This document shows, in pieces, positions 1 to 64,000 of a stretch of 64,000 nucleotides of DNA. The position numbers and the translations under genes were made by a program. Source of the DNA: a virus (lineage: Duplodnaviria > Heunggongvirae > Uroviricota > Caudoviricetes). The notes below the pieces were generated by a model. The model saw only the letters and a program-made list of their open reading frames with translations, did no database searches and was not told the DNA's origin. The stretch's first letter is position 1, and each line of letters starts with the position of its first letter. The DNA lies in the IMG/VR virus record IMGVR_UViG_3300013902_000001, positions 84,000 to 147,999 of that record, one strand, 5' to 3'.

Positions 1-1773
1 GGCAAAAGTGTAAAAATTTCCTTTTTATCCCCTAGGATTAACTGTCCAGTCATTCCCTTCTTGTAAACTTTCTTTGCTTTATTAAGAGCATCGGTTAGAA
101 TTTCCTGAACTAAGGTGTCCATAGCTTGGTAATACTGCTTAGTAATCACATAGGACTACTGCATACCCATTTCTACGTTAGCAACAGCATCACGAGCTTC
201 AATCCCACCCAATCGCTCTCGAAATACACCAGTAATAGAACTAGCGGTTTCTTCTACTCGCTAAATAGCCAAATCAATCGCCTGAATGGTATTTACGTTA
301 ATGGAATCATCATAACCATTAAATATAGTATTCATCATTTCTCCCTCCTAAGAAGAATCAAATAATGCCATACCAGTTTTACGATAAGCCATATATTTAG
401 CCAGTCTTTCCTCCAACGAATCCCCTAACACTTCTGGCAAATGAGCAATATCAATATTAGCTCCTTTTGTTCCAGAAAGGGCTATGGCGTTATCCTTGAA
501 GTAAAAAAGGAGGTCGAACTTATCCTACAAAAATGTTGTAGCTAGCATTAACGAATATGGATAATTACCAGTTCCATAATACATTCCATTAATGCTCAAT
601 CTCATCTCATTAGGAGAATCCATATCACGAACAGCACTTTTATCTTCACCCTTTAATACATAAATATCAGATCCGATTCGCACTACTTCGTAACGTTTAC
701 CTACAACTTTGTCTTTCTGCTTTTCGTAATCAATCCACTCAACTTCATAAACTGGAATCAAATCCCATTTATCTCCGTCGAAAAAGTGGCTATCATCGTC
801 GTTATCAAAATAAACTCCGGTATTATGCCACATTCCTGGATTTCTATTAGATTCGCCACATCTAGCAGCCTAATCTGTTAAAAGCCGAAAGTGTCTATTA
901 TTAGAATCGTTTCTGACCTAAGAATCTAAATTATCAATATCTTTCTGGGAAAGATCTTCGCCATACTAGATCATAATCTATTCTACAGTCATCCACTTTC
1001 TAACAACTGATTTATAACCATCTTTCATATATTTGCTTTTAGGATCTTTGTCCACAAATACATTTAATGGGTTATAAACTTCTATTTTAAAATTTGTCCC
1101 AGCACCAGATTCAACTACTTTAAAATAAGCCTAACCAGCAATTAGTAAATCTAAAAGCATTTGCTGAAGCTTATTTTTAAAATCCATCTTCCTGGACTGG
1201 AGGATATACTGAACAATATTTTGTCCAGCGATCTCATAATTAGAAATAAAATCTCGATTAACCGATTCTTCTATATTCTTCAATTCCTTATCTATTATAG
1301 GGTCTTGAAGTTTTTGGTCTTGTGGATTCTTTCTAGCGATAGCGTCTAGAACAGCATTATCGAGAAACTATTTCAAATAATCGTGAGTTTTCTTACTAAC
1401 CTATAACTATTTATCTCGATAGATATTAGTTAAGGTCTTCTCATCTTTACAAGAAATCTTAGGACTGATCTTTGTGGAAAGATACTCCCCTACAATAGCG
1501 TCAATGTGCTTTCTAATTAGAGGCACAAAATCTACTGAGGTGGGATTTCCGATACCGAAATTCTTTTCGAGACTTTCATATTGGAAAACATCACGGATTC
1601 CATTATAGTAATCATAGGCTTTATAGAGAGATTCTTTCTCCCTCACCAAATCCCCTATAATGAAATCTGCGCAATCCATCAAATAATCATTAGACCCCTT
1701 CTTGTAATGATTCACATTCCGATATATACTCATACGGCTAAATGATTAGTTGCTAAAATTTCTAACTTCCTAA

Positions 1774-1986
1774 CTAACTTCGTTTTAATTCCTTAGTCAA
1801 AAACTCGATAAATTCTTCTTCTGAATTACACTGCTTCGCTAAGGTAAATCCTCCGAAGTTAGGATCGTTTATGAATATTTCTAATTTATATAAATCTCCA
1901 GAAATAGTTACTTTTAATTGCCCTATAAATATACAATTATATAACTTTTCTATGAGGTCAGTAATACGTTTTTCGAGACCATCCAT
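1774..1986 (-). CDS. Hypothetical protein; start overlaps the terL stop
   Basis: ATG at 1984-1986. The ORF ends at a TAG and may read on. Confidence 0.3.
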   Translation of the reverse strand: MDGLEKRITDLIEKLYNCIFIGQLKVTISGDLYKLEIFINDPNFGGFTLAKQCNSEEEFIEFLTKELKRS

Positions 1987-4900
1987 AAAGCATAGTTGAA
2001 TTATTTGTCTATTTTACTTCTCCATACTAAACTCGTCCATATTCATCCCTATAATAGCCTACATTACCTAGAAGTTTGACCCGAGATTCTGTTTTAACTA
2101 CTTTGTTAATCATTTCTTCATCTGCTAATAGAGCCATTCCTAAAGCAGCTACATAGTCGAATTTTCTTTTATTGGCATAAGAATACCTGAGTAATTCATC
2201 TATAATAGCTGGAAACTAAATTGTTTCGCAATAATCGGTTATATATTGTTGAATTAAATCGAGTTGATGGTCAATAATAGTCGGTGTTGCAGGAACTCCA
2301 AATTGTTTAAAATTTGTTTTCCCAGAAGAATTGGCGGTCGCCTAAGGACGGTGCATCATATAGGACAAAGCTCCAAATCGCTCAAAATACTATTTAACAC
2401 TAACACGAGTTGCCTCCATTAACATAGGTGCATTATAGAATTTACACAGTTTTAAAGCATTATCATAAGCAGTCTTAACGTCTTTCGGCCGATCCTTGTA
2501 AGTCGCCACTATTTTAGGTTGTTGTAATCCATAGGCTCGTCGAAAAACAACGACAGCAAACTAAGACACATCATCCTGACCAGTTGAGGTTGTACTATCT
2601 CCGTCTATTGAATCGCAGTTATGCGTTGGAATATAATGACACATAAAGGTACTTGTCTCACAGTGATAATTATAAACAATTCCAGTATATTTAGAAACTT
2701 CTATTTCAGAAATCTTAATATAAATATAATTACAGGTTTCATCCTCAAAGAAGCACCTTGGAATTGCATGATCCGTATAAGTTTTATATTCCCATTTATC
2801 CAATTTTAAATCCGGTGCAGAATACATTCTTTTAAATTTATTGATCATATCACCGTGAACATCTAATGTCCATGCTTGATTCACAACACTGAGTCTCTGT
2901 TGACTAGTAATCTGATGAACTTTCTTAGTTGATCTCATCCAATGAACTGTAGAAATAATTCCCAATGAGAAGAGAATATCTTGCATATCCTCTAATAATT
3001 TTAAGGAACAACTTACAGCATTATAAGAATCCCTACTTTTACATAAACAACCGTCAGCGGAAAAATATCCTACAATTAAATTCATTTTTAAATCATTCGG
3101 AAGAAACTTTACCCATTCTGGCAAATTTTTATTTTTTGCTCCAATTCCAAAATTTTCTTTGAAAAAATTCCAAAATTGTTGACAATTAAACAGAACTTCT
3201 GCAGAATTTCCGAGGCCTTTCTGCCTACTTTTTACATGTCTATTTAAAACTTCCGATATAATTCTTTTTGCCTTTTCTATATAAAAAGTTTCGTTTAGAT
3301 TAAATGTAATTCCGACACATCCACAAGGTCGGTTTTTAGTGGGAGTTGCGCACCAACCATCTCCTAAAATTAATCCTACTAACCACCAAAAATCTTTATT
3401 TCCTAATGGATTGCCGACTCTTTGATCTATACGAATATTCGATTCGTCCCATTTTTCCCACGGAATAGGTTTCTCGTGCTTGTAAATATTAGGAACTTTT
3501 ACAAAATCTCCAACTTTTACGTCCTTCATAAGTTTGAATCTAAAATCATATACGTAATATCGTCTATGAAGTCCGTGTTTTTGGGCATAGGCACCTCCAT
3601 GATAATGCTATTTAGGAGTTGCACAATATATAGGATGTTCGCCTGTAAAAGTTGTGGTGCTAAAGATATTATTCAACTTAACTTTGTAGATATTTTCATC
3701 TTCCTTTTGATATTGTTGAAGGTTTATGATATTTACCGGTTTTCCGTTAATTGAATATAATTTATCATCTAATGTTACGTCTTCAACTTTTTTAAGTCCA
3801 TCCTAAGTAAGAACTTTCTCGCCTGGAGTTAAACATCCAACGCAGTATAAATTCTTAAAAGGAACCCCAGCTGAGTCGCATAATGGCAATTCCGCGATTT
3901 CTATCTTTCCGGAACTATCGAACTGAATCATTGGCCTTTGAGTTCGATCACAATTATCTCCGTCCATCGGCCAGATTAATTTAGCCTTTTTAGGTTTTTC
4001 TACGATTTTATGGATTTCTATCGCTGCTAATTGATCTGCTAATTTCTCTCGATCAAATCGATTCTCGCCTTCCATAATAAAGGCATCTTCCGGGGTAAAG
4101 CAATACTCCGACTTTTTAATTAGAAGCGATTGTGGATCGTCTATTTGAGCCCACTGATCAAGATAATACTTTTTAGCACGCTCTTCGTCAACGACTCCCC
4201 TTTCATCAAATCCCACCTCACCATCTTCTCCACCAAACCACATCGAGTAAGATGGAATAAAATAGCCAGTCATTTGTGGTTCGCCATTAGCCATAGAAGT
4301 ATTATAGAAAGGAAGCATCGTATAACCTCTAGGATTATAAAACATCTTTTTCAAACCTTCTACAGCAGGACCCATATCCTGAGACGTTCCGAAAACAAAT
4401 CGATTCCCAACCCTTCGACCAAGAATTCGCACAAGTGCTTCCCCACGCTCATAAGTGGAAATCAAACAAGGGTTGTTACCAGACTCTTCGAAATAGATAT
4501 TTTCAGTACGACCACCACGGAGTTTATCTGGAGTATCGGCAGTAATTCCTTCAACTATAGATTTCTTTCCAGCTTCTACACCGTCCTGATCTACAGTCGA
4601 AGCGACTTTCTTCATTAAAGTATTAGTTTTTTGTTTATGAAGGCCTAACGCACCTTCAGTGCAAGAATCCAGAAAATCAAATTCTTGCCAGACTTTTGAT
4701 AGTGTGTCTTTCACATATTTTTCTAGAAAAGCAGTAACTACATTATTACTCTAATCTATAAAAGTAAAAGCATGAGCACAATTGGAAGCGGCTATCTCAC
4801 TCGCTCCGACTCCACGGCTCTTGAAAGCCAATCCATCATATCCAGCCTTTTTACACATATCTAGATAGTGGAAATACTCATACTATTTATTTACAAATAT

Positions 4901-5476
4901 AGGAAAATCTTCAGCACGCTGAGCTACACTACCTTCAGCTACGATAGGACTTAAAAGCCTATAATAGTTAAGAAAAAAGTAATTTTGCCCAGTAATAGTA
5001 TATTTCCCAACTGTATATCCATAAGTGCATCTTCGGATTTCTTCTGTCCAGTGTTGCTACCATTTATAGGTATCAGGGTAATAATCTGTATATCGGCCAA
5101 ATTTCCTATAATGATCTGCAGCTTCTGTAAAAGCTTTTGGATCGAAATCCAGTCCTTTATCTTTCGTTATAGGGCGATAGCCTGTAAGTTCATAAGATAA
5201 GGAAGGATCAAAATATTTGATTTTTTCAGTTTTAGGAACATCCCATTCCTTTACTGATTGAATGAGCTCTGGTTCTGGTTCTGGAATGGGATTTTTTTCT
5301 GCTTCCAGATACTCAGTCATAGCTTTTAATTCCTCAGCATCTTTTTGTGCTTTGGTTTTAGTTTTTCTAACATAAGCTTTTTTAGGAAGCTTAGAAACCA
5401 TTTGTGCTCGTTCTTCCGCTGTGGGAGCATTAACCCAAGCACTCTTTTCAAAAGATTTACTTTCTTTCTTTTTCAT
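1958..5476 (-). CDS. terL: Terminase large subunit (ATPase plus nuclease) interrupted by an intein. Read through six in-frame TAG codons; ends at TGA 1958-1960
   Basis: ORFs 5057..5476, 3803..4714 and 2561..3529 are in one frame, separated only by TAG. Plus-strand cta triplets sit at 5057, 4883, 4751, 3803, 3608 and 2561. The C-terminal nuclease-like region reads ...IWPMDGDNCDRTQRP...; an ATPase-like stretch FKSRGVGAS lies N-terminal to it. Confidence 0.7.
2615..3835 (-). mobile_element. Intein (about 407 aa) with a LAGLIDADG homing-endonuclease domain, inserted in terL
   Basis: Intein block A follows the extein ...KNLYCVG: CLTPGEKVLT(TAG)DGLKKVEDV. Two LAGLIDADG motifs are present (LVGLILGDGW and IVGYFSADGC). 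The C-terminal end reads ...FMCHYIPTHN followed by the extein Cys (CDSIDGD...). Confidence 0.7.
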
Positions 5477-5679
5477 CGTTCCATTAAGAAGGGTTTCTTA
5501 TCACCTCTCAACCCAGAACTCTCTTCCTGCTCCTCTTTATATTTTCTTTCGAGTGCTTTTAAACCATCTAATGCTTTTTCTATCTATTGCATTTCATTAA
5601 GAAAATCTCGAATTTTAAATACTGGAGCACCAGAATCTAGGCGTTCGTCAAAATCTATACTTTTAACAAACTCTTTCAT

Positions 5680-6054
5680 CTAATGGATTTTGTTAGTGTA
5701 AGTTTCCACTAACTGACCTGTAAGTGAAGATTTTTCCTGAATTTCTCTATACTTTTTACAAGCAGCTCGGAAAACAGGATCGTTATATTCGTCTTCTGTT
5801 AATCCAGAAGCTTCCATAGCCACTTTATGGCGATTGGCCGGAGTGTCCTTTGCCATAGGAGCACTCCAGTCAATTTCCATGTATATACAGATTAATTCTT
5901 TAAAACCTCTAAGTTTTTCATGCCCAGAAGGATCTTCAGGGCATTTATTTCTTTCATCAGTCCATAGATCAGCAAATTCTTTTATTAGAAGAATTTCTGG
6001 TTGATTAATAGTGATTTTGTTATTTTGATAATCGTAACCAAAAAATTTAATCAT
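5680..6054 (-). CDS. Hypothetical protein just upstream of terL; terminase small subunit is possible by position only
   Basis: 124-aa ORF ending in TAG, so it may be longer. No motif recognised. Confidence 0.25.
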   Translation of the reverse strand: MIKFFGYDYQNNKITINQPEILLIKEFADLWTDERNKCPEDPSGHEKLRGFKELICIYMEIDWSAPMAKDTPANRHKVAMEASGLTEDEYNDPVFRAACKKYREIQEKSSLTGQLVETYTNKIH

Positions 6055-6059
6055 CTCTG

Positions 6060-8267
6060 TTAATCTTTAATATATTGTGTTATTTTTCCACCGTGTTTAA
6101 AGGAATAATTATTTGTTCCAATATAAGGTCCGTAAGTTACCCCTCTATCAAATTCTGGCACAGGAGTGGTAATAGGCTAATATGTAGGGTATTGCAAATT
6201 TTCACCGTGAATTGCCGGTATTAGGGCTGCATCAGGCGCATCCCAATAAACATAACGTGTATATCCAGGACTTCTAAGTTGTCCCTTTTTATGACCTTTG
6301 GTCGGACGTGTGGTAATCGTTTTTTCTCCGGTTTTAGTAAAATTGCCGACATCATTATTGAAAGGGTTTGCTTCTATATATCCAGTATCATATCTGATCG
6401 TTCTCGATTTTTTAGGCCGAACTGTCTTTTTCCAATAAGTTGGTTTTGTACGAGTTCGGTATCTCATCCCAGAGCCCTTAGTAGCAAATCCAAGATAAGT
6501 TTCCGGAGCAAAGGCTGTGTCTAGAACAGTATCTACGAATCCGTTACCAGTAGATCCAGTAACGTCAGTAAAGTAAGTTGGGGCCCCTCCGGAATATCCA
6601 CTTAAAATAGTATTATTCAGTCGATTACTAGTCCAATCACCAAATTTATAAGATCTTTCACCACTTGCCCAATCTCTAATATCTTTTACCGTTCCCCACA
6701 TCAACTCACTCGCTGGAGTTAAAGAATTTATAATGCCGACTCCAGCTTTATTTTCAGCATCTGCTACTTCATTCTAAAATCTTCTAGCTTGAGCTGCTTG
6801 GGAATTAACGCGACCGTTATCAGCAATAACGCCCGCTGCTGACATTGCCTTTTGAGCTTCTGGATCATTAACGAGTTCTTGCATTTCCTATTTTGATAGG
6901 TTGTGATCCTTCATCCACTTATCATATCCATCAGCTTTTAACGCTCCTGAGGCTACAGCATTTTTAAATTCTCGAATTCCCACGGATCTATTATAACTTT
7001 CACCCCGATTTTTAGATACCTCTTGATCGTAGGCATCCCCTTCATCATTCAAAGCTCGAAGTTTAGACGCCACTTCTGGAGAAACATAATTCAAAGCATT
7101 CTAATAATGATTATAATACTAGGGATCAGTAACAGCATTAGAAGCGTTCATTAAATATTTTAACATTTCTGGAGAGTTGTAATATTCACTAGCGCGAGCA
7201 TTTTCTGCAGAACTCACCCCTTGAATTTTACCAGCAGGCTGTTTTCCTTGATACTAACCTTTTCGAGTAGCGGTAAGAGTAGAGTCTCCGAGACCAGTAA
7301 TCCCTAAAGCGGAAGCTGTTTGATCTCCAACCAAACCATCAACTTTTAGAATATCCTTGTGTTGATTTTGGAAATTTTTAATCGCTGCTAATGTTTCTGG
7401 TCCAAATTTACCGTCTTCTGCAATCTGTTTACCTAAAGCCTGTTTATTTAGTGCTTGCTGAATTTGCCTTATTTGATCGGAGGAATATCTTCGATTATGC
7501 CAATAAGAAGCATTAACCCCTCCTTGCTAGAAAAAATTTATTTCTCCGCCTTTCTTTTTTATAGGCAACCCAGTACAACTATCCACTTCCATAATCTTCC
7601 CACCTACTCGAGCCAACTTGCATTTACAAGGTTTGATAGGAAGCCCTCTTTGAGCTTTTTTAGCTTTCTTGGCTTTTCCGCCACATTTCATTTGCTGAGC
7701 ACCTTGCATCATTTGCTGAATAACTTCTGCATATTGTATAGCTTGAGGATCGCCTTGCTAAGCTCTTTTAAGAATTTCTTTAATAGCACTTTGAGCTTGT
7801 GGATTTCCAGTCATGGCGTCTTCTACTAGCGTTTTAATTTCTTCCATAGGATCGGCAGTTACTCCGCCTTCTTGCATATAATCTGTTACCATTTTACCTC
7901 CTGTTTTAAACCAATTCGGGTTAATTGAATGCAGTAAATCTTGAAACCAATTACGATAATCATTGGCCTTAATACCTTCCTCTACGTAACTTCTATAACG
8001 CTTTAGTCTTTCAGGGTTATTTCCAGTTACTTCTACTGTATTTGTTACCGGGTAACCAATCATAGAATTATCCTCTGGTTCAGTCTAAGTTTTATATTTA
8101 TAATGACTATCAGGCCCACTTAAATGAACTTCGTACTCACTAGTACTCCCCCAGGGAGAAGATCCTGTTACTGTAAAAGTTGTATCAGATTTAAGAGTAT
8201 TAGGATCGGTGATTACTTGAGGTTGAGATACCCTACGTCCATCAGATGTCGTTCTAAATTTTGTCAT
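6060..8267 (-). CDS. Virion-associated protein with a peptidoglycan-binding domain, about 735 aa, read through several TAG codons
   Basis: ORFs 8085..8267, 7758..8063, 7527..7712, 6888..7094 and 6177..6704 share one frame and are separated only by TAG. There is a PG_binding_1-like segment: QALGKQIAEDGKFGPETLAAIKNFQNQHKDILKVDGLVGDQTASALGI. The 5' boundary is a TAA at 8283-8285; the 3' boundary is a TAA near 6060. Confidence 0.5.
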
Positions 8268-8487
8268 GCTTCCATCAAATCTTTAGTGTTGAAAACTGCT
8301 TCTTGAATATACCCATCAGTTGTGAACCATCTGCAAACCATCCCTTGAAGGATTTTACCAGGGTTCTTTTCATCGTGAATGGTCATAGATTTCTTACGAT
8401 CTACGATCATAATAGGCTTGTTAGGAATGTCCTACTTTAGTGTTACGAGCATTCCTGGAGTAAAATAGAATTTCTCTTCTGTCATAA

Positions 8488-8820
8488 TTACTTCATTAAT
8501 GTTAAAAGTGAAGGTTCAGCAATAATCCAGTAATACTCGTCTCTGAATTTTACGATCCTGCACGTTCTAACATCGAAGTAACAATCATCCCCAGGGTTAG
8601 CATATTTACAATCTTTTCCGACTTCAATAATCTTACCGCATTTAATAGGATGTTCTTTCTTATCTACTTCTCCGGAATCTGGATTTTCAAATTCACCGTC
8701 TGATACTGTGAATCCCTCCTTAGTTTCTTTTACATCATAGGGATCCTCTTCATACATTTGAACCATTACGTTGTTATACAAAGGTACAATTTCATTTTTT
8801 AAATCATTAGCCATAATCAT
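8488..8820 (-). CDS. GroES-like co-chaperonin (cpn10 or T4 gp31-like)
   Basis: 110 aa. IVPLYNNVMVQ resembles GroES IRPLHDRVIVK; GKIIEVGKD...GDDCYFD...YWIIAEPSLLTLM resembles GEVLAVGNG...VGDIVIF...ILAIV. It lies directly downstream of the groEL homolog and ends in TAA. Confidence 0.5.
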   Translation of the reverse strand: MIMANDLKNEIVPLYNNVMVQMYEEDPYDVKETKEGFTVSDGEFENPDSGEVDKKEHPIKCGKIIEVGKDCKYANPGDDCYFDVRTCRIVKFRDEYYWIIAEPSLLTLMK

Positions 8821-8821
8821 A

Positions 8822-10270
8822 TTATTTTAAAATTAAACAATCACACGTTAAAATTAAACTAGCTGTATTAACAGCATTTAAAAGGGAATGTTCTGTAACT
8901 GCAAAAGGTTCTATAATTCCCATTTCATACAAATCTCCGTATTCTCCGCTTTTAAAGTTATAGCCATTCCAGAAAACATCGTCAGTGTTCAGATCTTTTC
9001 CTTGACTTAAAAGCTTAAATGGAATTTGTAATACATCATACAATTTACCGGAAACAGAACTTGGCACTCTCCGTATACTTCCGGAACCTGGTAAAATACC
9101 ACTTTCCAAAGCTGCTTGAGTGGCCATTACAGAATCTTCCACGCGATCTTTTCTCTCTTTTATTTCAACTTCAGAATATCCTCCAACATAAATAGTGGCA
9201 ATGCCAGAAGTAAAGTTAGCCAATCTTTTCTTGTGAAAATTCATTTCCATTTCAGTAACTTTTCCTTCTTCTATAATGCTTCTAATAGATGTTATTCGAT
9301 TCTTGATCTTTTCAGGATCCCCTTCAGTTCCTATAAAAGTTGTATTATCTTGTGAGATAATTACTTTCCGACAGGTCATTGATTCTCCTAAAAGAATCCT
9401 AAGATCTTCGATAGCAATTTCTCTAAAATTTCTATGTTCAGGACTTTTAACAGTGCACGATTTCAGCTTATCGTTACCTTGCTTATCATATAGATTACGA
9501 GCGAGGTTAAGAATAATTTCAGAATCGAAATCTGGTGCTATTAAAAGTAAAGATTTATCGGCTACCATAGCTCTGCCAGCTATTTCCGAAATCTTTTTGG
9601 TTTCTTCCATTTTAGTATCGGAAATATAAACCATTACATTTTCCAACACACATTGCCCCTTAAAGTTATTAACAAAATAAGGGGAAGAAAATCCACTATC
9701 GATTCTAAATCCTTCAGTATATTCAACTCGATCTGAAACATCTTCAGATTCAACAAACTGAACAATTCCATCTTTTCCAACTTTTGTAAAAGCTTCGGAA
9801 ACTAATTTGCCAATAACAGGATCATTATTAGCCGATAAAGTAGCAACTTTCTATAAATCCTCTGGAGAAGTTACTTCTCTTTTAAAAGTTTTAAGGTAAT
9901 CAATCGTTTTAGAACAATCCTGAGAAAGTTCTCGAGATAGTTCTATAGGATTTTCACAATCCTTAAATTCATTTACTAGTGCTCTAGCGATTACCAAACT
10001 AGTAGTGGAACCATCTCCAATAGTTTGAGCGGTTTTAACTGATATATCCCTCATTACTTCTATACCCATAGAAATATAAGGATCGGGATCATTTACGGCT
10101 GCTGCCACAGTAGCACCATCTTTTGTTATCTTGACCGAGGAAGGATATTTAATACACACATTCTTTCCTTGTGGTCCATACGTTTTTTCGACTGCATCTG
10201 CAATCAAATTTACACCTTCGATCAGCTTTTCTCTAGCATCTTGATCGAATTTTACATTAGCATAATTCAT
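8822..10270 (-). CDS. groEL: GroEL-like chaperonin (Hsp60). It contains one in-frame TAG (9851-9853) and a 60-nt segment (9781-9840) that is out of frame
   Basis: N-terminal MNYANVKFDQDAREKLIEGVNLIADAV...TAQTIGDGSTTSLV resembles GroEL [27 protein letters not shown]...AGDGTTTATVL. The middle KVGKDGIVQFVESEDVSDRVEYTEGFRIDSGFSSPYFVNN resembles [41 protein letters not shown]. The C-terminal ...GILPGSGSIRR...MGIIEPFAVTEHSLLNAVNTASLILTCDCLILK matches the GroEL C-terminus. Ends in TAA. Confidence 0.85.
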
Positions 10271-10467
10271 TCTCCAAATAATTTATTATATTCTTCTTTT
10301 GAGATCCAACGTTCAGTTGAATAAACTCCTAATAATTTCTTGTAATATTCTGGATTATCAGAAGTATTAATTTTATATTGAACCCAAATTCTTTGCTGAT
10401 CAAAATCTATCCATCTTAATCCAGCATCTATTAGTTTTAACATTCTTTCGCAGGTCATATTTCCCAT
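10267..10467 (-). CDS. Hypothetical protein; its TGA stop overlaps the groEL ATG (ATGA)
   Basis: ORF track. The stop, plus-strand tca at 10267-10269, shows TGA working as a true stop in this module. Confidence 0.4.
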   Translation of the reverse strand: MGNMTCERMLKLIDAGLRWIDFDQQRIWVQYKINTSDNPEYYKKLLGVYSTERWISKEEYNKLFGE

Positions 10468-10508
10468 TTATTCAATACACATTTTGAGGATGGACTTTTA
10501 CTTTTGGG

Positions 10509-10787
10509 CTACATCTTGCATCCACACCCCATTACAATATCTTTACCGGGGTATTTAACTAACTCTCCCGTCTTGATATTTATTCCCCTGCCACTATCGC
10601 ATCTATCAGTATCCTCATTATATAATGGGCATTCTCTACATATTTTCATTCGAGCTTCTGACAACTCGTCTTCTCGACCTAATGCCCAATTTGTATAGCC
10701 TTCGGCTATTTCCTTAACTTGATGAAAAGAGTTTATTCCAAACATATTAAATTTCAATAACGCATTTTTTTCCAGATAAAAGATCAT
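10509..10787 (-). CDS. Cys-rich zinc-ribbon protein
   Basis: CRECPLYNEDTDRCDSG...MGCGCKM. Confidence 0.35.
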   Translation of the reverse strand: MIFYLEKNALLKFNMFGINSFHQVKEIAEGYTNWALGREDELSEARMKICRECPLYNEDTDRCDSGRGINIKTGELVKYPGKDIVMGCGCKM

Positions 10788-10929
10788 TATACAATGATTT
10801 AATAATTGGATCTTTTGCGTGATCGTATTCTATTTGATAGCGTTTACGCTGATCCTCTGATATGCATTGTAGTATAACATATTTAGGAGTTCTTTTCTTC
10901 CGAAAAAGATTTTTAAGAAATTTAATCAT

Positions 10930-12341
10930 TCTTCTTTTGCATTAATAAAGGTAGTGCAAACATTGACGATTCTTTACTCAACCAGTTTGCAGCCTGATCG
11001 TAGTTTTTAATACTTCTAAAAAACTCGGTCATGTTATTATCCCAATTACCATCTTTAATATAATGCTTCTATGCATATTTAAGCATCTCTGGAGTTAATT
11101 TCTAAGTTGACTTTGTAAATCCGTAATAATCCTTTAACTAACTACCCCTAGCGGATAATTCTGTATTATTACCGTGTTCTAAGTAATATTGCATCTCCGG
11201 AGATTCTGCAGAGACATCAAATCCCTTTGCTTTCGTTTTAGGTGTGTGCGCTACATGGTCCATTTCATGAGAAATAACCTATGAATAATTATCCCGTATT
11301 TGAGGCACTTTAGAGTTGTATAATACAATAGGTTCGTTTATAACTCCAGGAGCACTAATTGTATGTGCTCCACCCTCACGAGTTGATGTAATTTCAAGCT
11401 ATTTCTAAAATGCAGCTTTTTGTGCATCGGGTAAGTCAGGACGAGTGGCCTTTATAAATGCATCAAATGACTCTTTATTAGCTATATCATAAGTTTTAGG
11501 TGACTATGTAGATAGCCGTGCTTTATGATATTCCAATGGACTTTTACCAAAATATTTTACCCACTTTGACCGAGCTAAAGGCTTTAATAGTCGGATTCCT
11601 TTCGAAATTCCCTGTATAGCTAAATCAAATGGTCCACTTAAAACAGTTCCTGCTACAACAAATTCTCCAACAGGATCCGTTCCAGACAGTGGTTGATCCT
11701 GCTCATATAATTTCTAAACCTTATCAAAAGCTTCTGGATCTTTAGGCAGTGGCCCAGAAGGATTCTAATATTTCTTTATTTTATTATCAAAAAATTCTAA
11801 GTAATTCATCATTTTATCCTCCAACTAGGCCCAATAACAACTCCCACTCCAATCTCTAATCCGTGATTTACTTGCATAGGATTAGTAGGGGTAGCGTTTA
11901 ATCCGTAACCTATATAAGGACCAACAGTAATATCCCACCCAAACTTTTTAGGCTTCTAAACAATCAACTCATTTTTCTGCAAATAAGAATGATTAAGCCT
12001 AACAGAATCAATATCAGAATTATAGCCATGGAAATTAATCTTTAGAGTTGTTTTGGTAGAATCAGTAGCTATAGTGTCTATATACTCCTTATAATCAATA
12101 GGAATATCTTTTACATAGACGGTATCACCTTTTTCTGTTACATAGACTGTATCAATCCGATCAATATACTTGATCTTAGTCTTTTCTTTAATAACTTCCT
12201 AGTCGATAAAAACAGTGTCGTGAACCTAGATATATTCTATATTAGATCCAGGTTTATTACAAGCAGGAATATTTACTAAAATCCCAATTCCAAACCCTAT
12301 AAATAGAATTAAGATATATTTCCAAATCTTTTTAAAATCCA
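10930..12341 (-). CDS. Membrane-anchored protein with an HExxH metallopeptidase-like motif, TAG-interrupted; possibly a lysis or peptidase function
   Basis: The reverse complement of about 12339 reads MDFKKIWKYILILFIGFGIGILV (N-terminal TM segment). The reverse complement near 11230-11270 reads ISHEMDHVAHTP (HExxH). No ORF of at least 60 aa appears in the track because TAGs break it up. Confidence 0.35.
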
Positions 12342-13184
12342 TTAGTATTCTATTTGTTTGCACTTATCTAATTCTCGTCTAAGTTTAAGATGCTTAACGT
12401 GATATTTTATCAACATTTCAGCTTCATCGGAAAGATATTCCACTGGAAATTCTTTCTTCTTCTTAAGATCCTTAACCTGAACTATTACAAGGCTTTTAAT
12501 AATAAAATCTGGATTAAGAGATTCAATCATTTTCGCGTATAAAGACAATTGCAACTAATATCGAATTCCGTCGCAGTCATCTAATTTATTAAGCGGAAAT
12601 TTCATTCTCTTAGTCTTTTTCTTTCCCACTTCAAACATAGACCGGAATTTAATCGAATCGTTCGTTTTCCAATCTATTATAGTGATTTCATTACCATCTT
12701 TTATTACTAAATCGGGAATCCCTACTAAAGTAAATTCCTCGTCTATAGGCAATTCTATTCTAAATTCTGGGAAAATTCCCTTTTCTGTATTTAGAAAGTT
12801 TTCTATTTTTTGCACCTAATAAAGATCGGTATCTACTCCTAGATTTTTAATTCCTTTTAAATCAGTGCAAAACATATTATGGATAGTTTCGTGAGTTGAA
12901 GTTCCTATCGATTTAGCTTCTTCGTTCTTTTGCTTCCATTCTGCCTATAATAGATTTCGCTCAGTTTCAAATAAAACAGGATCAGGGATAAATCTTTTAT
13001 CGATTCTTTTAGATCTTAGAAGAACCATTTTTATAGAATCAAAATCCGGATGGATTTTCTCCAAAGTTTTATAAGAAAGCCAAAACTCAGAATCGAAGTT
13101 ATGGTAATCATTTAGAATTTGAGTTACGCTCAATTTTTCCATACACATGTATTCATTTATCATGCAAAGATAGATAAAATTCAA
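12342..13184 (-). CDS. PD-(D/E)XK-family nuclease-like protein (Cas4/RecB-like fold), TAG-interrupted
   Basis: ORFs 12555..12815 and 12342..12554 are adjacent codons in the same frame, separated by TAG. Motif: GIPDLVIKDGNEITIIDWKTN (D...E.K). 12945..13184 probably forms the N-terminal part. Confidence 0.4.
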
Positions 13185-13287
13185 CTTTTAAAAAATAAAA
13201 AATCGTAAGATCCCAATTAGGAACCTTACGATTAGTTTATTTCTATTACAAATCCCACACCACTGCGGGATAATAGAATAAATCAAA

Positions 13288-13521
13288 TTACTTTTTAACA
13301 GCTTGTTTCTTAGGTTTCTCCAAAAGCTGCTTCAAATGCCATTCTACGAGCTTAATAATTTCAGGACTGTAATTATCCTTATTCTCCATCATTTGAATCA
13401 GCTTACCCCATTGCTCACCCAGTTTATCAGCACGAAGTGCTTGGTATTCAGCTTGTAATTGTTGTGCTTGCTGAAGAAGCTGATCATAAGCTTCTTTTAA
13501 CTTGTCATAATCATTTTCCAT
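13288..13521 (-). CDS. Small coiled-coil protein
   Basis: Q/E/K-rich heptad-like sequence, 77 aa. Confidence 0.3.
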   Translation of the reverse strand: MENDYDKLKEAYDQLLQQAQQLQAEYQALRADKLGEQWGKLIQMMENKDNYSPEIIKLVEWHLKQLLEKPKKQAVKK

Positions 13522-13900
13522 AAGTCTATTTTATTTTATTAAATTGCTCTATTGGATCGATTTCTGGAGATAATTTTTTTAACTCCTCAAAAAATCTTTC
13601 ATTATACTAACTCTTTTTTGCCCCTAGATGTGTAAATCCGATTTCCAGTGCATATTGATTACATTCTTCGTTTATTCTAGGAACTAAAGTCTAAATTGAA
13701 TAATCTTTTACTATCTGAGTAAGATGCCATTGTTCTAAAATAATATCAGGCCAAAGTTCACCGAAATTCATATTCTAGCAAATATCTACATTGCGCTTGT
13801 AAAGATTTATATATTTATCTTTTAATTCCTGATTATTAAATCGCATTACGCTGGTATTATACCACCCTTCGATATTTTCTTGAATTTGTGGTTGAATTTC

Positions 13901-14236
13901 CTAGATTTTTCTTACGGTTTCTATCAGTCTTATATTCTTATCAAATCGATTTAATAATTCTTCGTCTTCATAAAGCGCTGTTAAAACATCAGCCTGACAT
14001 TTTTCTACTTCTGCATAAACTCTTCCTTTTTTAAAAAACGCGTCCCCGTCGATTAAAATATCTCCTAGATTCATTTTTTCCAACGCTATAAATTTCATAC
14101 TGGCGGCAAAGTGATAATTATTAGTAATAGTGTTTTTAGATACGATAACTTCGTCATACGGGACGTGTGATAAAATTTCAGCTCCTAGTGGGTCAGTTAC
14201 CAAATAAATTTTATATCCGTTATTTTTTACTAACAT
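13901..14236 (-). CDS. Hypothetical protein
   Basis: ORF track, 111 aa, ends at TAG. Confidence 0.3.
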   Translation of the reverse strand: MLVKNNGYKIYLVTDPLGAEILSHVPYDEVIVSKNTITNNYHFAASMKFIALEKMNLGDILIDGDAFFKKGRVYAEVEKCQADVLTALYEDEELLNRFDKNIRLIETVRKI

Positions 14237-14337
14237 CGCCGAATACGCATAATCTAAAAGTAAAGTAGCTAGTGACGTATCGAACTAATCGAACTTATTG
14301 CATAATAATGGAGCACTCCAAAAGGAATGATAAAAAT

Positions 14338-14754
14338 TCATTTAACTTTATAATTGTTTATACAAACATGTTTACTACTTGAAGGGTCATAGCTAATATG
14401 CAACCAGATAGACCCACGACTATTAGATTCGAAAAGACATTCCGAAAATTTACCCAATCGTTTTGCGATATCAAATATTTCTTTTGTCTTAGCATTAGTG
14501 TCCCCTATAATATCGGCAGCACAGCCTCTAAGATGAAACGAGTTAGGCTAACCTCCTACTTCTTTATTGAGTTTAGAACACCGATAACCGCTTGTAACAG
14601 TTATCGGCTTACCAAACTCTTCTCTTATAGGATCTAGAACTTCATTAATTAAACGTTCTAGATTAACCTTTACTTCCTCTGAGGGAGTATTGTCGATTTT
14701 CTTTTTAGAGGCTACAGAAGACTTGCACAACTCATTAATCGTGAAGTACTTCAT
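14338..14754 (-). CDS. Peptidase M15-family (VanY / L-Ala-D-Glu peptidase-like) endolysin, with one in-frame TAG
   Basis: MKYFTINELCKSS...ITVTSGYRCSKLNKEVGG(TAG)PNSFHLRGCAADIIGD... matches the M15 signature (SGYR...SxHxxGxAxD). Ends at TGA 14338-14340. Confidence 0.6.
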
Positions 14755-15124
14755 CTTTCTTTTTCTTATTATACTTACGCTTAGGCTTTTTAACTGGTTC
14801 TGGAGCTGCTTCTACTTTTACTAGGTTAAGCAACGGAAGAACCTTATCAGCAACAGCCTTAAGTTTCTTAAGAACCTCATCAAACTTCCCTATAGGAAAA
14901 GCTTTTACCAAATCATCTTTCAAACTATCCAACTCTTTAATCTTACCATTAAGGGTGTTAAGAGTGGCCTTAAGTTTCAATTTAGTTTCATCGAGCTCAT
15001 TCATAAGATCGATATTCTTTTTACGAAGCTTATCCACGTATTCTGCATAAATAGCTTCGTATATAGCTTCTTTAAGCCATTTGCAGTTGAGCAACTGCTT
15101 TACAATCCATTTTTTCAATTTCAT
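14735..15124 (-). CDS. Coiled-coil protein
   Basis: K/L/E-rich, 129 aa. Confidence 0.3.
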   Translation of the reverse strand: MKLKKWIVKQLLNCKWLKEAIYEAIYAEYVDKLRKKNIDLMNELDETKLKLKATLNTLNGKIKELDSLKDDLVKAFPIGKFDEVLKKLKAVADKVLPLLNLVKVEAAPEPVKKPKRKYNKKKKDEVLHD

Positions 15125-15279
15125 ATATTAATTATAATTAATTTCGGACTGAGTAGGAGTTTATGCGATCTAAAAAATTAAGCACTTCTTGCTCATCTTG
15201 TAATCCTTCAGATACTATATAACTCCATATATCTTCCAATTCATTTATGGAAGAGTCTAGTTTCTTTTGTAAGGTTTCG

Positions 15280-15618
15280 TCAATCATAAATCCCGTAACG
15301 CCTTTTTAAATCATTAAGATCTTTCTCATTATAAGCTGATAAAACTGTATTTACATTCAGCCTATATTTATAAGGAGCTTCTCGAACATAAGGTTGGTCG
15401 CTCACTATCTTCTCTTTAGTTTCAATCCCCTTAATCTTATTTTCTAATTTTTTTAACTCCTTTTCTACTAATCGAAAATCTTCTGGGATGGGATTTAGAT
15501 ATTCCACCTTATAATTAGTAGGAGTATTCTTAGCAACCCATTTCTTTACTTTTGTAGTACGGGTAATTTTATCACCCTGGATTATTACTCCAGGTAAATC
15601 TTTTAATTCATTAGTCAT
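15280..15618 (-). CDS. Hypothetical protein
   Basis: ORF track, 112 aa. Confidence 0.3.
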   Translation of the reverse strand: MTNELKDLPGVIIQGDKITRTTKVKKWVAKNTPTNYKVEYLNPIPEDFRLVEKELKKLENKIKGIETKEKIVSDQPYVREAPYKYRLNVNTVLSAYNEKDLNDLKRRYGIYD

Positions 15619-15634
15619 AAGTCATTGATTATTA

Positions 15635-15934
15635 GTTGCTTCGCCTGGATTCGAACCAGGACTCCAAGTTTTCTTCACCACTCTATATTACTATAGCCAT
15701 TTCTGTTGTGGTCCGGACTTTGTCTTCACCTTACTTTTACAAGCTTAGGTGTCTCGTATAAAGTCTCTACACTCGGCTTAATAGCCTAGCTCGGCGTTGT
15801 CCCTAAGGAGTTTCACCGACTTAGCGAGATTTACATCTGAAAGTTTCCTACCAGAGCTCCTGTCTGTAACTTACTGAAAATCAAGTAGTTACAAGGAAGA
15901 GACTTGTTTGCTAACCCTTACAATTCACGAAGCA
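15635..15934 (-). tRNA. Candidate amber-suppressor tRNA (anticodon CUA) interrupted by a group I-like intron of about 225 nt. By plus-strand coordinates the exons are 15898-15934 and 15635-15672
   Basis: Minus-strand 3' end: T-arm CCTGG-TTCGAAT-CCAGG, then acceptor CGAAGCA plus A. The exactly complementary 5' acceptor strand TGCTTCG lies 300 nt upstream (plus-strand cgaagca at 15928-15934). Anticodon stem CAAGT/ACTTG. 5' loop part CUCU, 3' loop part AAA. Only the split CUCU|...G|AAA satisfies the group I rule (exon ends in U, intron ends in G), giving loop CU-CUA-AA. A GGAG candidate internal guide sits about 40 nt into the intron. U1:A72 is a Gln-like feature. Confidence 0.5.
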
Positions 15935-16026
15935 GTAAAAATCCTCCCGTGTTTCACAACATGAGGAGGAAAATCATTTATATGAAAAAATAATAATTCA
16001 TCAACCCACAGTAGGTTCGTTGCATA

Positions 16027-16284
16027 TTATGTATTCGTCAAAATCTTCTTCAAATCTTCTTCTGTAAATTTTCCTTTATGAGTTGCTATTCTTCTTCCTG
16101 ATTCCGATAATACTAAGAAAGCAGGAGGATTACCATAAACATTATAATCAGACATAACATCTGGATCTTCATCACAATCGAATATCTCGTAATCGAGACT
16201 ATTCTCAGAACAAAATCTTTGAATCAGATCCTTCATAGATTTACTATATCTGGAGCAACACGTGTGGAAATAAATTATTTTCAT
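16027..16284 (-). CDS. Small thioredoxin/glutaredoxin-like protein, tentative
   Basis: 85 aa, N-terminal HTCCSRY. Weak. Confidence 0.25.
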   Translation of the reverse strand: MKIIYFHTCCSRYSKSMKDLIQRFCSENSLDYEIFDCDEDPDVMSDYNVYGNPPAFLVLSESGRRIATHKGKFTEEDLKKILTNT

Positions 16285-16943
16285 TTGAACTTTACAGTCA
16301 ATTTATTATCCTTAATTTCAATCCTAACGTTTTCATCAGAATGCCAGATAGCACTAGTAACTTCAGTAAGAATCGGAGTTGGAAGTTCTATAGTTTCCTT
16401 TTCGCGAAGTTCTTCTATACAAGCTTCTATAACAGAATCTTTAATAGCATCAAGCAAATCCCCACTCATTTCGTCAGAATCCTCATAATCATCAGCTTCA
16501 TCAATTATATCCATTATAGGCGTATAATCAGTAACCATTTTCAGATAATATTCCAACCAGATATGTTCATTCTCAGGAATTTCATTAAGCAGTGTGGCCA
16601 GTAATTGAGCTTTGAACTTAGGATCCTCATCCTCTTCTGGAGTTTCGTCAGATTTAATTTCTCGTTCAACGTCGTTAAGAATACACTTCAGCGTAATTGC
16701 TACCAAAGGAAGGAGATCTCGATGTTTCTTACTAGCGAGCTCAGCGTCATAAACATCCTCAGTTTGTGTGCAGTAAGCACTAATCAATTTAGTAATTTTA
16801 CGAAGCGTAAAATATTCAGATTCATTCATTCCGAGATACTCAGAAATAAACTTTCTCCAACCCAGTTTCTTAAGCAAATTCTTTTCGGTTTCGGTAAGAT
16901 CTCTCAAAAGATCTTTTTCCAAAAGCATTAATTCATCATTCAT
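16281..16943 (-). CDS. Acidic hypothetical protein
   Basis: 220 aa, D/E-rich. Confidence 0.35.
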   Translation of the reverse strand: MNDELMLLEKDLLRDLTETEKNLLKKLGWRKFISEYLGMNESEYFTLRKITKLISAYCTQTEDVYDAELASKKHRDLLPLVAITLKCILNDVEREIKSDETPEEDEDPKFKAQLLATLLNEIPENEHIWLEYYLKMVTDYTPIMDIIDEADDYEDSDEMSGDLLDAIKDSVIEACIEELREKETIELPTPILTEVTSAIWHSDENVRIEIKDNKLTVKFK

Positions 16944-17281
16944 TGTAAAAATAATTTAAAAGTTTTTCAAATTCGTTAATTTCCTCATCAGTTTGAGTGT
17001 TTTCAGCTATATGTCTCTTAAGAGCTTTCCACTTTCTCATAACCTTCTTTTGAATCCCTTGTTGTATGAACTAATAACTCAGTTCGTCAGGAATTTCAAT
17101 ATCATCTATTTCATTTAAATAATCATTATCCATATTTCTCTTAATTTGACAATGCAAAGTTACTGCTTTTTCAGCAGTTAAAAAATCGAGATATATGGAA
17201 TTTATAAAATCAAATAAAATCCCACCTCATTTCGATAGAAATAATAAAAGCGAGCCTTCTAATAAGAAAACTCGCTTTAAC

Positions 17282-18390
17282 TTAAACTTGCCAAAATTTA
17301 TAAGCATTTTTATCTCTACCAACGTGATAGTGAGCACCAGTTCCTCCAGTTCTAGCTAACATCTCTTTAGAAGTTTCATCCAAAACTCCTAATTTATGTG
17401 ATTTCATAAAATTAGCTATTTCGGGAGTGTTTCTAATTATATCAGCTATCTCTTGGAAAGTATGTCCTTCAGTAGGAACAATATCCATAGCTTCTCCACT
17501 AGCGTGAAAGGAAGGAGATCCATTAGAAGTAACAGCACCTTCCCTATATCCGCTTGTAATAGTTATAGGAAGATTGTATTTAGTAAAAAGATTTTGAAGA
17601 TCAACCAAATCTTGGTGCATCTTTCCTGATGATTTACTAATAGGAGTTCCGAGTAATGTATATCCAGAAAAATCCTAATCTTTAGGAGTTACCGTGGAAG
17701 TAATAGTTAGTTTCTCAGGTTCACTATAATTAGAAACAAAATCCCATAACCTCGTTATCGGGGTAGAATCGTCAGACTTTACTTTAGTAGCTTGCATAAA
17801 AACTCGTCCACCAGTCTAATGTTTAAAATGCCTTGCGTTCTCAGCAAAAGTGGCTCTTTTTCTCGTAGTAGGATTAGAAGAATGTTTTCCTTTCTAAATA
17901 CACTCCTCAGTCACCTTACCTCCACAAAATTCGGTAAATTTCCCCCTATTCTTCTTTTTAATGTGGATACCACTTCCGTTTTTGAAAAAATCTATATATC
18001 CCCCATTTTTAAAAGACTATCCTGCAGCGTCAAAAGCACTAGAACCTAGAGTAGTCGCACCCGCTGCTTTATACCATCGTCTCGCCTAATCGGCACTCTT
18101 TGCAGCTTCCTGCGCTTTTGCTGCTGACATGTTAAATAAAGTTGTTGGAATTTCCGCAGAAGCTTTATTAGCAGCAGCTGCTTGCTGTGCAAATTCAGAA
18201 GCTTTAGAAGCTTCTTGCTTAGCTTTTGCTTCGCCTTCAGCACGACGATTTTGTTCACGAGCATTTATCTCAGGATCATTACCAGCAATAGCTTTATGAT
18301 AATTATTAGCATCAGAACCAGTATCCTAAAATACAACACCACTACCTTGAGCTAGTTTTCTCTCTACCTCCTCTAGCTATTCAACAGTCA
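17282..18390 (-). CDS. Structural (probably tail-associated) protein with a C-terminal peptidase M15 domain, TAG-interrupted
   Basis: The C-terminal domain reads ITITSGYREGAVTSNGSPSFHASGEAMDI (M15 signature). Upstream in-frame segments are joined through TAGs back to an ATG near 18388-18390. Confidence 0.45.
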
Positions 18391-18883
18391 TTCCCTTCTT
18401 TTTAGCCTCTTCTGCTCTAGGATGGACAATCGGTTCAAAAACCACTGGAGCATAAGAATGAATAGTACTACTAGGTAAGGACTACATTAAAGTAAGATAA
18501 TTTATATCACCTTCTGCATTTACCACCATGATTAATTTTATACCATTTAATAATTATACAAATACACAGGAATAATCCTGCAATTAACGCTATCCACCTA
18601 AGTGGAGTTAGTAAAATACCTAAACCGATAGCTTTCTATAAATCCATCAGTAAGGTTACTATAATAGTATACCAAATACACGATTTGTGTAATGGACACA
18701 TATCAAATAAAATAGAACTAGTAATCAGTAAAGATCCTCCTAAGAAAGAAGAATCTACTAAATACTAAGTAAAAGGAATATTTATTCCGTGTAATAAGAA
18801 AGCTACATGAGTAGTAAGTAATATAACAAAGACCGGGGGAAGATATTGAAATAACTTAATAAAAGCTTGTTTGTGAGTGTCTT

Positions 18884-19700
18884 TCATTTCTTGAAGAAAT
18901 CTAAATAGTTGAGAGTTCCGTCTTCTTTTAAGAAATTATTAAGATAGTTTAATAGACTTTCTCTGTCGTAATATTCTATTAGATCATTTATATTTGGATC
19001 AGTTCGATATAAACTAGGATTCGTTTCGAATTCTTCTAAAAGTTGTTTATAAGGTTTATTAGTAGTTTGATGTAATCTACGAAGAGACATCGCTCTAGCG
19101 CGAAGTTCTGAAGGATCTGAATAATACTAGTTAACCCCATCTTTTGTTTTTACTGGAAATTTTTGATTAAATTGCGTAATGAAAGTATTAACATTGTCTG
19201 AAGCTTGACCTCCAGCACGAACTTGTTTGTGAAACATTAACTTTCGAAGCTCCTCCTGATTTATAACATTTTGGTCAATCAATGCTTTGACAACATCGTC
19301 GTTTAGTCGTATTTCAGGTTTGGTTTGCGAAATTTTTCTCCATGTTTCTTTAGGAATTCCCCAATACTGCTTTACATACTATTCAGGGGTAATATTGATA
19401 TTATTAGCTTTTAAATAATGTTTGACCCAGTTTTCCCATTCCGAGAAAGTGCACCAATAGTTAGTTCCTGGAATTTGGTAACTATTGATTGTGCTCATCA
19501 TTGAACTTATAGGATTATTTGGAGGGAGTTCCGCAATTATACTTTTATTTGCTTCCTGTAATTGAGATTTTGATAATATTTGCGCAGTAGATTCAGGAAA
19601 CTATTTTCTAAGAGCTTCTTGATATTCTGCATCTTTAATTGTTCTTTCAAACCTTTTAGTTCCCTACTGTAAAAATTCATCACCTGTAAACAGTTTCTTC
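18884..19700 (-). CDS. Hypothetical late protein, TAG-interrupted; ends at TGA 18884-18886
   Basis: The C-terminal ORF 18884..19090 and upstream same-direction segments are joined through TAGs. Boundaries are approximate. Confidence 0.3.
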
Positions 19701-20229
19701 GGTTTTGGTCCCGACATTGTGAGCCCGGACTAAGTCATTACTGATCCAGATGCTATAGGTTTTCCTGAAGTACTTGTCCACACTTTAATAAGAGGCTTAG
19801 AAGTTCCAGCGAAAGGTGCTAATCCTACAGCCGCCATTAAAGCGTGTCCGAGAACTTGTAATCCAGTTCCAATGGATCTTCTATAATCTTTTTCTTTTAT
19901 GTATCCTTGTAATCTATTAATTTTTCTGCTCCAGCTGTCAGTTCTTCTTGTGTTAAGACACCTGGTAATGAATATTTAACAAAATCCTTAGCAAAGTTTC
20001 CAACTGGCTCTGGAATTGACTCTACGATAGTTTTTGTTCCAGGGTTTTGTTCTATTATTGGAATTTCTTCTGGCATAAATCTAAATAATTTGGTTTTACA
20101 AACTAAGTCAAATCCCACTTAGGAACCAGTTTTTGTCTAACAGTCTAACCCCAGGCAGTCCCCGGATTGTTAAACTATGTATTAAAGTTAGAATACTAAG
20201 ACTATTTAGAATAAACAGTATTATTATGT

Positions 20230-20693
20230 TTAGGATCGTATACTCCTAATAACATAGCAGCTCTACGTTGTTTACGGTCTTTTACTCCACCTTCTGCTGA
20301 GTCTATATCTAATTCCTTTATAATAGACTCTGCTTCTTTGAGAGTAAGTCTATTATCAGCATAAGCGTCTTGAAGAGCTTTAGTAAACTTGGGGCTTTTA
20401 GCAAAAGCACCTTGACCTCCTCGATAGAGTTGGTCTATAAGAGCATATTTAGTCTACTCAGGAAGAGAATCGTAATTTGGGAAGTACTGTCGAATATATT
20501 TTTCCTTTTTATTAATATAAGCCGGAATGAGTTTTACAGCTTCTTGCTCAGTAATGGTAGAATCTGCTTTTACTGGAGTTCCGTCTGGCATTGTGTCGGA
20601 ACCATATCCTATTGAATAATGGTCAACATCCCAGTAGGCTTTTGGCTTGAAGCCTTCATACTATTTTAATAAATCTATAAACCAATCTTGCAT
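20230..20693 (-). CDS. GH24 (T4 e-like) lysozyme, with in-frame TAGs
   Basis: The reverse complement reads MQDWFIDLLK(TAG)YEGFKPKAYWDVDHYSIGYGSDTMPDGT..., which resembles the GH24 lysozyme N-terminus (EG.r..aY.D..G..TiGyG). No ORF appears in the track because of TAGs. Confidence 0.5.
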
Positions 20694-20958
20694 ATACACT
20701 ATTTTTTGCAAAAATACTAAAAACTTTTAATAGAAAAAAGGAGAAAAGGTAAATGCTAAGATATGCGAATAAACTTAAGATAGAGATTATAAAAAAATTT
20801 ATACCAGGGAGGTCATTTAGAATACCCCCGGTATCTTAATATGAGAGTGGTGGGGGAGGGGAAGGTATCACCTTTCCGACCCCCGGAGTCCGCTTGGGCG
20901 GAAATCAAATTTGAAATCCGCTTCGCGAATTTAAATTTGAAAATTAAAATTTCTCACT

Positions 20959-21510
20959 ATGTTCGAAATTAAAAATCTTTCTGCAGCTGCACAAGCAGCA
21001 GCGAAAGCTACTGCAGCACAGCTGAGTAGCGACAAAAGTCTCGAGGCTACCCTCGAGAAACTCATCACCGCAGCGAAGGGTCTGCCGACCCTGCTCGACG
21101 GTGACGAACTGCAACTTGTAGACCAAGTTGCAAAAGTCTTAACTTTCACCGATAATAACGGTGAAAGTCGCGACTATTTTGCCTTTGGTGCGGATATTAT
21201 CCGCAAAGGCAAGAGGTTCCGCTCCGTCAATCTCGGAGTCTCTTCCTTTGTCAGAGGCTCCTTGCTTGTCGCAACGGAGATGCCGGAAGCCGGCAAAGTG
21301 AGCGGCTCAGAACTGAGACCGCGTTTCACTGGTGCCGATGTCGACTTCGTCGACTTCGACGGCGTGAAACTGCCTGCTATCACAGGCATCACCTTGAAAA
21401 TCAAAGGAACAAAAGTATTTGTTCCTGATTTTCAGGAGAATGCCTTTAGAAAAGGCAGCCAAGCCGTATGGGCTTGGACGGAAAAAGAAAATTATGGTAT
21501 CACTCTGTGA
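20959..21510 (+). CDS. Hypothetical protein encoded in a compositional island of about 50% GC. It has its own terminator and uses the standard code
   Basis: 183-aa ORF with GC-rich codons (CTC, GAG, GCT, ACC, GAC, GGT), in contrast to its roughly 30%-GC surroundings. No family recognised. Confidence 0.5.
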   Translation: MFEIKNLSAAAQAAAKATAAQLSSDKSLEATLEKLITAAKGLPTLLDGDELQLVDQVAKVLTFTDNNGESRDYFAFGADIIRKGKRFRSVNLGVSSFVRGSLLVATEMPEAGKVSGSELRPRFTGADVDFVDFDGVKLPAITGITLKIKGTKVFVPDFQENAFRKGSQAVWAWTEKENYGITL

Positions 21511-21527
21511 TACCATAATTTTTTTTG
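21491..21527 (+). terminator. Rho-independent terminator
   Basis: ATTATGGTATCAC-TCTG-TGATACCATAAT followed by TTTTTTTT; it overlaps the gene's TGA. Confidence 0.6.
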
Positions 21528-22127
21528 TACTAGTATAAAAGCATACTAATGCAAAAGTATAATGGTGCAAAAGCTGCAGTATGTTTGCGGTAACTTGTTC
21601 CTCGACTCAACGAATAATTATGTATTTTACAAATTATTTAGCTGGGTTGGGGAATTAATTCCCAATCAGTTCTATTATTGTAATATTACAAATGGTAGAA
21701 TTGATGAAATTGTGCCTATTAGTAGTTGCTCAGACTAATTGACCAAAGGAAAGACTTTGACTGTAGGAAAGATTACTCACCTAAGAGAGATTGGTTTCTC
21801 TCTTAGGTTCTAACTCCTTGCAACGAGTCTTGTGGAGTATAAATCAGGAAAGGCACGTATCTATTATTAATTTCTTTTAATAGTTTTCTTTGTAGATAGA
21901 CCAAACTGAGTCATTCTCAGCATGAATATTTAAAGTAAAACTATTACTTATATAGAATAAGTTAAAACACGATAGGGTCATTGTAAGTTCGACTCTTACA
22001 ACCTCTTAGAGATATATAATAGTTCTAGACACCATTATATATTGCTCAGATGAGTAAAGTGGATGACGGTTCGTCACTTATTCTATTCTTTACTTATAAG
22101 GGATTGGTTTCCCTTATAGGTTCTAAT

Positions 22128-22197
22128 TTTAAAATAACAAAAATCCCACACCATAACTAAGCAGACTGGATCTTGACTTAGGACTGGTGTGGGATTT
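22128..22197 (-). terminator. Rho-independent terminator for the minus-strand gene 22206..22679
   Basis: Inverted repeat AAATCCCACACCA (22141-22153) and TGGTGTGGGATTT (22185-22197). On the minus strand it is followed by TTTTTGTTATTTT. Confidence 0.55.
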
Positions 22198-22205
22198 AAT
22201 TCAGA

Positions 22206-22679
22206 TTATTCGGCATCAACAATTTCATAAGTTACCTGCAATTCTTTATCTTTATATAGTTCATCTTTACGTATCTTTTGATTGCCCTTCCAAAATATTT
22301 CTGGATTAACTTTATAGATACCTTTCTTTATTACAGAGATTAGGTTATCTTCTTTTAATGCTTTTAATGCATTTGTTAATTGATTAGTGCTGATATCAGC
22401 TTCAGCACATATTTCTTCGCGTGTTCCTGGAGCAACAGTAATTATTCCAGTATCAAATCCGGCTCGTTTACATAGCTGTTGTAACACAATGTTGTTAATT
22501 CCAGATTTTTTCAAACTTGGAAACACTTGTAAATAATCAAAGAAAACCATATAAAAGTTTTCTGCATTTACTTTTCTTCTGATTTTTTTCTCAGATTCAT
22601 ATCGTAGGTATTCCCCATTTTCATCTACGACTTCTTTTACTATTATTTGTTCTGTCATAGTTAAATTTAATTTTAGCAC
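22206..22679 (-). CDS. Winged-helix/HTH DNA-binding protein: a regulator or replication-initiator-like protein
   Basis: 157 aa. HTH-like segment GIITVAPGTREEICAEADISTNQLTNALKALKEDNLI. It is divergent from a repeat-rich AT-rich region. Confidence 0.4.
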   Translation of the reverse strand: MLKLNLTMTEQIIVKEVVDENGEYLRYESEKKIRRKVNAENFYMVFFDYLQVFPSLKKSGINNIVLQQLCKRAGFDTGIITVAPGTREEICAEADISTNQLTNALKALKEDNLISVIKKGIYKVNPEIFWKGNQKIRKDELYKDKELQVTYEIVDAE

Positions 22680-22900
22680 AAAATTACTATAATCTAATAC
22701 ATAAAAAAAGTGTAATTTATTATTTTATAAATGTGCACTTTACACTAGCCTGATTAATTTTTTACACAAAATGAAGTGTATAAAATTCATTTTAAAAGTG
22801 TAATACACAAATAAAATGTAAACTTTCTCCTTTTACGACAATTAATTTATCGTATACGTGTAGACAATTATCGGAGAAGTGTAAATCAAATTTCCTCAAA
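22680..22900. promoter_or_regulatory. Divergent control region with iteron/operator-like GTGTAA repeats
   Basis: AAGTGTAAT at about 22707, GAAGTGTATAAAA at about 22773, AAAAGTGTAATACAC at about 22794, GAAGTGTAAATC at about 22876. Reverse copies TTACAC at about 22741 and about 22765. Confidence 0.4.
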
Positions 22901-22918
22901 TCCCTTTATTGATGGGGC

Positions 22919-23155
22919 TTGCAGAGGAATTTTGGAGTAATTTCCTTCTTATCTAATACTACCGTTAAAATCAGTAATATGAAACAGTTTTGTAAGTATA
23001 CCTTCCTAGCTATGTTTGTAATAGCTATGGTGTTAATAATAGGCGGTTGCTTCCGCTTTGTAATAGAAGCAGAGTTCGTTTCTTGGTTTGGATGTGCAGG
23101 GATACTATTAGTTGCTAGTAGTATTCCAGCACTAATCTACGAGATGATGCCATGA
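22919..23155 (+). CDS. Small membrane protein
   Basis: 78 aa with two hydrophobic segments. Confidence 0.35.
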   Translation: MQRNFGVISFLSNTTVKISNMKQFCKYTFLAMFVIAMVLIIGGCFRFVIEAEFVSWFGCAGILLVASSIPALIYEMMP

Positions 23156-23398
23156 TAGATTGGGTTGTTTCATGATTTTTTGTTTTTGTTCCTTCCTCAA
23201 GTCGTGATGATTCGGGATAGGATTTTTAAAATCAGCTGAGGATTAAATAGATATTTTAGTTTTGTTAAGATCGAGTTTTTCTTTTATAAAGGAAATGATA
23301 TCTTTGCATACCGGACACTAAGTCTAGCGCAAATTAGGGTCTGGGTGTATTATAGAAAAAGCGGACACGATAGATAACTATTTGATAATCAGTGAGTT

Positions 23399-24856
23399 AT
23401 GACGACAAAAATTATTACTATGGACAGATTAGATTATCTGTCAAACAAATTTGAACAGCTTCCGTCGAACTGTATCTTCAATAAAGGCATGACTGGATGT
23501 GGTGGAAGTTACTTAGAATTACATTCAAAGCGAGATTCAATTATTCTTGTTCCAACTGTTGAACTTGTAAAGAATAAAACCGAAAAGGGTATTCAGCCAA
23601 TTTATTCAGCTGTCAAGGATAGTGCAGTAACAAAATATCTCGAATCAGATATTCCTTATAAAAAGATAATTGGAACTTACGATTCTATTTCTCGTATTAT
23701 AAGGTTAATTGATCCGAAGAAATATTTCCTTTTAATAGATGAGTATCATGTTCTATTTAATAGCTATGTCTTTCGAGATGAAGCTATAAAGAATGTGCTT
23801 AATCATTATAAGGATTTCAAAGCATTTTGTTTTATGAGTGCTACCCCGTTAGAGGATTTATGTATTCTTAAAGAACTAGAAGATATTGATCAAATAACGT
23901 TAAAATGGAAAGATTCAGTACCAGTAAAGATTAATATTATCGATACTTATTTTACGACAAATGAGTTATTTAATCTATTTAATAATGACACAAATCCTGG
24001 TAATTGGCATATTTTTCTCAATTCTGTTGGAACCATCCGACAAATAGTTCCAAAACTTGACGACGAATATAAAGTAGTTTGTTCGGCTATTAATAAAAAG
24101 CAAGCAAAACTTAATTATGGAACAACACTAGATAAACCAAAGAAATATAATTTCTACACATCTTGTTCATTTGAGGGATGTGATATTTATGACAAATATG
24201 GAAAAACTGTAATAGTTTGTGATACTAGTATATCCACAACTATTCTTGACATATCAACTCTTATTCGACAAATCTGTGGAAGATTAAGAGATTCTGTTTA
24301 TAAAGATCAGATTACTCTAATTCTTAATACACAAAAACATAGATATGCTGCAGTAAAGCCATATAACTTTCAATTAATGGTTCAAGATAATATTCGAGAT
24401 GGTAAACGATGCGAAGAACAGTTCAGAAATTTTTCAGATCGTGATAAGGCTTTGGAACGAAGAAAGTATTCTCCTGAAACTTATAATTCCTTTTATGCTA
24501 ATATGTATGAGGGAAATATCTTTTATGACGATAATCTTCGTAGAATGGATGAATATAACTATAAATTAGTTAGTGAGATTTATGATAATTCTATTACAGT
24601 AATGAAAAAGTGTGAAGAAACTCATTTCGAATCAACGAATCAATTTACTAAAGGGGATACTTGGGTTAAGGAAAAGCTTTTAAATAAAGAATATACTTAT
24701 GAAGAAATTGAAAGTATTTTTAAACCTATTGCTGAAAGTTTAGGTTTGACTTGGTCTAGAAGAACTAGTATTGATGAGTTCTTTCCCCATTATATTAAAA
24801 AGCGAAAGATTATTCAAGGTATTAAACATACAGTATATAAATTTAATTTTCAATAA
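23399..24856 (+). CDS. SF2 helicase-like protein (DExH/SAT-like motifs)
   Basis: GMTGCGGSY (P-loop-like), LLIDEYHVL (DExH), CFMSATP (motif III-like). Confidence 0.4.
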   Translation: MTTKIITMDRLDYLSNKFEQLPSNCIFNKGMTGCGGSYLELHSKRDSIILVPTVELVKNKTEKGIQPIYSAVKDSAVTKYLESDIPYKKIIGTYDSISRIIRLIDPKKYFLLIDEYHVLFNSYVFRDEAIKNVLNHYKDFKAFCFMSATPLEDLCILKELEDIDQITLKWKDSVPVKINIIDTYFTTNELFNLFNNDTNPGNWHIFLNSVGTIRQIVPKLDDEYKVVCSAINKKQAKLNYGTTLDKPKKYNFYTSCSFEGCDIYDKYGKTVIVCDTSISTTILDISTLIRQICGRLRDSVYKDQITLILNTQKHRYAAVKPYNFQLMVQDNIRDGKRCEEQFRNFSDRDKALERRKYSPETYNSFYANMYEGNIFYDDNLRRMDEYNYKLVSEIYDNSITVMKKCEETHFESTNQFTKGDTWVKEKLLNKEYTYEEIESIFKPIAESLGLTWSRRTSIDEFFPHYIKKRKIIQGIKHTVYKFNFQ

Positions 24857-24860
24857 AATA

Positions 24861-25214
24861 ATGAAAAAACTCCTTCTCGCCTTTCTATTACTAGGTAGTA
24901 GTCTGGCTTATGGCAAAACTGTTTATACACACAGATTCTATGCCATAGAAAATCTCATCACATCTCAAACGCTTGTAATAGAAGGATCTATTCGAATAGA
25001 ACCTGATGTTATGCTTACCATGCACTTTAATGAGATGGATGAAGGTGATACTTATAAGATTTTATCAGTAGTAAGATCTTATGAGAATGTAATTTATTAT
25101 TTGAAAAGTTATACAAATGATAAATGTGCTAAATTAATTTTTAATAGATCTTGGTCTCGTGCTAGATTTATTTCAGATACATTAGATCTTAATTTTCACT
25201 TTTATCAGGTATGA
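24861..25214 (+). CDS. Secreted or lipoprotein-like protein with a signal peptide
   Basis: MKKLLLAFLLLGSSLAYGKTVYTH... starts just after the previous stop. Confidence 0.45.
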   Translation: MKKLLLAFLLLGSSLAYGKTVYTHRFYAIENLITSQTLVIEGSIRIEPDVMLTMHFNEMDEGDTYKILSVVRSYENVIYYLKSYTNDKCAKLIFNRSWSRARFISDTLDLNFHFYQV

Positions 25215-25450
25215 GAACCAGAATTAACAAAATTCCCGTCTATATCGATGGATCTAGACGATATAATCGTAGTGGAGAAGCTACTAAAGATAAAATCTCA
25301 CGTCTAAAGAAAGAGCTAGGTCCGATTGAAATCATAACTCATACTGTTATGAGCTTCGGAGAAGAAATCATCATCGATGAGAGTGACATTGAGATTTATC
25401 GTGAGTTAAACATAGAAGTTCGGGAGAAAATTGTAATCAAAAATCGGTGA
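25211..25450 (+). CDS. Hypothetical small protein
   Basis: ORF track, 79 aa. Confidence 0.3.
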   Translation: MRTRINKIPVYIDGSRRYNRSGEATKDKISRLKKELGPIEIITHTVMSFGEEIIIDESDIEIYRELNIEVREKIVIKNR

Positions 25451-25779
25451 TTTTGGAGGGAAAAGTGGAAAATAGTCCGTTTCACGCTCTTGGGAAGCCT
25501 ATTTTCTCATTTTCCCCTCAAAAAATTCCGTGAGGGCGCGGGGCCACTACACTCGAACGAAAATTTTTTATGTTTTTCCCAAAAATTCCCTTACATTACT
25601 CTCACTTCAATTTCACTACCCTAACTTTCAATAAAACCCATTTTAATTTAAACCAATAATATGTATACTTATTTAGTCGGAGGTCATCCATATCACAGTG
25701 GCCAAAAAGCGTCTGATTATCAGTGTGATTGCACTGGAAAAATTATTCAAATTTCCTTCCCAGAAGGAGCTAAAGTAAC

Positions 25780-26100
25780 TTGGTGATGGACTATTTTTCT
25801 AGACCTATTGGAGATATTTTCTCATTAAAAGATAAAACCTATCAAGTGATTAAACGTCTTGATAGATATGCTTGTTGCGAGTGTGATCTTAACTATGAAA
25901 CCTGTTATAAATATCTTGATCTGACTGGCTATTGCGATGCTTCTCGTAACGATGATAAACGTGTAGCATTTAAACAAATAAACAATATGACAGAAGTTAA
26001 AATTACCGTTCCTGAAGGAATGGAAATTGATGAAGAAAACAGCACTTTTGAATGTATTAAGTTTAAACCTGCAAAATCTCATTCTTGGGATGAGAATTGA
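25780..26100 (+). CDS. Cys-rich small protein
   Basis: CCECDLNYETCYKYLDLTGYCD. Confidence 0.35.
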   Translation: MVMDYFSRPIGDIFSLKDKTYQVIKRLDRYACCECDLNYETCYKYLDLTGYCDASRNDDKRVAFKQINNMTEVKITVPEGMEIDEENSTFECIKFKPAKSHSWDEN

Positions 26101-26363
26101 AACAAAATACTTATTTCTCTTCTGATGAAATTAAAAGTTTTATTGCATTATTCAAACTTCGACTTCTTCGAAATGAATGGGTAAATCGGCCTATAACTGA
26201 AAAAGAAGTTTTCTTTCCGACTAAAGTTAGTGGTAAAGTTTGGGATGTCAATCAAAAACCTCGAGTAAACAGTAATTTGACAGATTGGCTGATATTTCCA
26301 AATAGAGACTTGTGTAATCTGTTTATACATTACTTTGGATATCTTCTCAACGAAACAATATAA
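26097..26363 (+). CDS. Hypothetical protein
   Basis: ORF track, 88 aa, overlapping starts and stops. Confidence 0.3.
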   Translation: MKQNTYFSSDEIKSFIALFKLRLLRNEWVNRPITEKEVFFPTKVSGKVWDVNQKPRVNSNLTDWLIFPNRDLCNLFIHYFGYLLNETI

Positions 26364-26651
26364 TCTTCACCTTAATCAGAGTCAGTTCGCCGCTGTATGA
26401 TAGATAAAAGAATGACTGTTTAGTGTTGAGCTGTAGGTCATTATTAGTGAAGATTTAAGAACCTAGCACCCTAATCACACATAAAGTAAACTGTACAAGT
26501 AGGGTAACGCATATCAATTATAGGAATAACTGCCCGTGTGAGCTGTAGGTTATTTTTAGTGCTAGGTTCTTTTTTATGAAATTATGGGTATCTAATAAAG
26601 CTGACAACTAGGAAAGACTAACAGGTTACCAGATCCTTAAAACTGGTTTTT

Positions 26652-26994
26652 GCTGCTGTGGCGAAATCGGAAGTACGCATCAGACTTATTATTGAGTGCT
26701 TTAAGAGAAATCTTAGAAGTAGAATTCCCCTAACAAACCGAAACCTCGTTTATGGCGACATAAACTTTGGCGAGGGCTCTCTAAATTGAGGTAATTTTTT
26801 GATCGAGAATATCTACCTCATAAATGGCGTAGAGGCCATACAGGGAATACCTATACTGATAAAGTGTTATCAGCATGGTAAAGAAATGGTCCAGACTACA
26901 AAATCTCTCTGAGATTGCTCGTATCAAAGCGAGTGTGGTTTCGAAAATCTGAGGGTTTGAAAAAACCGTGTGGGTTCAAGTCCCACCAGCAGTA
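26652..26994 (+). tRNA. tRNA-Leu(UAA) with a group I intron of about 256 nt (26688-26943) between U34 and A35
   Basis: Acceptor GCTGCTG/CAGCAGT. D-arm GCG-AAATCGGAAGTA-CGC (Leu type II-like). Anticodon stem TCAGA/TCTGA. Loop CTT|intron|AAAA: only this split has the exon ending in U and the intron ending in G. Long variable arm GGGTTTGAAAAAACCGT. T-arm GTGGG-TTCAAGT-CCCAC. Confidence 0.65.
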
Positions 26995-27367
26995 CAAAAG
27001 TTTTTTCATATATATTAAGGTATAAACTTATTGTAGGGGAAGTTTCTCGTTTTATAACCTATCCCTCTTTACGAATTGAAACCGACTAAAGTAAGGTTAT
27101 AAGTGGGTTTCAAAAACTTGACTTCCCGGGAGTCTTTACTGCTAAGTTATCCTAGATGGTTATAAGCAGATTTTTAACTGTTTCCGAGGCAAATAAAAGA
27201 TAGTATATAATATCTTTTATGGTTGGGGCGCGGCGAATAATAAGTTTTCCGGACCTTATTATTCGGATAGGAAACAGTTTTTGCCTATTAGATTAAAGGC
27301 AGATCGTTAGCTTTTCAAGCTAAAGAACTAGGATCGTTACCTAGATAGGCTACTAATTACAATTATT

Positions 27368-27562
27368 ATGTTTGGATTTTTTATTTGTCTCAGTATAATC
27401 CTATATGTAATTGCTATAGGAGTAATGATGTTCTTTTTAGACCCATTTACTGATAGTTTTATTCTTCAATGGATAGGTTCTTTATTTTGGCCTATTACAG
27501 TATGGATAGTTAGTTTAATCATCATCATTAAATATCTAAGAAATGAAAGAAGTAACTTATGA
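27368..27562 (+). CDS. Small membrane protein
   Basis: 64 aa, two TM-like segments. Confidence 0.35.
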   Translation: MFGFFICLSIILYVIAIGVMMFFLDPFTDSFILQWIGSLFWPITVWIVSLIIIIKYLRNERSNL

Positions 27563-29465
27563 AATTTTCCAACAGAAGTTGGAGAAATTCAGAAATCATT
27601 CAGATTTTATTTTTGACTTAAAAATCTGGGTTAATAAGCATTTAAAACCTATCTGGTTAAACTCTATAGGTCATTGGTTTATAGAGCATATTTTTCCTAG
27701 AACTTGGTGGGATATGTATTCTTTCCCTTACTATTACGAAGCCAATAAAGATAATTATCCTTATACTAAAGAACTATCTATGATTGGTAAAAAGATTACT
27801 GATGGCTGTAAAGAAGGAGTAGTTCAAAGGATTATAGTATTCTTAGACGACTCTTATTATGAAGTAACAGATGATGGTTGTACCCATCTTATATTGTGTA
27901 ATTCGCAAATAGAAGTATTATGAGTAATTACGAAGGAAAACTAGAAAAACTCATACAGAAATGCTATGATGACATTGCTGCTTATGTAAAAACTTATTTT
28001 ACTTCTGTAGAACAAGGTAATGGTATGGTTGATGTAGTAATTTATGAAAAGAAATTACCAGAATTACGAGCAGTAACTCACCTAAATCCTGGCGATGATA
28101 CTTTAATTACAGTTTATATTGATACCATCCGTTATATGGATTTTGGTAGTAGTGGCTCTATCTATCTTAGAGGACAGTTTGTTAATATCCCTATAGAAGA
28201 ACTTACTAATAATGATGTTTGTTGTTTAGCAGATTATGTAAATAGTTTATGATATAATGAATTACAGCCAAACAAATAAATTGAAGAATAAAGCCATTAA
28301 ATTAGGAATGATTAAATGGCTTCAAGTTCTTGATTTACTGGAGCAACACAAATGGAAAACTATAAGTTTTGGAATCATTATTTTAATTTATTTATAAAAA
28401 TTTATGAAAAGTAAGTTTTTTATTACTCCTATTATTTCAAACATACTAGAAAAGAAAAGATGTCCTTTTCCTCATACCTATTGTGTAATTATAGATTGGC
28501 TAGATTCAAAAGGCTACGTAATAACCATAGAAGTTGCTTATTATGATATAAATAATTATTCTTTTAGAAGTAACTTATATTATAAAGCTGAAAAGATATA
28601 TACTTCTGAATGGATGCAATCTAGAGAAAAAGCATTAGATGCTAGTATTCTTAAAACGTTGGAAGATTATTTATGACAAAAGAAGAACAAGAACAATGGA
28701 AACAATAAAAATAAACGGTAAAGAGTATTTGCTTGATATAGAGCAAGCAAAATCTCAAGGTCTACTTAGAGAGAAATACAATAGACCACGGAGTTGGGAG
28801 GAGTATGTCAATACTCAACCGTGTGGTGTTAATTCTACAAATGATGTATATCATATTGGAGAATATGATTCTTTCAATTCTTTAGAAGAAGCCAAAGCCT
28901 TTTGTGCTCTCGGCAAGTTAATTCAACTCCGAGACGCTTGGTGGGGTGATTGGAGACCTAACTGGGAAGATAATGAATATAAATATAATATTGAAATATA
29001 TTTTAACAGGATTGATATTGCATATCATGCCAATCTGTCGTATATTCTCGCTTTTCCAACGGCAGAAATGAGAGATGATTTTCTTAATACTTTCCGAGAT
29101 TTAATCGAACAAGCTAAAATGTTTTTGTAATGAATATTTTATTATTAATTTTACTAATTCTTTGTTGGATATGTAGTTTTATGTTATTAGCAGGCACAGT
29201 ATTATCTAACAGATATTTATGGGCTGCTAAAATAATGTATAAACTATTACTTCCACAAGATTACAGGGACTATAAAGAAGCACTTTCTTTACCAAGTATT
29301 CCTATTTGTAATAAAGATAGTGAAAAACCAAATGGATATTATATCTATTGGTTTAACGATAAACATCAGGCATTATTTTATGATACTGAGTGTGTATTAA
29401 GCGATGGTCCTTTGTTAAAAAATCTTATTAAGAAACAACAGCTGTCCGAAGTGACGTCCAAGTAA
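27543..29465 (+). CDS. Run of six small early hypothetical genes (27543..27923, 27920..28252, 28404..28676, 28639..29130, 29130..29465) with overlapping starts and stops
   Basis: ORF track. No recognisable domains. Genes are tightly packed in the same direction. Confidence 0.3.
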
Positions 29466-29555
29466 TACAGATCGTAACACATATTTATTCGTATTATAAA
29501 TATTCGCATCGTATGGCGACAAGTGTGAGGACTTGGTGGTTTTCCTCTTTTTATT

Positions 29556-30476
29556 ATGAAAATAGGTAATGTAGTTCAAATATCTCCAAATATTCGAGAA
29601 TCTGTTCGTGGAGTTGTATCATCTATGTTAAAATATGCTGGTAAAATAGCTATAGTAACAAAAGTTCGAGATAATGTTGTTAATTTGGACATTTCTCGAG
29701 ATGATTTTGATTGGAATTGGGATGTTTTAGATCTTATTCCAGTAAACTTATCAGAAGGAGATATTGTTAAAATCTCGAATGAACTAGAGGGTAAAGATGG
29801 AATAACTGATGATATGTTAAAATATGCCGATAAGACTACTAAAATTATTAGTTTGTCAGATAATAAAGTTGTATTAGAGATAAATTCAGATTATGTTTGG
29901 CATATTGAAAATCTAATTACATTAAATACAACATTTCAATCCGGAGATAAAGTTCAAATTATTTCCGATTTATCTGTCTATGAATATGGTGTAACTGAAA
30001 AAATGCTTCAATATGCTGGAAAAACAGCAACAATTATATCACAGTGTGATGGATATTATCGTTTATCAATTGATAATTCTGAATGGGCTTGGCATCCAGA
30101 TGTTTTGACGTATAATATTATTACTTTAGATTCTCTAATTAATAGTAAGGAGATAGTTTGTTCATTTGTTGGTGGTGATAGGGAATTTCTTAGAAGTTCT
30201 ATATTAGAAGTTCGAACTAATCGTTCTGCTGTTAAATTAACAGATTGGGATAAATGGATTCCAGTTCAGCAAATTCATGCTGATGCTAAAACATTATCAG
30301 ATAAACTTTCTTCTGGCAGAGTATTTTATCAATCTCCTTATTTAGGTAAAATAGAAATATTAGAATGGGATCCTTCTGAAGAATATCCATTATTAATTAA
30401 AACTTCTGATGGAGACGAGTTTGAATTAACTCAAGAAGGTAAATTATTTAAAGATTCACAATTTTCAGTTTTATGA
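29556..30476 (+). CDS. Protein with three internal repeats of about 60 aa
   Basis: Repeated units (I/V)xISxxL...ML(K/Q)YA(G/D)KT(A/T)xIxS...W(N/H)xxxL. Confidence 0.4.
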   Translation: MKIGNVVQISPNIRESVRGVVSSMLKYAGKIAIVTKVRDNVVNLDISRDDFDWNWDVLDLIPVNLSEGDIVKISNELEGKDGITDDMLKYADKTTKIISLSDNKVVLEINSDYVWHIENLITLNTTFQSGDKVQIISDLSVYEYGVTEKMLQYAGKTATIISQCDGYYRLSIDNSEWAWHPDVLTYNIITLDSLINSKEIVCSFVGGDREFLRSSILEVRTNRSAVKLTDWDKWIPVQQIHADAKTLSDKLSSGRVFYQSPYLGKIEILEWDPSEEYPLLIKTSDGDEFELTQEGKLFKDSQFSVL

Positions 30477-31021
30477 TAGATTTTTTTCAAATTTCAGGTG
30501 CTTTTGATTGGATCATTACCCTGTTAGCATTAGGTACTTTAGTTATTTTAATTTTACAGCTTCTTCTTGGTATTTTAGGTGCTGGGGATTGGGATGTAGA
30601 TTTTAATAGCGATGGTGTATGGGATTTTGATATGTCAGCAATCCTTTCGCCTATAGGCATTATCAGATTCCTTTGTGGTTCTAGTTGGTATTTAGTTTTG
30701 GTTAATATGTCCTGTCGAAGTATTATGTGGTGGGATTTTGTTATTGCTATTATTATAGGCCTTCTGTGTGTTATAGCTATGCTTCTTCTTTATAGGCAAA
30801 CTGCTAAACTTGCTAATCACATAGAACCAGAAACAAATCTTATAGGTAAAACTGGAACTGTTTATCTAAGGTTTGGAATTGATACTTTTGAAATAGTAAC
30901 AACTATTAATGATACTTCAACCCATATTACTGTTAAATCAGAACCTGATTTTCAGTTCGATAAATTAGGACAATTAGTAACTATTACTAGTTACAAAGAT
31001 GGAATATATTATATAAAATAA
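30473..31021 (+). CDS. NfeD-like membrane protein (partner of SPFH/flotillin)
   Basis: About four TM segments, then a C-terminal beta/OB-like segment TGTVYLRFGIDTFEIVTTINDTSTHITV. Sits immediately upstream of the flotillin homolog, as in bacterial nfeD-floT operons. Confidence 0.5.
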   Translation: MIDFFQISGAFDWIITLLALGTLVILILQLLLGILGAGDWDVDFNSDGVWDFDMSAILSPIGIIRFLCGSSWYLVLVNMSCRSIMWWDFVIAIIIGLLCVIAMLLLYRQTAKLANHIEPETNLIGKTGTVYLRFGIDTFEIVTTINDTSTHITVKSEPDFQFDKLGQLVTITSYKDGIYYIK

Positions 31022-31024
31022 GAT

Positions 31025-32983
31025 ATGAGTATTGTACTTTTTATTGCTTTAGGAGTAGTTTTACTTCTAGTGCTGGGGACTTTTATCCTCTTGATGACTC
31101 GATATAAAAAGGTCGAGCCAGATTCAGTAATGTTCGTCTTTGGTAAAACCAAAGGAATCTCAGCTGCAAAAGCTTATCATGGCGGTGCTGCATTTATATG
31201 GCCTGTAATACAAGGTTATAAAACAATGTCCATGAAGCCTATGCAAATTACCTGTGATTTGAAAGAAGCTCTTTCTCGCCAAAAGATTAAAGTAAACGTT
31301 CCTACTGTGGTAACAGTAGCAGTTAGTAAAGATCCGACTATAATGATTAATGCTGCTGTTCGTTTATTAGGTCTTGATGAAAATGAAAAAGAGAATCAAA
31401 TCAAAGATGTTATCTGGGGTCAGATGAGGTTGGTAATTGCTGAGATGGATGTTGAACAATTGATTTCCGATCGAGAGAATTTCTTAGGTTCTTGTAAAAA
31501 GAATATCGAAGAAGAGCTTAAGAAGTTTGGTTTGGATTTGCTTAATATCAATATCGCTGATATTACTGACGAAGCCAACTATATTACTAACCTAGGTAAA
31601 GAAGCTGCTAAGAAAGCAGAATATGAAGCTCTGGCTAGTATAGAGAAACGAGAGAAAGAAGGAAAGATTGGTATTGAAACTCAAAGGAGTGAGCGAGATA
31701 TTAAACTTTCTGAAATTACTCGTGATCGAGAAATCAACGTATCTGAAAACCAGAAACAACAAGCAATCAAAACTACTGAAATTAATCGAATTAAAGCAAC
31801 TACTACTTCTAATACTGAGAAGGAACGTGATATTCAACTTCGAGAAATTGAGAAGGAGAAGAATGTCAAGGTAACTGAACAAGAAAAAGAAGAGGCTGTT
31901 TCTGTTGCTTCCATTCAGAAAGATCAGGCTGTTGCAGTGGCAACAGTCGATTCTGAAAAGAAACAGCAAGTTGCTGAACAGGAGAGATTGCGAGATGTTG
32001 AGGTTGCTAAGCAAGCTGCTGAAAGAGATGCTGAAGTTGCTGAAAAAAATGCTGCTTCTGCTACTAAACAAGCACAAGCTAAACAACAATCTCAAGCTGC
32101 TATTGTAGAAGCAGAACAAGATTCTCAAGCTAAGCAAGTAGCTGCAGGTCAAAGGTCTGAAGCTGCTAAAGTAAAAGCAAAGCAGGAAAAAGAATCTAAT
32201 ATCGCTCAATACGAAGCAGACACTCGTAAGAAGAAAGCAGATGCAGAAAAAGATGCTAAAGTTACTGAGAATAAAAATGGTGTAGAGATTGCAAAATCAA
32301 ATGCCATTCTCGGTAAAGAGCAAGCAGAAGCAACTCGAATTGTAGGCGAATCAAAAGCCCTCGCAGACGAAGCTGTAGGTAAAGCCGAAGCTAAGAAGAA
32401 TGAAGAGATTGCTAAGGCACTAGCCAAAGCAAAACAAGAAGAGTTAAATGCAACTGTAATTGTTCAAGCAGAAGCTGAAGCCAAACGTAAGAAAACTGAA
32501 GCTGAAGGTATTAAAGCTAAGACTATAGTTGAAGCAGAAGCTGATGCTGAGGCGATACGTCTCAAAGCACAAGCAGAAGCTGATGCTATCAGGCTTAAGA
32601 AACTAGCTGAAGCAGAAGGCGAACTTCGTATGGCAGAAGTAACCAAAGCACTCAAATCTGCAGAAACTCAAAACATTGTAAATCTTAAACAGTCTGGTGT
32701 TGATGATGCTACAGTTGCTCAGTATATTCTTCGTGATGAGTATAAGCTCATTGCTGAAGCAGATGCCAAGAAGTTTGAGCACGTTCAGACTGGTAATGTT
32801 ACAGTGGTTGGAGATGCAAGTACTGCTGGAGATTTTATGCTTAACACAGTTAAGAAAATCTCAGAACTTTCTTCTGTTAAAGGGTTAATTCCTGGTCTTC
32901 CTGGACTTTTTGGCAAATTGAATCAGTTTGACGATAAGAATACTAAGACGGAAGAATTTCCTCCTGTAGAGAATAAAGATTAA
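31025..32983 (+). CDS. Flotillin-like SPFH/band-7 domain protein with a long EA-rich coiled coil
   Basis: N-terminal TM segment, then an SPFH-like region (VMFVFGKT...FIWPVIQGYKTMSMKPMQITCDLKEALSRQKIKVNVPTVVTVAV...). Then about 350 aa of (A/E/K/Q)-rich repeats. Confidence 0.65.
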   Translation: MSIVLFIALGVVLLLVLGTFILLMTRYKKVEPDSVMFVFGKTKGISAAKAYHGGAAFIWPVIQGYKTMSMKPMQITCDLKEALSRQKIKVNVPTVVTVAVSKDPTIMINAAVRLLGLDENEKENQIKDVIWGQMRLVIAEMDVEQLISDRENFLGSCKKNIEEELKKFGLDLLNINIADITDEANYITNLGKEAAKKAEYEALASIEKREKEGKIGIETQRSERDIKLSEITRDREINVSENQKQQAIKTTEINRIKATTTSNTEKERDIQLREIEKEKNVKVTEQEKEEAVSVASIQKDQAVAVATVDSEKKQQVAEQERLRDVEVAKQAAERDAEVAEKNAASATKQAQAKQQSQAAIVEAEQDSQAKQVAAGQRSEAAKVKAKQEKESNIAQYEADTRKKKADAEKDAKVTENKNGVEIAKSNAILGKEQAEATRIVGESKALADEAVGKAEAKKNEEIAKALAKAKQEELNATVIVQAEAEAKRKKTEAEGIKAKTIVEAEADAEAIRLKAQAEADAIRLKKLAEAEGELRMAEVTKALKSAETQNIVNLKQSGVDDATVAQYILRDEYKLIAEADAKKFEHVQTGNVTVVGDASTAGDFMLNTVKKISELSSVKGLIPGLPGLFGKLNQFDDKNTKTEEFPPVENKD

Positions 32984-33149
32984 TGTTTTCATATTTTGTT
33001 TTTAATTGGTTATTTTAAGAAAATTTTCGTTGTGAAACGAGAATTACTTAGGGAAAGTGGATTGGTTTCCACTTTCCTTTCTCAGTTTTGCGTTTTTGTT
33101 ATTTTATTTTTTATTTTCTTCCTACTGTCGTGAGATAGGAGGAAGTTTT

Positions 33150-33290
33150 GGCTCCTTAGCTCAGCTGGATAGAGCAACAGCCTTCATAGTGATAATAACA
33201 CTTAAAAATTGCGTGTAAAAGGTTAATATAGGTTCGATTCCTATTACATGCCTAAGCTGTGGGTCGAAAGTTCAAATCTTTCAGGAGTCA
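33150..33290 (+). tRNA. tRNA-like gene (cloverleaf intact) interrupted by a 67-nt insertion in the anticodon loop. Arg(CCU) if spliced at a U/G junction
   Basis: Acceptor GGCTCCT/AGGAGTC. D-arm GCTC-AGCTGGATA-GAGC. Anticodon stem ACAGC(33177-33181)/GCTGT(33256-33260). Loop residues CT|...G|CCTAA. Variable GGGTC. T-arm GAAAG-TTCAAAT-CTTTC. The insert 33184-33250 contains a T-arm-like ATAGG-TTCGATT-CCTAT. Confidence 0.4.
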
Positions 33291-33308
33291 CTAACTATTT
33301 ATAGGAAT

Positions 33309-33593
33309 ATGGTTAAAAATTTAATTTCATCGAAAGTTGCAGTAGAAACTGCACAGAAGGTAAACCGCGACAATTGGTTGCGGAATGCAGCTAGTAAGCT
33401 GAATGAGCAAATTCTTAATGCTTCTAATCAAGGTCGTCGTGAATTGTGTGTAGATCTTCAAGACATGGTTCAGGGTGCTGAAAACATGTATGAGGCAGGT
33501 GAGATGCTCGTTTTGCTGTCTGATGCTCTTAATCAAAAGGGTTATCAGTCAGTAATTACCTTCCCGAGTGCTTGCTGTGTTATTACATGGTAA
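33309..33593 (+). CDS. Hypothetical protein
   Basis: ORF track, 94 aa. Confidence 0.3.
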   Translation: MVKNLISSKVAVETAQKVNRDNWLRNAASKLNEQILNASNQGRRELCVDLQDMVQGAENMYEAGEMLVLLSDALNQKGYQSVITFPSACCVITW

Positions 33594-33621
33594 GTTTTAT
33601 CCCTCTATTTAGAGGGATTTT

Positions 33622-34077
33622 TTGATTATTATGAATAAGAAAAATATAAAAGGTAGCAAGCAGAATAATAGTAAGCCTGTTGCCAAAACTCAGACCAAAA
33701 AGAGTGGTCGAGTAAAAGTTGGTTCGGAAACTGTAGTAGTTTTGACTATTACTGAGCAAGGTCGTTTTTCTAAACGGCAATCTAATGCTTCTTCTAAAGC
33801 ACTTTGTCAGAAATTAGCCTTTGCTCCAGGTAAGTGTCCAAAAGATGCTCCTAAACCAAAAGGAATGGAATATCGAGAGCCAATCTATCACGATTGTGTG
33901 CGTCGTATGACTATTTCTGCAGAAGCTATTCGTTACTATATTAGTGATGATGCTTGTCCTTGGCGAGGAAAAGATGCTATGAAAAAATGGCGTAATGCTA
34001 CTCAACAAGAGCGTCTTGAAGCAAATCTAGCTACTACAGCAGAAGGAAAGCCTTTTGTTTTTGAAATTCTTAACTAA
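33622..34077 (+). CDS. Basic hypothetical protein
   Basis: K-rich N-terminus, 151 aa. Confidence 0.3.
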   Translation: MIIMNKKNIKGSKQNNSKPVAKTQTKKSGRVKVGSETVVVLTITEQGRFSKRQSNASSKALCQKLAFAPGKCPKDAPKPKGMEYREPIYHDCVRRMTISAEAIRYYISDDACPWRGKDAMKKWRNATQQERLEANLATTAEGKPFVFEILN

Positions 34078-34111
34078 TTAGTATCCCACTCCAGAAATGG
34101 GGTGAAATTTT

Positions 34112-35311
34112 TTGTTTATGAAAACTCCAGAAAATATAAGAAAATTTCGAAAATATCTAAAGGATAATAACATTCAAGAACATGTGATAGATTTCTCGGA
34201 TCCAGAAGCAATTGTTATTGGAGCATATTGTAGTTTAGCAGGACCTTATAAATTTCATTTTTATGAGTTTAGTAAATTCGGAATGATTCATTTTACTCCT
34301 AGAGGGCAAGTTACTAGTAATTTTGGAATTTATAGACTATTAATAGAATCAGCTTTAATTGATAAAAAATTAATAAAATTAGGTATTGTTTTAACAGTTT
34401 ATAGGTATAGTATTCTTAAATGGATTTATGATCACCAAAAACTTGTTAAAAATCTCAATGATTTAGGATTAAACTTCGATGAATATCTATATGATAGAAT
34501 TATTTCTGAAGATTCCAATCCTAAAAAAGCCTTTAAATATGATCCTAGAATTTATTTAAGTGCTCAGCATAATCATAATAATTATGACACTACTTATAAA
34601 GCAATTGATTATATTCAAAGTGTTTTAAAAGAATCGTGGAAATTTTATCAAGATAAAAACTATGATTATAATACTAGAGTTTTATTATTAAGTAAATCTG
34701 AATTTAGTTATGGTCCAGCCTTAGGTAATTATACAAAAGATCCTAAGTTAGTCCGATATATTGCCGAACACAATAGTTCGAAGTTGCGCGATTATTGGAA
34801 TATGAGAGATAAACTTAAAGAATTTGTAAATCTAAAAGATTATCCGAAATTTCCACAAAATTTGTCTAAAAAACATGATGAATTAGTAGTTTTTTACAAT
34901 AAATATCAAGACAAGCTTCAGAAAGAAAAGTTAATTCCACTACAAAAAGAATATGAGAAAAAATTCTTAAAATCTGCTAAAAAATATGAGTATGAATTTG
35001 AGGATTATATAATTAAAACATGTTCTGATTTAATGGAATTGATTGTCGAAGGACGAGAATTAAATCATTGTGTAGCTAGTTATACAGATTCCGTTTCAAA
35101 AGGTAAAGAATATATCTTATTTTTAAGAAAGAAATCTGAGCCAGAAATTCCTTTTTATACTATTGATCTTATCCCTGATGGGCGAATTCGACAAATTCGT
35201 GGAAAATGTAATTGTTTGCTTACTCCAGAATTAAAACAAATTATTCAACCTTGGATTCAAAAGTTTAATTTAACTGGAAATCCAGACGAAATTCATTATC
35301 ATTTATGGTAG
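34112..35311 (+). CDS. PcfJ-like domain protein
   Basis: The C-terminal EGRELNHCVASYTDSVSKGKEYILFLRK...IPDGRIRQIRGKCNCLLTPE resembles the PcfJ-like family. Confidence 0.35.
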   Translation: MFMKTPENIRKFRKYLKDNNIQEHVIDFSDPEAIVIGAYCSLAGPYKFHFYEFSKFGMIHFTPRGQVTSNFGIYRLLIESALIDKKLIKLGIVLTVYRYSILKWIYDHQKLVKNLNDLGLNFDEYLYDRIISEDSNPKKAFKYDPRIYLSAQHNHNNYDTTYKAIDYIQSVLKESWKFYQDKNYDYNTRVLLLSKSEFSYGPALGNYTKDPKLVRYIAEHNSSKLRDYWNMRDKLKEFVNLKDYPKFPQNLSKKHDELVVFYNKYQDKLQKEKLIPLQKEYEKKFLKSAKKYEYEFEDYIIKTCSDLMELIVEGRELNHCVASYTDSVSKGKEYILFLRKKSEPEIPFYTIDLIPDGRIRQIRGKCNCLLTPELKQIIQPWIQKFNLTGNPDEIHYHLW

Positions 35312-35457
35312 ATAGTAAAGAATTAATCGATCAAAGACAATATGCAGTCTATGCTCATCAATTTAGGGCATGGTTTACAGCATTTTATGATAAGGATAGT
35401 AATTCCTGGGACACTGAAACCAGTAGAATTCCTATTGGAGAAACTGACGAATGTATT

Positions 35458-35486
35458 CTATTACCTAGTTATGACTAGGTAATAGA
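35458..35486 (+). terminator. Perfect 12-bp hairpin; a possible terminator or RNA structure
   Basis: CTATTACCTAGT-TATGA-ACTAGGTAATAG. Confidence 0.35.
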
Positions 35487-35865
35487 TTTTATGGGCCTAG
35501 TTGGTTTTGATTCACATTAGTGAAATATAAATCTGTCAGGATGGTAACGCCCTACGTTGTTGTGTATATCCTTCAATTTTTTTACATTTCAACAATACGT
35601 TACGAAAACAATAAATGCAGATAGCTACAAAGCTTTCCGTGCTGCTGCTTAATTAGCAAGCACCTGGTAATGCTCAACCAAGGAACATAATGAGCATGGC
35701 AGTTTCCTCGTTCTTAAAATGAGGTGGTGGAGGTGGATATCAAACCGATATCCCCGAAGAGATAAAACACTCTTAAAAAGGTTATGACAGTAAAGAATTT
35801 ATATTAAACGGTGCTGAAGACGACAGTTCGATTCTGTCTAGGTCCACATTAAATTTTTAATCAAT

Positions 35866-36900
35866 ATGAATGCAATAATTCAATCAGGAAACATTTTCTC
35901 ATTTGCAGATATAGATTCTGCGAATGAGAAACTTCCATTAGGAGTTTACACTGTAGCATTTTCCGATCTTAAGGGATTTTTCTTGCAAAAATCAAATCCC
36001 CTAACACTTCCAGAGAAAATCTATGGTGATATGTCTATAGTTCAACGAGCTATAGATGTTTATCAAAGAAAAGAAGGCAATTTTGGGTTACTTCTTTCTG
36101 GATTAAAAGGCGCTGGTAAAACTCTTACTATGCGTAAGTTAGCTATAGATTTGAATCAACCTGTAATTATTCTTAATGATGCTTTTGTTAAGTATCAAGT
36201 AGAATTAATCAAATTCCTTTCAGATCCTCGATTAGGTGATGTAACTATTCTCATAGATGAATTTGAAAAGATCTTCGAAAATGATGATGCAACTCCCCTC
36301 TCACTTCTAGATGGCTTATTTAATTGCCATAATTTTTATATATTAACCTGTAATAAGGCTTATGTTAATGAAAATCTCATTAATCGGCCAGGTCGAATTT
36401 ATTATCATAAAAATTATGAAGGGTTAGATGAGCCTATAATAGAAGAAGTAATTAATGATATGTTAATAAACAAATCTAATAAAGAAGAATTAATAATGGA
36501 ATTAGATTCTATTCCTAATCTATCTTTTGATATGCTAATTTCCATTATCAACGATCTTAATCAATTCGGAGATACACCTAAGAAAACAATTTCTTATTTC
36601 GGATTTGAAAAGGAAGGAATTCTATTTACAAGTTATCAGATTATGAATGGACATGCTATTCAACGTGATCAAAATATATCATTTACCCCAGAAGAAGATG
36701 AACTTTTATGGCTCGAGTACCGATATATTAGCGATGATGGGAAAGAAATTTCTGATACATGTCGAATAAAAATCGCTAACTTAGTTAAAATTGCTCCGAG
36801 AAGATATAAAGTTTCTACTACAGATGGTACTTTTAATAAACAAGTCGTAACATTTGAATTAGAAATTCAAAGAAAAAGAATTTATAATTATATTCTATAA
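35866..36900 (+). CDS. AAA+ ATPase
   Basis: Walker A LSGLKGAGKTLT; Walker B VTILIDEFEK. Confidence 0.55.
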   Translation: MNAIIQSGNIFSFADIDSANEKLPLGVYTVAFSDLKGFFLQKSNPLTLPEKIYGDMSIVQRAIDVYQRKEGNFGLLLSGLKGAGKTLTMRKLAIDLNQPVIILNDAFVKYQVELIKFLSDPRLGDVTILIDEFEKIFENDDATPLSLLDGLFNCHNFYILTCNKAYVNENLINRPGRIYYHKNYEGLDEPIIEEVINDMLINKSNKEELIMELDSIPNLSFDMLISIINDLNQFGDTPKKTISYFGFEKEGILFTSYQIMNGHAIQRDQNISFTPEEDELLWLEYRYISDDGKEISDTCRIKIANLVKIAPRRYKVSTTDGTFNKQVVTFELEIQRKRIYNYIL

Positions 36901-36901
36901 T

Positions 36902-37219
36902 ATGGTTAATTACACAGTAGATCAGGCAACAAAAACAGTTCGTTGCATTATTAACATTTCTACTGGAAATGTTAAAGGAACTTACGTAGGTAAGGCGGTT
37001 TGTAGTATTCACGATAATTTTGATAAAGATCGTGGAGAAAAGATTGCTTTTAAACGAGCTTTACTCAAACTTAAACGAGCAGAAGTTCGTTATCACACGA
37101 GTCAAGCTAAATGGGCTAAAGAGTGGGCAGATGTCTATTCTAAATCCTTAAAAGCTATTGATCACAACACTCGTAGGATTCAAGAATTGATTGGAGAGAT
37201 TGACGATTTGTCAGTATGA
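36902..37219 (+). CDS. Hypothetical protein
   Basis: ORF track, 105 aa. Confidence 0.3.
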   Translation: MVNYTVDQATKTVRCIINISTGNVKGTYVGKAVCSIHDNFDKDRGEKIAFKRALLKLKRAEVRYHTSQAKWAKEWADVYSKSLKAIDHNTRRIQELIGEIDDLSV

Positions 37220-37479
37220 TTTTAGTTATTTATTTACTTTTAGGAATATTGTTTAGTGGAATCTGTCTAAATACTTATTTAGATGGATTTCCACTAAAAA
37301 ATATTATTCCTATAATGTTAATTATTATAGTATTTTGGCCATTAGTATTAGGATTTTACCTATTTCTATGGTTTACTAAATAGGCAATAGTTTAAGTAAA
37401 ACGCATAATGTGGGTTTGAATCCCGCTTGCCTTCTATGGAAGAATTAATCAAAATGTTATCCTATTGAAATAGCAATTT

Positions 37480-37803
37480 ATGGAAACGTCCCATCTCTTC
37501 AAGATAATCGAACTCTTAAAAAGTAATGATGAAGAATCTCGCAATCTAGGAATGAAGCTTTTAAAAGAACACAAAAATGAGTTTGGAAAGAAAGCTAAAT
37601 ATTATTATAATGGGAAAGTTATGCCTATTAGATCTTTTCCGTTTCGAAAAGTTTTATTAACTTTTTCAAATCCATATAATGAGGATCATGTTTCTGGAAG
37701 ATTTAAGAATTTTAATGTTTGGAATATCGATTTAAAAACTTTAGAAAATGCGATATATTATCAAGAACAAGTGGAGAAAAATGCTTCAGAGCGAAGATCC
37801 TGA
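37480..37803 (+). CDS. Paralog-family member A (HEAT-like N-terminal motif)
   Basis: FKIIELLKSNDEESRNLGMKLL. Confidence 0.4.
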   Translation: METSHLFKIIELLKSNDEESRNLGMKLLKEHKNEFGKKAKYYYNGKVMPIRSFPFRKVLLTFSNPYNEDHVSGRFKNFNVWNIDLKTLENAIYYQEQVEKNASERRS

Positions 37804-38122
37804 AGTTCAAAATTTAGCTTTACAAGCTATTAAATCTGATAAATGGATTAGATTTTGGATTAAGTTTATAGGAAATACTGTTTGTATAGAGTGTCCTGCT
37901 TTTAAAAATTGGATCTCAAAATCCTATATCATTAATAGGAATTTTATTGAAATTAAGGAAATGGGAGATATTTCATTAAATTGTTTGATAAATTTAAAAT
38001 ATCCGTCTATTAAAAAATTGCGATATTCTATTATATATAACTTTAAACATGGATATTATAGAAATGATTTCGTCTCTAGATTGAGAAGTAGTAATTCTAG
38101 GATTGAAGATGATTCAAGATGA
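37781..38122 (+). CDS. Paralog-family member B
   Basis: MLQSEDPEVQNLALQAIKSDKW, starting at the internal ATG 37781. Confidence 0.35.
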   Translation: MLQSEDPEVQNLALQAIKSDKWIRFWIKFIGNTVCIECPAFKNWISKSYIINRNFIEIKEMGDISLNCLINLKYPSIKKLRYSIIYNFKHGYYRNDFVSRLRSSNSRIEDDSR

Positions 38123-38305
38123 TTTTTTAAAATGGTTTCAAATTCATTTTTATAATTCATCATATTGTAGATTTACTTATAATGAAGTTATAGCCTTATT
38201 TAAAAATTTAAATACCTTAGAAATATATCAAATTATATTCAATTTATTTATCATACTTATATTACAGCAAGGTTAAGAAACCTTTTATTAATATGATTAA
38301 AGCTT

Positions 38306-38533
38306 ATGAAGATCAGCGAATTACTGGCTAACAAGGATATTGAAACGTTTTTATTAGGAGTTAGGGCTTTACCTGAAGATTTTTATCAATGGGCTAGAGA
38401 AGTTAAACAATATACAATTTGTCATACAGTTTCAATTTCTGTTAATATTTCCAGAATTACTGCTATTTTATATTTCGAAAAAGTTTGGTTTGAAGATTTA
38501 TCGGGAGTGAAGTTTTATTATGAACATATCTGA
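38306..38533 (+). CDS. Paralog-family member C
   Basis: MKISELLANKDIETFLLGVRAL. Confidence 0.45.
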   Translation: MKISELLANKDIETFLLGVRALPEDFYQWAREVKQYTICHTVSISVNISRITAILYFEKVWFEDLSGVKFYYEHI

Positions 38534-38804
38534 ATTACTATCTTCTAAAGATCCAGAAACTATTCTTTTAGGCATAAAATTAATACCATTTGTTAAATTT
38601 TATCGATATATTAAATCTAGTAAACCTATTGCCTATAAAGCAATTTTATTACTATTAAGACATAGAAATCATTTAGAATTCTTATATCAGCCTTTTAATG
38701 AATATTATTCAGTCAGAATAAATATGAATAATTTTATAGGATTTCCTATATCAGTTCCGTACTTAAATCAATTATATCAACAATTCGAAAATGAAAATAT
38801 CTGA
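38520..38804 (+). CDS. Paralog-family member D
   Basis: MNISELLSSKDPETILLGIKLI ... LYQQFENENI; its start overlaps the stop of C. Confidence 0.45.
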   Translation: MNISELLSSKDPETILLGIKLIPFVKFYRYIKSSKPIAYKAILLLLRHRNHLEFLYQPFNEYYSVRINMNNFIGFPISVPYLNQLYQQFENENI

Positions 38805-39078
38805 TTTACTTAATACCAAGGATTCTGAATCTATTTCATTAGGAATAAGATTACTTTCTCAAACTGATTTTTTAGAATGGATAATATTAAATAAACATTA
38901 TCACGTAAGTTATGATTTAAGTCGAATATTTTATGGAAATGATTGGATTTATAATATGAAGCAAGCTATGATTGTATTTGAGGATTCGTATCAATCCATA
39001 AGATCTATATATCATTTCTTTAGTGTAAAATATTTATCAGAATTATGTCAAAAATATGAAGATTTCAGAAATGCTTAG
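38791..39078 (+). CDS. Paralog-family member E
   Basis: MKISDLLNTKDSESISLGIRLL ... QKYEDFRNA. Confidence 0.45.
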   Translation: MKISDLLNTKDSESISLGIRLLSQTDFLEWIILNKHYHVSYDLSRIFYGNDWIYNMKQAMIVFEDSYQSIRSIYHFFSVKYLSELCQKYEDFRNA

Positions 39079-39409
39079 TTCTTCAGATATAGAAACTGTG
39101 ATATTAGGATTATCGTTAATAGATAAATCCTTTTATGATTGGTTGCCTCAGAATTTATTTAAGATGGGTATAAAATTAAATTTGGAATATGTAAGTACAA
39201 TATTCTTTGACGAACAAGATACAATTGATTCGATTACTAAAATTTGTAATTCCAATTCAGTATATTTTTCGCATCCAATTCCTAAATTGTTATGGTGTAC
39301 TATGGGCTATTTATGTATTGATTCTGAAAATCAATTATATAAAATTAAGCAATCTGATTTAGTTACGTTATATGAACAATTTGAAAATTCTAGAAATTCT
39401 AAATTCTAG
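39056..39409 (+). CDS. Paralog-family member F
   Basis: MKISEMLSSSDIETVILGLSLI ... LYEQFENSRN. Confidence 0.45.
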   Translation: MKISEMLSSSDIETVILGLSLIDKSFYDWLPQNLFKMGIKLNLEYVSTIFFDEQDTIDSITKICNSNSVYFSHPIPKLLWCTMGYLCIDSENQLYKIKQSDLVTLYEQFENSRNSKF

Positions 39410-39662
39410 AGATTTGGAAAGTTTTTTACTGGGATTAAAACTATTGCCTCAAGATAAATTTATAGCATGGGCTAATGATTACGGATTTGATCATAGTAAA
39501 CACTTAACACATTCTATATATAAGTGTCTAAAACATCACATAGAATTCATATTAATAGACGAAAAACCTGTAATACTGGCAATGAGTCCTGGACAAACTT
39601 TTATTCAGCATCAATCTGAATTTGTAAACAATATAAAACAATTTTTCAATGAAATTTCTTGA
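39372..39662 (+). CDS. Paralog-family member G
   Basis: LKILEILNSRDLESFLLGLKLL. Confidence 0.4.
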   Translation: MNNLKILEILNSRDLESFLLGLKLLPQDKFIAWANDYGFDHSKHLTHSIYKCLKHHIEFILIDEKPVILAMSPGQTFIQHQSEFVNNIKQFFNEIS

Positions 39663-41361
39663 TTATTATTTAAAAGCTTGTAATGTTTTAGAATCTTGTC
39701 AAAATCTAGAACAGTGTGCTACCGCTAGAAATTATCTTTTACTTTTAAGAAAGAAATTTCCAGTTGAAGAGTCTGTGGTTAAGTTGTTGGATCTGCTTTC
39801 TATAAAACAAAATGTTGTAAATTCACCTAATTTAATAGAAGAATAATGGGTTGTTTTCATAAAATTTTTGCTCGGCAAGAGCGAAAGAAAAAACTAATTG
39901 CAGAAGTTAATCGTGGAGAAGATTGGGACTGGGGATATATTTATTCACTTCTTGCAGTTAAGTTGGAGAATATTCGAGATTATGCTCAAAATGATTCTGT
40001 TTGCGACCCAAAAGACTGGGGAATTGAATGGCTAACTAGAGCTATTAATCTATGTCGGCATTTATCTGGAAAGTCAAAGTATCCGAGTAAAATTAATATT
40101 AATAATGATTTTAGATTTCTTAGTAAATCAGAGCTTCAATTTTACCACAATCCAAAAAATAGATTAGATTATGTCTATTATAGGGAAATTTATGATTATA
40201 AAGCTAAAAATCTTTTATTCGAAATTCTTAAGAATAAAATAGAGTTATGGTGGGATTAGATAATAATTTTTAGATACTAATTAAAATGAAGAGACGTGAA
40301 ATTTACTTTAAACGAGGTTATCCAACAATTTGACCCTGATAATATAGAAAAAAATTTATATTTATCAGCCTGGATAAGAAATTATTCTAGAGTTTGGATA
40401 AATGATTGGATTCCAGTTTATGGATTCAGAGGGGCTAGTTCTCAGCTTCAAACATTCCTAACGGCAACTAGTAATGAAGAAAAATGTGTTCGAGAAATCG
40501 CTATAAAATCTTTACAAGAATGGTATGGAGATAATTAAGGAACATTTTAAATCGATTCATTCGTTATTAAATACTTTAAACAGTCGTCCTAATAATTCAG
40601 TAATGGCAATCGAAGATTCTTCTGAATCAGGGAGTTATGATTTTACTGGAAGTCATAGTTATGATGAAGCTGTTCAGTTATTTAAAGAGGGATATGTAGA
40701 AATTCTTCCTAAAATAATGTCTAAAATGAAGAAGATGGAGAAAGATCTATATTCTGAATTTCAATTTACAAAAAAGATACGTCCACAAAATTCGATAGAA
40801 GGAGTTGTTCCTAATGTTCCAAATGCTATATTAGGTCTTCCACAATCTATGATTGATATGAAAAGATTTCCACAAAAGCAGAAAACTTTAAATATTATCT
40901 ATGAAATGGGAGCTAATTGTGGAACTGATAAAGAGTTGTTTATAAATGCAGGAGTAGTTTTATTAACGGCAATTAAAATCTTAGAAACTAAGAGAATTTC
41001 TGTTAAATTAACACTCGGATTTATGGCTGTAAAAGCTGATGAACAAGGGGGTTTTCCAACTGTTGATTTAAAAGATTATGGACAAAGATTAGATTTGCAG
41101 AAGTTATGTTTTCCATTAGCTCATCCTTCTATGTTTAGAAGAATCGGGTTTAAATGGCTAGAAACTAATCCTGATATTACAGATAAAGACTTTCGATTTG
41201 GTTATGGTAGAAGTCCTGCTGATCAAACGGAAGAATGGAAAGATTTTGTCAATCAGTTAAATTTACTAAAAAATGCTCGTGTATTACGAGCTCAAGATAT
41301 TGAAGAAATGAGATTCGATGTTAGTAAATTAATTGACTATTTAAATATAAATAATGCCTAG
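39649..41361 (+). CDS. Four hypothetical genes (39649..39846, 39846..40259, 40296..40538, 40525..41361)
   Basis: ORF track. No motif recognised. Confidence 0.3.
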
Positions 41362-43407
41362 AATTAAATCGGGAGATTCCGTTTCTCAAATTCCAGAATT
41401 GACTAGTTCTTTGGATCAATTGAATATTGTATATAGTAAGATGCTATCTTCCTTAATAGGAATGTTTGATCCAAAAGATATATTTGATAAGCTTTCACCA
41501 GAAGTAGAAAAGATGTTTATGGAACATTTTGGAGGAATTCCCCAAGTTCATAAATTGCTTTTACCAGATGGAGAAGAACATCCTTTTACAGGAGTAACTC
41601 ACGAAATGTTTGATACAGTGCTTAATTTAGTCAATCTAGATATTCCAGTTTATCTTTGTGGACCTGCTGGGGTTGGTAAAAATTATCTGGTTAAACAAGT
41701 TGCGGAAGCTTTAGGAAAAGAGTTCTATTTTAGTAATGCTGTTACTCAAGAATATACATTAGTCGGTCAAATTAATTAATATTTTTCAAAATTGAAGGTT
41801 ACGAAGAAAAAAATTACAGACGACCTTCGTAAACAAATGAACTAGTTGTTTAATGAAGGTAAATCCATTACTGAAATTGCAACAATTTTAGATGTAGATA
41901 GACATACTGTTGCTAGACATTTAGTAGATAAAAGTAAGTATAATGAAAATTGTTTTTCAACTATTACTGCTGAATCTGCATATTGGCTAGGATTTATGTA
42001 CGCAGACGGATATGTCGGATCTACTCGAAATACTGTTGGAATTTCATTAATGAAATCAGATTTCAATCATTTACAAAAGTTTTCTAAATTTATATAGTAT
42101 AAAGGAAATTGTGTAAGAATTTTTCATGGGAAGTCATCTTTTGGAGATCATTATTATTGTAGAGTTAATCTTCGTAATAAGAAAATGCACGATGATTTAG
42201 TATCCCTAGGTTGTGTTTCTCTTAAAACTCATATATTACAATTTCCTAAATTTATGTATAAATCTGAATATTTAAAAGATTTTGTGCGAGGATTTTTTGA
42301 TGGAGATGGATGTCTAAGTTTAGACAAACGTGGAAACAGAGTCGAAGCTTCATTTATATGTGCAGTTGAGTAGTTTATAATTGATTTACAAGCTGCTATT
42401 AAAATTTTAGGTTTTGAATCTACAAAATCTAAAAGTAATAAATGTCATCGAATCCGCGTAAAAAATGCTTTTAAGTTTTTAGATTTCATATATAAAGATG
42501 CTGCTGTATATTTAGATAGAAAATTTGAAAAGTATTATTCTCTCAAGCAGAGGAGAGAAGGCCGTCTTATGGAGTAATCTATAAGATTATTACAGGACAA
42601 TATCGGTGAAGCCGTTTAGGTAATACCGAGATAATCTAACAAATTGCGAAAGGTTGTTAGACATCGTAACGCATAGAGAGTGAATAAATATAATCTCTCC
42701 ACGAGTGCCCTGCGCCCTTAGGGGTGAAAATATATGCTGAGCTAGACTAGAATTAACTAGTCGTATTCCATTAGGATATGAGAGAAATCTCTAGAAGTTT
42801 TGGATAAAAAACCAAAACGATAACAAAACTGTTTCGCGACGCGAATGGTATATTCCATGAAACTCAGTTTTATGATGCTTTTACTAAAGGAGGAATTTTC
42901 TTTTTGGATGAGATAGATGCTTCTATTCCTGAGGTTTTAATTATCTTAAATGCTGCTATTGCTAATAGATATTTTAACTTTCCATGTGGTAGAGTTTATG
43001 CTCATCCGGATTTTCGTGTAGTTGCTGCTGGTAATACATTAGGAACTGGTGCAGATTCTCAATATACAGGCCGCTATTGTTTGGATAGAGCAAGTCTAGA
43101 TCGATTTGCTATAGTTCATATAGACTATTCGCCTAAAATTGATTTGGAAAGTGCTGGAGGAGATTCTGAATTATCTAAATTTGCTCAGACTTTTCGGCAA
43201 GTTTGTGCAGATACTGGTATTCAGTGTTTATGCTCTTACAGAAGTATTTCTCGTATTCATTCTATGGAATCTGTAAATTTAGCCCCATTAAAGGAAATTA
43301 TGAAAATGGCTTTAGTAAAAGATTTGGATATTGATGATATTAATATTCTTCATTCTGAATTACAAAAGCGAATTCCTTCTAATAAATATGTAGATGCTTT
43401 AAAATGA
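41354..43407 (+). CDS. AAA_5 (MoxR/dynein-related) ATPase gene split by a group I intron. Exon 1 is 41354-about 41779; exon 2 is about 42846-43407
   Basis: Exon 1 carries Walker A: VYLCGPAGVGKNYLV. Exon 2 reads ...GIFHETQFYDAFTKGGIFFLDEIDASIPEVLIILNAAIANR...VVAAGNT (Walker B and sensor). The intervening 1.1 kb holds a LAGLIDADG ORF and a P-like element aaattgcgaaaggttgttag (42641-42660). Confidence 0.6.
41846..42577 (+). mobile_element. Intron-encoded LAGLIDADG homing endonuclease, intact only if two in-frame TAGs (42095, 42371) are read through
   Basis: Motif 1 LGFMYADGYVG; motif 2 GFFDGDGCLSL. 41846..42097, 42098..42373 and 42374..42577 are one continuous frame broken only by TAG. Confidence 0.6.
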
Positions 43408-43946
43408 AAAGAAAAAATGCAGAAGAATTCGTAAAAATTATTCAATTTTTAATGAGTCCTGATGAAGAAAATTGGATTTTAGGATTGAGCCTTTTGTCAG
43501 AAACTTCTTTTTACAAAAATTTAAATAAGCATACTGTCTATCATGTTCCATGTATATATTCTAAATTAGGAAATTTAAATGCATCATGGGATTATAGATG
43601 TGGTCCAACAGATATTAAATTAAAAACTTATGTTCAGAATATGTTAGAAACTCCGCCAAAAAAAATTTGGAATAATTTAGCTCCTCCTTCTGTAGGAATT
43701 GTAGGAACTATTTTATTTAAATTATTATGGGATGATCAAAGTAAAAGAACTCGGAACTCTTCTATTATATGGGAAATGTTTTATCAGAGTGACTTTACTA
43801 AGTCACCTCATGATAAATCAAAACATGTGCGGAATTTTGGTCGTAGAAAATTTAGAAAATTTACCTATGATCGAGAATTGAATTATTATGAACAGGTGTT
43901 AAATTCTCCAGTATTCAATTATTTCGATAATAAATCTCGAAATTAA
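43404..43946 (+). CDS. Paralog-family member H
   Basis: FVKIIQFLMSPDEENWILGLSLL. Confidence 0.35.
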   Translation: MKRKNAEEFVKIIQFLMSPDEENWILGLSLLSETSFYKNLNKHTVYHVPCIYSKLGNLNASWDYRCGPTDIKLKTYVQNMLETPPKKIWNNLAPPSVGIVGTILFKLLWDDQSKRTRNSSIIWEMFYQSDFTKSPHDKSKHVRNFGRRKFRKFTYDRELNYYEQVLNSPVFNYFDNKSRN

Positions 43947-44219
43947 GGATTCTTTATCTCGTCGTTAGATATGTTGTAATACTATAATAACTATGATGTA
44001 TTACATTATCATATACTAATGATACACCCCACTTAATTATAGATAATGCTATAATACGGGCAGCTTAGGATAATCCATAAAACTAAGCGTTTGACTTCAT
44101 GAGATGGAATTGGGTTACCGATTAAATGAAGAAGGTGTTGAATAAAGATAATCCTGTCTTAGATCGACTTGTTAAAACCCGACCTAGAATTTAAGACGAA
44201 TATTGGTAAATAGGCAGAA

Positions 44220-45192
44220 ATGCCAGCTAGAGTGGTTCTATACTTCGGTATTTGGGGTTCAATTCCTCAACTAGTTTCTATGATTGAAGAATTAATAAAA
44301 AGAGTAAATTCAAAAATTGATTTTGATAATTTCCAAGATTGTTTTAATGTTATTCAAACATTTAAAAAAGATTATATTGATAATTGGAATAAAGGAATTT
44401 CAGTGTCTCGAGAATTTTATCAAGAAAAATATAATGAATATTTAGATCAGCTTCGGCAAATGGTAGATACTTATTTGGAATCAAAAAAATTATGACAAGA
44501 ACTGATTACCAAGCACACTTAATTAATGAATATCAAAAGTATATTCAGAAAAGTATCAAAGATCACGAAAATGAAGAAGTTAAATTTATTAAGCGTGATT
44601 TAGCAAATTCACTTATTAAAGCTTTTGAGAAAGGTGTAATGAAAGGAATTTTGTTTGAATCGGTAAATGATTTTAATTTCTTCATGCAACAAGTTGATGG
44701 GACAGATGAAGAATTGAAACTTATTAAGTCTGAACCTGAGAAAAAGGAATTTAAAATTCCTGAAAAGATTCAAATAGATGACAAAACAATTGAAGATGTG
44801 TTAAATCGAATTTTTGGTTGGAATGGATAAAAATGATTATAAATTTCCATTAGTAGCTCAACTCACTTGTAGTTTTGTAGAAAGAAACGGTCTCGATGTA
44901 TCCGATGAAGATTTAACGAAGATTTCTGAACTTGCAGATAGAATCGTTACATCAGTGTTTGGAAATGAAACCGTTTAATATCGAAGAATCTAAAAAAGGA
45001 GCGAAATTAATTACTAGGAATGGTCGGTCTGCTCGAATTATTTGTTATGATAGAATGACTAATGGTAAGCCTGGAGTTATAATTGCCCTTGTAAAAGGCC
45101 AAAAAGGTGTATTTGAGAGTCTTATTTATTATAACAAAGAAGGTCAGCAAATTGACCACATTAAAGATTTAGATTTATTAATAGATGACTAA
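44220..45192 (+). CDS. Three hypothetical genes (44220..44495, 44492..44830, 44932..45192)
   Basis: ORF track. Confidence 0.3.
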
Positions 45193-45592
45193 CTTTTATA
45201 CAGATGGTGCTTATAGTCCCAATCGTGATAGAGGGGGATGGGCGTTTTATTCTCCAGAATTAAAATTACGAGTAGTTGGAAATAAAAACCAGACTACTGT
45301 CAATAGAATGGAATTAACTGCTGCTATTAAAGTTTTGGAATATATTTCAGATTCTAATTTAGATGATAAAGATATTACTATTTATTCTGATTCTATGTAT
45401 TTAGTTGGTGGAATGAATTTGGGTTGGAGTAAAAATACAAATGAAGATTTATGGTGTCAAATTGACTTTTTAAAAAGTCTTTTATTTGACAAAGTAATTA
45501 CTTTTATCCATATAGATGGACATTCTGGAAATACTGGAAATGAAATAGTGGATGAATTAGCAGTAAAATTAAGTCACATTGAAGAAATATGA
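45185..45592 (+). CDS. rnhA: Ribonuclease HI
   Basis: FYTDGAYSPNRDRGGWAFY...NRMELTAAIKVLEY...IYSDSMYLV...IDGHSGNTGNEIVDELA. Confidence 0.75.
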   Translation: MTNFYTDGAYSPNRDRGGWAFYSPELKLRVVGNKNQTTVNRMELTAAIKVLEYISDSNLDDKDITIYSDSMYLVGGMNLGWSKNTNEDLWCQIDFLKSLLFDKVITFIHIDGHSGNTGNEIVDELAVKLSHIEEI

Positions 45593-46167
45593 GAGGAAAT
45601 ATACAAGTTTTAGAAACTGGTAATCAAAGAATGGTAAGTTTGGATCTTCAGTCTAAACTTCTCCAAGATAATATTATTATGATTGCCGATGAAATTGATA
45701 CTGAATCAGTTACAGATTATCAAACTCAGTTGTTTTATTTAATGTCTAAACTTCAATCTGGGGATATAATTACGTTATATATTAATTCTCCAGGAGGATC
45801 AGTGTTGGATGGATTGGGATTATATGATACTATTCAGTTAATCAAACAAAAAGGAATAATCATTAGGACAGTAAATGTCGGAAGTGCCTGTTCTATGGCT
45901 TCTATTATTTTAATGTCTGGGTCTGAAGGTTATAGAGAATCAACTGCTAATAGTTCAGTTCTTATTCATGAAGTGTCTGCTTGGTGGATGGGTAAAACTC
46001 CAGATCTTTTAGATCAGGCAGAAGAGATTAAACGACTTCAAACTGTTTTAGATGGAATAATTTCTAAGCACTCGGATAGTAAACTAATAGAACTGTGTAA
46101 AAGGAAAGATCTTTGGCTTAATGCAGAAGATGCTTTGAAATATCATATTATTGATAAAATTCTTTAA
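45589..46167 (+). CDS. clpP: ClpP-family serine protease
   Basis: GSACSMASIIL resembles GQAASMGAFLL; VLIHEVSA resembles VMIHQPLG; LNAEDALKYHIIDKIL resembles the ClpP C-terminus. Confidence 0.75.
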   Translation: MRGNIQVLETGNQRMVSLDLQSKLLQDNIIMIADEIDTESVTDYQTQLFYLMSKLQSGDIITLYINSPGGSVLDGLGLYDTIQLIKQKGIIIRTVNVGSACSMASIILMSGSEGYRESTANSSVLIHEVSAWWMGKTPDLLDQAEEIKRLQTVLDGIISKHSDSKLIELCKRKDLWLNAEDALKYHIIDKIL

Positions 46168-46227
46168 TGCAAACGCTTTTTCTTATAATTATTATAGGAT
46201 TTGTAGCATATTTAATATTTTCAGATA

Positions 46228-46614
46228 ATGATTCTTAAATTGTTATTTTCGGTATTGTTAGGCTTTCTAATAGGTTTAGAACGAGAAATTCACGGTAAGT
46301 CTGTTGGAATAAAAACAGTATCGTTAATAACTTTAGGAAGCACATTATTTGTAATAATGTCTCCACAAATATTTAATGGAGATAATTCTCGGATTATAGC
46401 ACAGGTAGTTTCTGGGGTGGGATTTATTTGTGCTGGAGTGCTTATAAAAGAAAATAATAAAGTTTCCGGTCTTACCACTAGTTCTATATTATGGGTTAGT
46501 GCCGCTATAGGTTGCTTAGTAGGATCTGGATTTTATTTAGAAGCTTTTATAGGAACTTGTTTAATCTTATTTATTACTTGGATTTTTCCTTATTTTAAGA
46601 AATATAATGATTAA
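46228..46614 (+). CDS. MgtC/SapB-family membrane protein
   Basis: N-terminal LIGLEREIHGKSVGIKT motif plus TM segments. Confidence 0.5.
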   Translation: MILKLLFSVLLGFLIGLEREIHGKSVGIKTVSLITLGSTLFVIMSPQIFNGDNSRIIAQVVSGVGFICAGVLIKENNKVSGLTTSSILWVSAAIGCLVGSGFYLEAFIGTCLILFITWIFPYFKKYND

Positions 46615-46733
46615 AAATCTTATTTTGGCTATTTGCCTATCAGAATTTAAAAAAGATTTGGAAATAACCAAAATGTTTCCAAATTATGTATCACCCAGTT
46701 CAAATTCATTAACTTATTTAATTTACTGGCTAA

Positions 46734-47250
46734 ATGGAAGAAGAGAAAAAAGAGCCAACTCCTGAGGAATTGGAAGCACAAAAAGAGTTTTATCTACAGA
46801 AAGGAAAACAAGAATTTCGGAGATTTATATCAGATATTACTAACTATAAAAACTTCCACAACCTAACTTTACAGGCAATTTCTGACGAGATTGATAATAA
46901 AACTTCTAAGTTATCAGTTTCAAGAAGACAGTTCTTTAAGACTATAAAGATGGAAGTTTGGGAAAAATGGATTCCAGAAAAGAAACCGTTAATAGTTAAT
47001 AATTATGAATAGATTTTTAGTAACAGTTTTAGAACCTGATCCAGATAATTATAATAATATCTGGTGTTCAATTTGTGACGCGAATGATCCGAAAATTAAA
47101 CAAGATCTTCTTCCGGATTATACGCCAGAATGGCTATACGATAAAATTCAAGAAATTGATTCTACTATTGAAGAAGTTCAAGAATCTATTTTTAGCGTTC
47201 CTAGGATAACTTTACCAAAACTTTTAAAAGCTTCCGATGAAAATAATTAA
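46734..47250 (+). CDS. Two small hypothetical genes (46734..47012, 47005..47250)
   Basis: ORF track. Confidence 0.3.
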
Positions 47251-48085
47251 TCCCTCTGTCATTTTACTAGAACAATCTCCTGGATTGTTAGGCGGTTATG
47301 AGGCTATTGCTAGAGCAGGAAGAATCTGTTATGCTTCTGACCAAACTGGACACGAAGTCGAATTTGTTGACAGATTACTAACTGCTAAGCATTATCGTCC
47401 ATTAGAGTTCTTTACAGTCTATCTTATCTTTCCTCGAATGGAAGATACTCCCTGGAAGAAATATCGTGAGAATAATTGGTCAAGAGTAATAGAATTTCCT
47501 GATAATGAAAAAGTCTATGTAACTACTAATTATAGAGTTATAAAAGAACATCATTGGGAAAACGATATTGAATATCTATCAGATACTCCTACTAAATGGC
47601 ATAAACTTCGATATACTTTCCTCTGGAATATCTCTCGTTCTGTGGCTGATGAGGGGAGAACCCATGTTGCTTTGAGCTCACTAATGCAAAGTACAAGATA
47701 CTGTGCATACACTAAAAAGAAATTTGGAAACCAATTGGCCTTCATAAAGCCCTCTGACAGCGACGAAAATAAACGAGTGGATAGATTGACCAGACTCTTC
47801 TGGAAAGTGTCTGAGATCGGCTATAAATGGCTTATACGAGCTCATGCGAAAGCAGAACAAGCTCGGAGAATTTTACCGTTGGATATAAAGACGGTAATGA
47901 TACAGTGTGGTTTTGAGGAAGATTGGGATAATTTCTTTAACCAACGTTACTTTGGAACCACTGGTCAACCTCACCCTGATATGAAATATATAGCTAAACA
48001 AGCTTATGAACAATATCAAACTGCCAAACAGAGATGGGAGCAGTGTTGTGCTCAAATTTCTGAAAGAATCCCAGGAGACTTTTGA
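47237..48085 (+). CDS. thyX: Flavin-dependent thymidylate synthase ThyX-like
   Basis: N-terminal ...AIARAGRICYAS...AKHYRPLEFFTVYL (HxSPxEH-like), plus an R(T)H...S..RY segment. Confidence 0.5.
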   Translation: MKIINPSVILLEQSPGLLGGYEAIARAGRICYASDQTGHEVEFVDRLLTAKHYRPLEFFTVYLIFPRMEDTPWKKYRENNWSRVIEFPDNEKVYVTTNYRVIKEHHWENDIEYLSDTPTKWHKLRYTFLWNISRSVADEGRTHVALSSLMQSTRYCAYTKKKFGNQLAFIKPSDSDENKRVDRLTRLFWKVSEIGYKWLIRAHAKAEQARRILPLDIKTVMIQCGFEEDWDNFFNQRYFGTTGQPHPDMKYIAKQAYEQYQTAKQRWEQCCAQISERIPGDF

Positions 48086-48276
48086 GTTTCTTTTAGAAGC
48101 TAAATGGCCAAATGGAGAAGAGCTACCCGTATGGATCCATAGACAAAATCGGAAGATTTATGCTGTGGATCCATGTGGAGGTCCTTTTATAGGATTAGGA
48201 TATGTAATAGACGATTTGAAATTAACTCAAATCAGAAATGTAAAAGAACAAGGTTTAACGTTGTTTTTTAAGAAAA

Positions 48277-48867
48277 ATGAAACAGAAGAAAGAAATTATT
48301 AATGAAGCTCTTCTAAATTGTTTGGAAGATCTTTATAAATATGCAGTTCCGACTACTTCCTATGCAGCACTATTAGAAGCACACAAACAAGGCCAACCTT
48401 ATGATAAAGAATATTGGGCTCATCATTATTTGCCTGAAAAGTTATTTCGAGAGATAGTGGATCATTATAAGCACGCTTATAGTCTAGAACCCTATTTTAA
48501 GGAATACACTGATGTTCTAAAAGACTATCTTTTGGATGGAGGAACAACCGAAATCTATGTAAAAGACGACTCTCTAGTAGGAGGTCGAAGGGAATATACT
48601 AAAACTCCTAAACTCAAAGATGTAATTGGTGAGGAAGCAGCTGATAAAGTTGCAGAACTTATTAAGAAATGTCAAGAGTTTTATAGGGTTGATTGGTCTC
48701 GAACTGAAGGTTTTGAGTTTGAAATATTTAATTGTGGTCCATGCTGTAATGCAGAACCTGTAAAGAAGTATTGGGAATCTCAAGGTGTAGAAGTTGATTG
48801 TGATGACGATAAAATTATAAAAAACTTCTATAAAGAAGAATATGGCGATGATGAGGAGGATAACTGA
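48277..48867 (+). CDS. Hypothetical acidic protein
   Basis: ORF track, 196 aa. Confidence 0.3.
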   Translation: MKQKKEIINEALLNCLEDLYKYAVPTTSYAALLEAHKQGQPYDKEYWAHHYLPEKLFREIVDHYKHAYSLEPYFKEYTDVLKDYLLDGGTTEIYVKDDSLVGGRREYTKTPKLKDVIGEEAADKVAELIKKCQEFYRVDWSRTEGFEFEIFNCGPCCNAEPVKKYWESQGVEVDCDDDKIIKNFYKEEYGDDEEDN

Positions 48868-49802
48868 TGAAGACGACCCTGACTTCGAGTGAGAAAATTT
48901 CTCACGAGTATTGTTGCACTATCGTTAAAATAGGTGAAATTAAGCCTATAGAAGGTGCTGATAAGATAGTTCAAACTGAGGTTGAAGGAAGAACTATTAT
49001 TATAGGTAAAGACGAAGTGAAAGAAGGAGATATAATGTTTTATGTCTCTAATGAGTGTGAGTTAAATAAAGATTTTCTTTTTGTAAACAATCTTTTTGAT
49101 GATCCCACTCTTAATAAAGATCCTGAAAAGAAAGGATATATTAACAAACGAGGTCGTGTTCGGATGATCAAACTTCGTGGAGTATATTCTATGGGGTTTT
49201 TGTTTACAGTGGAAGCAATGAAAAATTATTTTCCTGCTTTTAATGTAGAAGAGGAAAATCTTTCTGAACGAATTGGTGAAGATTTCGATACCGTAGATGG
49301 AACATTATTTGTAAAAGCTTATGTTCCTCCTATGCCAGAACCTAATATTCGACTGACTCGAGAACAGCATCGAGCTAAGAAATTAGCTTTTGATCGAATG
49401 ATTCCAGGGCAATTTGCACTGCATTATGACACAAAACAGCTCCAGAGGGAAATATCAAGATTAAATCCTGATGATGTTGTTTGTGCCAGCACTAAGGTTC
49501 ACGGATGTGTGGATGCAGAAACATTAATTAATACCAATTTAGGTCAGTTTACTATTAAGCATATAGTATATAATAAACTTGATTGTTTAATAGAAGCTTA
49601 TGATACTTATACTCAGCAAAAAGTTTTTGTTCCAATCGATCAATATTATCATATTTCTAATGATGGTGATTGGTATGAATTAGAACTGGAAAACGGAATA
49701 AAATTAACTATAACTGGTAATAATCCGGTGTTTTTACCGGATCGTAATTGCTATCGTAAAGTTTGGGATCTTAAACCTGGAGATAGTGTATTATTTTCAT
49801 AA
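48867..49802 (+). CDS. RNA ligase N-terminal half (tRNA-binding OB-like domain plus nucleotidyltransferase motif I, KVHG), fused to an N-terminal split-intein fragment (49506-49799)
   Basis: EIKPIEGADKIVQTEVEGRTIIIG is like a Trbp111/CsaA tRNA-binding domain. ...ASTKVHG matches motif I (KxHG). Then CVDAETLINTNLGQFTIKHIV (intein block A), ending 98 aa later at TAA. Confidence 0.55.
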   Translation: MKTTLTSSEKISHEYCCTIVKIGEIKPIEGADKIVQTEVEGRTIIIGKDEVKEGDIMFYVSNECELNKDFLFVNNLFDDPTLNKDPEKKGYINKRGRVRMIKLRGVYSMGFLFTVEAMKNYFPAFNVEEENLSERIGEDFDTVDGTLFVKAYVPPMPEPNIRLTREQHRAKKLAFDRMIPGQFALHYDTKQLQREISRLNPDDVVCASTKVHGCVDAETLINTNLGQFTIKHIVYNKLDCLIEAYDTYTQQKVFVPIDQYYHISNDGDWYELELENGIKLTITGNNPVFLPDRNCYRKVWDLKPGDSVLFS

Positions 49803-49885
49803 AAACTGTTAACTTATTTTTTAATTTTTTTCTAATATTTTACTTTTGTACTAAAAAAATTCACGAACCATTAATTTTAAATATT

Positions 49886-50587
49886 ATGAAATATCGAAAT
49901 TGTCCTTTTTGTGGAGAGTAGATTGCTTTAGGTAATCCACATCACTTAAAAAATTGTCAGAAATATAAAGAATTTCTTGATACTAATTTAGAAGAACTAT
50001 TGAAATTATATAAAGATGGTTACTCTGTTGTTGAGTTAGCAGAAAAGTACCACATCTTGTATCATCAAATTCAAAAAATTATTAAAGATAGCGGAACTCC
50101 ATTACGTAATATTAAAGATGCTTGCACTACTAAAAGACGTAAAGAACGCTATAAAAAAACATGTCTTGAACATTTTGGTCAACCTCATAATTTCTGCAAA
50201 GAGAGCGAATCTCGAAAAGCTTGGGAAAAACGTCTTTTAGATGAGGAAGGTATTGTAAATGTTTTTCAACGGAAAGAAGTAAAAGAAAAAATAGTAGATT
50301 CACTTATTAAACATTATGGATTAAATTACAAACAGGTTTGTAATTCGAAAGAATATTATATTAATAAGTGGATTCAAGATGGTGCAACTTCAGAAGAAGC
50401 ACAGGCTCGTTATGAACGAATGTGTTTTTTAAAAGGGGAAGCTAATACTAAACAGCATTATATCAATAAATACGGTGAAATAGATGGATTAGAAAAATGG
50501 AAAGAACATGTAAAGAAATTACGTCCTAATTTTCAGATTTCTTCACAATCTACTTATATATCGTCACTTAATATTAACTTTTATTAG
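49886..50587 (+). mobile_element. Free-standing gene between the intein halves: Zn-ribbon plus HTH protein (homing-endonuclease-associated), with one in-frame TAG
   Basis: MKYRNCPFCGE(TAG)IALGNPHHLKNCQKY... runs on into ORF 50000..50587 in the same frame. The HTH-like segment is YSVVELAEKYHILYHQIQKII. Confidence 0.4.
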
Positions 50588-50590
50588 CTT

Positions 50591-50932
50591 TTGGTTGAAA
50601 ATAATATTGATTTTGAAGTAGAATATTGTTTAACTAGTTCAGATGGGCATGCTAGATACTTTGATTTTAAAGTTGATAATTATTTGATTGAATTAAACGG
50701 TGATTTTTGGCACGCTAATCCTAAAATTTATGCTGAAAACGATATTATTAATTTACCTGGTTCTGACGGGGTTTTAGCTAAATCTTTGTGGGAAAAAGAT
50801 GCTCAAAAACTACAATTAGCTCAACAAAATGGTTTTACGGTCATTACTTTATGGGAGTGTGATCTTAATGATAGTAAAAAATTAGAAAAAATTAAACGAA
50901 TTATGAAATTATATGCAAATAATAAAAATTAA
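50591..50932 (+). mobile_element. Vsr/DUF559-like (PD-(D/E)XK) endonuclease; a candidate free-standing homing endonuclease
   Basis: ELNGDFWHANPKIY...NGFTVITLWECDL. Confidence 0.5.
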
Positions 50933-51794
50933 AAAAATAACTCCAGTTTCAATTCGTGATCGATACGATTTAACTGTAAGCTCCACACATAATTTTTTTG
51001 CTAACGGTATACTGATTCATAATACTAGCGCCATTTTTGGTAACATTTTGACACTTCAACCGCGATGGGGTGGGATTTATTCTAAAATCTTCAACTATCT
51101 TCCGAAATTCCTTCAATTTACTAAGAAAGGTTATGATGTAATTTATTCTTCCAGAACAGTTATTAAGAATAAAACTATTAATCCAAAAGTTAATGGTGGT
51201 TATTATGATACTGATGTTTGGGGAGAGTATTATGAGCTTCTAAAAGATGTGATTCCTGCTGGTATTACTATTTATGGGGAAATATTCGGGTATCTATCTG
51301 ATTCAACTCGTATGATTCAAAAAGGTTATGACTATGGGTGTAATCCTGGAGAAAATAAACTAATGATTTATCGAGTTACCAAGACTGAAGAGGATGGGAG
51401 TAAGAAAGAGTATAATATTAACGAAGTAATGACTTTTACTTTGAAAATTAAAGATTCTTTACAAGAAATTGGAAAAGATCCTAATAAACTATTCTTACTA
51501 CCATTACTTTACCATGGAACTTTGAAAGATTTGTATCCAGAAATTGATCCTGCTAATCATTGGCATGAAAACGTATTAGAAGCATTGAAAAATGATACTG
51601 AGCATTTTGGTATGGAGAAGAAAGAACCATTATGTCGTAATAAAGTGCCTAGAGAAGGCATTTGTCTACGTATTGATGATGATCCTATAGCAGAATGTTT
51701 TAAATTGAAGGCCCTAAGCTATCTTCAGAAAGAGGGAGCTGAAATAGATTCCGGAACTTATGAAGATATTGAGACACAAGAACGATATGAGTAA
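50913..51794 (+). CDS. C-terminal split-intein fragment (50913-51023) fused to the RNA ligase C-terminal half
   Basis: MQIIKIKKITPVSIRDRYDLTVSSTHNFFANGILIHN|TSAIF (intein blocks F/G, then the +1 Thr). Downstream ligase-like motifs: YGEIFGY, EGICLRID, KLKA. Confidence 0.55.
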   Translation: MQIIKIKKITPVSIRDRYDLTVSSTHNFFANGILIHNTSAIFGNILTLQPRWGGIYSKIFNYLPKFLQFTKKGYDVIYSSRTVIKNKTINPKVNGGYYDTDVWGEYYELLKDVIPAGITIYGEIFGYLSDSTRMIQKGYDYGCNPGENKLMIYRVTKTEEDGSKKEYNINEVMTFTLKIKDSLQEIGKDPNKLFLLPLLYHGTLKDLYPEIDPANHWHENVLEALKNDTEHFGMEKKEPLCRNKVPREGICLRIDDDPIAECFKLKALSYLQKEGAEIDSGTYEDIETQERYE

Positions 51795-51984
51795 TAATAA
51801 ACAAATTGTAACTTCAGGAGGAACTGGAGTATGTGGTATGACTTTCGTAGCTTTAATGGTATTGAAGTTATGTGGAGTTATTAATTGGAGTTGGTGGTGG
51901 GTTACTGCACCACTGTGGATTCCTTGCGGCTTAGGTATAATAATACTAATTATAGCCGGTATAATTTATCTTTGTGTAAGTTAA
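51760..51984 (+). CDS. Small membrane protein
   Basis: 74 aa with TM segments. Confidence 0.3.
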   Translation: MKILRHKNDMSNNKQIVTSGGTGVCGMTFVALMVLKLCGVINWSWWWVTAPLWIPCGLGIIILIIAGIIYLCVS

Positions 51985-52649
51985 TGAAAATTGGAGCATT
52001 AAGTGATATGCATGGTGATTTCCCTTATGTAGAGAACTGTGATGTTCTCTGCATTTGTGGAGATACTGTCCCGTTAAAACTCCAGTGGGATGACGACAAA
52101 TGTATTCCTTGGATTATTAATGAGTTTTTTGATTGGGTTTACGGATTGCCTTGTTTATATGTAGTTTGGATTGCAGGGAACCACGACGCAACGTTACAGT
52201 CTTGGGGAAAAGAAGCCATTCGAACTGCTATTAGAGAGAGTAATCTAGCTAATAAACTTTTTTATTTAGAAGATGATCTAATTGAACTAGATGGAGTAAA
52301 ATTTTATGGCTGTCCTTGGTGTATTAATCTTGACCCTTCTCGTTGGGCTTTTGTAACTGGTGGTGAAAAATATCTTAAAATTCCAGATTGTGATGTTTTG
52401 TTAACTCATCAGCCACCTTTTGGTGATGTAGGATTTGATCCATGGCAACGAAGAAATTTTGGTAGCACCTATCTTAGAAGTGTAATTGAAGATAGAAATA
52501 TCAAAGTATGCTGCAGTGGCCATACACATCAAGGTATGAGAGGTCCGGAAACTATTGGAAAAACGAAGTGTTACAATGTTTCTGTTAAAGACGATTATTA
52601 TAATTTAAGGTATCCTGTAACTTATATAGACTATGAAATTGTTCAATGA
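51985..52649 (+). CDS. Calcineurin-like metallophosphoesterase
   Basis: MKIGALSDMHGDF...ICGDT...WIAGNHD...GHTH. Confidence 0.6.
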
Positions 52650-53198
52650 AACAGAAATTGCTTCTATGGAGGAATTTGCTGAAAATCACAAAAAATGTTA
52701 TGAAAAGAATAATTCTAATAAGAAACCTCTCGGATTTACTATTACTACTAAATCTACTGGAATTGGGGCTCAAATTAAAATTACTTGTGATTGCTGCGGA
52801 GAAACCTCTGATGTTAGCGATTACAGCACATGGTGATTATGAAAACGTTATTATGGCTCGATGATTGGAGAGATCCTTTTGAAAATCCAGAATGGCTTAA
52901 CTTTTCTCCTATAGGTAAAGATGTGGAAGTTCACTGGGTTAAGTCCTATGATGAATTTTCAGACTGGATTGTTAAAAATGGATTGCCAACTGCTATTTGT
53001 TTCGATCACGATTTAGGCGATATTGATGATAAAACAGAGTTTACTGGATATGACTGTGCTAAATGGTTAGTAAGATACTGTATTAACTATCACAAACCAT
53101 TACCTATTTGGAAAGTAATATCTTCTAATCCAGTTGGCAAAGAAAAAATTGAAAGTTGGCTAAGTAATTTTCAAAAATATCAACGAGAAAATGAATAA
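52633..53198 (+). CDS. Two small hypothetical genes (52633..52836, 52830..53198)
   Basis: ORF track. Confidence 0.3.
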
Positions 53199-54117
53199 AA
53201 TTATTGTTTTGAGTGGTCCCCCTGCTTCAGGGAAAACTGTTTTTGCTAGAGACTATATTCAAACTCATAAAGATTGTGTAATCGTTAATAGAGACGATTT
53301 CCGATCTTCCAGAGGAGATTATTTGGTTCCTTCTCAGGAAGACTATATCTCGGATATAGAAGAAGCTGCTGTTCGTTCTGCACTTAAAAGAGGACTTACA
53401 CCTATAATAGATGCTACTAATCTAAATCCTAGGACAATTTCTAAATGGAATACCATTGCTGACGAGTTCGGAGTGGAAGTAGAAACAAAATCGTTTTATA
53501 TACCATTTAAAGACGCTGTAGAGCGAGATCGTCTTAGAGGTGAGGCAGGTGGTAGATCTGTCGGAGAAAAGGTCTTAAAAGACTTTTATTTGCGTTATTT
53601 CGAAGAAGAGTTTCGGAAAGAGGTTTATACCGACCATACTTTTATTAGAAATGACGATAATCTCGATTTGCCTCCTTGTATAGTAGTTGATTTAGATGGA
53701 ACGGTAGCATTACATCAAGGTAGAAGTCCTTTTGAATGGGATAAAATAGACACCGATAAATGTGATCCTCGAATGAAGCAAATAATAGAAAGATATATAC
53801 TCGATGGAGTAAATGTTATCTTTCTTACTGGTAGAAACAAAACTGCTGTAGCTTACGCTAAAACGTTTGATTGGTTAGCAAAATATTTCCCATATTATAA
53901 AACTGATATGAATACACTCAAGAAGTTTTATAAATGGAATCTAATCATGCGAGCTGAAAAGGATTATCGACCAGCACCTATTAGTAAAAAAGAACTTTTT
54001 GAACAATATGTGGATGGTAAATATAATGTTTTAGCAGTTTTTGAAGACTCTAACAGATGTGTGGAAATGTGGAGAAGTTTAGGATTATTAACTTTACAAC
54101 CTGCAGATAATAAATGA
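53191..54117 (+). CDS. pnk: Polynucleotide kinase-phosphatase (T4 PseT-like)
   Basis: N-terminal P-loop kinase VLSGPPASGKTVFA; C-terminal HAD phosphatase IVVDLDGT. Confidence 0.7.
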   Translation: MNKIIVLSGPPASGKTVFARDYIQTHKDCVIVNRDDFRSSRGDYLVPSQEDYISDIEEAAVRSALKRGLTPIIDATNLNPRTISKWNTIADEFGVEVETKSFYIPFKDAVERDRLRGEAGGRSVGEKVLKDFYLRYFEEEFRKEVYTDHTFIRNDDNLDLPPCIVVDLDGTVALHQGRSPFEWDKIDTDKCDPRMKQIIERYILDGVNVIFLTGRNKTAVAYAKTFDWLAKYFPYYKTDMNTLKKFYKWNLIMRAEKDYRPAPISKKELFEQYVDGKYNVLAVFEDSNRCVEMWRSLGLLTLQPADNK

Positions 54118-54728
54118 GTAAACGCCATTATGATTATTCTTTTTCGAAGGGGAAGGGGATTTGGTTTAGTAGCGATAGTCACTATTATCATCGTAACGTA
54201 ATGGATTTCTGTCATAGGCCCTTTTCTTCAGTAGAAGAAATGAATCAAAAACTGATAGAAAACTGGAACTCGGTTGTTGGAAAAGATGATGTAGTTTTCC
54301 ATTTAGGAGATTTTTGTTTCGGAGATACGGAAAAGTGGAAATCTATATTAGAACAATTAAACGGAAAGATTTATTTAACCAAAGGTAATCATGACGATGA
54401 TATGCCTGCAGGAGTAAAAGAATATTTTCAAGATGTTCAATATCAATATCAAATTAAAGTTGAAAATCAAAGAATTATTCTTAATCACTATCCATTGTTA
54501 TGCTATGCTGGTTCTTATAAAGAGACAAATCCTGTTTATAATTTTTTTGGACACTGCCATAGTGGTCCACTTTCTATCGGGAGGGATATTTCTAGACTTT
54601 CGGTATGTTTTCCAGAGCAATATGATGTAGGAGTTGATAATAATAATTACTTTCCAATATCTTTCTATCAAGTGCAAGAGAAAATAAAACAGCGTCAGGA
54701 AGATGCCAAAAACAAAGAAAAAATTTGA
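54114..54728 (+). CDS. Metallophosphoesterase
   Basis: FSSDSHYYHRNV...HLGDF...GNHDDD...GHCH. Confidence 0.55.
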   Translation: MSKRHYDYSFSKGKGIWFSSDSHYYHRNVMDFCHRPFSSVEEMNQKLIENWNSVVGKDDVVFHLGDFCFGDTEKWKSILEQLNGKIYLTKGNHDDDMPAGVKEYFQDVQYQYQIKVENQRIILNHYPLLCYAGSYKETNPVYNFFGHCHSGPLSIGRDISRLSVCFPEQYDVGVDNNNYFPISFYQVQEKIKQRQEDAKNKEKI

Positions 54729-54868
54729 TTGGGAAGTTTATGATAATCAAGGGGAATTTTTAGATATTCTTTCTATGACTCGGCATGAGTCAAAAGAATA
54801 TCTGAAGAAATTTCCAAATTATAAACTTCAAGAGATAGGTTATAGTGACGGAGTAAATAATAGTAAAT

Positions 54869-56327
54869 TTGATGATTGAAAAAACCTATCATGGTAAAGT
54901 TGTTGGAAAAAAGAGTGGAATTTATACAGTTTATGTTTTTCAATTAGATGATAATTCTTATGAAATGTGTACATTACTTCCAAATTGGGGAGTTGATTAT
55001 CAATTAAATATAGGAGATTCTGGATTTGTAACTTCTAGAGAAGTTCATGCTGGAGAACCTTATTTTGATAGAATTACTGGAGAGCAAAAATCGTATCAAT
55101 TTGACAAAATTTATTTACAAGAATTTATAAAGGATAAAGTCACAAACAAGATTATTTTATGAGTAAGATTGATACTTACGTATGGAAAGACAAACGTCTT
55201 ACTAAAGATCGACAAGAAAAGCAAGTAGAATACAAACTCGTCGATATGGATGAATATACGCTTAATAAAGCGTATGAACATTGCAAGGAAATGCTGTATA
55301 ATGATGACAAGAAATTTCCTGGTCGCGAGTTAATTCTAAAAATGATTTCTGAACAACTAGATTGTTGTGGAGCAGAATTAGCACTTAGATACTTCAAGAA
55401 TTTGAAAAACGAAGATGGAACTTTTAAGTATTCAGAACAAAGTTTACTTTCTGATTTGAGAGAGTGGTTTCCAGACTATAATGAGAGGACTTATAAATTA
55501 CAAGATCTTCCCGTTCAAGTCGATAAAATCGATAGTAAATTTTATAGTGTAAATGTAAATTCTCTTATGAAAGCGTGTCGAGATGCTCTAGGAGCTTTTG
55601 ATCACTCTAAGATTACTCTTACGTTTTTGTATAATAATGGAGTTTATTTTACGCAGGAAGAATCTATGGAGTTGGATCGATATACTCTTAGAAATTCCTT
55701 AGCAGAAAAATTGGATATTCTTAAGTTGCAATTAGGTCTTCCTGAATCTACCGATGTTCATGTAAATCCTAAAGGATTGACTGAAAAGGAATTTCGTGAT
55801 ATGATTCACATGAAGAAGCTTAAAGGTTTTCGTTCCTGTAAATATTCAGATCTAACTACTTCACAATTAGAAACGCTTCGTAATAAAGTTTTATATGCTC
55901 TGGAAGAAAAAGTTGCTTATCAAGCAATGATGTGGAAAGAACTTATGAGGCAAATCGAAGAAGTTGCTAAGTTTAAAAATTATACACTTAAATGATAGAA
56001 CAAGAAATTAATCCCGAATTGCTAGAAGGAGTAAAATGGGAATCTGATCAAGAATTTCTTCAAATTCTTCGAGAAATGGGAGAAACTTATTTGTCTAAAA
56101 ATGCTGATTATGGCAATAGTTTCGACAAAACTCTCGATCAATTTGGATTAGTAGCAGCAGCTGTTCGATTAAACGATAAAGTTAATCGAGTAAATAATCT
56201 GATTACTAATAAAGAATTTTCTGTAAAAGATGAATCTATCGAAGATACTCTGTTGGATATGGCTAATTATGCCGTAATGACATTAGCTTATATCAGAAAA
56301 CATAGGACTTCTGATGAATCAATTTGA
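54869..56327 (+). CDS. Three hypothetical genes (54869..55162, 55159..55995, 55992..56327)
   Basis: ORF track. Confidence 0.3.
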
Positions 56328-58242
56328 GGTTTATGATATAGAAACTCTTTCAAATCTTTTTACTTATACTGGATATAATTGCAATACCAAAACATGGAGT
56401 CAATTCGTTATATCTAATTGGAGAAATGATTTGCAAGATTTAATTCTACATCTAAAAAAACCTAACATAATTCAAGTTGGATTCAATAATGAAAATTTTG
56501 ATTATCCTGTAATACATCACATTTTAAATCATCCAGAATATACATATAAATCTGGACAAGAGGTTGCTCAAGCAATCTATGAAAAATCTCAAGAAGTTAT
56601 TAATAACGAATTTAATACTATTGCCGATAAAAATAAGTTTATTCCTCAAATAGATTTGTTTAAGATTTGGCATTATGACAATAAAGCTCGATTAACTTCA
56701 TTAAAAGATTTAGAGATTTGTATGAGAATGGAGTGTGTTGAAGAAATGCCTATTCATCATACTACGTGGTGCAAAAAAGGGGATGAAGATTGTGTTCTAG
56801 AATATAATAAAAACGATGTTCAAGCTACTTATCAATTTTTCTTAACTACCTTAGGAAGAACTGATTATTCTATTTATAAGGGAAAAGATAAAATGCAATT
56901 AAGAACCGATTTGCAAAAAAAATTTGGAATTAATTGTCTTAATCTTCCCGATGTTAGAATGGGAGAACAATTAATGTTAAATTTGTATTCTCGAGCAGTT
57001 AATAAGAATCCATTTGATGTAAAAAAACTAAGAACAATTCGATCTGAAATTAAGTTAATTGATTGTATTCCGTTTTGGTGTGATATTAAATCAAATTCTT
57101 TTAATAAGTTTTTAGATTTGATTAAATCCACTACTATTCCAGTCCCAATTCCAAAAGATTCATTTTCTTTTTCGGTAATAGATCATGAATATAAATGGGA
57201 TTTTGGATTAGGAGGTAGTCACGGATGTATTCGTCCTGGAGTATATAATTCTGATGACAATCATGTAATTCTAGATTTGGATGTATCTTCTCTATATCCA
57301 AGTATTGCTAGATCTTTACAAATATATCCTCATCATTTAGGCCCTGAGTTTATGCAATTGTATGAACAATTTATTGATAAACGAATTCAAGAAAAGCATA
57401 AACCGAAGGCAGAACGAGACAATGTTCTAATTGAAGGATATAAACTTATCTTAAACGGAACTTATGGTAAATCAAATGAAGAAACTTCATTTATGTATGA
57501 TCCATTATATACTCTTAAAACAACGATTGCTGGTCAAATTTTTATTTGTATGTGGTCTGAAAGGATGATTCAAGCTTGTCCTGATGTAAAGTTTTTACAA
57601 ACTAATACAGATGGACAAACAATATTAATTCCTAGAGATAAGTTAGAAGCAATTAGGGAAGTCAACAATCAATTAACAAAAGAAACTACTCTTGTAATAG
57701 AAGAAGCAATTTACAAATCAATGATTATTAGAGATGTGAATAATTATATGGCAATTTATGACGATTCTACTGATGAATCTGAACATTTAAAACTCAAAGG
57801 AGATTTTGAAATTGATAAAGAATATCATAAAGATCCATCTATGAGAATTGTTCCTATTGCTGTAAAAGATTATTTTGTTCATAATATTCCGATAGAAGAA
57901 ACTATTAAAAATCATACAGATATTTATGATTTTTGTATGAGATTAAAGCTTAATTCTTCTACTAAAGGGATATTCAAACACATGTCTAATGGCGAAATTA
58001 TTGATGATAAATTATCTAGAACTACTAGATATTATATTGCAAGAGGCTCTCAGTCAGGATCATTGTATAAAATATTTGAAGGAGACAAAATGCAGGCAGT
58101 AAATAAAGGTTTTCAAGCAATTATTTTTAATAAATATGTTAAGAAACCTATTAGCGACTATAATATAAACTATTCTTTTTATATTCAAGAAGCTTATAAA
58201 TTGAAAAATGCAGTTGACTCCGGACAATTAAGTTTATTCTAA
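56314..58242 (+). CDS. Family B DNA polymerase
   Basis: Exo I YDIET. Motif A DLDVSSLYPSIA. Motif B KLILNGTYGK. Motif C QTNTDGQ. Confidence 0.65.
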   Translation: MNQFEVYDIETLSNLFTYTGYNCNTKTWSQFVISNWRNDLQDLILHLKKPNIIQVGFNNENFDYPVIHHILNHPEYTYKSGQEVAQAIYEKSQEVINNEFNTIADKNKFIPQIDLFKIWHYDNKARLTSLKDLEICMRMECVEEMPIHHTTWCKKGDEDCVLEYNKNDVQATYQFFLTTLGRTDYSIYKGKDKMQLRTDLQKKFGINCLNLPDVRMGEQLMLNLYSRAVNKNPFDVKKLRTIRSEIKLIDCIPFWCDIKSNSFNKFLDLIKSTTIPVPIPKDSFSFSVIDHEYKWDFGLGGSHGCIRPGVYNSDDNHVILDLDVSSLYPSIARSLQIYPHHLGPEFMQLYEQFIDKRIQEKHKPKAERDNVLIEGYKLILNGTYGKSNEETSFMYDPLYTLKTTIAGQIFICMWSERMIQACPDVKFLQTNTDGQTILIPRDKLEAIREVNNQLTKETTLVIEEAIYKSMIIRDVNNYMAIYDDSTDESEHLKLKGDFEIDKEYHKDPSMRIVPIAVKDYFVHNIPIEETIKNHTDIYDFCMRLKLNSSTKGIFKHMSNGEIIDDKLSRTTRYYIARGSQSGSLYKIFEGDKMQAVNKGFQAIIFNKYVKKPISDYNINYSFYIQEAYKLKNAVDSGQLSLF

Positions 58243-59696
58243 TGCAAACAGTATCATCCGCTGTTAAAAAAATTATGTTATCTGAGCCTTTTTATGGGCT
58301 CTTTTTATGTGGTATAAATAAGAGGTTTACTGAAAAGATTCCTACAGCTGCTGTTGGATTGGAAGGTATTAATTATTGCTTAATGATTAATAAAGACTTC
58401 TGGTATGGATTAAAGGATGACTATAGGTATGCTATTCTTAAGCACGAATTACTACATTTATGTTTCTTCCATCTTTCTGATTTATATAATAAAGCTTCTG
58501 ATAATCACATGATATTAAATATCGCTATGGATTTGGAAGTGGAATCTTATATAGATGAGAAATATTGGGTTAAAAACGAGAAAGGGGAATTTACTGGTGC
58601 TGCTGATCGATTCTTCGAACTATTTCCATCATTACCGAAGCAAGCTGGAACTAAGTATTATTTAGAGTATCTAAAGCACTTAGAGAAAAAAGCTTTTGAA
58701 GAAGTGGATAAAGGAAATCCACAAACTCCACAATCTAGTAACGGACAACAAGATCAAGGATCGTCCTCTCAACAAGGCAATCCACAGTCTGGTAGTGGAA
58801 GTTCCAATGGCTCGAAATCTTCTCAACAGTCCGGAAAGAGTTCTTCAGGCTCAAAATCTTCTTCTGGAAGATCCAATAGAAGTCGAGGAGAAAATCCTGA
58901 GTATTCTCAAGGAGATCAACCTAATCCTTCTAAAATAGACAAGGAATGGAATGATCTTAGTGATTCCGAAAAGCAACAAGTTCGGGATCAATTTATCTAT
59001 GCTAGAACTCTACATTCTACATGGGATGATCTTAAGAATCTTCCTGAAGAGGAACAAAAGCTTATAAAAGAACAGTTAAAATATCAGTTAAAGCAAGTGG
59101 CTCAATCTATTAAAGATAAAGGAAATATTCCTGGAGAATTATCAGTTTTAATAGATGAATTACTAAATCCCAGACCACCTGTATTTAACTGGAAAGCTTA
59201 TTTTCGCAGATTATTAGGAACAAGTTTCGATATTAATCTTAAGAAAACCAGAAGGAAAGAATCGTTAAGATTTGAAGATGCTTTTGGTTTGAAGAAGAAA
59301 AAGAAACACAAGATCCTGGTAGCAATCGATACTTCAGGATCAGTTTCTAATGCTGATTATGTGGATTTTTTCAATGAAATTAATCATATTTACAAAGCTG
59401 GAGCAGATATTCATGTTCTTGAATGTGATACGCAAATAGCAGCAGAATACGATTTTAAAGGAAAAATCCCATCCCAACGCTGTGGAAATGGAGGAACTAG
59501 CTTCCAAGCTCCTGTGCAGTATTTTAATGACCATAGAAACGATTATAGTGTCTGTGTGTATTTAACCGACGGATATGGTGATCAAGAATTATGTCACCCT
59601 CTCGGTAAAATGATTTGGATTATCACAAGTGACGGTAATCAAGGATCAAATTATCCTGGAATAAAAGTTTGTATTCCAGAAACAATTAAAAAATAA
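58242..59696 (+). CDS. VWA-domain protein with an N-terminal HExxH putative metallopeptidase domain (DUF2201-like); partner of a MoxR ATPase
   Basis: ILKHELLHLCFFH (HExxH). An S/G/Q-rich linker. MIDAS ILVAIDTSGSVS. Confidence 0.55.
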   Translation: MQTVSSAVKKIMLSEPFYGLFLCGINKRFTEKIPTAAVGLEGINYCLMINKDFWYGLKDDYRYAILKHELLHLCFFHLSDLYNKASDNHMILNIAMDLEVESYIDEKYWVKNEKGEFTGAADRFFELFPSLPKQAGTKYYLEYLKHLEKKAFEEVDKGNPQTPQSSNGQQDQGSSSQQGNPQSGSGSSNGSKSSQQSGKSSSGSKSSSGRSNRSRGENPEYSQGDQPNPSKIDKEWNDLSDSEKQQVRDQFIYARTLHSTWDDLKNLPEEEQKLIKEQLKYQLKQVAQSIKDKGNIPGELSVLIDELLNPRPPVFNWKAYFRRLLGTSFDINLKKTRRKESLRFEDAFGLKKKKKHKILVAIDTSGSVSNADYVDFFNEINHIYKAGADIHVLECDTQIAAEYDFKGKIPSQRCGNGGTSFQAPVQYFNDHRNDYSVCVYLTDGYGDQELCHPLGKMIWIITSDGNQGSNYPGIKVCIPETIKK

Positions 59697-59711
59697 TTAA
59701 ATTTTACAAAG

Positions 59712-60920
59712 ATGAATATAGAAGAAGTTAGTAAAACTATTAACTATTTGTTAGATAACAATCTCAGATTAATTGAGAAAGGTCAAGATAAGATTGCAAT
59801 AAATATTGTCGGACCCTGCGGATGCGGAAAAAGCTCGATTATTAAGCAAATAGCTGAGCAACGTGGAGCTGGATATACTCGATTGAATCTTAGTGAACTC
59901 GAGGAGATAGGAGATTTATGTGGTGTTCCTGTCAAAGAATACATTATGCATAAAAACGGTGAAGAAAAGTGGATAAGCGAGAAACTTATTGATCGCTATA
60001 TCAACATGGGCTGGGAGCTCTGTGAGCACTGCGAACCTCGAATGAGCTATGCAATACCGAGCTGGGTGCCCAATGATCCTGATCAAGAGTACATTTTGAA
60101 CATCGACGATTATTCAAGAGGATCAAGTCTTTTTATGCAAGCTATCATGTCTTTAATTCAATTTGGAGAATACGTTTCTTGGAAACTTCCAAAAAAGTGT
60201 CATGTTCTTCTTTCTAGCAATCCGGACGACGGATCCTATAGCGTAACCTCTCTGGATCCAGCTCAGAAGTCTCGTTTAATCAATTTCGACGTTGAATTCG
60301 ACGCTAAGGTTTTTGGTAAATGGTGTGATAAGGTTGGAATGCGAGATGAACTCATTAACTTCATGCTTCTTAATCCAGAAATTTTTGACAAAAGTGCTGT
60401 GATTAATGCCAGAACTTATACAATGTTTGCAAATGCAATCTCTGGGATCGATAATTATGATACCCCAGAAAACCTTTCTTTAATTTCTCTTATCGCAAAA
60501 GGTTGTTTTGGAGACGATAATGAAGTAGTTAGTAATTTGTTTATTACCTTCATTCATAATCATCTTGATAAACTCATTACTCCTGAAGAAATTCTTAAGG
60601 GAGAATGGGATAAGGTCCACAAACAGTTAAAAGAGAATGTCTATACTGGAACTCAATATCGTTCTGATATAGCTTCCACTTTAACGTTACGCTTTATTAA
60701 TTATATGGAAACATTTTTTAATAAAGAGAAAGATGGAGATGATGATAAAAAGAAATCTGAGAAAGCTATTAATCGTCTAACAGAACTGATTACTTGTGAC
60801 GAACGATTGCTTTCTGAGGATTTGATATTTAAGCTTGTTAAAACGCTTATGTATCGTTATCCACAACGTCTTTCTAAACTGATTGCAAATCCAAAAATTA
60901 AAGCAAAAATATTGTCTTGA
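59712..60920 (+). CDS. MoxR-like AAA_5 ATPase
   Basis: Walker A NIVGPCGCGKSS; Walker B-like HVLLSSNPDDG. Confidence 0.55.
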   Translation: MNIEEVSKTINYLLDNNLRLIEKGQDKIAINIVGPCGCGKSSIIKQIAEQRGAGYTRLNLSELEEIGDLCGVPVKEYIMHKNGEEKWISEKLIDRYINMGWELCEHCEPRMSYAIPSWVPNDPDQEYILNIDDYSRGSSLFMQAIMSLIQFGEYVSWKLPKKCHVLLSSNPDDGSYSVTSLDPAQKSRLINFDVEFDAKVFGKWCDKVGMRDELINFMLLNPEIFDKSAVINARTYTMFANAISGIDNYDTPENLSLISLIAKGCFGDDNEVVSNLFITFIHNHLDKLITPEEILKGEWDKVHKQLKENVYTGTQYRSDIASTLTLRFINYMETFFNKEKDGDDDKKKSEKAINRLTELITCDERLLSEDLIFKLVKTLMYRYPQRLSKLIANPKIKAKILS

Positions 60921-61990
60921 TAGAAATTTTTAAAATTATTAAAGGTAATACCTGTAATGCAGCCTATGATATTAATAGGATTATAAAAGGTAATACCTAT
61001 CAACAGTCCGATTACTCAGGAGTGTATCTTTATACAGATACACTACCTGAGTTAAAAGGCCTTTCTAAACAAAAACCAGTAATTACAAAACAAATTCAAT
61101 CAAAAGATAAAGTTTATTTTGCTAGTGGATGTGGCTATCCATCACTTCTATTTAGTAAATATAAATCTGACAGTAATATTAAGCTAGACTTAACTAGAAC
61201 TACTTCTCCTGATAGAGCTGATGTTATTGTTATAAGTCCAGAGTGGATGGATGATTATAATCCTTGGAATTGCCATTTGTCTACCCTCTATAATGATAAT
61301 AACGTTAGATGGCAATCTAACACTTTTGATGGTTTTAATGAATCTGCAGCTGCTATTAATAGGCAAAAGTTAACTACTTTCTTAGGTCGCGAGGCTTATT
61401 TTATGATGAAAATATCTAATATTCAGGCAGAAACTTTTGAATTAGTCCGAAAATATCCTAATAAAATAGTATATACTATGGATCTGATTGAATATGTCTT
61501 TCCATTTCTGCCTGTAATGACAGATAGTGAGTTGGATATTATTATTTCCATGCTAAAAACTTCTGATGAACAGGCTAGAGCTACGGGAATTCAAATGTTT
61601 CAATATTCTAATTTTTCTGATAAAATTTATACGATTGTTAGAAGACTAAAAACAGAAGTTCCTTATGTTTATTTTCCATCAGAATCAGCAGCTTCAGCAG
61701 CTTGGAAATATCTTTATTCTTGTCTAGGAATTCCAGTGGAAAAATTTACCAGTGGACAATCTTATGCTAGTAATATAACATTTTATGCTACTAAAGTTAT
61801 GGGAAATCCTTTAAATACTCAAAATCTAGATGATTTAAAAGCCGATATTTTATCTCAATTAGTTGAAAAATTGAAATCAGATACTCAATTTTCCACTTTT
61901 AGGGAAGATTTAGCATTAGTGGGGTATCGGTTAACAGTAGAGCCTATACCTGAAGATGACTCGGACGGAGAGACAGAATCTAGGGATTGA
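60917..61990 (+). CDS. Hypothetical protein
   Basis: ORF track, 357 aa. Confidence 0.3.
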   Translation: MIEIFKIIKGNTCNAAYDINRIIKGNTYQQSDYSGVYLYTDTLPELKGLSKQKPVITKQIQSKDKVYFASGCGYPSLLFSKYKSDSNIKLDLTRTTSPDRADVIVISPEWMDDYNPWNCHLSTLYNDNNVRWQSNTFDGFNESAAAINRQKLTTFLGREAYFMMKISNIQAETFELVRKYPNKIVYTMDLIEYVFPFLPVMTDSELDIIISMLKTSDEQARATGIQMFQYSNFSDKIYTIVRRLKTEVPYVYFPSESAASAAWKYLYSCLGIPVEKFTSGQSYASNITFYATKVMGNPLNTQNLDDLKADILSQLVEKLKSDTQFSTFREDLALVGYRLTVEPIPEDDSDGETESRD

Positions 61991-63415
61991 TAGGTGGAGA
62001 GATGCTGGAGGGCGAGGATCCGTTGTTTATCCGACCGGAACAGGGAAGTCGAGGACAGCTTTAATGGCAATTGAACGGGTGACTTCTAGAAATCCGAATT
62101 TGGTTATTAGAATTATAGTACCTACAAAAGTTTTAAAAGACCAATGGGAACGGTTAATTGAACAACAACAATGGGATTTAGATTTAAAAGTTTTAATTCT
62201 CAACTCTGCTGCCAAAAAGTCATTTAAATGTGACTTTTTGATACTAGATGAAATCCACCGCTCGAATTCTCTATCCTTTAGACAGATTTTTACTCAATGT
62301 TCTCCCATTTTGATACTTGGATTAACTGCTACTTATGAAAGGTTAGATGGATTTGAAAAAGAAGTGGTAGATCATTACTGTCCAGTCTGTGATACAATTA
62401 CTGTTAAAGAAGCTACTGAAAACGGATGGCTTTCTCCTTATAAAGAATATAAAGTTCTGCTTAATGTCGATTTAACAGAATACAATAAAGCTAATAAAGA
62501 ATTTATTCAGCATTTTTCCTTTTTTGATTTCGACTTTAATTTAGCATTATCTTGTGTAACAAACGTATTTGCACAACAAAAAGTTGCTAAAATGATGAAT
62601 TGTCAATTAAAAGAAGTAAAAGCTCATGCTTTTGCTTGGAATAGGGCTTTACATTTTAGAAAAGAATTTATTGCCAATCACCCAAAGAAAATTGAGATTG
62701 CGAAGAAAATTATAGAAGCTAGAAGTGATAAGAAAATTATTACTTTTAATACTAGTATAGAACAGTGTGAAAAATACGGATTTGGATATATTGTTCATTC
62801 TAAACAATCTAAAAAGAAAAATGCAGACATTCTAGAAGAATTTTCTCATTGCACTTCTGGGGTGATTCATAGTAGTAAACTTTTAATAGAAGGACTTGAT
62901 TGTCCTGGATTAAGTGTTGCTATTATTACAGGCTTCAATTCTTCTAAAACATCTAAAGTCCAAGAGGTTAATATATTTGCGTAGGCCTCTTAATCTGCCT
63001 AATTCTGGGGATGAACTCAAAGAGTCAATCCAGAGCTATAAAGAATGTGAAACGACTATCTCGAAAGAGAGTACACTATAAGCTAATGATAGTGGAAACG
63101 GCAGACGTATTAAAACGAAGATATAGTCTAATCTATATGGTGACATATAGCAGTTCATAAGAGAACGCATATAATCTTGCGAATTATATGGAATATAAAT
63201 GTGGGCGATGTATTCGAAAAGAAGAAGGAAAGACTGCAGAAATTTTTACGTTAGTTTTACGGGGAACAGTTGAGGATCAATGGTTTAAGAAATCTTCCGA
63301 AGACCTCAATTTCATAGAAATCAACGAATCCGAGTTAGACTTAGTATTACAAGGCAAATTAAACAAGAATGAAAAAACTCAAGATAAAGTCAATAATGAT
63401 CTTTTAAGAAAATGA
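61956..63415 (+). CDS. SF2 helicase (UvsW/RecG-like) interrupted by an ORF-less group I intron of about 200 nt (about 62985-63187)
   Basis: Exon 1 motifs: motif I YPTGTGKS, motif II FLILDEIHR, motif III LGLTATYER. Exon 2 (63188..63415) carries motif VI YKCGRCIRKEEG. The spacer holds a group I S-like element aagatatagtcta (63119-63131). Confidence 0.55.
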
Positions 63416-63744
63416 GAACTGGTAACGCTAATTCAAATTTTACAGTTACTGATAATACTTTATCAGGATCCGGAATATGGTCTCAAATCCATTACTCAGA
63501 CATTGATTTTATAGCTCCTTACATTTCAGGTGATAGAAAATGGGCATTGGATGAATTAGAAGATCCTAGTTTACCATTAGTAGAAGACTGGAATAAGGTT
63601 AAAAATTTAATTGATTCAGAAGACGATGAATCCGTAAATCTAGGTTTTGAGTTATTAAATGGACACAGATACCCTAGAGGTATTGTAAATAAATTAATTA
63701 TAATTAAAGGTTTAAATAAATTATTCAAAATTAAAAAATTCTAA
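63412..63744 (+). CDS. Paralog-family member I
   Basis: WALDELEDPSLPLVEDWNKV...DESVNLGFELL. Confidence 0.3.
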   Translation: MRTGNANSNFTVTDNTLSGSGIWSQIHYSDIDFIAPYISGDRKWALDELEDPSLPLVEDWNKVKNLIDSEDDESVNLGFELLNGHRYPRGIVNKLIIIKGLNKLFKIKKF

Positions 63745-64000
63745 ATTACAGGTAACTTACTAAACGGACTAAATCCTATACTTAGTATGAGTAATTGCGA
63801 GATTATTCATACCTATGAAGAATTTAGAATTATCGATTGAGAAAGAAATCGAATTTATGAACCGCTACCAATTAACCGCTGATGAGTTATTTCTCGTTAA
63901 GTTAATTTGGTATGCTCAGGATGAACATCCTGAATTTTTGGAAAACTATTTCTCTAGAAATTCTTTGGGAAAGTCGGTTAGGGAGCTTTTAATGTGTCTA

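Follow-up and report, generated by a model that had tools for sequence, protein, structure and literature searches.

Diverging small paralogues that overlap in a regular +1 step and share an N-terminal module form a phage-only gene family

The weapons that viruses direct at particular hosts are kept in tandem families of accessory genes that evolve fast. Viral accordions and multigene families include the K3L gene of poxviruses and the MGFs of African swine fever virus. We know of very few such families in phages, and of not one in the large phages of the human gut that have recoded stop codons. In phage T4, amplification of tifA works as a gene accordion (PMC9391042), and the internal proteins of T-even phages act against host defence (PMC3012670). 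The locus analysed here lies in a window of 64,000 nucleotides (the whole stretch of DNA, from an uncultured gut phage, that was studied) and consists of a chain of small paralogous genes, with two relatives further downstream (Table 1). They constitute a real, phage-only gene family, which had not been named before and matches no curated family. The genes listed in the original prediction were all present at their coordinates on the + strand, two of them (38791-39078 and 39056-39409) ending in TAG as had been noticed. Where at least seven tandem members had been announced we count eight units and a 10-codon vestige, although only six units look intact.

Table 1. Positions of the family members within the window
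Feature	Position	Strand	Remarks
Whole array	37437-39662	+	Eight tandem units and one vestige; six units look intact
Vestige, 10 codons (MEELIKMLSY, then stop)	37437..37469	+	Sequence reading and alignment to sister phage
Member 1, 107 aa	37480..37803	+	Motif at residues 7-31 (FKIIELLKSNDEESRNLGMKLLKEH)
Member 2, 124 aa	37748..38122	+	Motif MLQSEDPEVQNLALQAIK; carries CxxC; 56-nt overlap with member 1
Member 3, interrupted	38049..38276	+	In-frame TGA at 38082-38084; Arg there in sister phages
Member 4, 75 aa, deletion fusion	38306..38533	+	Orthologue comparison
Member 5, 94 aa (MNISELLSSKDPETILLGIKLIPF ... LYQQFENENI)	38520..38804	+	14-nt overlap on both sides; orthologues P0003, P0007
Member 6, 95 aa	38791..39078	+	TAG stop; unit chosen for the AlphaFold2 model
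Member 7, 117 aa	39056..39409	+	TAG stop; public counterpart P0023
Member 8, last unit, 96 aa (MNNLKILEILNSRDLESFLLGLKLLPQD...)	39372..39662	+	ORF list and motif profile
Dispersed member, 180 aa	43404..43946	+	Starts 4 nt inside the end of a CobS-like AAA_5 ATPase gene
Dispersed gene, 110 aa	63412..63744	+	Module internal, residues 61-85 (window 63592-63666)

Paralogy was assessed with a profile of the 25-residue motif, built from the N-termini of the nine listed genes. In the six-frame translation of the window this HMM found exactly ten matches: the nine genes, including the predicted relatives at 43404 and 63412, and a further copy at 38049-38117, in member 3, which the earlier list had overlooked. 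One iteration of the profile on the window and five relatives, with a cut-off of E<=0.01, gave 80 matches, of which those in the window and in three syntenic sister contigs are all on the coding strand; against reversed sequences the best value was E=1.5. Because the profile matches are specific and the reversed control is so poor, the similarity stands far above that of AT-rich low-complexity codons, and reading of the sequences reveals that conserved motif residues use different synonymous codons in different copies. The consensus of the module is h-K-I-x-E-L-L-x-S-x-D-x-E-x-x-x-L-G-x-x-L-L, followed by F..W. A weak motif-like stretch in 60917-61990 failed the profile and was left out of the family. 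As for the common ending LY(Q/E)QFEN that had been proposed, it is literal in the genes at 38520 and 39056 but not in the others, which have KYEDFRNA, FYYEHI or KQFFNEIS; what all member endings have in common is that they are the +2-frame shadow of the MK(I/F)(S/L) start of the next gene.

Some gene boundaries can be drawn otherwise. The public gene call P0001 starts member 2 at ATG 37781, which makes it 113 aa long. With TAG read as Gln, member 6 would reach 111 aa and end at 39126, as in the public call P0017, and member 7 would reach 133 aa, ending at 39457; the orthologues of the latter have a Tyr sense codon at the TAG position and are ~20 codons longer. The stop of member 8 is placed 14 nt inside the following gene, 39649-39846 (start MKFLD), which does not belong to the family.

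Each ATG had been said to lie within the preceding gene, in another frame. The overlaps measured in the window bear this out: they are 56, 74, 14, 14, 23, 38 and 14 nt long, and the next gene is always in the +1 frame. Across four related phages this step recurs at 43 of 44 overlapping junctions, the next ATG standing 14-104 nt (most often 14 nt) ahead of the upstream stop, so that 14-104 nt per junction are read in two frames. The ATG itself is kept at all 44, in phages that have diverged, and at 30 of them is embedded in (T/A)ATGAA, usually as TATGAA. This hexamer spells Tyr-Glu in one frame and contains ATG-AA, hence the uniform +1 relationship of successive genes; and since the next ATG comes in the +1 frame before the stop, the C-terminal YENF and the N-terminal MKIS are dual-coded. 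Tandem duplication of a unit whose final codons already contained the start of the next generated the array. The overlaps suggest that the genes are translationally coupled, and translation of each of them would then probably need ribosomes that traverse, or terminate just downstream of, its start. No terminator-like site was seen on the + strand within the array, and sigma-70 promoter-like sites were not more frequent than in shuffled sequences.

A regular frame step, and a motif that resembles the unit of repeat proteins, could be taken as the signature of a single repeat protein, either broken by frameshifts, as the original prediction had envisaged, or fused by programmed +1 frameshifting. 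We regard this as highly improbable. The ATG is present at every junction, the overlaps vary in length and have no common slippery sequence, and for every unit there is a separate orthologue in colinear position, selection being purifying in the frame of that unit; furthermore, a distant array described below is made of separate genes, and a single unit folds alone in the structure model. The breakage of an ancestral repeat protein is contradicted by these observations.

Sister gut phages carry syntenic arrays of 13, 17 and 19 units between the same flanking genes, so that array size among related phages goes from 8 to 19 units. The paralogues have a separate orthologue each, in colinear order, and no long DNA repeats in common: they are old. 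Near-identical DNA repeats are absent (the longest direct repeats are 14-27 nt, with 71-94% identity), which leaves none to drive recombination, and the organisation of the array is identical in all nine further contigs of the same species that were fetched and cover it. A fast or recent gene accordion is ruled out by these two features. The family nevertheless changes faster than most of its neighbours: its orthologues are 35-81% identical, where most flanking genes reach 84-99% (a short ORF, orf80, at 62-70%, and one PcfJ comparison, at 35%, are the exceptions), and dN/dS is 0.20-0.59, against 0.01-0.24. For member 1, the corresponding values are 62-71% and 0.25-0.56. Over whole genes dN/dS stays below 1, which gives no demonstration of diversifying selection; the rapid diversification that had been proposed is thus upheld as to its pace, under selection that is relaxed yet purifying rather than positive. 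While the remainder diverges, the N-module stays constant: in eight of eight orthologue groups the conservation of the N-terminal 32-40 aa equals or exceeds that of the rest, and it exceeds it in every comparison except one.

This phage has lost about half of the members that its relatives have, through a deletion of 1.1-1.7 kb, a nonsense codon and a truncation. The deletion, which removed 4-5 members, is visible in member 4: from 38306 to ~38507 it matches the orthologue of L003 11944 / L008 8090, and from ~38506 the final codons of another unit (L003 13000-13329 / L008 9709-10014). Member 3, the C-terminus of which has decayed too, is probably a pseudogene, and 11 other contigs fetched for the same phage have its TGA as well (some from the same sample, and two being extra copies of contigs already counted among the nine). 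The vestige is what remains of a gene that is intact in a sister phage (L003 9703-10029, MEELIKMLLSPDPEVVNSGILLL...). Family members are individually dispensable. Sister phages also have gaps of ~200-230 nt between members, where stop codons truncate copies. With two of eight units damaged, about half of the ancestral set gone and gaps of this kind, one might see here decaying selfish or neutral DNA, the relics of an old duplication burst that have no current function, and the value of the family would then be for annotation only. We find this improbable, as dN/dS is well below 1 in all intact members, open frames have been kept in four lineages in DNA with 26% G+C, the structure model is confident and the N-module is conserved across phage lineages.

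The unit is built of a conserved N-terminal two-helix hairpin, a variable middle for which a helix and a three-stranded sheet are predicted, and, at the C-terminus, a helix that ends in Y-E-(N/D)-F. Modelled with AlphaFold2, member 6 is a compact alpha/beta domain (pLDDT 87.6, pTM 0.80) with helices 3-7, 12-23, 27-33 and 37-48, three strands and a helix 79-94; the N-terminal hairpin lies inside this domain, with pLDDT 93-95. The hairpin resembles a single armadillo/HEAT repeat, sharing with such proteins the succession of a helix, an S-x-(D/N)-x-E turn and a helix, and the buried Leu positions. The label 'HEAT-like' of the original prediction may thus be retained as a resemblance, but only as such. 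It is favoured by the best matches of the motif profile among PDB sequences, 4rv1 (E=1e-11) and 4hxt (E=2.6e-8), although these scores are summed over 6-10 repeats, single repeats being insignificant (E-values 18-590). Both are engineered repeat proteins, presumably consensus armadillo designs, and have the pattern LLxSxDxE in common with the module (...KLLTSTDSEVQ... in the engineered proteins). Against the label, ten members scanned against Pfam at E<=1 had no HEAT, HEAT_2, HEAT_PBS or Arm match, NCBIfam gave no HEAT/ARM match for the members, each family protein of the window has a single module and the model is not a stacked alpha-solenoid. A structure search of BFVD with the model returned nothing at E <0.1; the modelled compact domain has no clear counterpart among PDB or BFVD structures.

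The family is rare, and the public collections covered by wider searches contain no close relatives. Among 1.84 billion representative proteins there were 33 matches, almost all of them the same small proteins; large eukaryote-like matches (P0024, P0025, P0035 and P0044) were rejected as chance matches inflated by repeats. A word-indexed protein search with an alignment of 47 sequences returned four proteins. A probe of the 49 N-terminal residues of the 180-aa member found no relative in GTDB genomes, and scans of IMG/VR and of JGI metagenomes with its invariant N-terminus yielded the same phage or nothing. In GenBank phages, megablast of the region had no match and tblastn of a member produced noise only; csAssE-Sib, which one neighbouring gene places closest among GenBank phages, lacks synteny, and an inspected 41 kb of it contains no array. 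The phAss-1 paper, on recoded gut phages, deals with another group. Members had nothing better than E=0.04 in PHROGs and no match in PADLOC, and no known anti-defence, defence or takeover family was matched in Pfam, PHROGs, NCBIfam or PADLOC.

The module itself travels further. An unrelated phage contig, L010 (Logan SRR9179559_103874), has a second array of fifteen tandem genes, 92-109 aa long, each of which starts M..K(I/V)..ML.S.D.EM..LG. When the two families were compared, hhalign gave a probability of 94.9%, over the N-terminal 34 columns only; the remainder differs, being beta-rich and ending EK(V/I)YL, and so do the junctions, which are ordinary ones of 1-4 nt. ABC permease-like and ABC ATPase genes flank this second array, the last gene of which overlaps the ABC ATPase gene by 4 nt, and a protein search with its family found only the contig's own genes. 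In another contig, L011, four module genes are located between a ClpS homologue and a 402-aa ATPase, with a 14-nt overlap. P0038, P0041 and P0042 have two copies of the module, 63412-63744 has an internal one, and in different phages the module is fused to unrelated C-terminal parts, including a membrane tail. In our window, the genes at 43404 and 63412 carry the same 25-30 aa module as the array. The N-terminal 43 residues of the former are almost invariant among orthologues, the remainder being 48-59% identical, and in its model the helical hairpin, the beta region and the helix recur, with a basic C-terminal extension in addition. The N-module is a separable unit, and at least three phage lineages have put it to use on C-terminal domains of different kinds.

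This reuse could mean that the family is a library of adaptors, the hairpin docking many C-terminal recognition domains onto one phage hub, perhaps a MoxR/CobS-type AAA+ plus VWA pair (two are present), a 344-aa ATPase or the ClpP that the phage encodes (45589-46167), with different substrates delivered for remodelling or degradation. Conservation peaks in the module in every orthologue group, and module genes adjoin P-loop ATPase genes in three contexts (43404 with AAA_5, L011 and L010). Adjacency is weak evidence, however, because phage genes are packed and overlapping everywhere; the conserved Ser-x-Asp-x-Glu capping box and the buried Leu, Gly, Phe and Trp are what a purely structural helix-turn-helix would display, and AlphaFold places the hairpin within the compact domain. 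We consider such a library unlikely. Its strongest version, in which the armadillo-like hairpin is a universal plug docking 8-19 recognition domains on the AAA+/VWA pair or on ClpP, is a long shot. Were it true, it would amount to modular capture of many host proteins, the chain of +1 overlaps setting the relative output of the members, and would give bacterial viruses an equivalent of the adaptor families, F-box and ankyrin-PRANC, that eukaryotic viruses have.

Genes for ATPases, ClpP, RNase H, ThyX, PNKP and an RNA-ligase-like protein lie around the array. ATPases of this phage are encoded at 35866-36900, 41354-43407 and 59712-60920, and the VWA partners at 40525-41361 and 58242-59696. The array is on the strand whose TAG codons are nearly all terminal, the recoded structural genes being distant and on the opposite strand. 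The AAA_5 gene is split by an insert; Rfam had no match there or in the array. We favour a dispensable, phage-only family of small binders, probably devoted to host takeover or counter-defence. What is said here of the architecture and evolution of the family is near certain. That its members serve as accessory factors in the interaction with the host, for takeover or counter-defence, is a tentative proposal, to which we would give somewhat less than an even chance, and the statement taken as a whole, architecture and evolution included, appears to us evenly balanced between right and wrong. The products would be small cytoplasmic proteins of ~75-133 aa, made from one same-strand chain of independently initiated genes; on their common scaffold the diverging variable part would presumably recognise different targets, and the common N-module may be the nucleus of the fold, or else a handle that all members offer to a single partner. 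A family of DNA mimics is ruled out by charge, with pI 4.7-9.8. Since the array belongs to the replication and metabolism block and has mostly standard-code stops, its products are probably made before or alongside those of the late genes. One member in a sister phage has two in-frame TAG codons in an otherwise open frame of 108 codons, a hint that this member is translated under the recoding of the late phase and thus expressed late, not early.

Such TAG codons, the mark of late genes here, would also suit proteins packaged in the capsid and ejected with the DNA, the N-terminus being a capsid-targeting leader on injected counter-defence proteins in the manner of T-even phages. The formal similarity to the T-even set is strong, and the start M-K-I-S-E has an I-x-E that we take to resemble the site of the T4 prohead protease, which is a lead only. 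Packaging remains a very doubtful explanation: the module stands within the protein in the case of 63412-63744 and occurs twice in P0038, P0041 and P0042, its 25-30 aa are predicted to be part of the fold, and the array sits in the replication and metabolism block, on the TAG-terminal strand, far from the recoded structural genes.

Returning to the systems with which we began, the T-even proteins IPI, IPII and IPIII, and their polymorphic locus, are also small and diverse, with conservation restricted to the N-terminus; no relationship of sequence or fold was found between them and this family. The T-even capsid targeting sequence also differs from the present module, which is folded, sometimes internal or doubled, and carried by genes outside the recoded late block. 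With gene accordions and MGFs, the array shares tandem duplication of accessory genes, a copy number that varies between relatives, losses by deletion and a pace of change above that of core genes. It departs from them in that the paralogues are old and diverged, have orthologues each, are stable within the species and lack long repeats. Arrays of 8, 13, 17 and 19 members, with dated losses, offer a natural series that could be set against the defences of Bacteroidota-type hosts, given a host. Chains of long +1-frame overlaps have, to our knowledge, not been described for accordions or MGFs. Here, at one junction after another, the C-terminal helix of a protein and the N-terminal helix of the next are written on the same bases in long out-of-frame overlaps, and these junctions make a clean case of the limits that dual coding sets on protein evolution, and of translation starting within a region that is itself translated.

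The plus strand of 37437-39662 is occupied by a single continuous chain of small genes, the sole open reading frame (ORF) of at least 40 codons on the opposite strand being one of 41 codons at the very start. A profile of 25 residues, built from the N-termini listed in the original prediction and searched against the six-frame translation of the window, found ten matches and none besides (see table). All nine genes of that prediction were among them, but its list was incomplete: an eighth tandem copy had been overlooked because of its in-frame stop codon. Iterated for one round over the window and five related contigs, the profile gave 80 matches at E<=0.01, and those in the window and in three syntenic contigs of sister gut phages (L003, L004 and L008) lie without exception on the coding strand; the top match of a reversed-sequence control had E=1.5. 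On inspection, synonymous codons of conserved motif residues vary between copies, and direct DNA repeats are just 14-27 nt long (71-94% identity). Codon variation, control and short repeats together indicate that the similarity is protein homology, neither the AT-rich low complexity that had been envisaged as a pitfall nor recent repeats.

Features of the array and its surroundings (window positions)
Feature	Position	Strand	Remark
Seven tandem genes	starts 37480, 37748, 38306, 38520, 38791, 39056, 39372	+	found by motif profile
Eighth tandem copy (copy 3)	start 38049	+	found by motif profile; in-frame TGA at codon 12
Two dispersed genes	43404, 63412	+	found by motif profile
Second dispersed gene, extent	63412-63744	+	N-module internal, not N-terminal
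10-codon vestige	37437-37469	+	counterpart intact in L003
Upstream neighbours of locus			344-aa ATPase, 105-aa gene
Downstream neighbours of locus			65-aa gene, 137-144-aa gene, DUF7192, AAA_5 ATPase
tRNA-like mini-element	37383-37433	+	just upstream of array
LOOT RNA match	26848-26990	+	weak: 29.5 bits, below gathering score, E=0.0055
tRNA-Glu	27282-27353		sole tRNA
RNA-ligase-like OB-fold protein	48867-49802	+	
Intein-like segment	in 50913-51794	+	
Polynucleotide kinase-phosphatase (PNKP)	53191-54117	+	

Successive members in the window overlap by 56, 74, 14, 14, 23, 38 and 14 nt, and in the arrays of the four phages (window and sisters) the 44 overlaps range from 14 nt (15 cases) up to 104 nt. 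The next gene is in the +1 frame at all but one of these junctions (43/44); its ATG is kept at every one (44/44) and lies inside (T/A)ATGAA at 30. Read in the upstream frame, TAT-GAA-AAT-TTC-AGA gives Y-E-N-F-R; one base later, ATG-AAA-ATT-TCA-GA. gives M-K-I-S-(E/D), so that the '...QFEN' ending and the 'MKIS' start are the same bases. The upstream stop arises within Ser-Glu or Leu-Ser codons of the following gene. Within the array we found no terminator-like site on the plus strand and no enrichment of promoter-like sites; translational coupling of its genes can reasonably be inferred. The further suggestion that one repeat protein had been broken by frameshifts is rejected, because ATGs are conserved, overlap lengths variable, orthology holds unit by unit and the predicted fold is autonomous.

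The full-length alignment displays a conserved N-terminal hairpin, the N-module (MKISELLxSxDxExxxLGxxLLxxxxFxxW), followed by a middle part that varies and, at the C-terminus, a helix with the ending YE(N/D)F. Family proteins matched nothing in Pfam, PHROGs, NCBIfam or PADLOC at E<=0.001. HMMER, run in full against 1.84 billion representative proteins, returned 33 matches. Almost all are to the same small proteins of phages, and the few to large proteins are chance matches inflated by repeats. With the N-module alone, the best PDB sequence matches were two engineered repeat proteins, which we take to be consensus armadillo designs, through the LLxSxDxE pattern, each individual repeat match being insignificant. 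The hairpin may thus fairly be called 'HEAT/ARM-like', while membership of those families fails because there is a single unit, no solenoid and no model match. A 49-aa N-terminal probe of the 180-aa dispersed member (43404) had no relative in a 185,579-species genome collection. The start of this gene sits 4 nt inside the end of a CobS-like AAA_5 ATPase gene (41354-43407), itself interrupted by a 1.1 kb insert, which separates 41354-41779 from 42904-43407 and encodes a LAGLIDADG-type endonuclease, a single 246-aa ORF only with TAG as Gln; Rfam identified no intron family there, and the gene is uninterrupted (329 aa) in sister phages.

The window phage is TAG-recoded. Its minus-strand late genes (1-20726) are readable only if TAG is a sense codon, with about 13 TAG in every 1000 codons; fragmented in the standard code, they then yield ORFs of 1172, 735, 482 and 415 aa, among others. 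A GroEL-like chaperonin (8822-10282) and a lysozyme (20055-20726) were read there by eye from translations. No suppressor tRNA was found in the window. On the plus strand TAG is almost always terminal, with a back-up stop a few codons after, so that the two array members ending in TAG, present as announced, probably stop there under the standard code; with an active suppressor they would reach 111 and 133 aa, the forms already given by public gene calls. A member in L004 (10650-10979) has two in-frame TAGs in a frame of 108 codons otherwise open, the second aligning with a Gln of its L003 orthologue, which suggests that recoding reaches this copy and that it, at least, is translated under that regime.

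Several RNA-related elements deserve mention. The mini-element before the array, conserved at the same position in the three sisters, combines a 6-bp acceptor-like stem (GGCAAG/CUUGCC) with a T-arm whose loop looks canonical (GUGGG-UUUGAAU-CCCGC) and with a small D-like hairpin, but has no anticodon arm; its pairing is preserved through changes in relatives. Called by neither ARAGORN nor Rfam, it could serve as a signal for RNA processing or be what is left of a tRNA. After the LOOT RNA match comes a T-arm-like GUGGGUUCAAGUCCCAC, some 300 nt before tRNA-Glu; L003 has a tmRNA according to ARAGORN (7685-8102), at a different locus. PNKP and the RNA-ligase-like protein, the components of a T4-type tRNA-repair pathway, are both encoded.

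In public protein searches, orthologues of individual members appeared in no more than a few contigs from human-gut metagenomes, up to 172 kb; those fetched carry the locus with the same neighbours on both sides. Sister loci hold 13, 17 and 19 units, against 8 in the window. Every window member has a colinear orthologue far closer than any paralogue, and the duplications are therefore older than these phages. Orthologue identity is 35-81% in the family versus 84-99% for most flanking genes (exceptions are orf80, 62-70%, and PcfJ, 35% against one relative), and dN/dS (Nei-Gojobori) is 0.20-0.59 versus 0.01-0.24 for neighbours. In no orthologue group does the conservation of the first 32-40 residues fall below that of the remainder, and in all but one comparison it is higher. 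The window array is a reduced form of the ancestral set: the TGA of copy 3 replaces an Arg and recurs in a further 11 of the contigs fetched (some from the same sample), and the 75-aa gene starting at 38306 was formed by fusion across a deletion of 1.1-1.7 kb, with the loss of 4-5 units. Another nine fetched contigs of this species cover the array, all with identical organisation; the array is thus not a rapidly breathing accordion.

The N-module is reused in other phages. An unrelated phage contig (L010, Logan SRR9179559_103874) carries 15 tandem genes of 92-109 aa (3511-8075) in which it precedes a different, beta-rich remainder ending EK(V/I)YL; junctions are an ordinary 1-4 nt, ABC permease-like and ABC ATPase genes flank the array, and NAMPT and PRPP-transferase genes lie downstream. 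Aligned by hhalign, the two families match with 94.9% probability, limited to the N-terminal 34 columns. Another contig (L011, Logan SRR22868769_511789) has four module genes (3031-5181), of which one carries a membrane tail and another contains the module twice. They are flanked by a ClpS homologue on one side and, on the other, by a 402-aa ATPase with homology to window 59712-60920. In the window, the DUF2201 (VWA) and ATPase genes are direct neighbours (58242-60920); in L011 the four genes are inserted between the two.

The descriptive account is solid: the family is old, confined to phages and tandemly duplicated; its small proteins are initiated independently, and in them an armadillo-like hairpin at the N-terminus is conserved while the body varies; purifying selection is relaxed, and loss is specific to lineages. 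The family is real and unnamed, and its chained-overlap architecture unusual. The array neighbourhood comprises ATPases, ClpP, RNase H, ThyX, PNKP and the RNA-ligase-like gene. This setting and the evolutionary pattern lead us to favour, tentatively, accessory host-interaction proteins involved in takeover or counter-defence; the main rival, a library of adaptors that would dock on an ATPase or protease of the phage, seems rather improbable. The T4-like packaged internal proteins (PMC3012670) offer a formal analogue, but the N-module is internal or duplicated in some proteins, and this, like the gene location, speaks against reading the family in that way. With gene accordions such as that of T4 tifA (PMC9391042) the array shares the logic of gain and loss but not the tempo.

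Follow-up and report, generated by a model that had tools for sequence, protein, structure and literature searches.

The best explanation of this locus as a whole, at a probability of roughly 80%, is that a group I intron interrupts an early ATPase gene and carries a homing endonuclease gene in which TAG would be read as glutamine, with the endonuclease made only late in infection. Borges et al. (bioRxiv 10.1101/2021.08.26.457843) have already set out the logic of a late-only endonuclease, in TGA-recoded phages, and the present case is a TAG-recoded example. The window analyzed is a stretch of 64,000 nucleotides (positions 84,000 to 147,999 of IMG/VR record IMGVR_UViG_3300013902_000001), and all coordinates are those of the window.

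The phage is AT-rich and uncultivated. Near-identical contigs of up to approximately 172 kb come from metagenomes, including the record of a Hadza gut sample, and one contig in IMG/VR is 99.8% identical. No close relative was found among GenBank phages, and the DNA polymerase of the window shares approximately 35% identity with the polymerases of unrelated phages. The phage does not demonstrably belong to the crAss-like group.

Interrupted ATPase Gene and Splice Sites

The ATPase is AAA_5 (midasin/CobS-like), and its gene lies in two open reading frames on the plus strand. Exon 1 (41354..41767, +) contains Walker A (GPAGVGKN, 41660-41683) and ends in GUCGGU, with U at position -1. Exon 2 (42832..43407, +) starts with FRDANGIFHETQFY and contains Walker B (IFFLDE, 42886-42903). 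The two motifs are thus in separate exons, as a preliminary description of this DNA proposed, and in different frames, but the distance between them is approximately 1.2 kb rather than 1.1 kb. The spliced ATPase is 329 aa long and is 92% identical, without gaps, to the uninterrupted 329-aa homologue P0241 from a related phage. JD007, Lb 3-521, and P0241, homologues that lack the intron, are collinear with exon 1 and across the junction. In the joined protein, residues 99-211 match Pfam AAA_5 (E = 3e-14; model positions 2-126), and the junction at residue 138 is inside the match. The spliced protein also matches phrog_249 (E = 5e-58), and its PDB matches are midasin and CobS. These results support an ATPase gene that is split by a group I intron and whose exons would join to a contiguous AAA_5 domain. 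They agree with the preliminary description, in which a LAGLIDADG gene splits an AAA_5 ATPase.

The splice sites were set by intron-less alleles of related phages. They place the intron at 41768..42831 (+), a length of 1064 nt. The group I intron reported earlier at 41780-42850 is therefore retained, with different boundaries. From 5' to 3', it consists of the 5' splice site, a P1 loop with the endonuclease ORF, the guide sequence, P2, the P3-P9.1 core, and omega-G. Family alignments (A2-A5), covariation, and a covariance model (R1) identify it as IA-like with a P7.1 hairpin. The exon 1 frame is closed by a TAA at 41777..41779 (+), 10-12 nt into the intron, which would keep ribosomes out of the intron. 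An exon 1 frame that stops early inside the intron is general in phage group I introns (PMC2504315). No plausible start codon belonging to exon 2 is present near the junction or before Walker B.

The 3' tail of the intron (GAUAACAAAACUG, 42819..42831, +) is conserved in alignments A2-A4. Its last nucleotide is omega-G (G42831), and a terminal G is found in nearly all members of these alignments. The intron ends in ...ACAAAACUG/UUUCGC, and the predicted ligated junction is ...TTAGTCGGT/TTTCGCGAC (GUCGGU/UUUCGC), which joins ...TLVG to FRDANG... in the protein. The same splice rule also restores Walker A or P-loop sequences in two other hosts, the JCL1032 TerL gene and the cr6_1 ATPase gene. Another splice register, after CAAAU at 41772 and after UUUCG at 42836 (TLVGQIDANG), fits the U and G rules as well. 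It was rejected because the family 3' tail ends in CUG at 42831 and the guide is complementary to GUCGGU and UUUC. Related phages include both intron-containing and intron-less alleles, consistent with mobility. The intron-less allele in L131 (...TTAACAGGA/TACCGGGAT; site TTAACAGGATACCGGGAT) is a candidate target of the endonuclease.

Structure and Family of the Ribozyme

The ribozyme core (42593..42818, +) is supported by covariation. P3 pairs 42593-99 with 42706-12, P4 pairs 42603-07 with 42625-29, P5 is at 42611-21, P6 pairs 42630-32 with 42663-65, and P6a is at 42635-61. P7 pairs 42669-75 with 42733-38 and has a bulged C42670. It is followed by P7.1 (42676-99), P8 (42713-26), and J8/7 (42727-32). 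P9 pairs 42742-46 with 42790-94 and contains a window-specific insert of 43 nt, and P9.1 is at 42797-818. In a structure-blind alignment, the 54 pairs of these nine helices (P3-P9.1, including the P3/P7 pseudoknot) are 98.3% paired, and 44 of them have compensatory changes. The covariation score is 0.71, compared with 0.20 for shuffled and approximately 0.1 for slid alignments. None of 500 shuffles matches the observed covariation, and slid alignments are 31-42% paired. In P7, the 5' strand reads A-[C bulge]-GCAUA. All 33 of 33 sequences keep the G-C pair that follows the bulge, and the outer pair covaries (AU/GC/CG). Model R1, which was derived here, scores 202 bits on the intron.

A covariation-supported group I core is therefore present, as the preliminary description had supposed, and self-splicing with guanosine is predicted. 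The core elements named in that description are not the ones expected of their labels. Its P-like element (42641-42660) corresponds to the P6a loop and 3' strand rather than to P4. Its R-like element (42736-42750) covers the last part of the 3' strand of P7, then a linker, and then the 5' strand of P9, and its S-like element (42755-42766) is inside the P9 insertion, which is absent from all relatives. The R and S elements are 4 nt apart and form a local hairpin, which is not the P7 described above.

The internal guide sequence (GAAG/GCCGUC, 42557..42566, +) is in the last codons of the endonuclease ORF. In P1, GCCGUC (42561-66) pairs with the exon 1 end GUCGGU at five of six positions, with one U.U mismatch and a U41767.G42561 wobble at the splice site. 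In P10, GAAG (42557-60) pairs with the exon 2 start UUUC (42832-35). The guide site is no better than chance on complementarity alone, and its assignment comes from position and family conservation. Across the family, UGCCGUC is kept at the guide position, though the upstream ORFs differ in reading frame there. The P2 hairpin (UUAUGGA-GUAA-UCUAUAA, 42567..42584, +) is 95% paired in alignment A5, with compensatory changes in 7/7 pairs, and the endonuclease stop codon sits in its GUAA loop. A first P2 candidate (UAAUC-UAUAA-GAUUA) was dropped in favor of this covarying hairpin. The predicted fold of the 5' leader (41750-41870) is no different from that of shuffled sequence (z = -0.7).

In blastn searches, the 3' 270 nt of the intron match the JCL1032 TerL intron and many other phage introns, and the intron family has more than 120 matches in IMG/VR. 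Rfam RF00028, which the preliminary description named as a check, has no match in the intron region at the gathering threshold or at E <= 10. The model also misses the JCL1032 intron and five other family members, so its negative result is uninformative. It does pick up the tRNA intron in the same window, and the miss therefore reflects limited sensitivity of the model for this subclass.

The Endonuclease Gene

The LAGLIDADG homing endonuclease ORF (41837..42577, +; 246 codons) is located in the P1 loop, and its frame continues through the guide sequence into P2. It encodes an N-terminal HTH and two motifs (YWLGFMYADGYV, FVRGFFDGDGCL). The motifs read YWLGFMYADG and FVRGFFDGDG, and residues D57, G58, D155, and G156 are invariant in a 30-sequence alignment. 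The protein matches Pfam LAGLIDADG_3 with 40 bits (cut-off 22.5) and phrog_4645 with E = 1e-47. The ORF closes with the TAA at 42575-77 and has three TAG codons in frame. The first, at 41843-41845, is the third codon counted from the ATG at 41837, and the other two are at 42095-42097 and 42371-42373. The preliminary description gave the second and third of these in an otherwise open frame but overlooked the first. The ORF contains no internal TAA or TGA, and the window copy has no frameshift. No Shine-Dalgarno sequence can be seen, and the choice of start codon is uncertain. In copies with a run of seven A (41800-41806), the frame is open upstream to a TTG at 41792. A protein begun at ATG 41837 would have a shorter N-terminus than its homologues.

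In a full-length alignment with 29 intact homologues, all 20 invariant and all 15 near-invariant positions are kept, also past the last TAG. The three TAGs are invariant in nine independent contigs. Among these contigs, the ORF differs by two substitutions and two indels, and the nearest other homologues are at most 40% identical. In a different TAG-recoded locus, a homologous endonuclease gene carries TAG at the very position where its relatives have Q. Family members in standard-code phages mostly have an ORF over the guide too, without any TAG, and the TAGs are therefore not required for intron function. The endonuclease is predicted to cleave the intron-less allele at a specific site.

TAG as a Glutamine Codon

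In its late genes, this phage uses TAG as a glutamine codon (code 15), and in-frame TAGs are concentrated in structural and lysis genes and do not occur in replication genes. The assignment to glutamine was settled from the TerL alignment, in which 105 of 106 homologues have Q in the column of a TAG codon. When TAG is read as sense, ORF coverage of the 0-20 kb region rises from 0.31 to 0.95. The late genes (minus-strand module) contain 70 TAGs in 5265 codons and the early genes (plus-strand module) contain none in 8949, which bears out the earlier placement of the endonuclease in a standard-code module. Seven early genes terminate in TAG. The endonuclease gene has three in-frame TAGs in 246 codons, and the TAG share of its Gln-like codons is 3/7, compared with 0.30 in late genes.

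If the three stops in the endonuclease gene were random nonsense mutations, the probability that all would be TAG is approximately 0.009 (TAG accounts for 21% of one-step nonsense paths). A second endonuclease gene, unrelated to the first, is inside a fractured RNA ligase gene of the same window and has only TAG stops. The probability is 5e-4 when this gene is counted in. In this genome, to which the comparison is limited, the two endonuclease genes differ from the 35 other early genes in TAG content (Fisher p = 9e-7).

An amber suppressor tRNA(CUA) gene is present at 15637..15933 (-). It was located via synteny with relatives, and ARAGORN reports it both when introns are permitted and when run on the spliced sequence. 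Default ARAGORN and an Rfam gathering search found no suppressor tRNA, and scanning IMG/VR with exact patterns for the tRNA or its intron yielded nothing relevant. Between anticodon nucleotides U35 and A36, a group I intron of 225 nt (15673-15897) splits the gene. RF00028 matches this intron with 42.5 bits (E = 1e-9), and the predicted ligated junction of the tRNA is ...CAAGTCTCT/AAAACTTGG. The intron-split gene is conserved in L137-L140. The relatives L133 and L134 have an uninterrupted tRNA(CUA) gene at the same locus.

Proposed Mechanism

From the sequence, we infer splicing, its timing, and the activity of the endonuclease. The guide would pair with both exon ends to form P1 and P10, and the P3-P9 core would fold. 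The intron would then be excised after U41767 and G42831, as the structure implies, and the ligated exons would encode the normal 329-aa ATPase. The TAGs would act as stops for host translation and as glutamine codons once the phage suppressor tRNA is present. Early in infection, ribosomes would be released at codon 3, the ATPase message would fold and splice, and no endonuclease would be made. Late in infection, the endonuclease would be translated and would cut intron-less alleles of co-infecting relatives, into which the intron would be copied.

A more tentative proposal, which we regard as rather doubtful, is that the TAGs are a translational gate that resolves a conflict between the ORF and splicing and is chained to ribozyme-dependent maturation of the suppressor. 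The endonuclease ORF crosses the guide and P2, and a translating ribosome would therefore block splicing. The TAG at codon 3 would free ribosomes early, so that the ATPase message could splice. Endonuclease synthesis would start after the amber suppressor appears, and the suppressor would mature after the second group I intron leaves its anticodon loop. If this is true, homing by two unrelated endonuclease genes would be slaved to a ribozyme-dependent code switch.

Alternative Explanations

It is very improbable that no RNA splicing takes place and that the ATPase halves are translated apart or joined as proteins, in the style of an intein or a fractured gene, with a free-standing endonuclease gene between them. 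The RNA ligase gene in the window is one such fractured gene, and the lack of an RF00028 match is consistent with this explanation. However, exon 1 meets a TAA 10 nt past the junction and exon 2 has no start before Walker B. Covariation supports a ribozyme in the 270 nt upstream of exon 2, and this ribozyme is homologous to an intron for which splicing is reported as proven. The guide sequence fits the ends of both exons. The junction has no Hint or intein blocks beside it, and an intein was ruled out by their absence and by the stop codons. A functional intron with a decaying endonuclease gene is less remote but still unlikely. In that case, the TAGs would be ordinary nonsense codons, no endonuclease would be made, and the intron would be immobile. 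Intron endonuclease genes often degenerate (the cyclic model, PMC2504315), and the N-terminus is shortened with an ATG start at 41837. Two low-coverage contigs (L146 and L148) have single-base indels in the ORF, and L148 has two nonsynonymous and no synonymous changes. These changes could represent relaxed constraint or assembly error. The intron of L148 is less diverged than its exon 1 (3 changes in 1064 nt vs 8 changes in 414 nt), which fits recent spread and argues against decay. The window copy and six other contigs are free of frameshifts, the invariant and near-invariant residues are intact beyond the last TAG, and TAG is a sense codon in this genome. Together with the exclusive use of TAG among the stops, the late-like TAG density, and the nine contigs, this favors translation of the endonuclease with TAG as glutamine. 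Of the two options in the preliminary description, suppressor-dependent expression or decay, the first is thus preferred.

The endonuclease could also be functional while its TAGs have no role in timing. The codons would then have arisen by drift from CAG to TAG under AT pressure, or the element would circulate among TAG-recoded phages. TAGs would accumulate because nothing selects against them in a gene that is not needed early. This explanation is quite possible, if short of probable. It is in line with the similar TAG shares of the endonuclease gene and the late genes, with the single TAG at a Q position in the related endonuclease of another recoded locus, and with standard-code family members that work without TAGs. 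It differs from the preferred reading, in which the endonuclease is made only late, on the point of selection only. The outcome is the same in both, with no endonuclease before suppression. The TAG at codon 3 and the equal bias in the unrelated endonuclease gene are at least suggestive of selection, and a statistically significant enrichment is reported for an analogous family (Borges et al.).

Comparison with Known Systems

The TerL intron of the Lactobacillus delbrueckii phage JCL1032 is reported as proven to splice (Riipinen & Alatossava 2004, in the account given where it is cited in PMC6669764). Introns of Staphylococcus phage ROSA and of B. cereus prophages, classed as IA1/IA2, are homologous to it (PMC2504315). 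The JCL1032 intron belongs to the same RNA family as the window intron, and the core is approximately 75% identical by blastn. The two introns share their helices, the loops UGAAUAAAUAUAAU and GAUAAAAAGC, the 3' tail, omega-G, and the GCCGU guide core, and both are inserted after a GGU codon. The JCL1032 intron is 226 nt long, has neither an ORF nor P2, and is inserted at Walker A codons within a late gene of a standard-code phage. In contrast, the window intron has an ORF in the P1 loop, P2, and the 43-nt P9 insert, and in its early ATPase gene it separates Walker A from Walker B. The crAss-like cr6_1 ATPase intron is of the same RNA family and is likewise in an ATPase. That ATPase is a different one, with the intron in Walker A, and the endonuclease gene of the cr6_1 intron is free of TAG.

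In the TGA-recoded Agate phages, an intron endonuclease in a standard-code early gene is enriched in the recoded stop, and the intron is proposed to splice while in-frame stops delay the endonuclease until late (Borges et al.). The window endonuclease has this arrangement, as its gene sits in a group I intron within an early gene of the standard code and has the recoded stop in frame. The comparison is at the level of the published description. The Agate phages are of another clade and read TGA as Trp, whereas TAG is read as Gln in the window. In the window, the ORF also overlaps the guide and P2, and the suppressor tRNA is itself intron-split. Delta and Zeta crAss-like phages combine many introns and inteins with stop recoding, and have intron ORFs with recoded stops and TerL inteins with TAGs (Yutin et al. 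2021, PMC7886860).

By sequence, the closest solved structure to the window endonuclease is I-AniI (PDB 1p8k), and the match is very weak (E = 0.002, 92 residues). I-AniI is a two-motif, monomeric LAGLIDADG endonuclease/maturase that is encoded in a group I intron. Unlike I-AniI, the window endonuclease has an additional HTH at its N-terminus. Some family members have no ORF, which makes a maturase role unlikely. The T4 td intron, said to have been described by Gott and colleagues in 1988, is a phage group I intron in an early/middle gene whose endonuclease, I-TevI, is reportedly made only late. The delay in T4 depends on a late promoter and on sequestration of the ribosome-binding site, not on the genetic code. 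The T4 endonuclease is of the GIY-YIG type with its ORF in P6a, whereas the window ORF is of the LAGLIDADG type in the P1 loop.

Implications

The Rfam group I model misses an intron family with more than 120 IMG/VR matches, and genes split by such introns, here the ATPase gene, are annotated as fragments. Endonuclease genes that contain TAG codons are called pseudogenes. Model R1 and the splice rule from this work remedy these annotations. The window also has three linked experimental handles: the intron endonuclease, the endonuclease in the fractured gene, and the splicing-dependent suppressor tRNA. In the preferred reading, the locus would be a clean TAG-recoded case in which a change of code during infection times the production of a selfish endonuclease.

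The split ATPase gene

The AAA_5 ATPase gene lies on the plus strand and is interrupted by an intron. Exon 1 (41354-41767, plus strand) bears Walker A and exon 2 (42832-43407, plus strand) bears Walker B and the remainder of the domain. Two splice registers are compatible with the U(-1) and omega-G rules. The chosen register gives ...TLVG|FRDANG..., and in homologues without the interruption (Staphylococcus Kayvirus phages and Lactobacillus phage 3-521) the motif ...LTGFIDANG... spans the junction. The conceptually spliced protein would have 329 aa and matches phrog_249 (E = 5e-58). The preliminary description proposed that the exons form a contiguous AAA_5 domain, and the Pfam match does cross the junction (E = 3e-14). 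P0241, an uninterrupted 329-aa protein of a related gut phage, aligns with all 329 residues at 92% identity and without gaps. The predicted product is thus collinear with uninterrupted homologues.

The intron shows presence/absence polymorphism. At the junction, the intron-less allele reads TTAACAGGA|TACCGGGAT and the window reads TTAGTCGGT|TTTCGCGAC. Identity between the two falls from about 0.9 to 0.75 right at the junction, which could reflect co-conversion, guide-sequence adaptation or target-site resistance. Two related P-loop ATPases (L069 and L007, the latter from cr6_1) contain an intron of the same family within the Walker A codons (GGU|AAG), approximately 30 codons upstream of the insertion site in the window. 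Two sites in one gene family have therefore been invaded by a single intron family.

The ribozyme and its family

The Rfam Intron_gpI model RF00028, the search suggested in the preliminary description, gives no match to the intron region even at E <= 10. It also detects none of six loci fetched from blastn matches, including the terminase (TerL) intron of Lactobacillus delbrueckii phage JCL1032, but does recognise a different intron within the same window, that of the suppressor tRNA. Since the six relatives are missed and the other intron is detected, the negative result is attributed to insufficient sensitivity of the model towards this subclass.

With 42560-42860 as the blastn query, 75 phage records are matched, in unrelated genes. 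These include the ATPase intron of the crAss-like phage cr6_1, the TerL intron of cr131_1, a Bacillus helicase intron and a Leptolyngbya phage DNA polymerase intron. A scan of IMG/VR with a 20-position pattern from the best-conserved loop recovers at least 120 loci. Thirty-three members were aligned with MAFFT without structural input, and pairs were counted for a structure drawn by eye. Across P3, P4, P5, P6/P6a, P7, P7.1, P8, P9 and P9.1, pairing is found in 98.3% of 1741 cells and both sides change at 44 of 54 pairs. The covariation score is 0.71, compared with 0.20 for shuffled alignments (0 of 500 reach 0.71) and 0.06-0.14 with slid partners. P2 is 95% paired, with compensatory changes at 7 of 7 pairs. 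P3 and P7 interlock to form the group I pseudoknot, and a bulged nucleotide in P7 adjoins an invariant G-C pair. The covariation from P2 to P9.1 shows that the RNA is a member of this family, and the group I core that had been proposed is present. The strings previously named as P and R/S elements exist, but they are located in P6a and in or beside a window-specific P9 insertion, not in P4 and P7.

The splice rule places the 5' site after GGU and the 3' site after a conserved ...ACAAnnUG. Applied elsewhere, it restores GRKNGKTT in the JCL1032 TerL and GTGKT in the cr6_1 ATPase. A covariance model derived from the alignment, with the window sequence in its training set, has a single match in the window (42588-42837, 202 bits). 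The RNA belongs to the same phage IA-type family as the introns noted earlier in JCL1032, ROSA and B. cereus prophages (PMC6669764, PMC2504315).

In IMG/VR, introns of this family (L011-L130) occur in many different phage genes, often directly after the P-loop GGU codon (G|K), and RF00028 does not detect them. The position of the ORF varies. LAGLIDADG genes are found in the P1 loop and others in P5 or P8, with GIY-YIG-like ORFs in P8 (e.g., L013, L020 and L025).

Guide sequence

In ORF-bearing members, the region just 5' of P3 consists of UGCCGUC, a 7-bp hairpin with a GNRA-type loop, and then GAUUAUNA. GCCGUC is kept although the upstream ORFs differ in reading frame, and is therefore a signal at the RNA level. 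The window copy of GCCGUC (42561-66) forms P1 with the last six nucleotides of exon 1, GUCGGU; the splice site has a U.G pair, and one position is a U.U mismatch. GAAG, directly 5' of GCCGUC, forms P10 with the four nucleotides that open exon 2. From these pairings, the two elements are predicted to be a classical guide sequence, whose site is singled out by position and family conservation and not by complementarity alone. Given the pairing with the exon-1 end, the endonuclease ORF fills the P1 loop. Its last seven codons constitute the guide sequence and half of P2, and its stop codon lies within the P2 loop. The exon-1 reading frame stops at a TAA 10 nt inside the intron; such an early stop is usual among phage introns (PMC2504315).

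Genetic code and suppressor tRNA

The window is AT-rich (33% G+C). On the minus strand of the first 20 kb, which encodes TerL, chaperonin-like and lysis genes, long-ORF coverage rises from about 0.3 to about 0.95 once TAG is read as sense. On the plus strand of 23-64 kb, which encodes DNA polymerase, RNA ligase, helicase and ATPases, coverage is nearly unaffected. Among the 5265 codons of 17 late genes, 70 are in-frame TAGs, and 35 early genes (8949 codons) have no internal TAG, so the early description of a standard-code module, beside a recoded late one, was right. TAG encodes glutamine in the late genes, since one TerL TAG column holds Q in 105 of 106 homologues. Other recoded phages likewise read TAG as glutamine (Borges et al., bioRxiv 10.1101/2021.08.26.457843). 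Seven early genes (34118-35311, 38791-39078, 39056-39409, 39846-40259, 40525-41361, 46734-47012 and 61956-62984, all plus strand) end in TAG, each with a backup TAA or TGA 2-17 codons downstream. When the suppressor is active, short C-terminal extensions would be added to their proteins.

Default tRNA searches of the window find only a tRNA-Glu and no suppressor. This tRNA-Glu(UUC) (27282-27353, plus strand) is an ordinary gene at the boundary of the two modules. In relatives (L133 and L134), an uninterrupted tRNA(CUA) is located between two genes that are also found in the window. The amber suppressor tRNA(CUA) gene that occupies this position in the window (15637-15933, minus strand) differs from that of the relatives and is split between anticodon nucleotides U35 and A36 by a 225-nt intron (15673-15897, minus strand). 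ARAGORN calls it in intron-permitting mode, and after splicing the sequence gives a normal 74-nt cloverleaf. The whole RF00028 model aligns to the insertion, at 42.5 bits against a gathering score of 50 (E = 1e-9). Four other metagenome contigs, with differing flanks, carry the intron-containing cassette in almost identical form. The searchable literature yielded no account of recoded phages whose suppressor tRNA contains an intron, which is weak evidence of novelty.

The endonuclease gene

Counted from the ATG at 41837, the endonuclease ORF (plus strand) has 246 codons and ends with a TAA at 42575. TAG is the only stop triplet within it, at codons 3, 87 and 179. With Q at the TAGs, the product matches LAGLIDADG_3, HTH_38 and phrog_4645. 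Twenty-nine intact homologues (31-42% identity) align with it over the full length, and it retains every invariant position, including YLDRK near the C-terminus. The ORF could be decaying, but TAG accounts for 21% of its single-base nonsense paths, and three TAGs of three would then be expected with P ~0.009. TAG density (12 per 1000 codons) is similar to that of late genes (13), and the TAGs are unchanged in nine contigs from independent samples. Single-base indels occur in two low-coverage contigs, and variation among contigs is too small for dN/dS. L122, another TAG-recoded locus, has a homologous intron endonuclease gene with TAG where relatives have Q (DTEEQFYWLG). The TAGs may be selected or merely tolerated.

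The start of the ORF is uncertain because a poly-A run upstream of the ATG (41800-41806; loci L141-L148 compared) has seven A in three contigs and eight in six, leaving the upstream frame unconserved. Sequencing noise or a slippery site could account for this variation. In the 7-A version, the endonuclease frame stays open as far upstream as the exon-1 stop and would gain residues matching helix 1 of the HTH domain.

Other elements in the window

Internal TAGs in the early module are confined to two endonuclease genes. The other (49886-50932, plus strand; TAGs at 49919 and 50585) is free-standing and lies between the halves of a fractured RNA ligase (phrog_968; 48867-51794, plus strand) with a split intein. 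The N-terminal half (48867-49802, plus strand) ends in an intein N fragment starting after TKVHG|C, and the C-terminal half (50913-51794, plus strand) begins with a 37-residue intein C fragment, ...HNFFANGILIHN|T. This layout appears to resemble that described by Dassa et al. 2009 (PMC2677866). The TerL gene (1958-5476, minus strand; 1172 codons, 11 TAGs, some within the intein) encodes, in frame, an intein that contains a LAGLIDADG domain (CLTPGEKVLT ... LVGLILGDGW ... THN|C); a 99% identical relative, P0121 (766 aa), is without it.

A tmRNA-like gene (35493-35849, plus strand; RF00023, 49.8 bits, gathering score 47) combines a tRNA-like domain of good quality with a candidate tag frame that ends ...FRAAA-UAA; it is not called by ARAGORN. 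In a phage with recoded stop codons, a phage-encoded tmRNA may be relevant to ribosome rescue. A 54-nt tRNA-like element (37381-37434, plus strand; Rfam tRNA, 31.7 bits, gathering score 29) has an acceptor stem, D arm and T arm, and its anticodon arm is replaced by 2 nt.

Discussion

The preliminary description of an intron with a TAG-bearing LAGLIDADG ORF in an AAA_5 gene is correct in outline, and the anatomy of the split gene, intron and ORF is as observed here. The intron probably splices in vivo. The endonuclease would be synthesized only after the suppressor becomes active, and would then drive homing. Early in infection, ribosome release at codon 3 would shield the guide sequence and P2.

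A recoded intron endonuclease in an early gene has been anticipated by earlier work. In crAss-like phages, introns, inteins and intron ORFs with recoded stops are described (Yutin et al., PMC7886860). In TGA-recoded phages, a group I intron endonuclease resides in an early gene, and its in-frame stops should block it until late (Borges et al., bioRxiv 10.1101/2021.08.26.457843). The lineage of the window is TAG-recoded and without close GenBank relatives. The structural detail added here is the placement of the ORF, in the P1 loop and overlapping with the guide sequence.

The most unusual features nearby are the suppressor-tRNA intron and the second TAG-coded endonuclease gene in the fractured RNA ligase. 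Because the tRNA(CUA) gene is itself split by a group I intron, decoding of TAG, and hence of the endonuclease, appears to depend on a second self-splicing event.

Follow-up and report, generated by a model that had tools for sequence, protein, structure and literature searches.

The 64-kb window analysed here (the whole stretch of DNA under study) comes from a TAG-recoding phage of the human gut that is a distant relative of crAss-like phages. It raises the question of how an RNA ligase can be made from a gene that is broken inside its catalytic motif I by two intein fragments and a nuclease gene, and of when the nuclease itself can be made. We consider with good confidence that the locus is a fractured gene, in which an Rnl5-type RNA ligase is interrupted by a naturally split intein and an intervening Vsr-like endonuclease, the latter proposed to be gated by TAG-to-Gln recoding.

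The upstream ORF (48867-49802; 311 aa, ending in TAA) reads ...STKVHG followed by a 98-aa segment that starts with CVDAETLINT. The first 37 aa of the downstream ORF (50913-51794; 293 aa) end in ...NGILIHN, and the protein continues with TSAIFGN.... The break in the ligase falls between Gly213 and Thr214 of K-V-H-G/T-S (the slash marks the junction), and the insert amounts to 1518 nt, comprising the N-intein, a short spacer, the endonuclease gene and the C-intein. The features of the locus and of the genes downstream are the following.

48867-49505, + strand: ligase N-extein, 213 aa (Pfam PF21189, PHROG 968, match to the NgrRnl OB domain)
49506-49802, + strand: N-intein, 98 aa plus TAA stop (NrdJ-1 match, TIGR01445, T-x-N-N in the family)
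49803-49885, + strand: AT-rich spacer 5' of the endonuclease gene, containing TACTTTTG (RNA fold z = +1.1)
49886-50932, + strand: free-standing homing endonuclease gene, 348 codons plus TAA (single frame, full-length homologues, dN/dS)
50913-51023, + strand: C-intein, 37 aa, blocks F and G, ending in H-N (TIGR01443, HN/TS in 27/27 C-halves)
51024-51794, + strand: ligase C-extein, 256 aa plus TAA, first residue the +1 Thr (PHROG 968, gap-free alignment, Foldseek)
51885-52649, + strand: metallophosphoesterase (Pfam above cutoff)
52830-53198, + strand: cREC_REC (Pfam above cutoff)
53191-54117, + strand: PNKP kinase and HAD phosphatase (Pfam above cutoff)
54114-54728, + strand: second metallophosphoesterase (Pfam above cutoff)

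A preliminary description of this DNA had proposed a split RNA ligase gene in the 'fractured gene' arrangement, with intein fragments of 98 and 37 aa in separate ORFs. Our analysis agrees: the ORF ends and fragment lengths are as proposed, the two exteins match different, complementary stretches of a single PHROG RNA-ligase profile, the intein halves sit at the break with sizes in the published range, and an endonuclease lies between them. It is barely credible that the layout is an assembly or sequencing artefact, with erroneous stops in what is really one continuous intein and its nested endonuclease. An independent IMG/VR contig (L001, 99.7% identical) has the same layout and the same TAGs, and layout and stops are repeated in an 85% allele (L011) and in very different phages; moreover, the endonuclease is out of frame with the intein halves and is preceded by 83 nt of AT-rich spacer. 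Judging from substitutions between the window and L011, all five parts of the fractured gene are shown to be under purifying selection (dN/dS 0.06-0.12).

Rejoining the two exteins gives a protein of 469 aa that aligns without gaps to contiguous ligases. It matches such ligases in 348 phage records in one piece, with 96-100% coverage, and comparison with those of L002-L004 shows no gaps across the junction. On the PHROG 968 RNA-ligase profile, which has 398 positions, the N-extein covers positions 7-194 and the C-extein positions 212-397. The N-extein consists of a PHA02142/Rnl5-type OB domain (aa 17-113; Pfam PF21189, PHA02142 OB fold, 38 bits for a cutoff of 27), a linker and motif I ending in K210-V-H-G213, of which K210, H212 and G213 do not vary among 37 contiguous homologues. 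The remainder of the nucleotidyltransferase domain, with the segments YGEIFGY, PREGICLR and FKLK, is carried by the C-extein, and conservation extends to the lysine of motif I (K210), the EG in motif IV and the KxK in motif V. The AlphaFold model of the spliced ligase has a pLDDT of 87, and its top 13 Foldseek matches are all NgrRnl, over both domains (E ~3e-16, target-normalised TM 0.62-0.69). The seamless rejoining, the PHROG profile and Foldseek all indicate that the exteins are the halves of one nucleotidyltransferase.

Among RNA ligase family models, use of which was suggested in the preliminary description, PHROG 968 recognizes both halves, and the ligase scores 33.6 bits with the DRB0094 equivalog model (TIGR02306), far under its cutoff of 151. 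It is a distant relative of DRB0094 with the same architecture and not an equivalog. Sequence and structural model together point to a probable Rnl5-type enzyme, predicted to perform the ATP-dependent sealing of 3'-OH/5'-PO4 RNA nicks. The OB domain had been regarded as unusual for an RNA ligase and as a hint of tRNA repair. The first point does not hold, as an OB fold is the N-terminal domain of the Naegleria RNA ligase and is typical of Rnl5. As to the second, the domain carries no specific information about tRNA, but a repair role for the ligase is suggested by the neighbouring PNKP, cREC and phosphoesterase genes. The order of these downstream repair genes is identical in L005, L006 and L011.

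We then considered the intein. Once fused, its halves reach 45.1 bits with the Pfam Intein_splicing model (cutoff 35.8), and the NCBIfam models for N-inteins (TIGR01445; 30.1 bits, cutoff 24.5) and C-inteins (TIGR01443; 31.3 bits, cutoff 15.6) are also passed. The best PDB match of the N-intein is the NrdJ-1 intein (E 6e-10). Cys1, the terminal His-Asn and the +1 Thr are present (...IHN/T), and together with the block B Thr they are kept in 73 N-halves and 27 C-halves of the family, the latter all ending in HN/TS. The halves carry opposite net charges, -6 for the N-intein and +3 for the C-intein. Of the blocks expected in an intein, F and G are in place, but block B is non-canonical: the histidine of its T-x-x-H motif is absent and replaced by Asn, with T-G-N-N aligning with TPDH of NrdJ-1 and TPSH of Pho RadA. 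All 73 family members have T-x-N-N at this position; related ligase inteins retain the His. Because the whole subfamily has Asn, this residue is no argument for decay.

Loss of the block B His, which is essential in many inteins, might nevertheless mean that the halves no longer splice, and that the ligase fragments assemble non-covalently through them or that the ligase is inactive; an Aeromonas phage reportedly has a fragmented NrdA assembled in this non-covalent way (PMC3045599). We find this unlikely. The Asn is fixed in 73/73 diverged members while the other splicing residues are conserved, and dN/dS relative to L011 is 0.06 for the N-intein and 0.08 for the C-intein. The break lies three residues past the catalytic Lys, so an unspliced intein would leave a 135-aa domain in the active site. 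Furthermore, a related allele (P0308) has a cis mini-intein, also with T-G-N-N in block B, that would render its ligase non-functional if unspliced. A small group of natural inteins devoid of this His is known to splice (cited in PMC6333167). Protein splicing by the two halves is therefore the outcome that their conservation and the P0308 allele lead us to expect, and it is probably how the ligase is restored.

The region between the intein halves had been described as two free-standing genes, a Zn-ribbon/HTH gene with one in-frame TAG (49886-50587) and a small Vsr-like endonuclease (50591-50932). That TAG is real, at 49919-49921 (codon 12), and the nuclease assignment stands, but the two segments belong to a single gene: they share one frame, split only by a second TAG at 50585-50587 (codon 234), and form 348 codons without an internal TAA or TGA. 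A protein of 348 aa in the databases (P0001) is 99% identical over 100% of the length, and dozens of homologues are full-length single proteins of 327-374 aa. The predicted product has a Zn ribbon (C6, C9, H20 and C24), an HTH/DUF7487 region and a C-terminal Vsr-like nuclease domain (about aa 228-335), in which D260, E269, W275, H276 and D305 are invariant among 20 homologues. Searched against solved structures, the family profile gave 3r3p (E 5e-4) and then E. coli Vsr (E 0.35), a weak similarity that is nonetheless accompanied by the conserved D...E...WH...D pattern. We take 3r3p to be I-Bth0305I, although its database chain is labelled only 'Mobile intron protein'.

Read with the standard code, the region does give three pieces, and database gene calls report only partial ORFs there in L010 and L011, as would be the case for a decaying element made of a Zn-ribbon/HTH gene with a nonsense TAG and a separate small nuclease. 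Such an interpretation is very improbable and is already contradicted by the data. An open frame of 348 codons free of TAA and TGA is found in a genome of roughly 30% GC; homologues are of the same full length, including the copy of the standard-code phage L008, which has no internal stops; and the 134 substitutions relative to L011 include no frameshift, TAA or TGA and yield a dN/dS of 0.09. A separate nuclease ORF would need a TTG start and would be without a DNA-binding domain. Finally, TAG is heavily used inside late genes of this genome, and because of this usage both TAGs of the single endonuclease gene are most likely sense codons. Standard-code gene calling breaks this endonuclease into fragments, a caveat for annotation.

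The distribution of TAG in the window bears on when the endonuclease can be made. In-frame TAGs number 71 in 4,294 codons of late genes versus 0-2 in 6,535 codons of early genes, the TAG-rich genes being those for the terminase, portal and endolysins. The ligase halves have none. Compared with the early genes, the endonuclease gene taken by itself, with only two TAGs, gives a Fisher p of 0.014, and pooled with the LAGLIDADG gene one of 7e-5. The same partition is seen in other phages: in L010, the endonuclease gene has 14 TAGs and the ligase halves none, and in L009, TGA is found at 8/8 Trp codons of the endonuclease gene versus 0/9 in the ligase halves. The endonuclease gene of the standard-code phage L008 contains no recoded stops. 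As for the residue inserted, the second TAG of the window corresponds to CAG (Gln) in L011 and one TAG of L010 falls at a near-invariant Gln (18/19), whereas most others occupy variable K/E/Q sites. The only tRNA gene in the 64-kb window codes for a tRNA-Glu(UUC), and no suppressor tRNA was found in it, so the recoding machinery is one that we infer; related contigs are ~172-177 kb long, and TAG suppressor tRNAs were detected in just 40% of TAG-recoded genomes (Borges et al., bioRxiv 10.1101/2021.08.26.457843).

Classical regulatory elements were also sought upstream of the endonuclease gene. The spacer has no regulatory hairpin (MFE -4.8 kcal/mol, z = +1.1, with 172/200 shuffles folding equally well or better). 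It contains TACTTTTG at 49841-49848, which is conserved in L011 and L009; this motif is not enriched across the window.

The recoded stops might have no regulatory role, having built up neutrally in a selfish gene that is not selected for being translatable ahead of the code switch, or reflecting movement of the element among phages of the same code. We regard this as somewhat unlikely, though it has several points in its favour: most TAG sites are variable, polar and different between alleles, the endonuclease of the window has just two of them, that of L008 has no recoded stops at all, and the enrichment could simply stem from weaker constraint on a gene for which there is no early need. However, the window, L001 and L011 share the TAG at codon 12, and in L010 the codon next to it is TAG; the contrast between 8/8 and 0/9 Trp codons in L009 is also stronger than drift alone suggests. 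The hairpin or late-promoter control of standard-code fractured genes is missing here, and the outcome would in practice be unchanged even under neutral build-up, as no full-length protein can be made before suppression. A twofold generalization is conceivable, though less likely than not: selfish homing endonucleases residing in early genes of recoded phages, in split-intein fractured genes or introns, would be systematically gated by the genetic code, stops replacing the hairpin or late-promoter control of standard-code phages, and the ligase intein would represent a widespread natural split intein able to splice in spite of lacking the block B His, thanks to an undescribed compensating mechanism. 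If so, DNA would be cut only late in infection and the interrupted host gene would nevertheless be expressed early, and the ligase intein would be a candidate orthogonal trans-splicing tool.

Comparison with relatives revealed other states of the same gene. The syntenic sister phages L005, L006 and L007 code for an uninterrupted ligase of 469 aa, the intein-free allele of L005 being 95% identical to the spliced protein. The spliced and L005 coding sequences, of 1410 nt each, are 91% identical overall, but identity drops to 68% over the 60 nt that surround the junction; of the 24 amino-acid differences between the proteins, 8 fall in residues 207-223. With the cis mini-intein of P0308, empty-site, cis-mini-intein and fractured alleles thus all exist. 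The fractured arrangement recurs in many diverged gut phages, and there too the endonuclease genes contain an excess of the recoded stop used locally. In 62/72 comparisons, conservation is higher in the intein than in the extein. Together with the empty-site allele and the local divergence at the insertion point, this is consistent with homing by the endonuclease.

A possible sequence of events is as follows. The TAG-free ligase halves would be translatable early, under the standard code. Their oppositely charged intein halves would associate and trans-splice to yield the 469-aa ligase with its motif I restored, and the ligase might then take part in RNA repair alongside the products of the nearby PNKP, cREC and phosphoesterase genes. 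The endonuclease, with TAG at codons 12 and 234, would be made full-length only once TAG-to-Gln suppression is active, i.e. in late infection. It would cut intein-free ligase alleles of co-infecting relatives, causing the whole insert to be copied into them with co-conversion of ~25-35 nt of exon sequence on either flank.

With these observations, the genes known to be fractured by split inteins come to include that of an RNA-repair enzyme. Fracture of the ligase gene is common in large phages of the human gut, and its three allelic states can be compared with one another. The observations also extend an earlier proposal, that recoded stops can time the synthesis of selfish endonucleases, from intron-borne to intein-associated genes and from lineages recoding TGA to those recoding TAG; total avoidance of the recoded codon by both halves of the host gene makes for a clean comparison. 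Lastly, a large subfamily of naturally split inteins uniformly devoid of a residue often deemed essential may be of interest to protein engineers.

Each component has known counterparts. The ligase shares with the Rnl5 enzymes of Naegleria gruberi (NgrRnl, PDB 5cot) and Deinococcus (DraRnl, TIGR02306) an N-terminal OB domain followed by a nucleotidyltransferase domain, as well as the motif I lysine. In contrast with them, it belongs to the phage PHA02142/PHROG 968 group, is only ~18% identical and is ~130 residues longer (469 vs 340 aa). The intein resembles the Tko CDC21-1 group (cited in PMC6333167), a natural family that lacks the block B His and is seemingly functional. Compared with that group, ours is of another lineage and naturally split, has Asn in place of the His and has Gly rather than a bulky Leu at position -1. 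The endonuclease matches the catalytic domain of the I-Bth0305I/Vsr-like family (PMC3239194; PDB 3r3p), including the D...E...WH...D pattern, but the match to the solved domain is weak and an N-terminal CxxC...H...C zinc ribbon and HTH/DUF7487 region are present here.

A mobile endonuclease that resides in an early gene and prefers the recoded stop was described by Borges et al. (bioRxiv 10.1101/2021.08.26.457843), who predicted that it is made only late. Their case is a group I intron endonuclease of TGA-recoded Agate phages, whereas here a split intein fractures the gene, both TAG- and TGA-recoded lineages are concerned and the host protein would be restored at the protein level.

The closest parallels are the fractured genes of Dassa et al. 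2009 (PMC2677866), from which the gp41-1, NrdJ-1 and IMPDH-1 split inteins come; the nearest solved intein here is NrdJ-1, and the Vsr-like family occurs both in fractured genes and in group I introns. There as here, in phages, the gene of a conserved enzyme is divided between two ORFs on the same strand, which flank the gene of a Vsr-like endonuclease whose nuclease domain is C-terminal. The N-inteins (88-105 aa) and C-inteins (33-54 aa) of those loci bracket the 98 and 37 aa found here, and the 20-bp overlap of the endonuclease 3' end with the downstream ORF lies within their 6-69 bp. In contrast, RNA ligase is not among the eight host types of that study, which nowhere mentions it. A hairpin/late-promoter element in the endonuclease 5' UTR characterizes 15/16 published loci, a frequent though not strictly defining feature, and this locus has no 5' hairpin or late promoter. 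Instead, its endonuclease gene carries recoded stops, and the block B His of its intein is Asn. The locus is thus of a known kind, the fractured gene, but its host enzyme is new and it shows two notable variations.

The preliminary description had reported an RNA ligase gene broken into two ORFs, and both were recovered with the same coordinates and sequence ends:

48867-49802 (+): N-half ORF, 311 aa, reading ...STKVHG, then 98 aa from CVDAETLINT, then TAA
50913-51794 (+): C-half ORF, 293 aa, whose first 37 aa end ...NGILIHN, followed by TSAIFGN...

The exteins are indeed halves of one RNA ligase, as indicated by complementary stretches of a PHROG profile and by a gap-free fit to contiguous ligases. 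One half matched positions 7-194 of the PHROG RNA-ligase profile (398 positions) and the other positions 212-397, and the joined 469-aa sequence aligned in a single piece, at 96-100% coverage, with the contiguous ligase genes of 348 phage records. The junction is free of gaps relative to three contiguous homologues (46-52% identity), and the alignment with them shows no variation at K210, H212, G213, T214 or S215. In L005-L007, three contigs of human-gut metagenomes that belong to syntenic sister phages (~88-90% nucleotide identity), the ligase is an uninterrupted single gene of 469 aa. The spliced coding sequence of the window and the ligase gene of L005 are 1410 nt each and align without gaps at 91% identity, the intein-free junction of L005 reading ...GTTAAGTGCCATGGA|ACCAGTGGGATTTTTGCTAAT... 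Identity is only 68% in the 60 nt surrounding the insertion point, and residues 207-223 hold eight of the 24 amino-acid differences between the two ligases. Such local divergence would be expected from co-conversion during homing, or from divergence of the target site.

Variation was also seen elsewhere in the N-half. The window and a 99.7%-identical contig, L001, show 34 differences, five of them packed into 22 nt of the N-extein (49286-49307, +). This cluster could be a small recombination patch. Three homologous fractured N-halves (P0116, P0124 and P0130) are 423-431 aa long with an unchanged intein, owing to a Lys/Glu-rich, probably coiled-coil insert of ~110 aa in the N-terminal region ahead of the nucleotidyltransferase part.

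The fused intein halves pass the Pfam Intein_splicing model (45.1 bits for 135 aa; cutoff 35.8) and both NCBIfam intein models. Of the inteins with a solved structure, NrdJ-1 matches best (E 6e-10, almost full length), and gp41-1 is among the matches; both are among the fractured-gene split inteins named by Dassa et al. 2009 (PMC2677866). The N-intein has a net charge of -6 and the C-intein of +3. Block B departs from the canonical form, its histidine being replaced by Asn (T-G-N-N, versus T-x-x-H in NrdJ-1 and RadA). Among the best 120 N-half homologues, 73 have the N-intein right after K-x-H-G, and all 73 share the block B Asn and Gly at -1; the C-halves end in H-N|T-S in 27 of 27 examined. 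In related inteins that interrupt motif I of more distant ligases, the block B histidine is retained, and the His-to-Asn replacement is therefore a derived, fixed trait of this intein subfamily. A contiguous mini-intein of the same subfamily occupies the same site in another ligase (P0308), so that all three allelic states are observed. Related contiguous mini-inteins with the canonical histidine were found at motif I (K-x-D/H-G) of P0347, P0367, P0376, P0383 and P0396, which by eye only were judged to be other ligase-like proteins. From these sequences, this intein lineage thus seems to have landed repeatedly at motif I of nucleotidyltransferases.

Between the ligase halves, two free-standing endonuclease-type genes had been proposed. 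Their ORFs (49886-50587 and 50591-50932) lie in the same frame with just the TAG of codon 234 between them, and the region is one ORF of 348 codons, including another TAG at codon 12, with zero TAA or TGA. A 99%-identical protein of 348 aa is present in the protein database, along with dozens of full-length homologues (327-374 aa), and the Zn-ribbon residues (C6, C9, H20 and C24) and nuclease motifs (D260, E269, W275, H276, D305, W323 and E324) are invariant. The proposed Vsr-like nuclease was supported: the family profile matched 3r3p ('Mobile intron protein', E 5e-4) and then Vsr (E 0.35), which places the endonuclease in the Vsr-like family. As a single-sequence PDB query it retrieved only Vsr (E 0.5), and the profile was thus needed to reach 3r3p.

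We compared the locus with an 85%-identical fractured allele (L011). The dN/dS values are 0.10 for the N-extein, 0.06 for the N-intein, 0.09 for the endonuclease, 0.08 for the C-intein and 0.12 for the C-extein, and purifying selection is strong on each of the five. The endonuclease differs by 134 substitutions and zero frameshifts. That it is a pseudogene was rejected, given its full-length homologues, its dN/dS and its intact frame; an assembly artefact as the source of the layout was also considered and rejected. Splicing, ligation and DNA cleavage are the predicted activities of the locus.

In-frame TAGs number 71 in the 4,294 codons of the window's minus-strand late genes and 0-2 in the 6,535 codons of 20 plus-strand early genes, the two early-gene TAGs being probably true stops. 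Several early ORFs seem to stop at a TAG that is followed within a few codons by TAA or TGA, e.g. near 35300 and 41360. The first endonuclease TAG is conserved in L011, where the second is replaced by CAG (Gln) and three further TAGs are present. In L010, a diverged phage with a fractured ligase, one endonuclease TAG aligns with a near-invariant Gln; its first is at a codon adjacent to, not the same as, the first TAG of the window. We infer from codon usage a code switch in which the endonuclease TAGs are sense codons; their reading as Gln rests on the two direct correspondences and on precedent. ARAGORN found no suppressor tRNA in the window, the lone tRNA being a tRNA-Glu(UUC) at 27282-27353 (+), and the recoding machinery must therefore be encoded elsewhere in the genome or escape detection by ARAGORN.

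The order N-half, endonuclease, C-half is repeated in clearly different phages.

Internal recoded stops in the fractured ligase loci of three diverged phages
L008: standard code; endonuclease without internal stops; none in the ligase halves
L010: TAG-recoded; 14 TAG in the endonuclease; 0 TAG in the ligase halves
L009: TGA-recoded; TGA for 8 of 8 Trp in the endonuclease, most of them in conserved Trp columns; for 0 of 9 in the ligase halves

In L009 (6010-7131, 9144-10031), a nearby LAGLIDADG gene has four TGA and two TGG codons, and the ligase halves have TGG at nine of nine. The only other plus-strand gene of the window with in-frame TAGs (three) also codes for a LAGLIDADG endonuclease. Relative to the early genes, TAG is enriched in the two endonuclease genes pooled (Fisher p = 7e-5) and in the fractured-gene endonuclease alone (Fisher p = 0.014). 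Gating of endonuclease expression by the code competes with another explanation of this distribution, namely the neutral build-up of recoded stops in a gene not needed early. Code gating has already been inferred for a group I intron endonuclease of TGA-recoded Agate phages by Borges et al. (bioRxiv 10.1101/2021.08.26.457843); the principle is therefore known, and the present locus would extend it to split-intein fractured genes and TAG lineages.

Hairpin control has been described for fractured genes with the standard code; in contrast, no regulatory hairpin was found upstream of this endonuclease gene. A sigma-70 promoter scan gave predictions at or below shuffled expectation, and terminator-like matches fall within coding sequence. 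The motif TACTTTTG at 49841-49848 (+), ~40 nt upstream of the endonuclease start, is kept in L011 and L009 and resembles the Bacteroidota -7 promoter consensus, TAnnTTTG. With 66 occurrences in the window for ~87 expected, that consensus is not enriched, and we therefore claim no promoter there.

Two more interrupted genes were seen in the window:

41767-42859 (+): insert of 1093 nt in an AAA_5 ATPase gene, taking the place of 29 nt of L005
41837-42577 (+): LAGLIDADG endonuclease ORF within this insert, with in-frame TAGs at 41843, 42095 and 42371
1958-5497 (-): large terminase ORF, with a contiguous 406-aa intein at 2618-3835 (-)

A start codon is lacking in the ATPase part downstream of the insert. 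Close to the junction, divergence from L005 extends into the exon flanks, and the 271 nt 3' of the LAGLIDADG ORF have a fold z of -3.1. Rfam models recognised no group I or II intron and no other RNA family in 41-52 kb, nor in 42560-42870 when this stretch was scanned by itself; the insert is probably an unclassified self-splicing intron. In the terminase intein, block B is canonical (T-G-E-H) and a LAGLIDADG domain scores 32.2 bits (cutoff 22.5); two of the 11 in-frame TAGs of the terminase ORF lie within this intein.

The N-terminal domain of the ligase is a Pfam PHA02142 OB fold (38 bits; cutoff 27) that matches in sequence the OB domain of the Naegleria gruberi RNA ligase (NgrRnl). The nucleotidyltransferase half went undetected in sequence searches of the PDB, profile included, and structure prediction followed by Foldseek was therefore required. 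With a confident AlphaFold model (pLDDT 87, pTM 0.79), the top 13 matches were all NgrRnl (E ~3e-16, target-normalised TM 0.62-0.69, both domains covered), and REL1, T4 Rnl2 and T4 Rnl1 ranked far behind. The DRB0094 equivalog model matched weakly (33.6 bits); scoring so far below the cutoff of 151, the ligase is, judging from its model, a protein of Rnl5 architecture on a distant phage branch. The OB domain, earlier deemed unusual for an RNA ligase, is instead a signature of the Rnl5 type. Nor did a tRNA-specific reading of this domain hold: the matches to Trbp111 and the MetRS C-domain are only weak OB-fold ones (Foldseek E ~1e-2).

The ligase is followed immediately, at 51885-54728 (+), by an RNA-repair cluster that is also conserved among the sister phages. 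In order, it codes for:

metallophosphoesterase
cREC_REC (cyclic-phosphate-processing receiver)
PNKP kinase plus HAD phosphatase
second metallophosphoesterase

A repair role of the ligase is better supported by these gene neighbours than by the OB domain.

The window comes from a phage genome with ~30-35% GC. Related contigs reach ~172-177 kb, so that most of the genome lies outside our view. Packaging and lysis genes (large terminase, portal, endolysins) occupy the minus strand at 1-21 kb, and replication, nucleotide-metabolism and RNA-repair genes the plus strand at 23-64 kb. A late-strand ORF of 487 aa (8822-10282, -), with one in-frame TAG, has by eye a likeness to GroEL-type chaperonins. 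The closest relatives of the portal belong to uncultured human-faecal phages (44-47% identity), and it is only 20-23% identical to those of annotated crAss-like phages. When searched at the nucleotide level against deposited phage genomes, a collection without this phage, the locus matched just a short stretch in Lak phages (71% identity).

By its arrangement, the ligase locus is a fractured gene in the sense of Dassa et al. 2009 (PMC2677866). The lengths of its intein halves (98 and 37 aa) and of the stretch shared by the endonuclease and C-intein ORFs (20 nt) are within the ranges reported there, and the Vsr-like family is present in half of those published fractured genes. In contrast, RNA ligase is absent from their eight host types. 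The ligases for which an actinophage intein survey lists contiguous inteins are limited to the RtcB type and the tRNA-splicing ligases. Our literature search, of incomplete coverage, retrieved no paper joining intein, RNA ligase and crAss-like, and an earlier description is possible. We rate as new at this locus the host enzyme, the putative control of the endonuclease by recoded stops instead of a hairpin, and a block B devoid of His.
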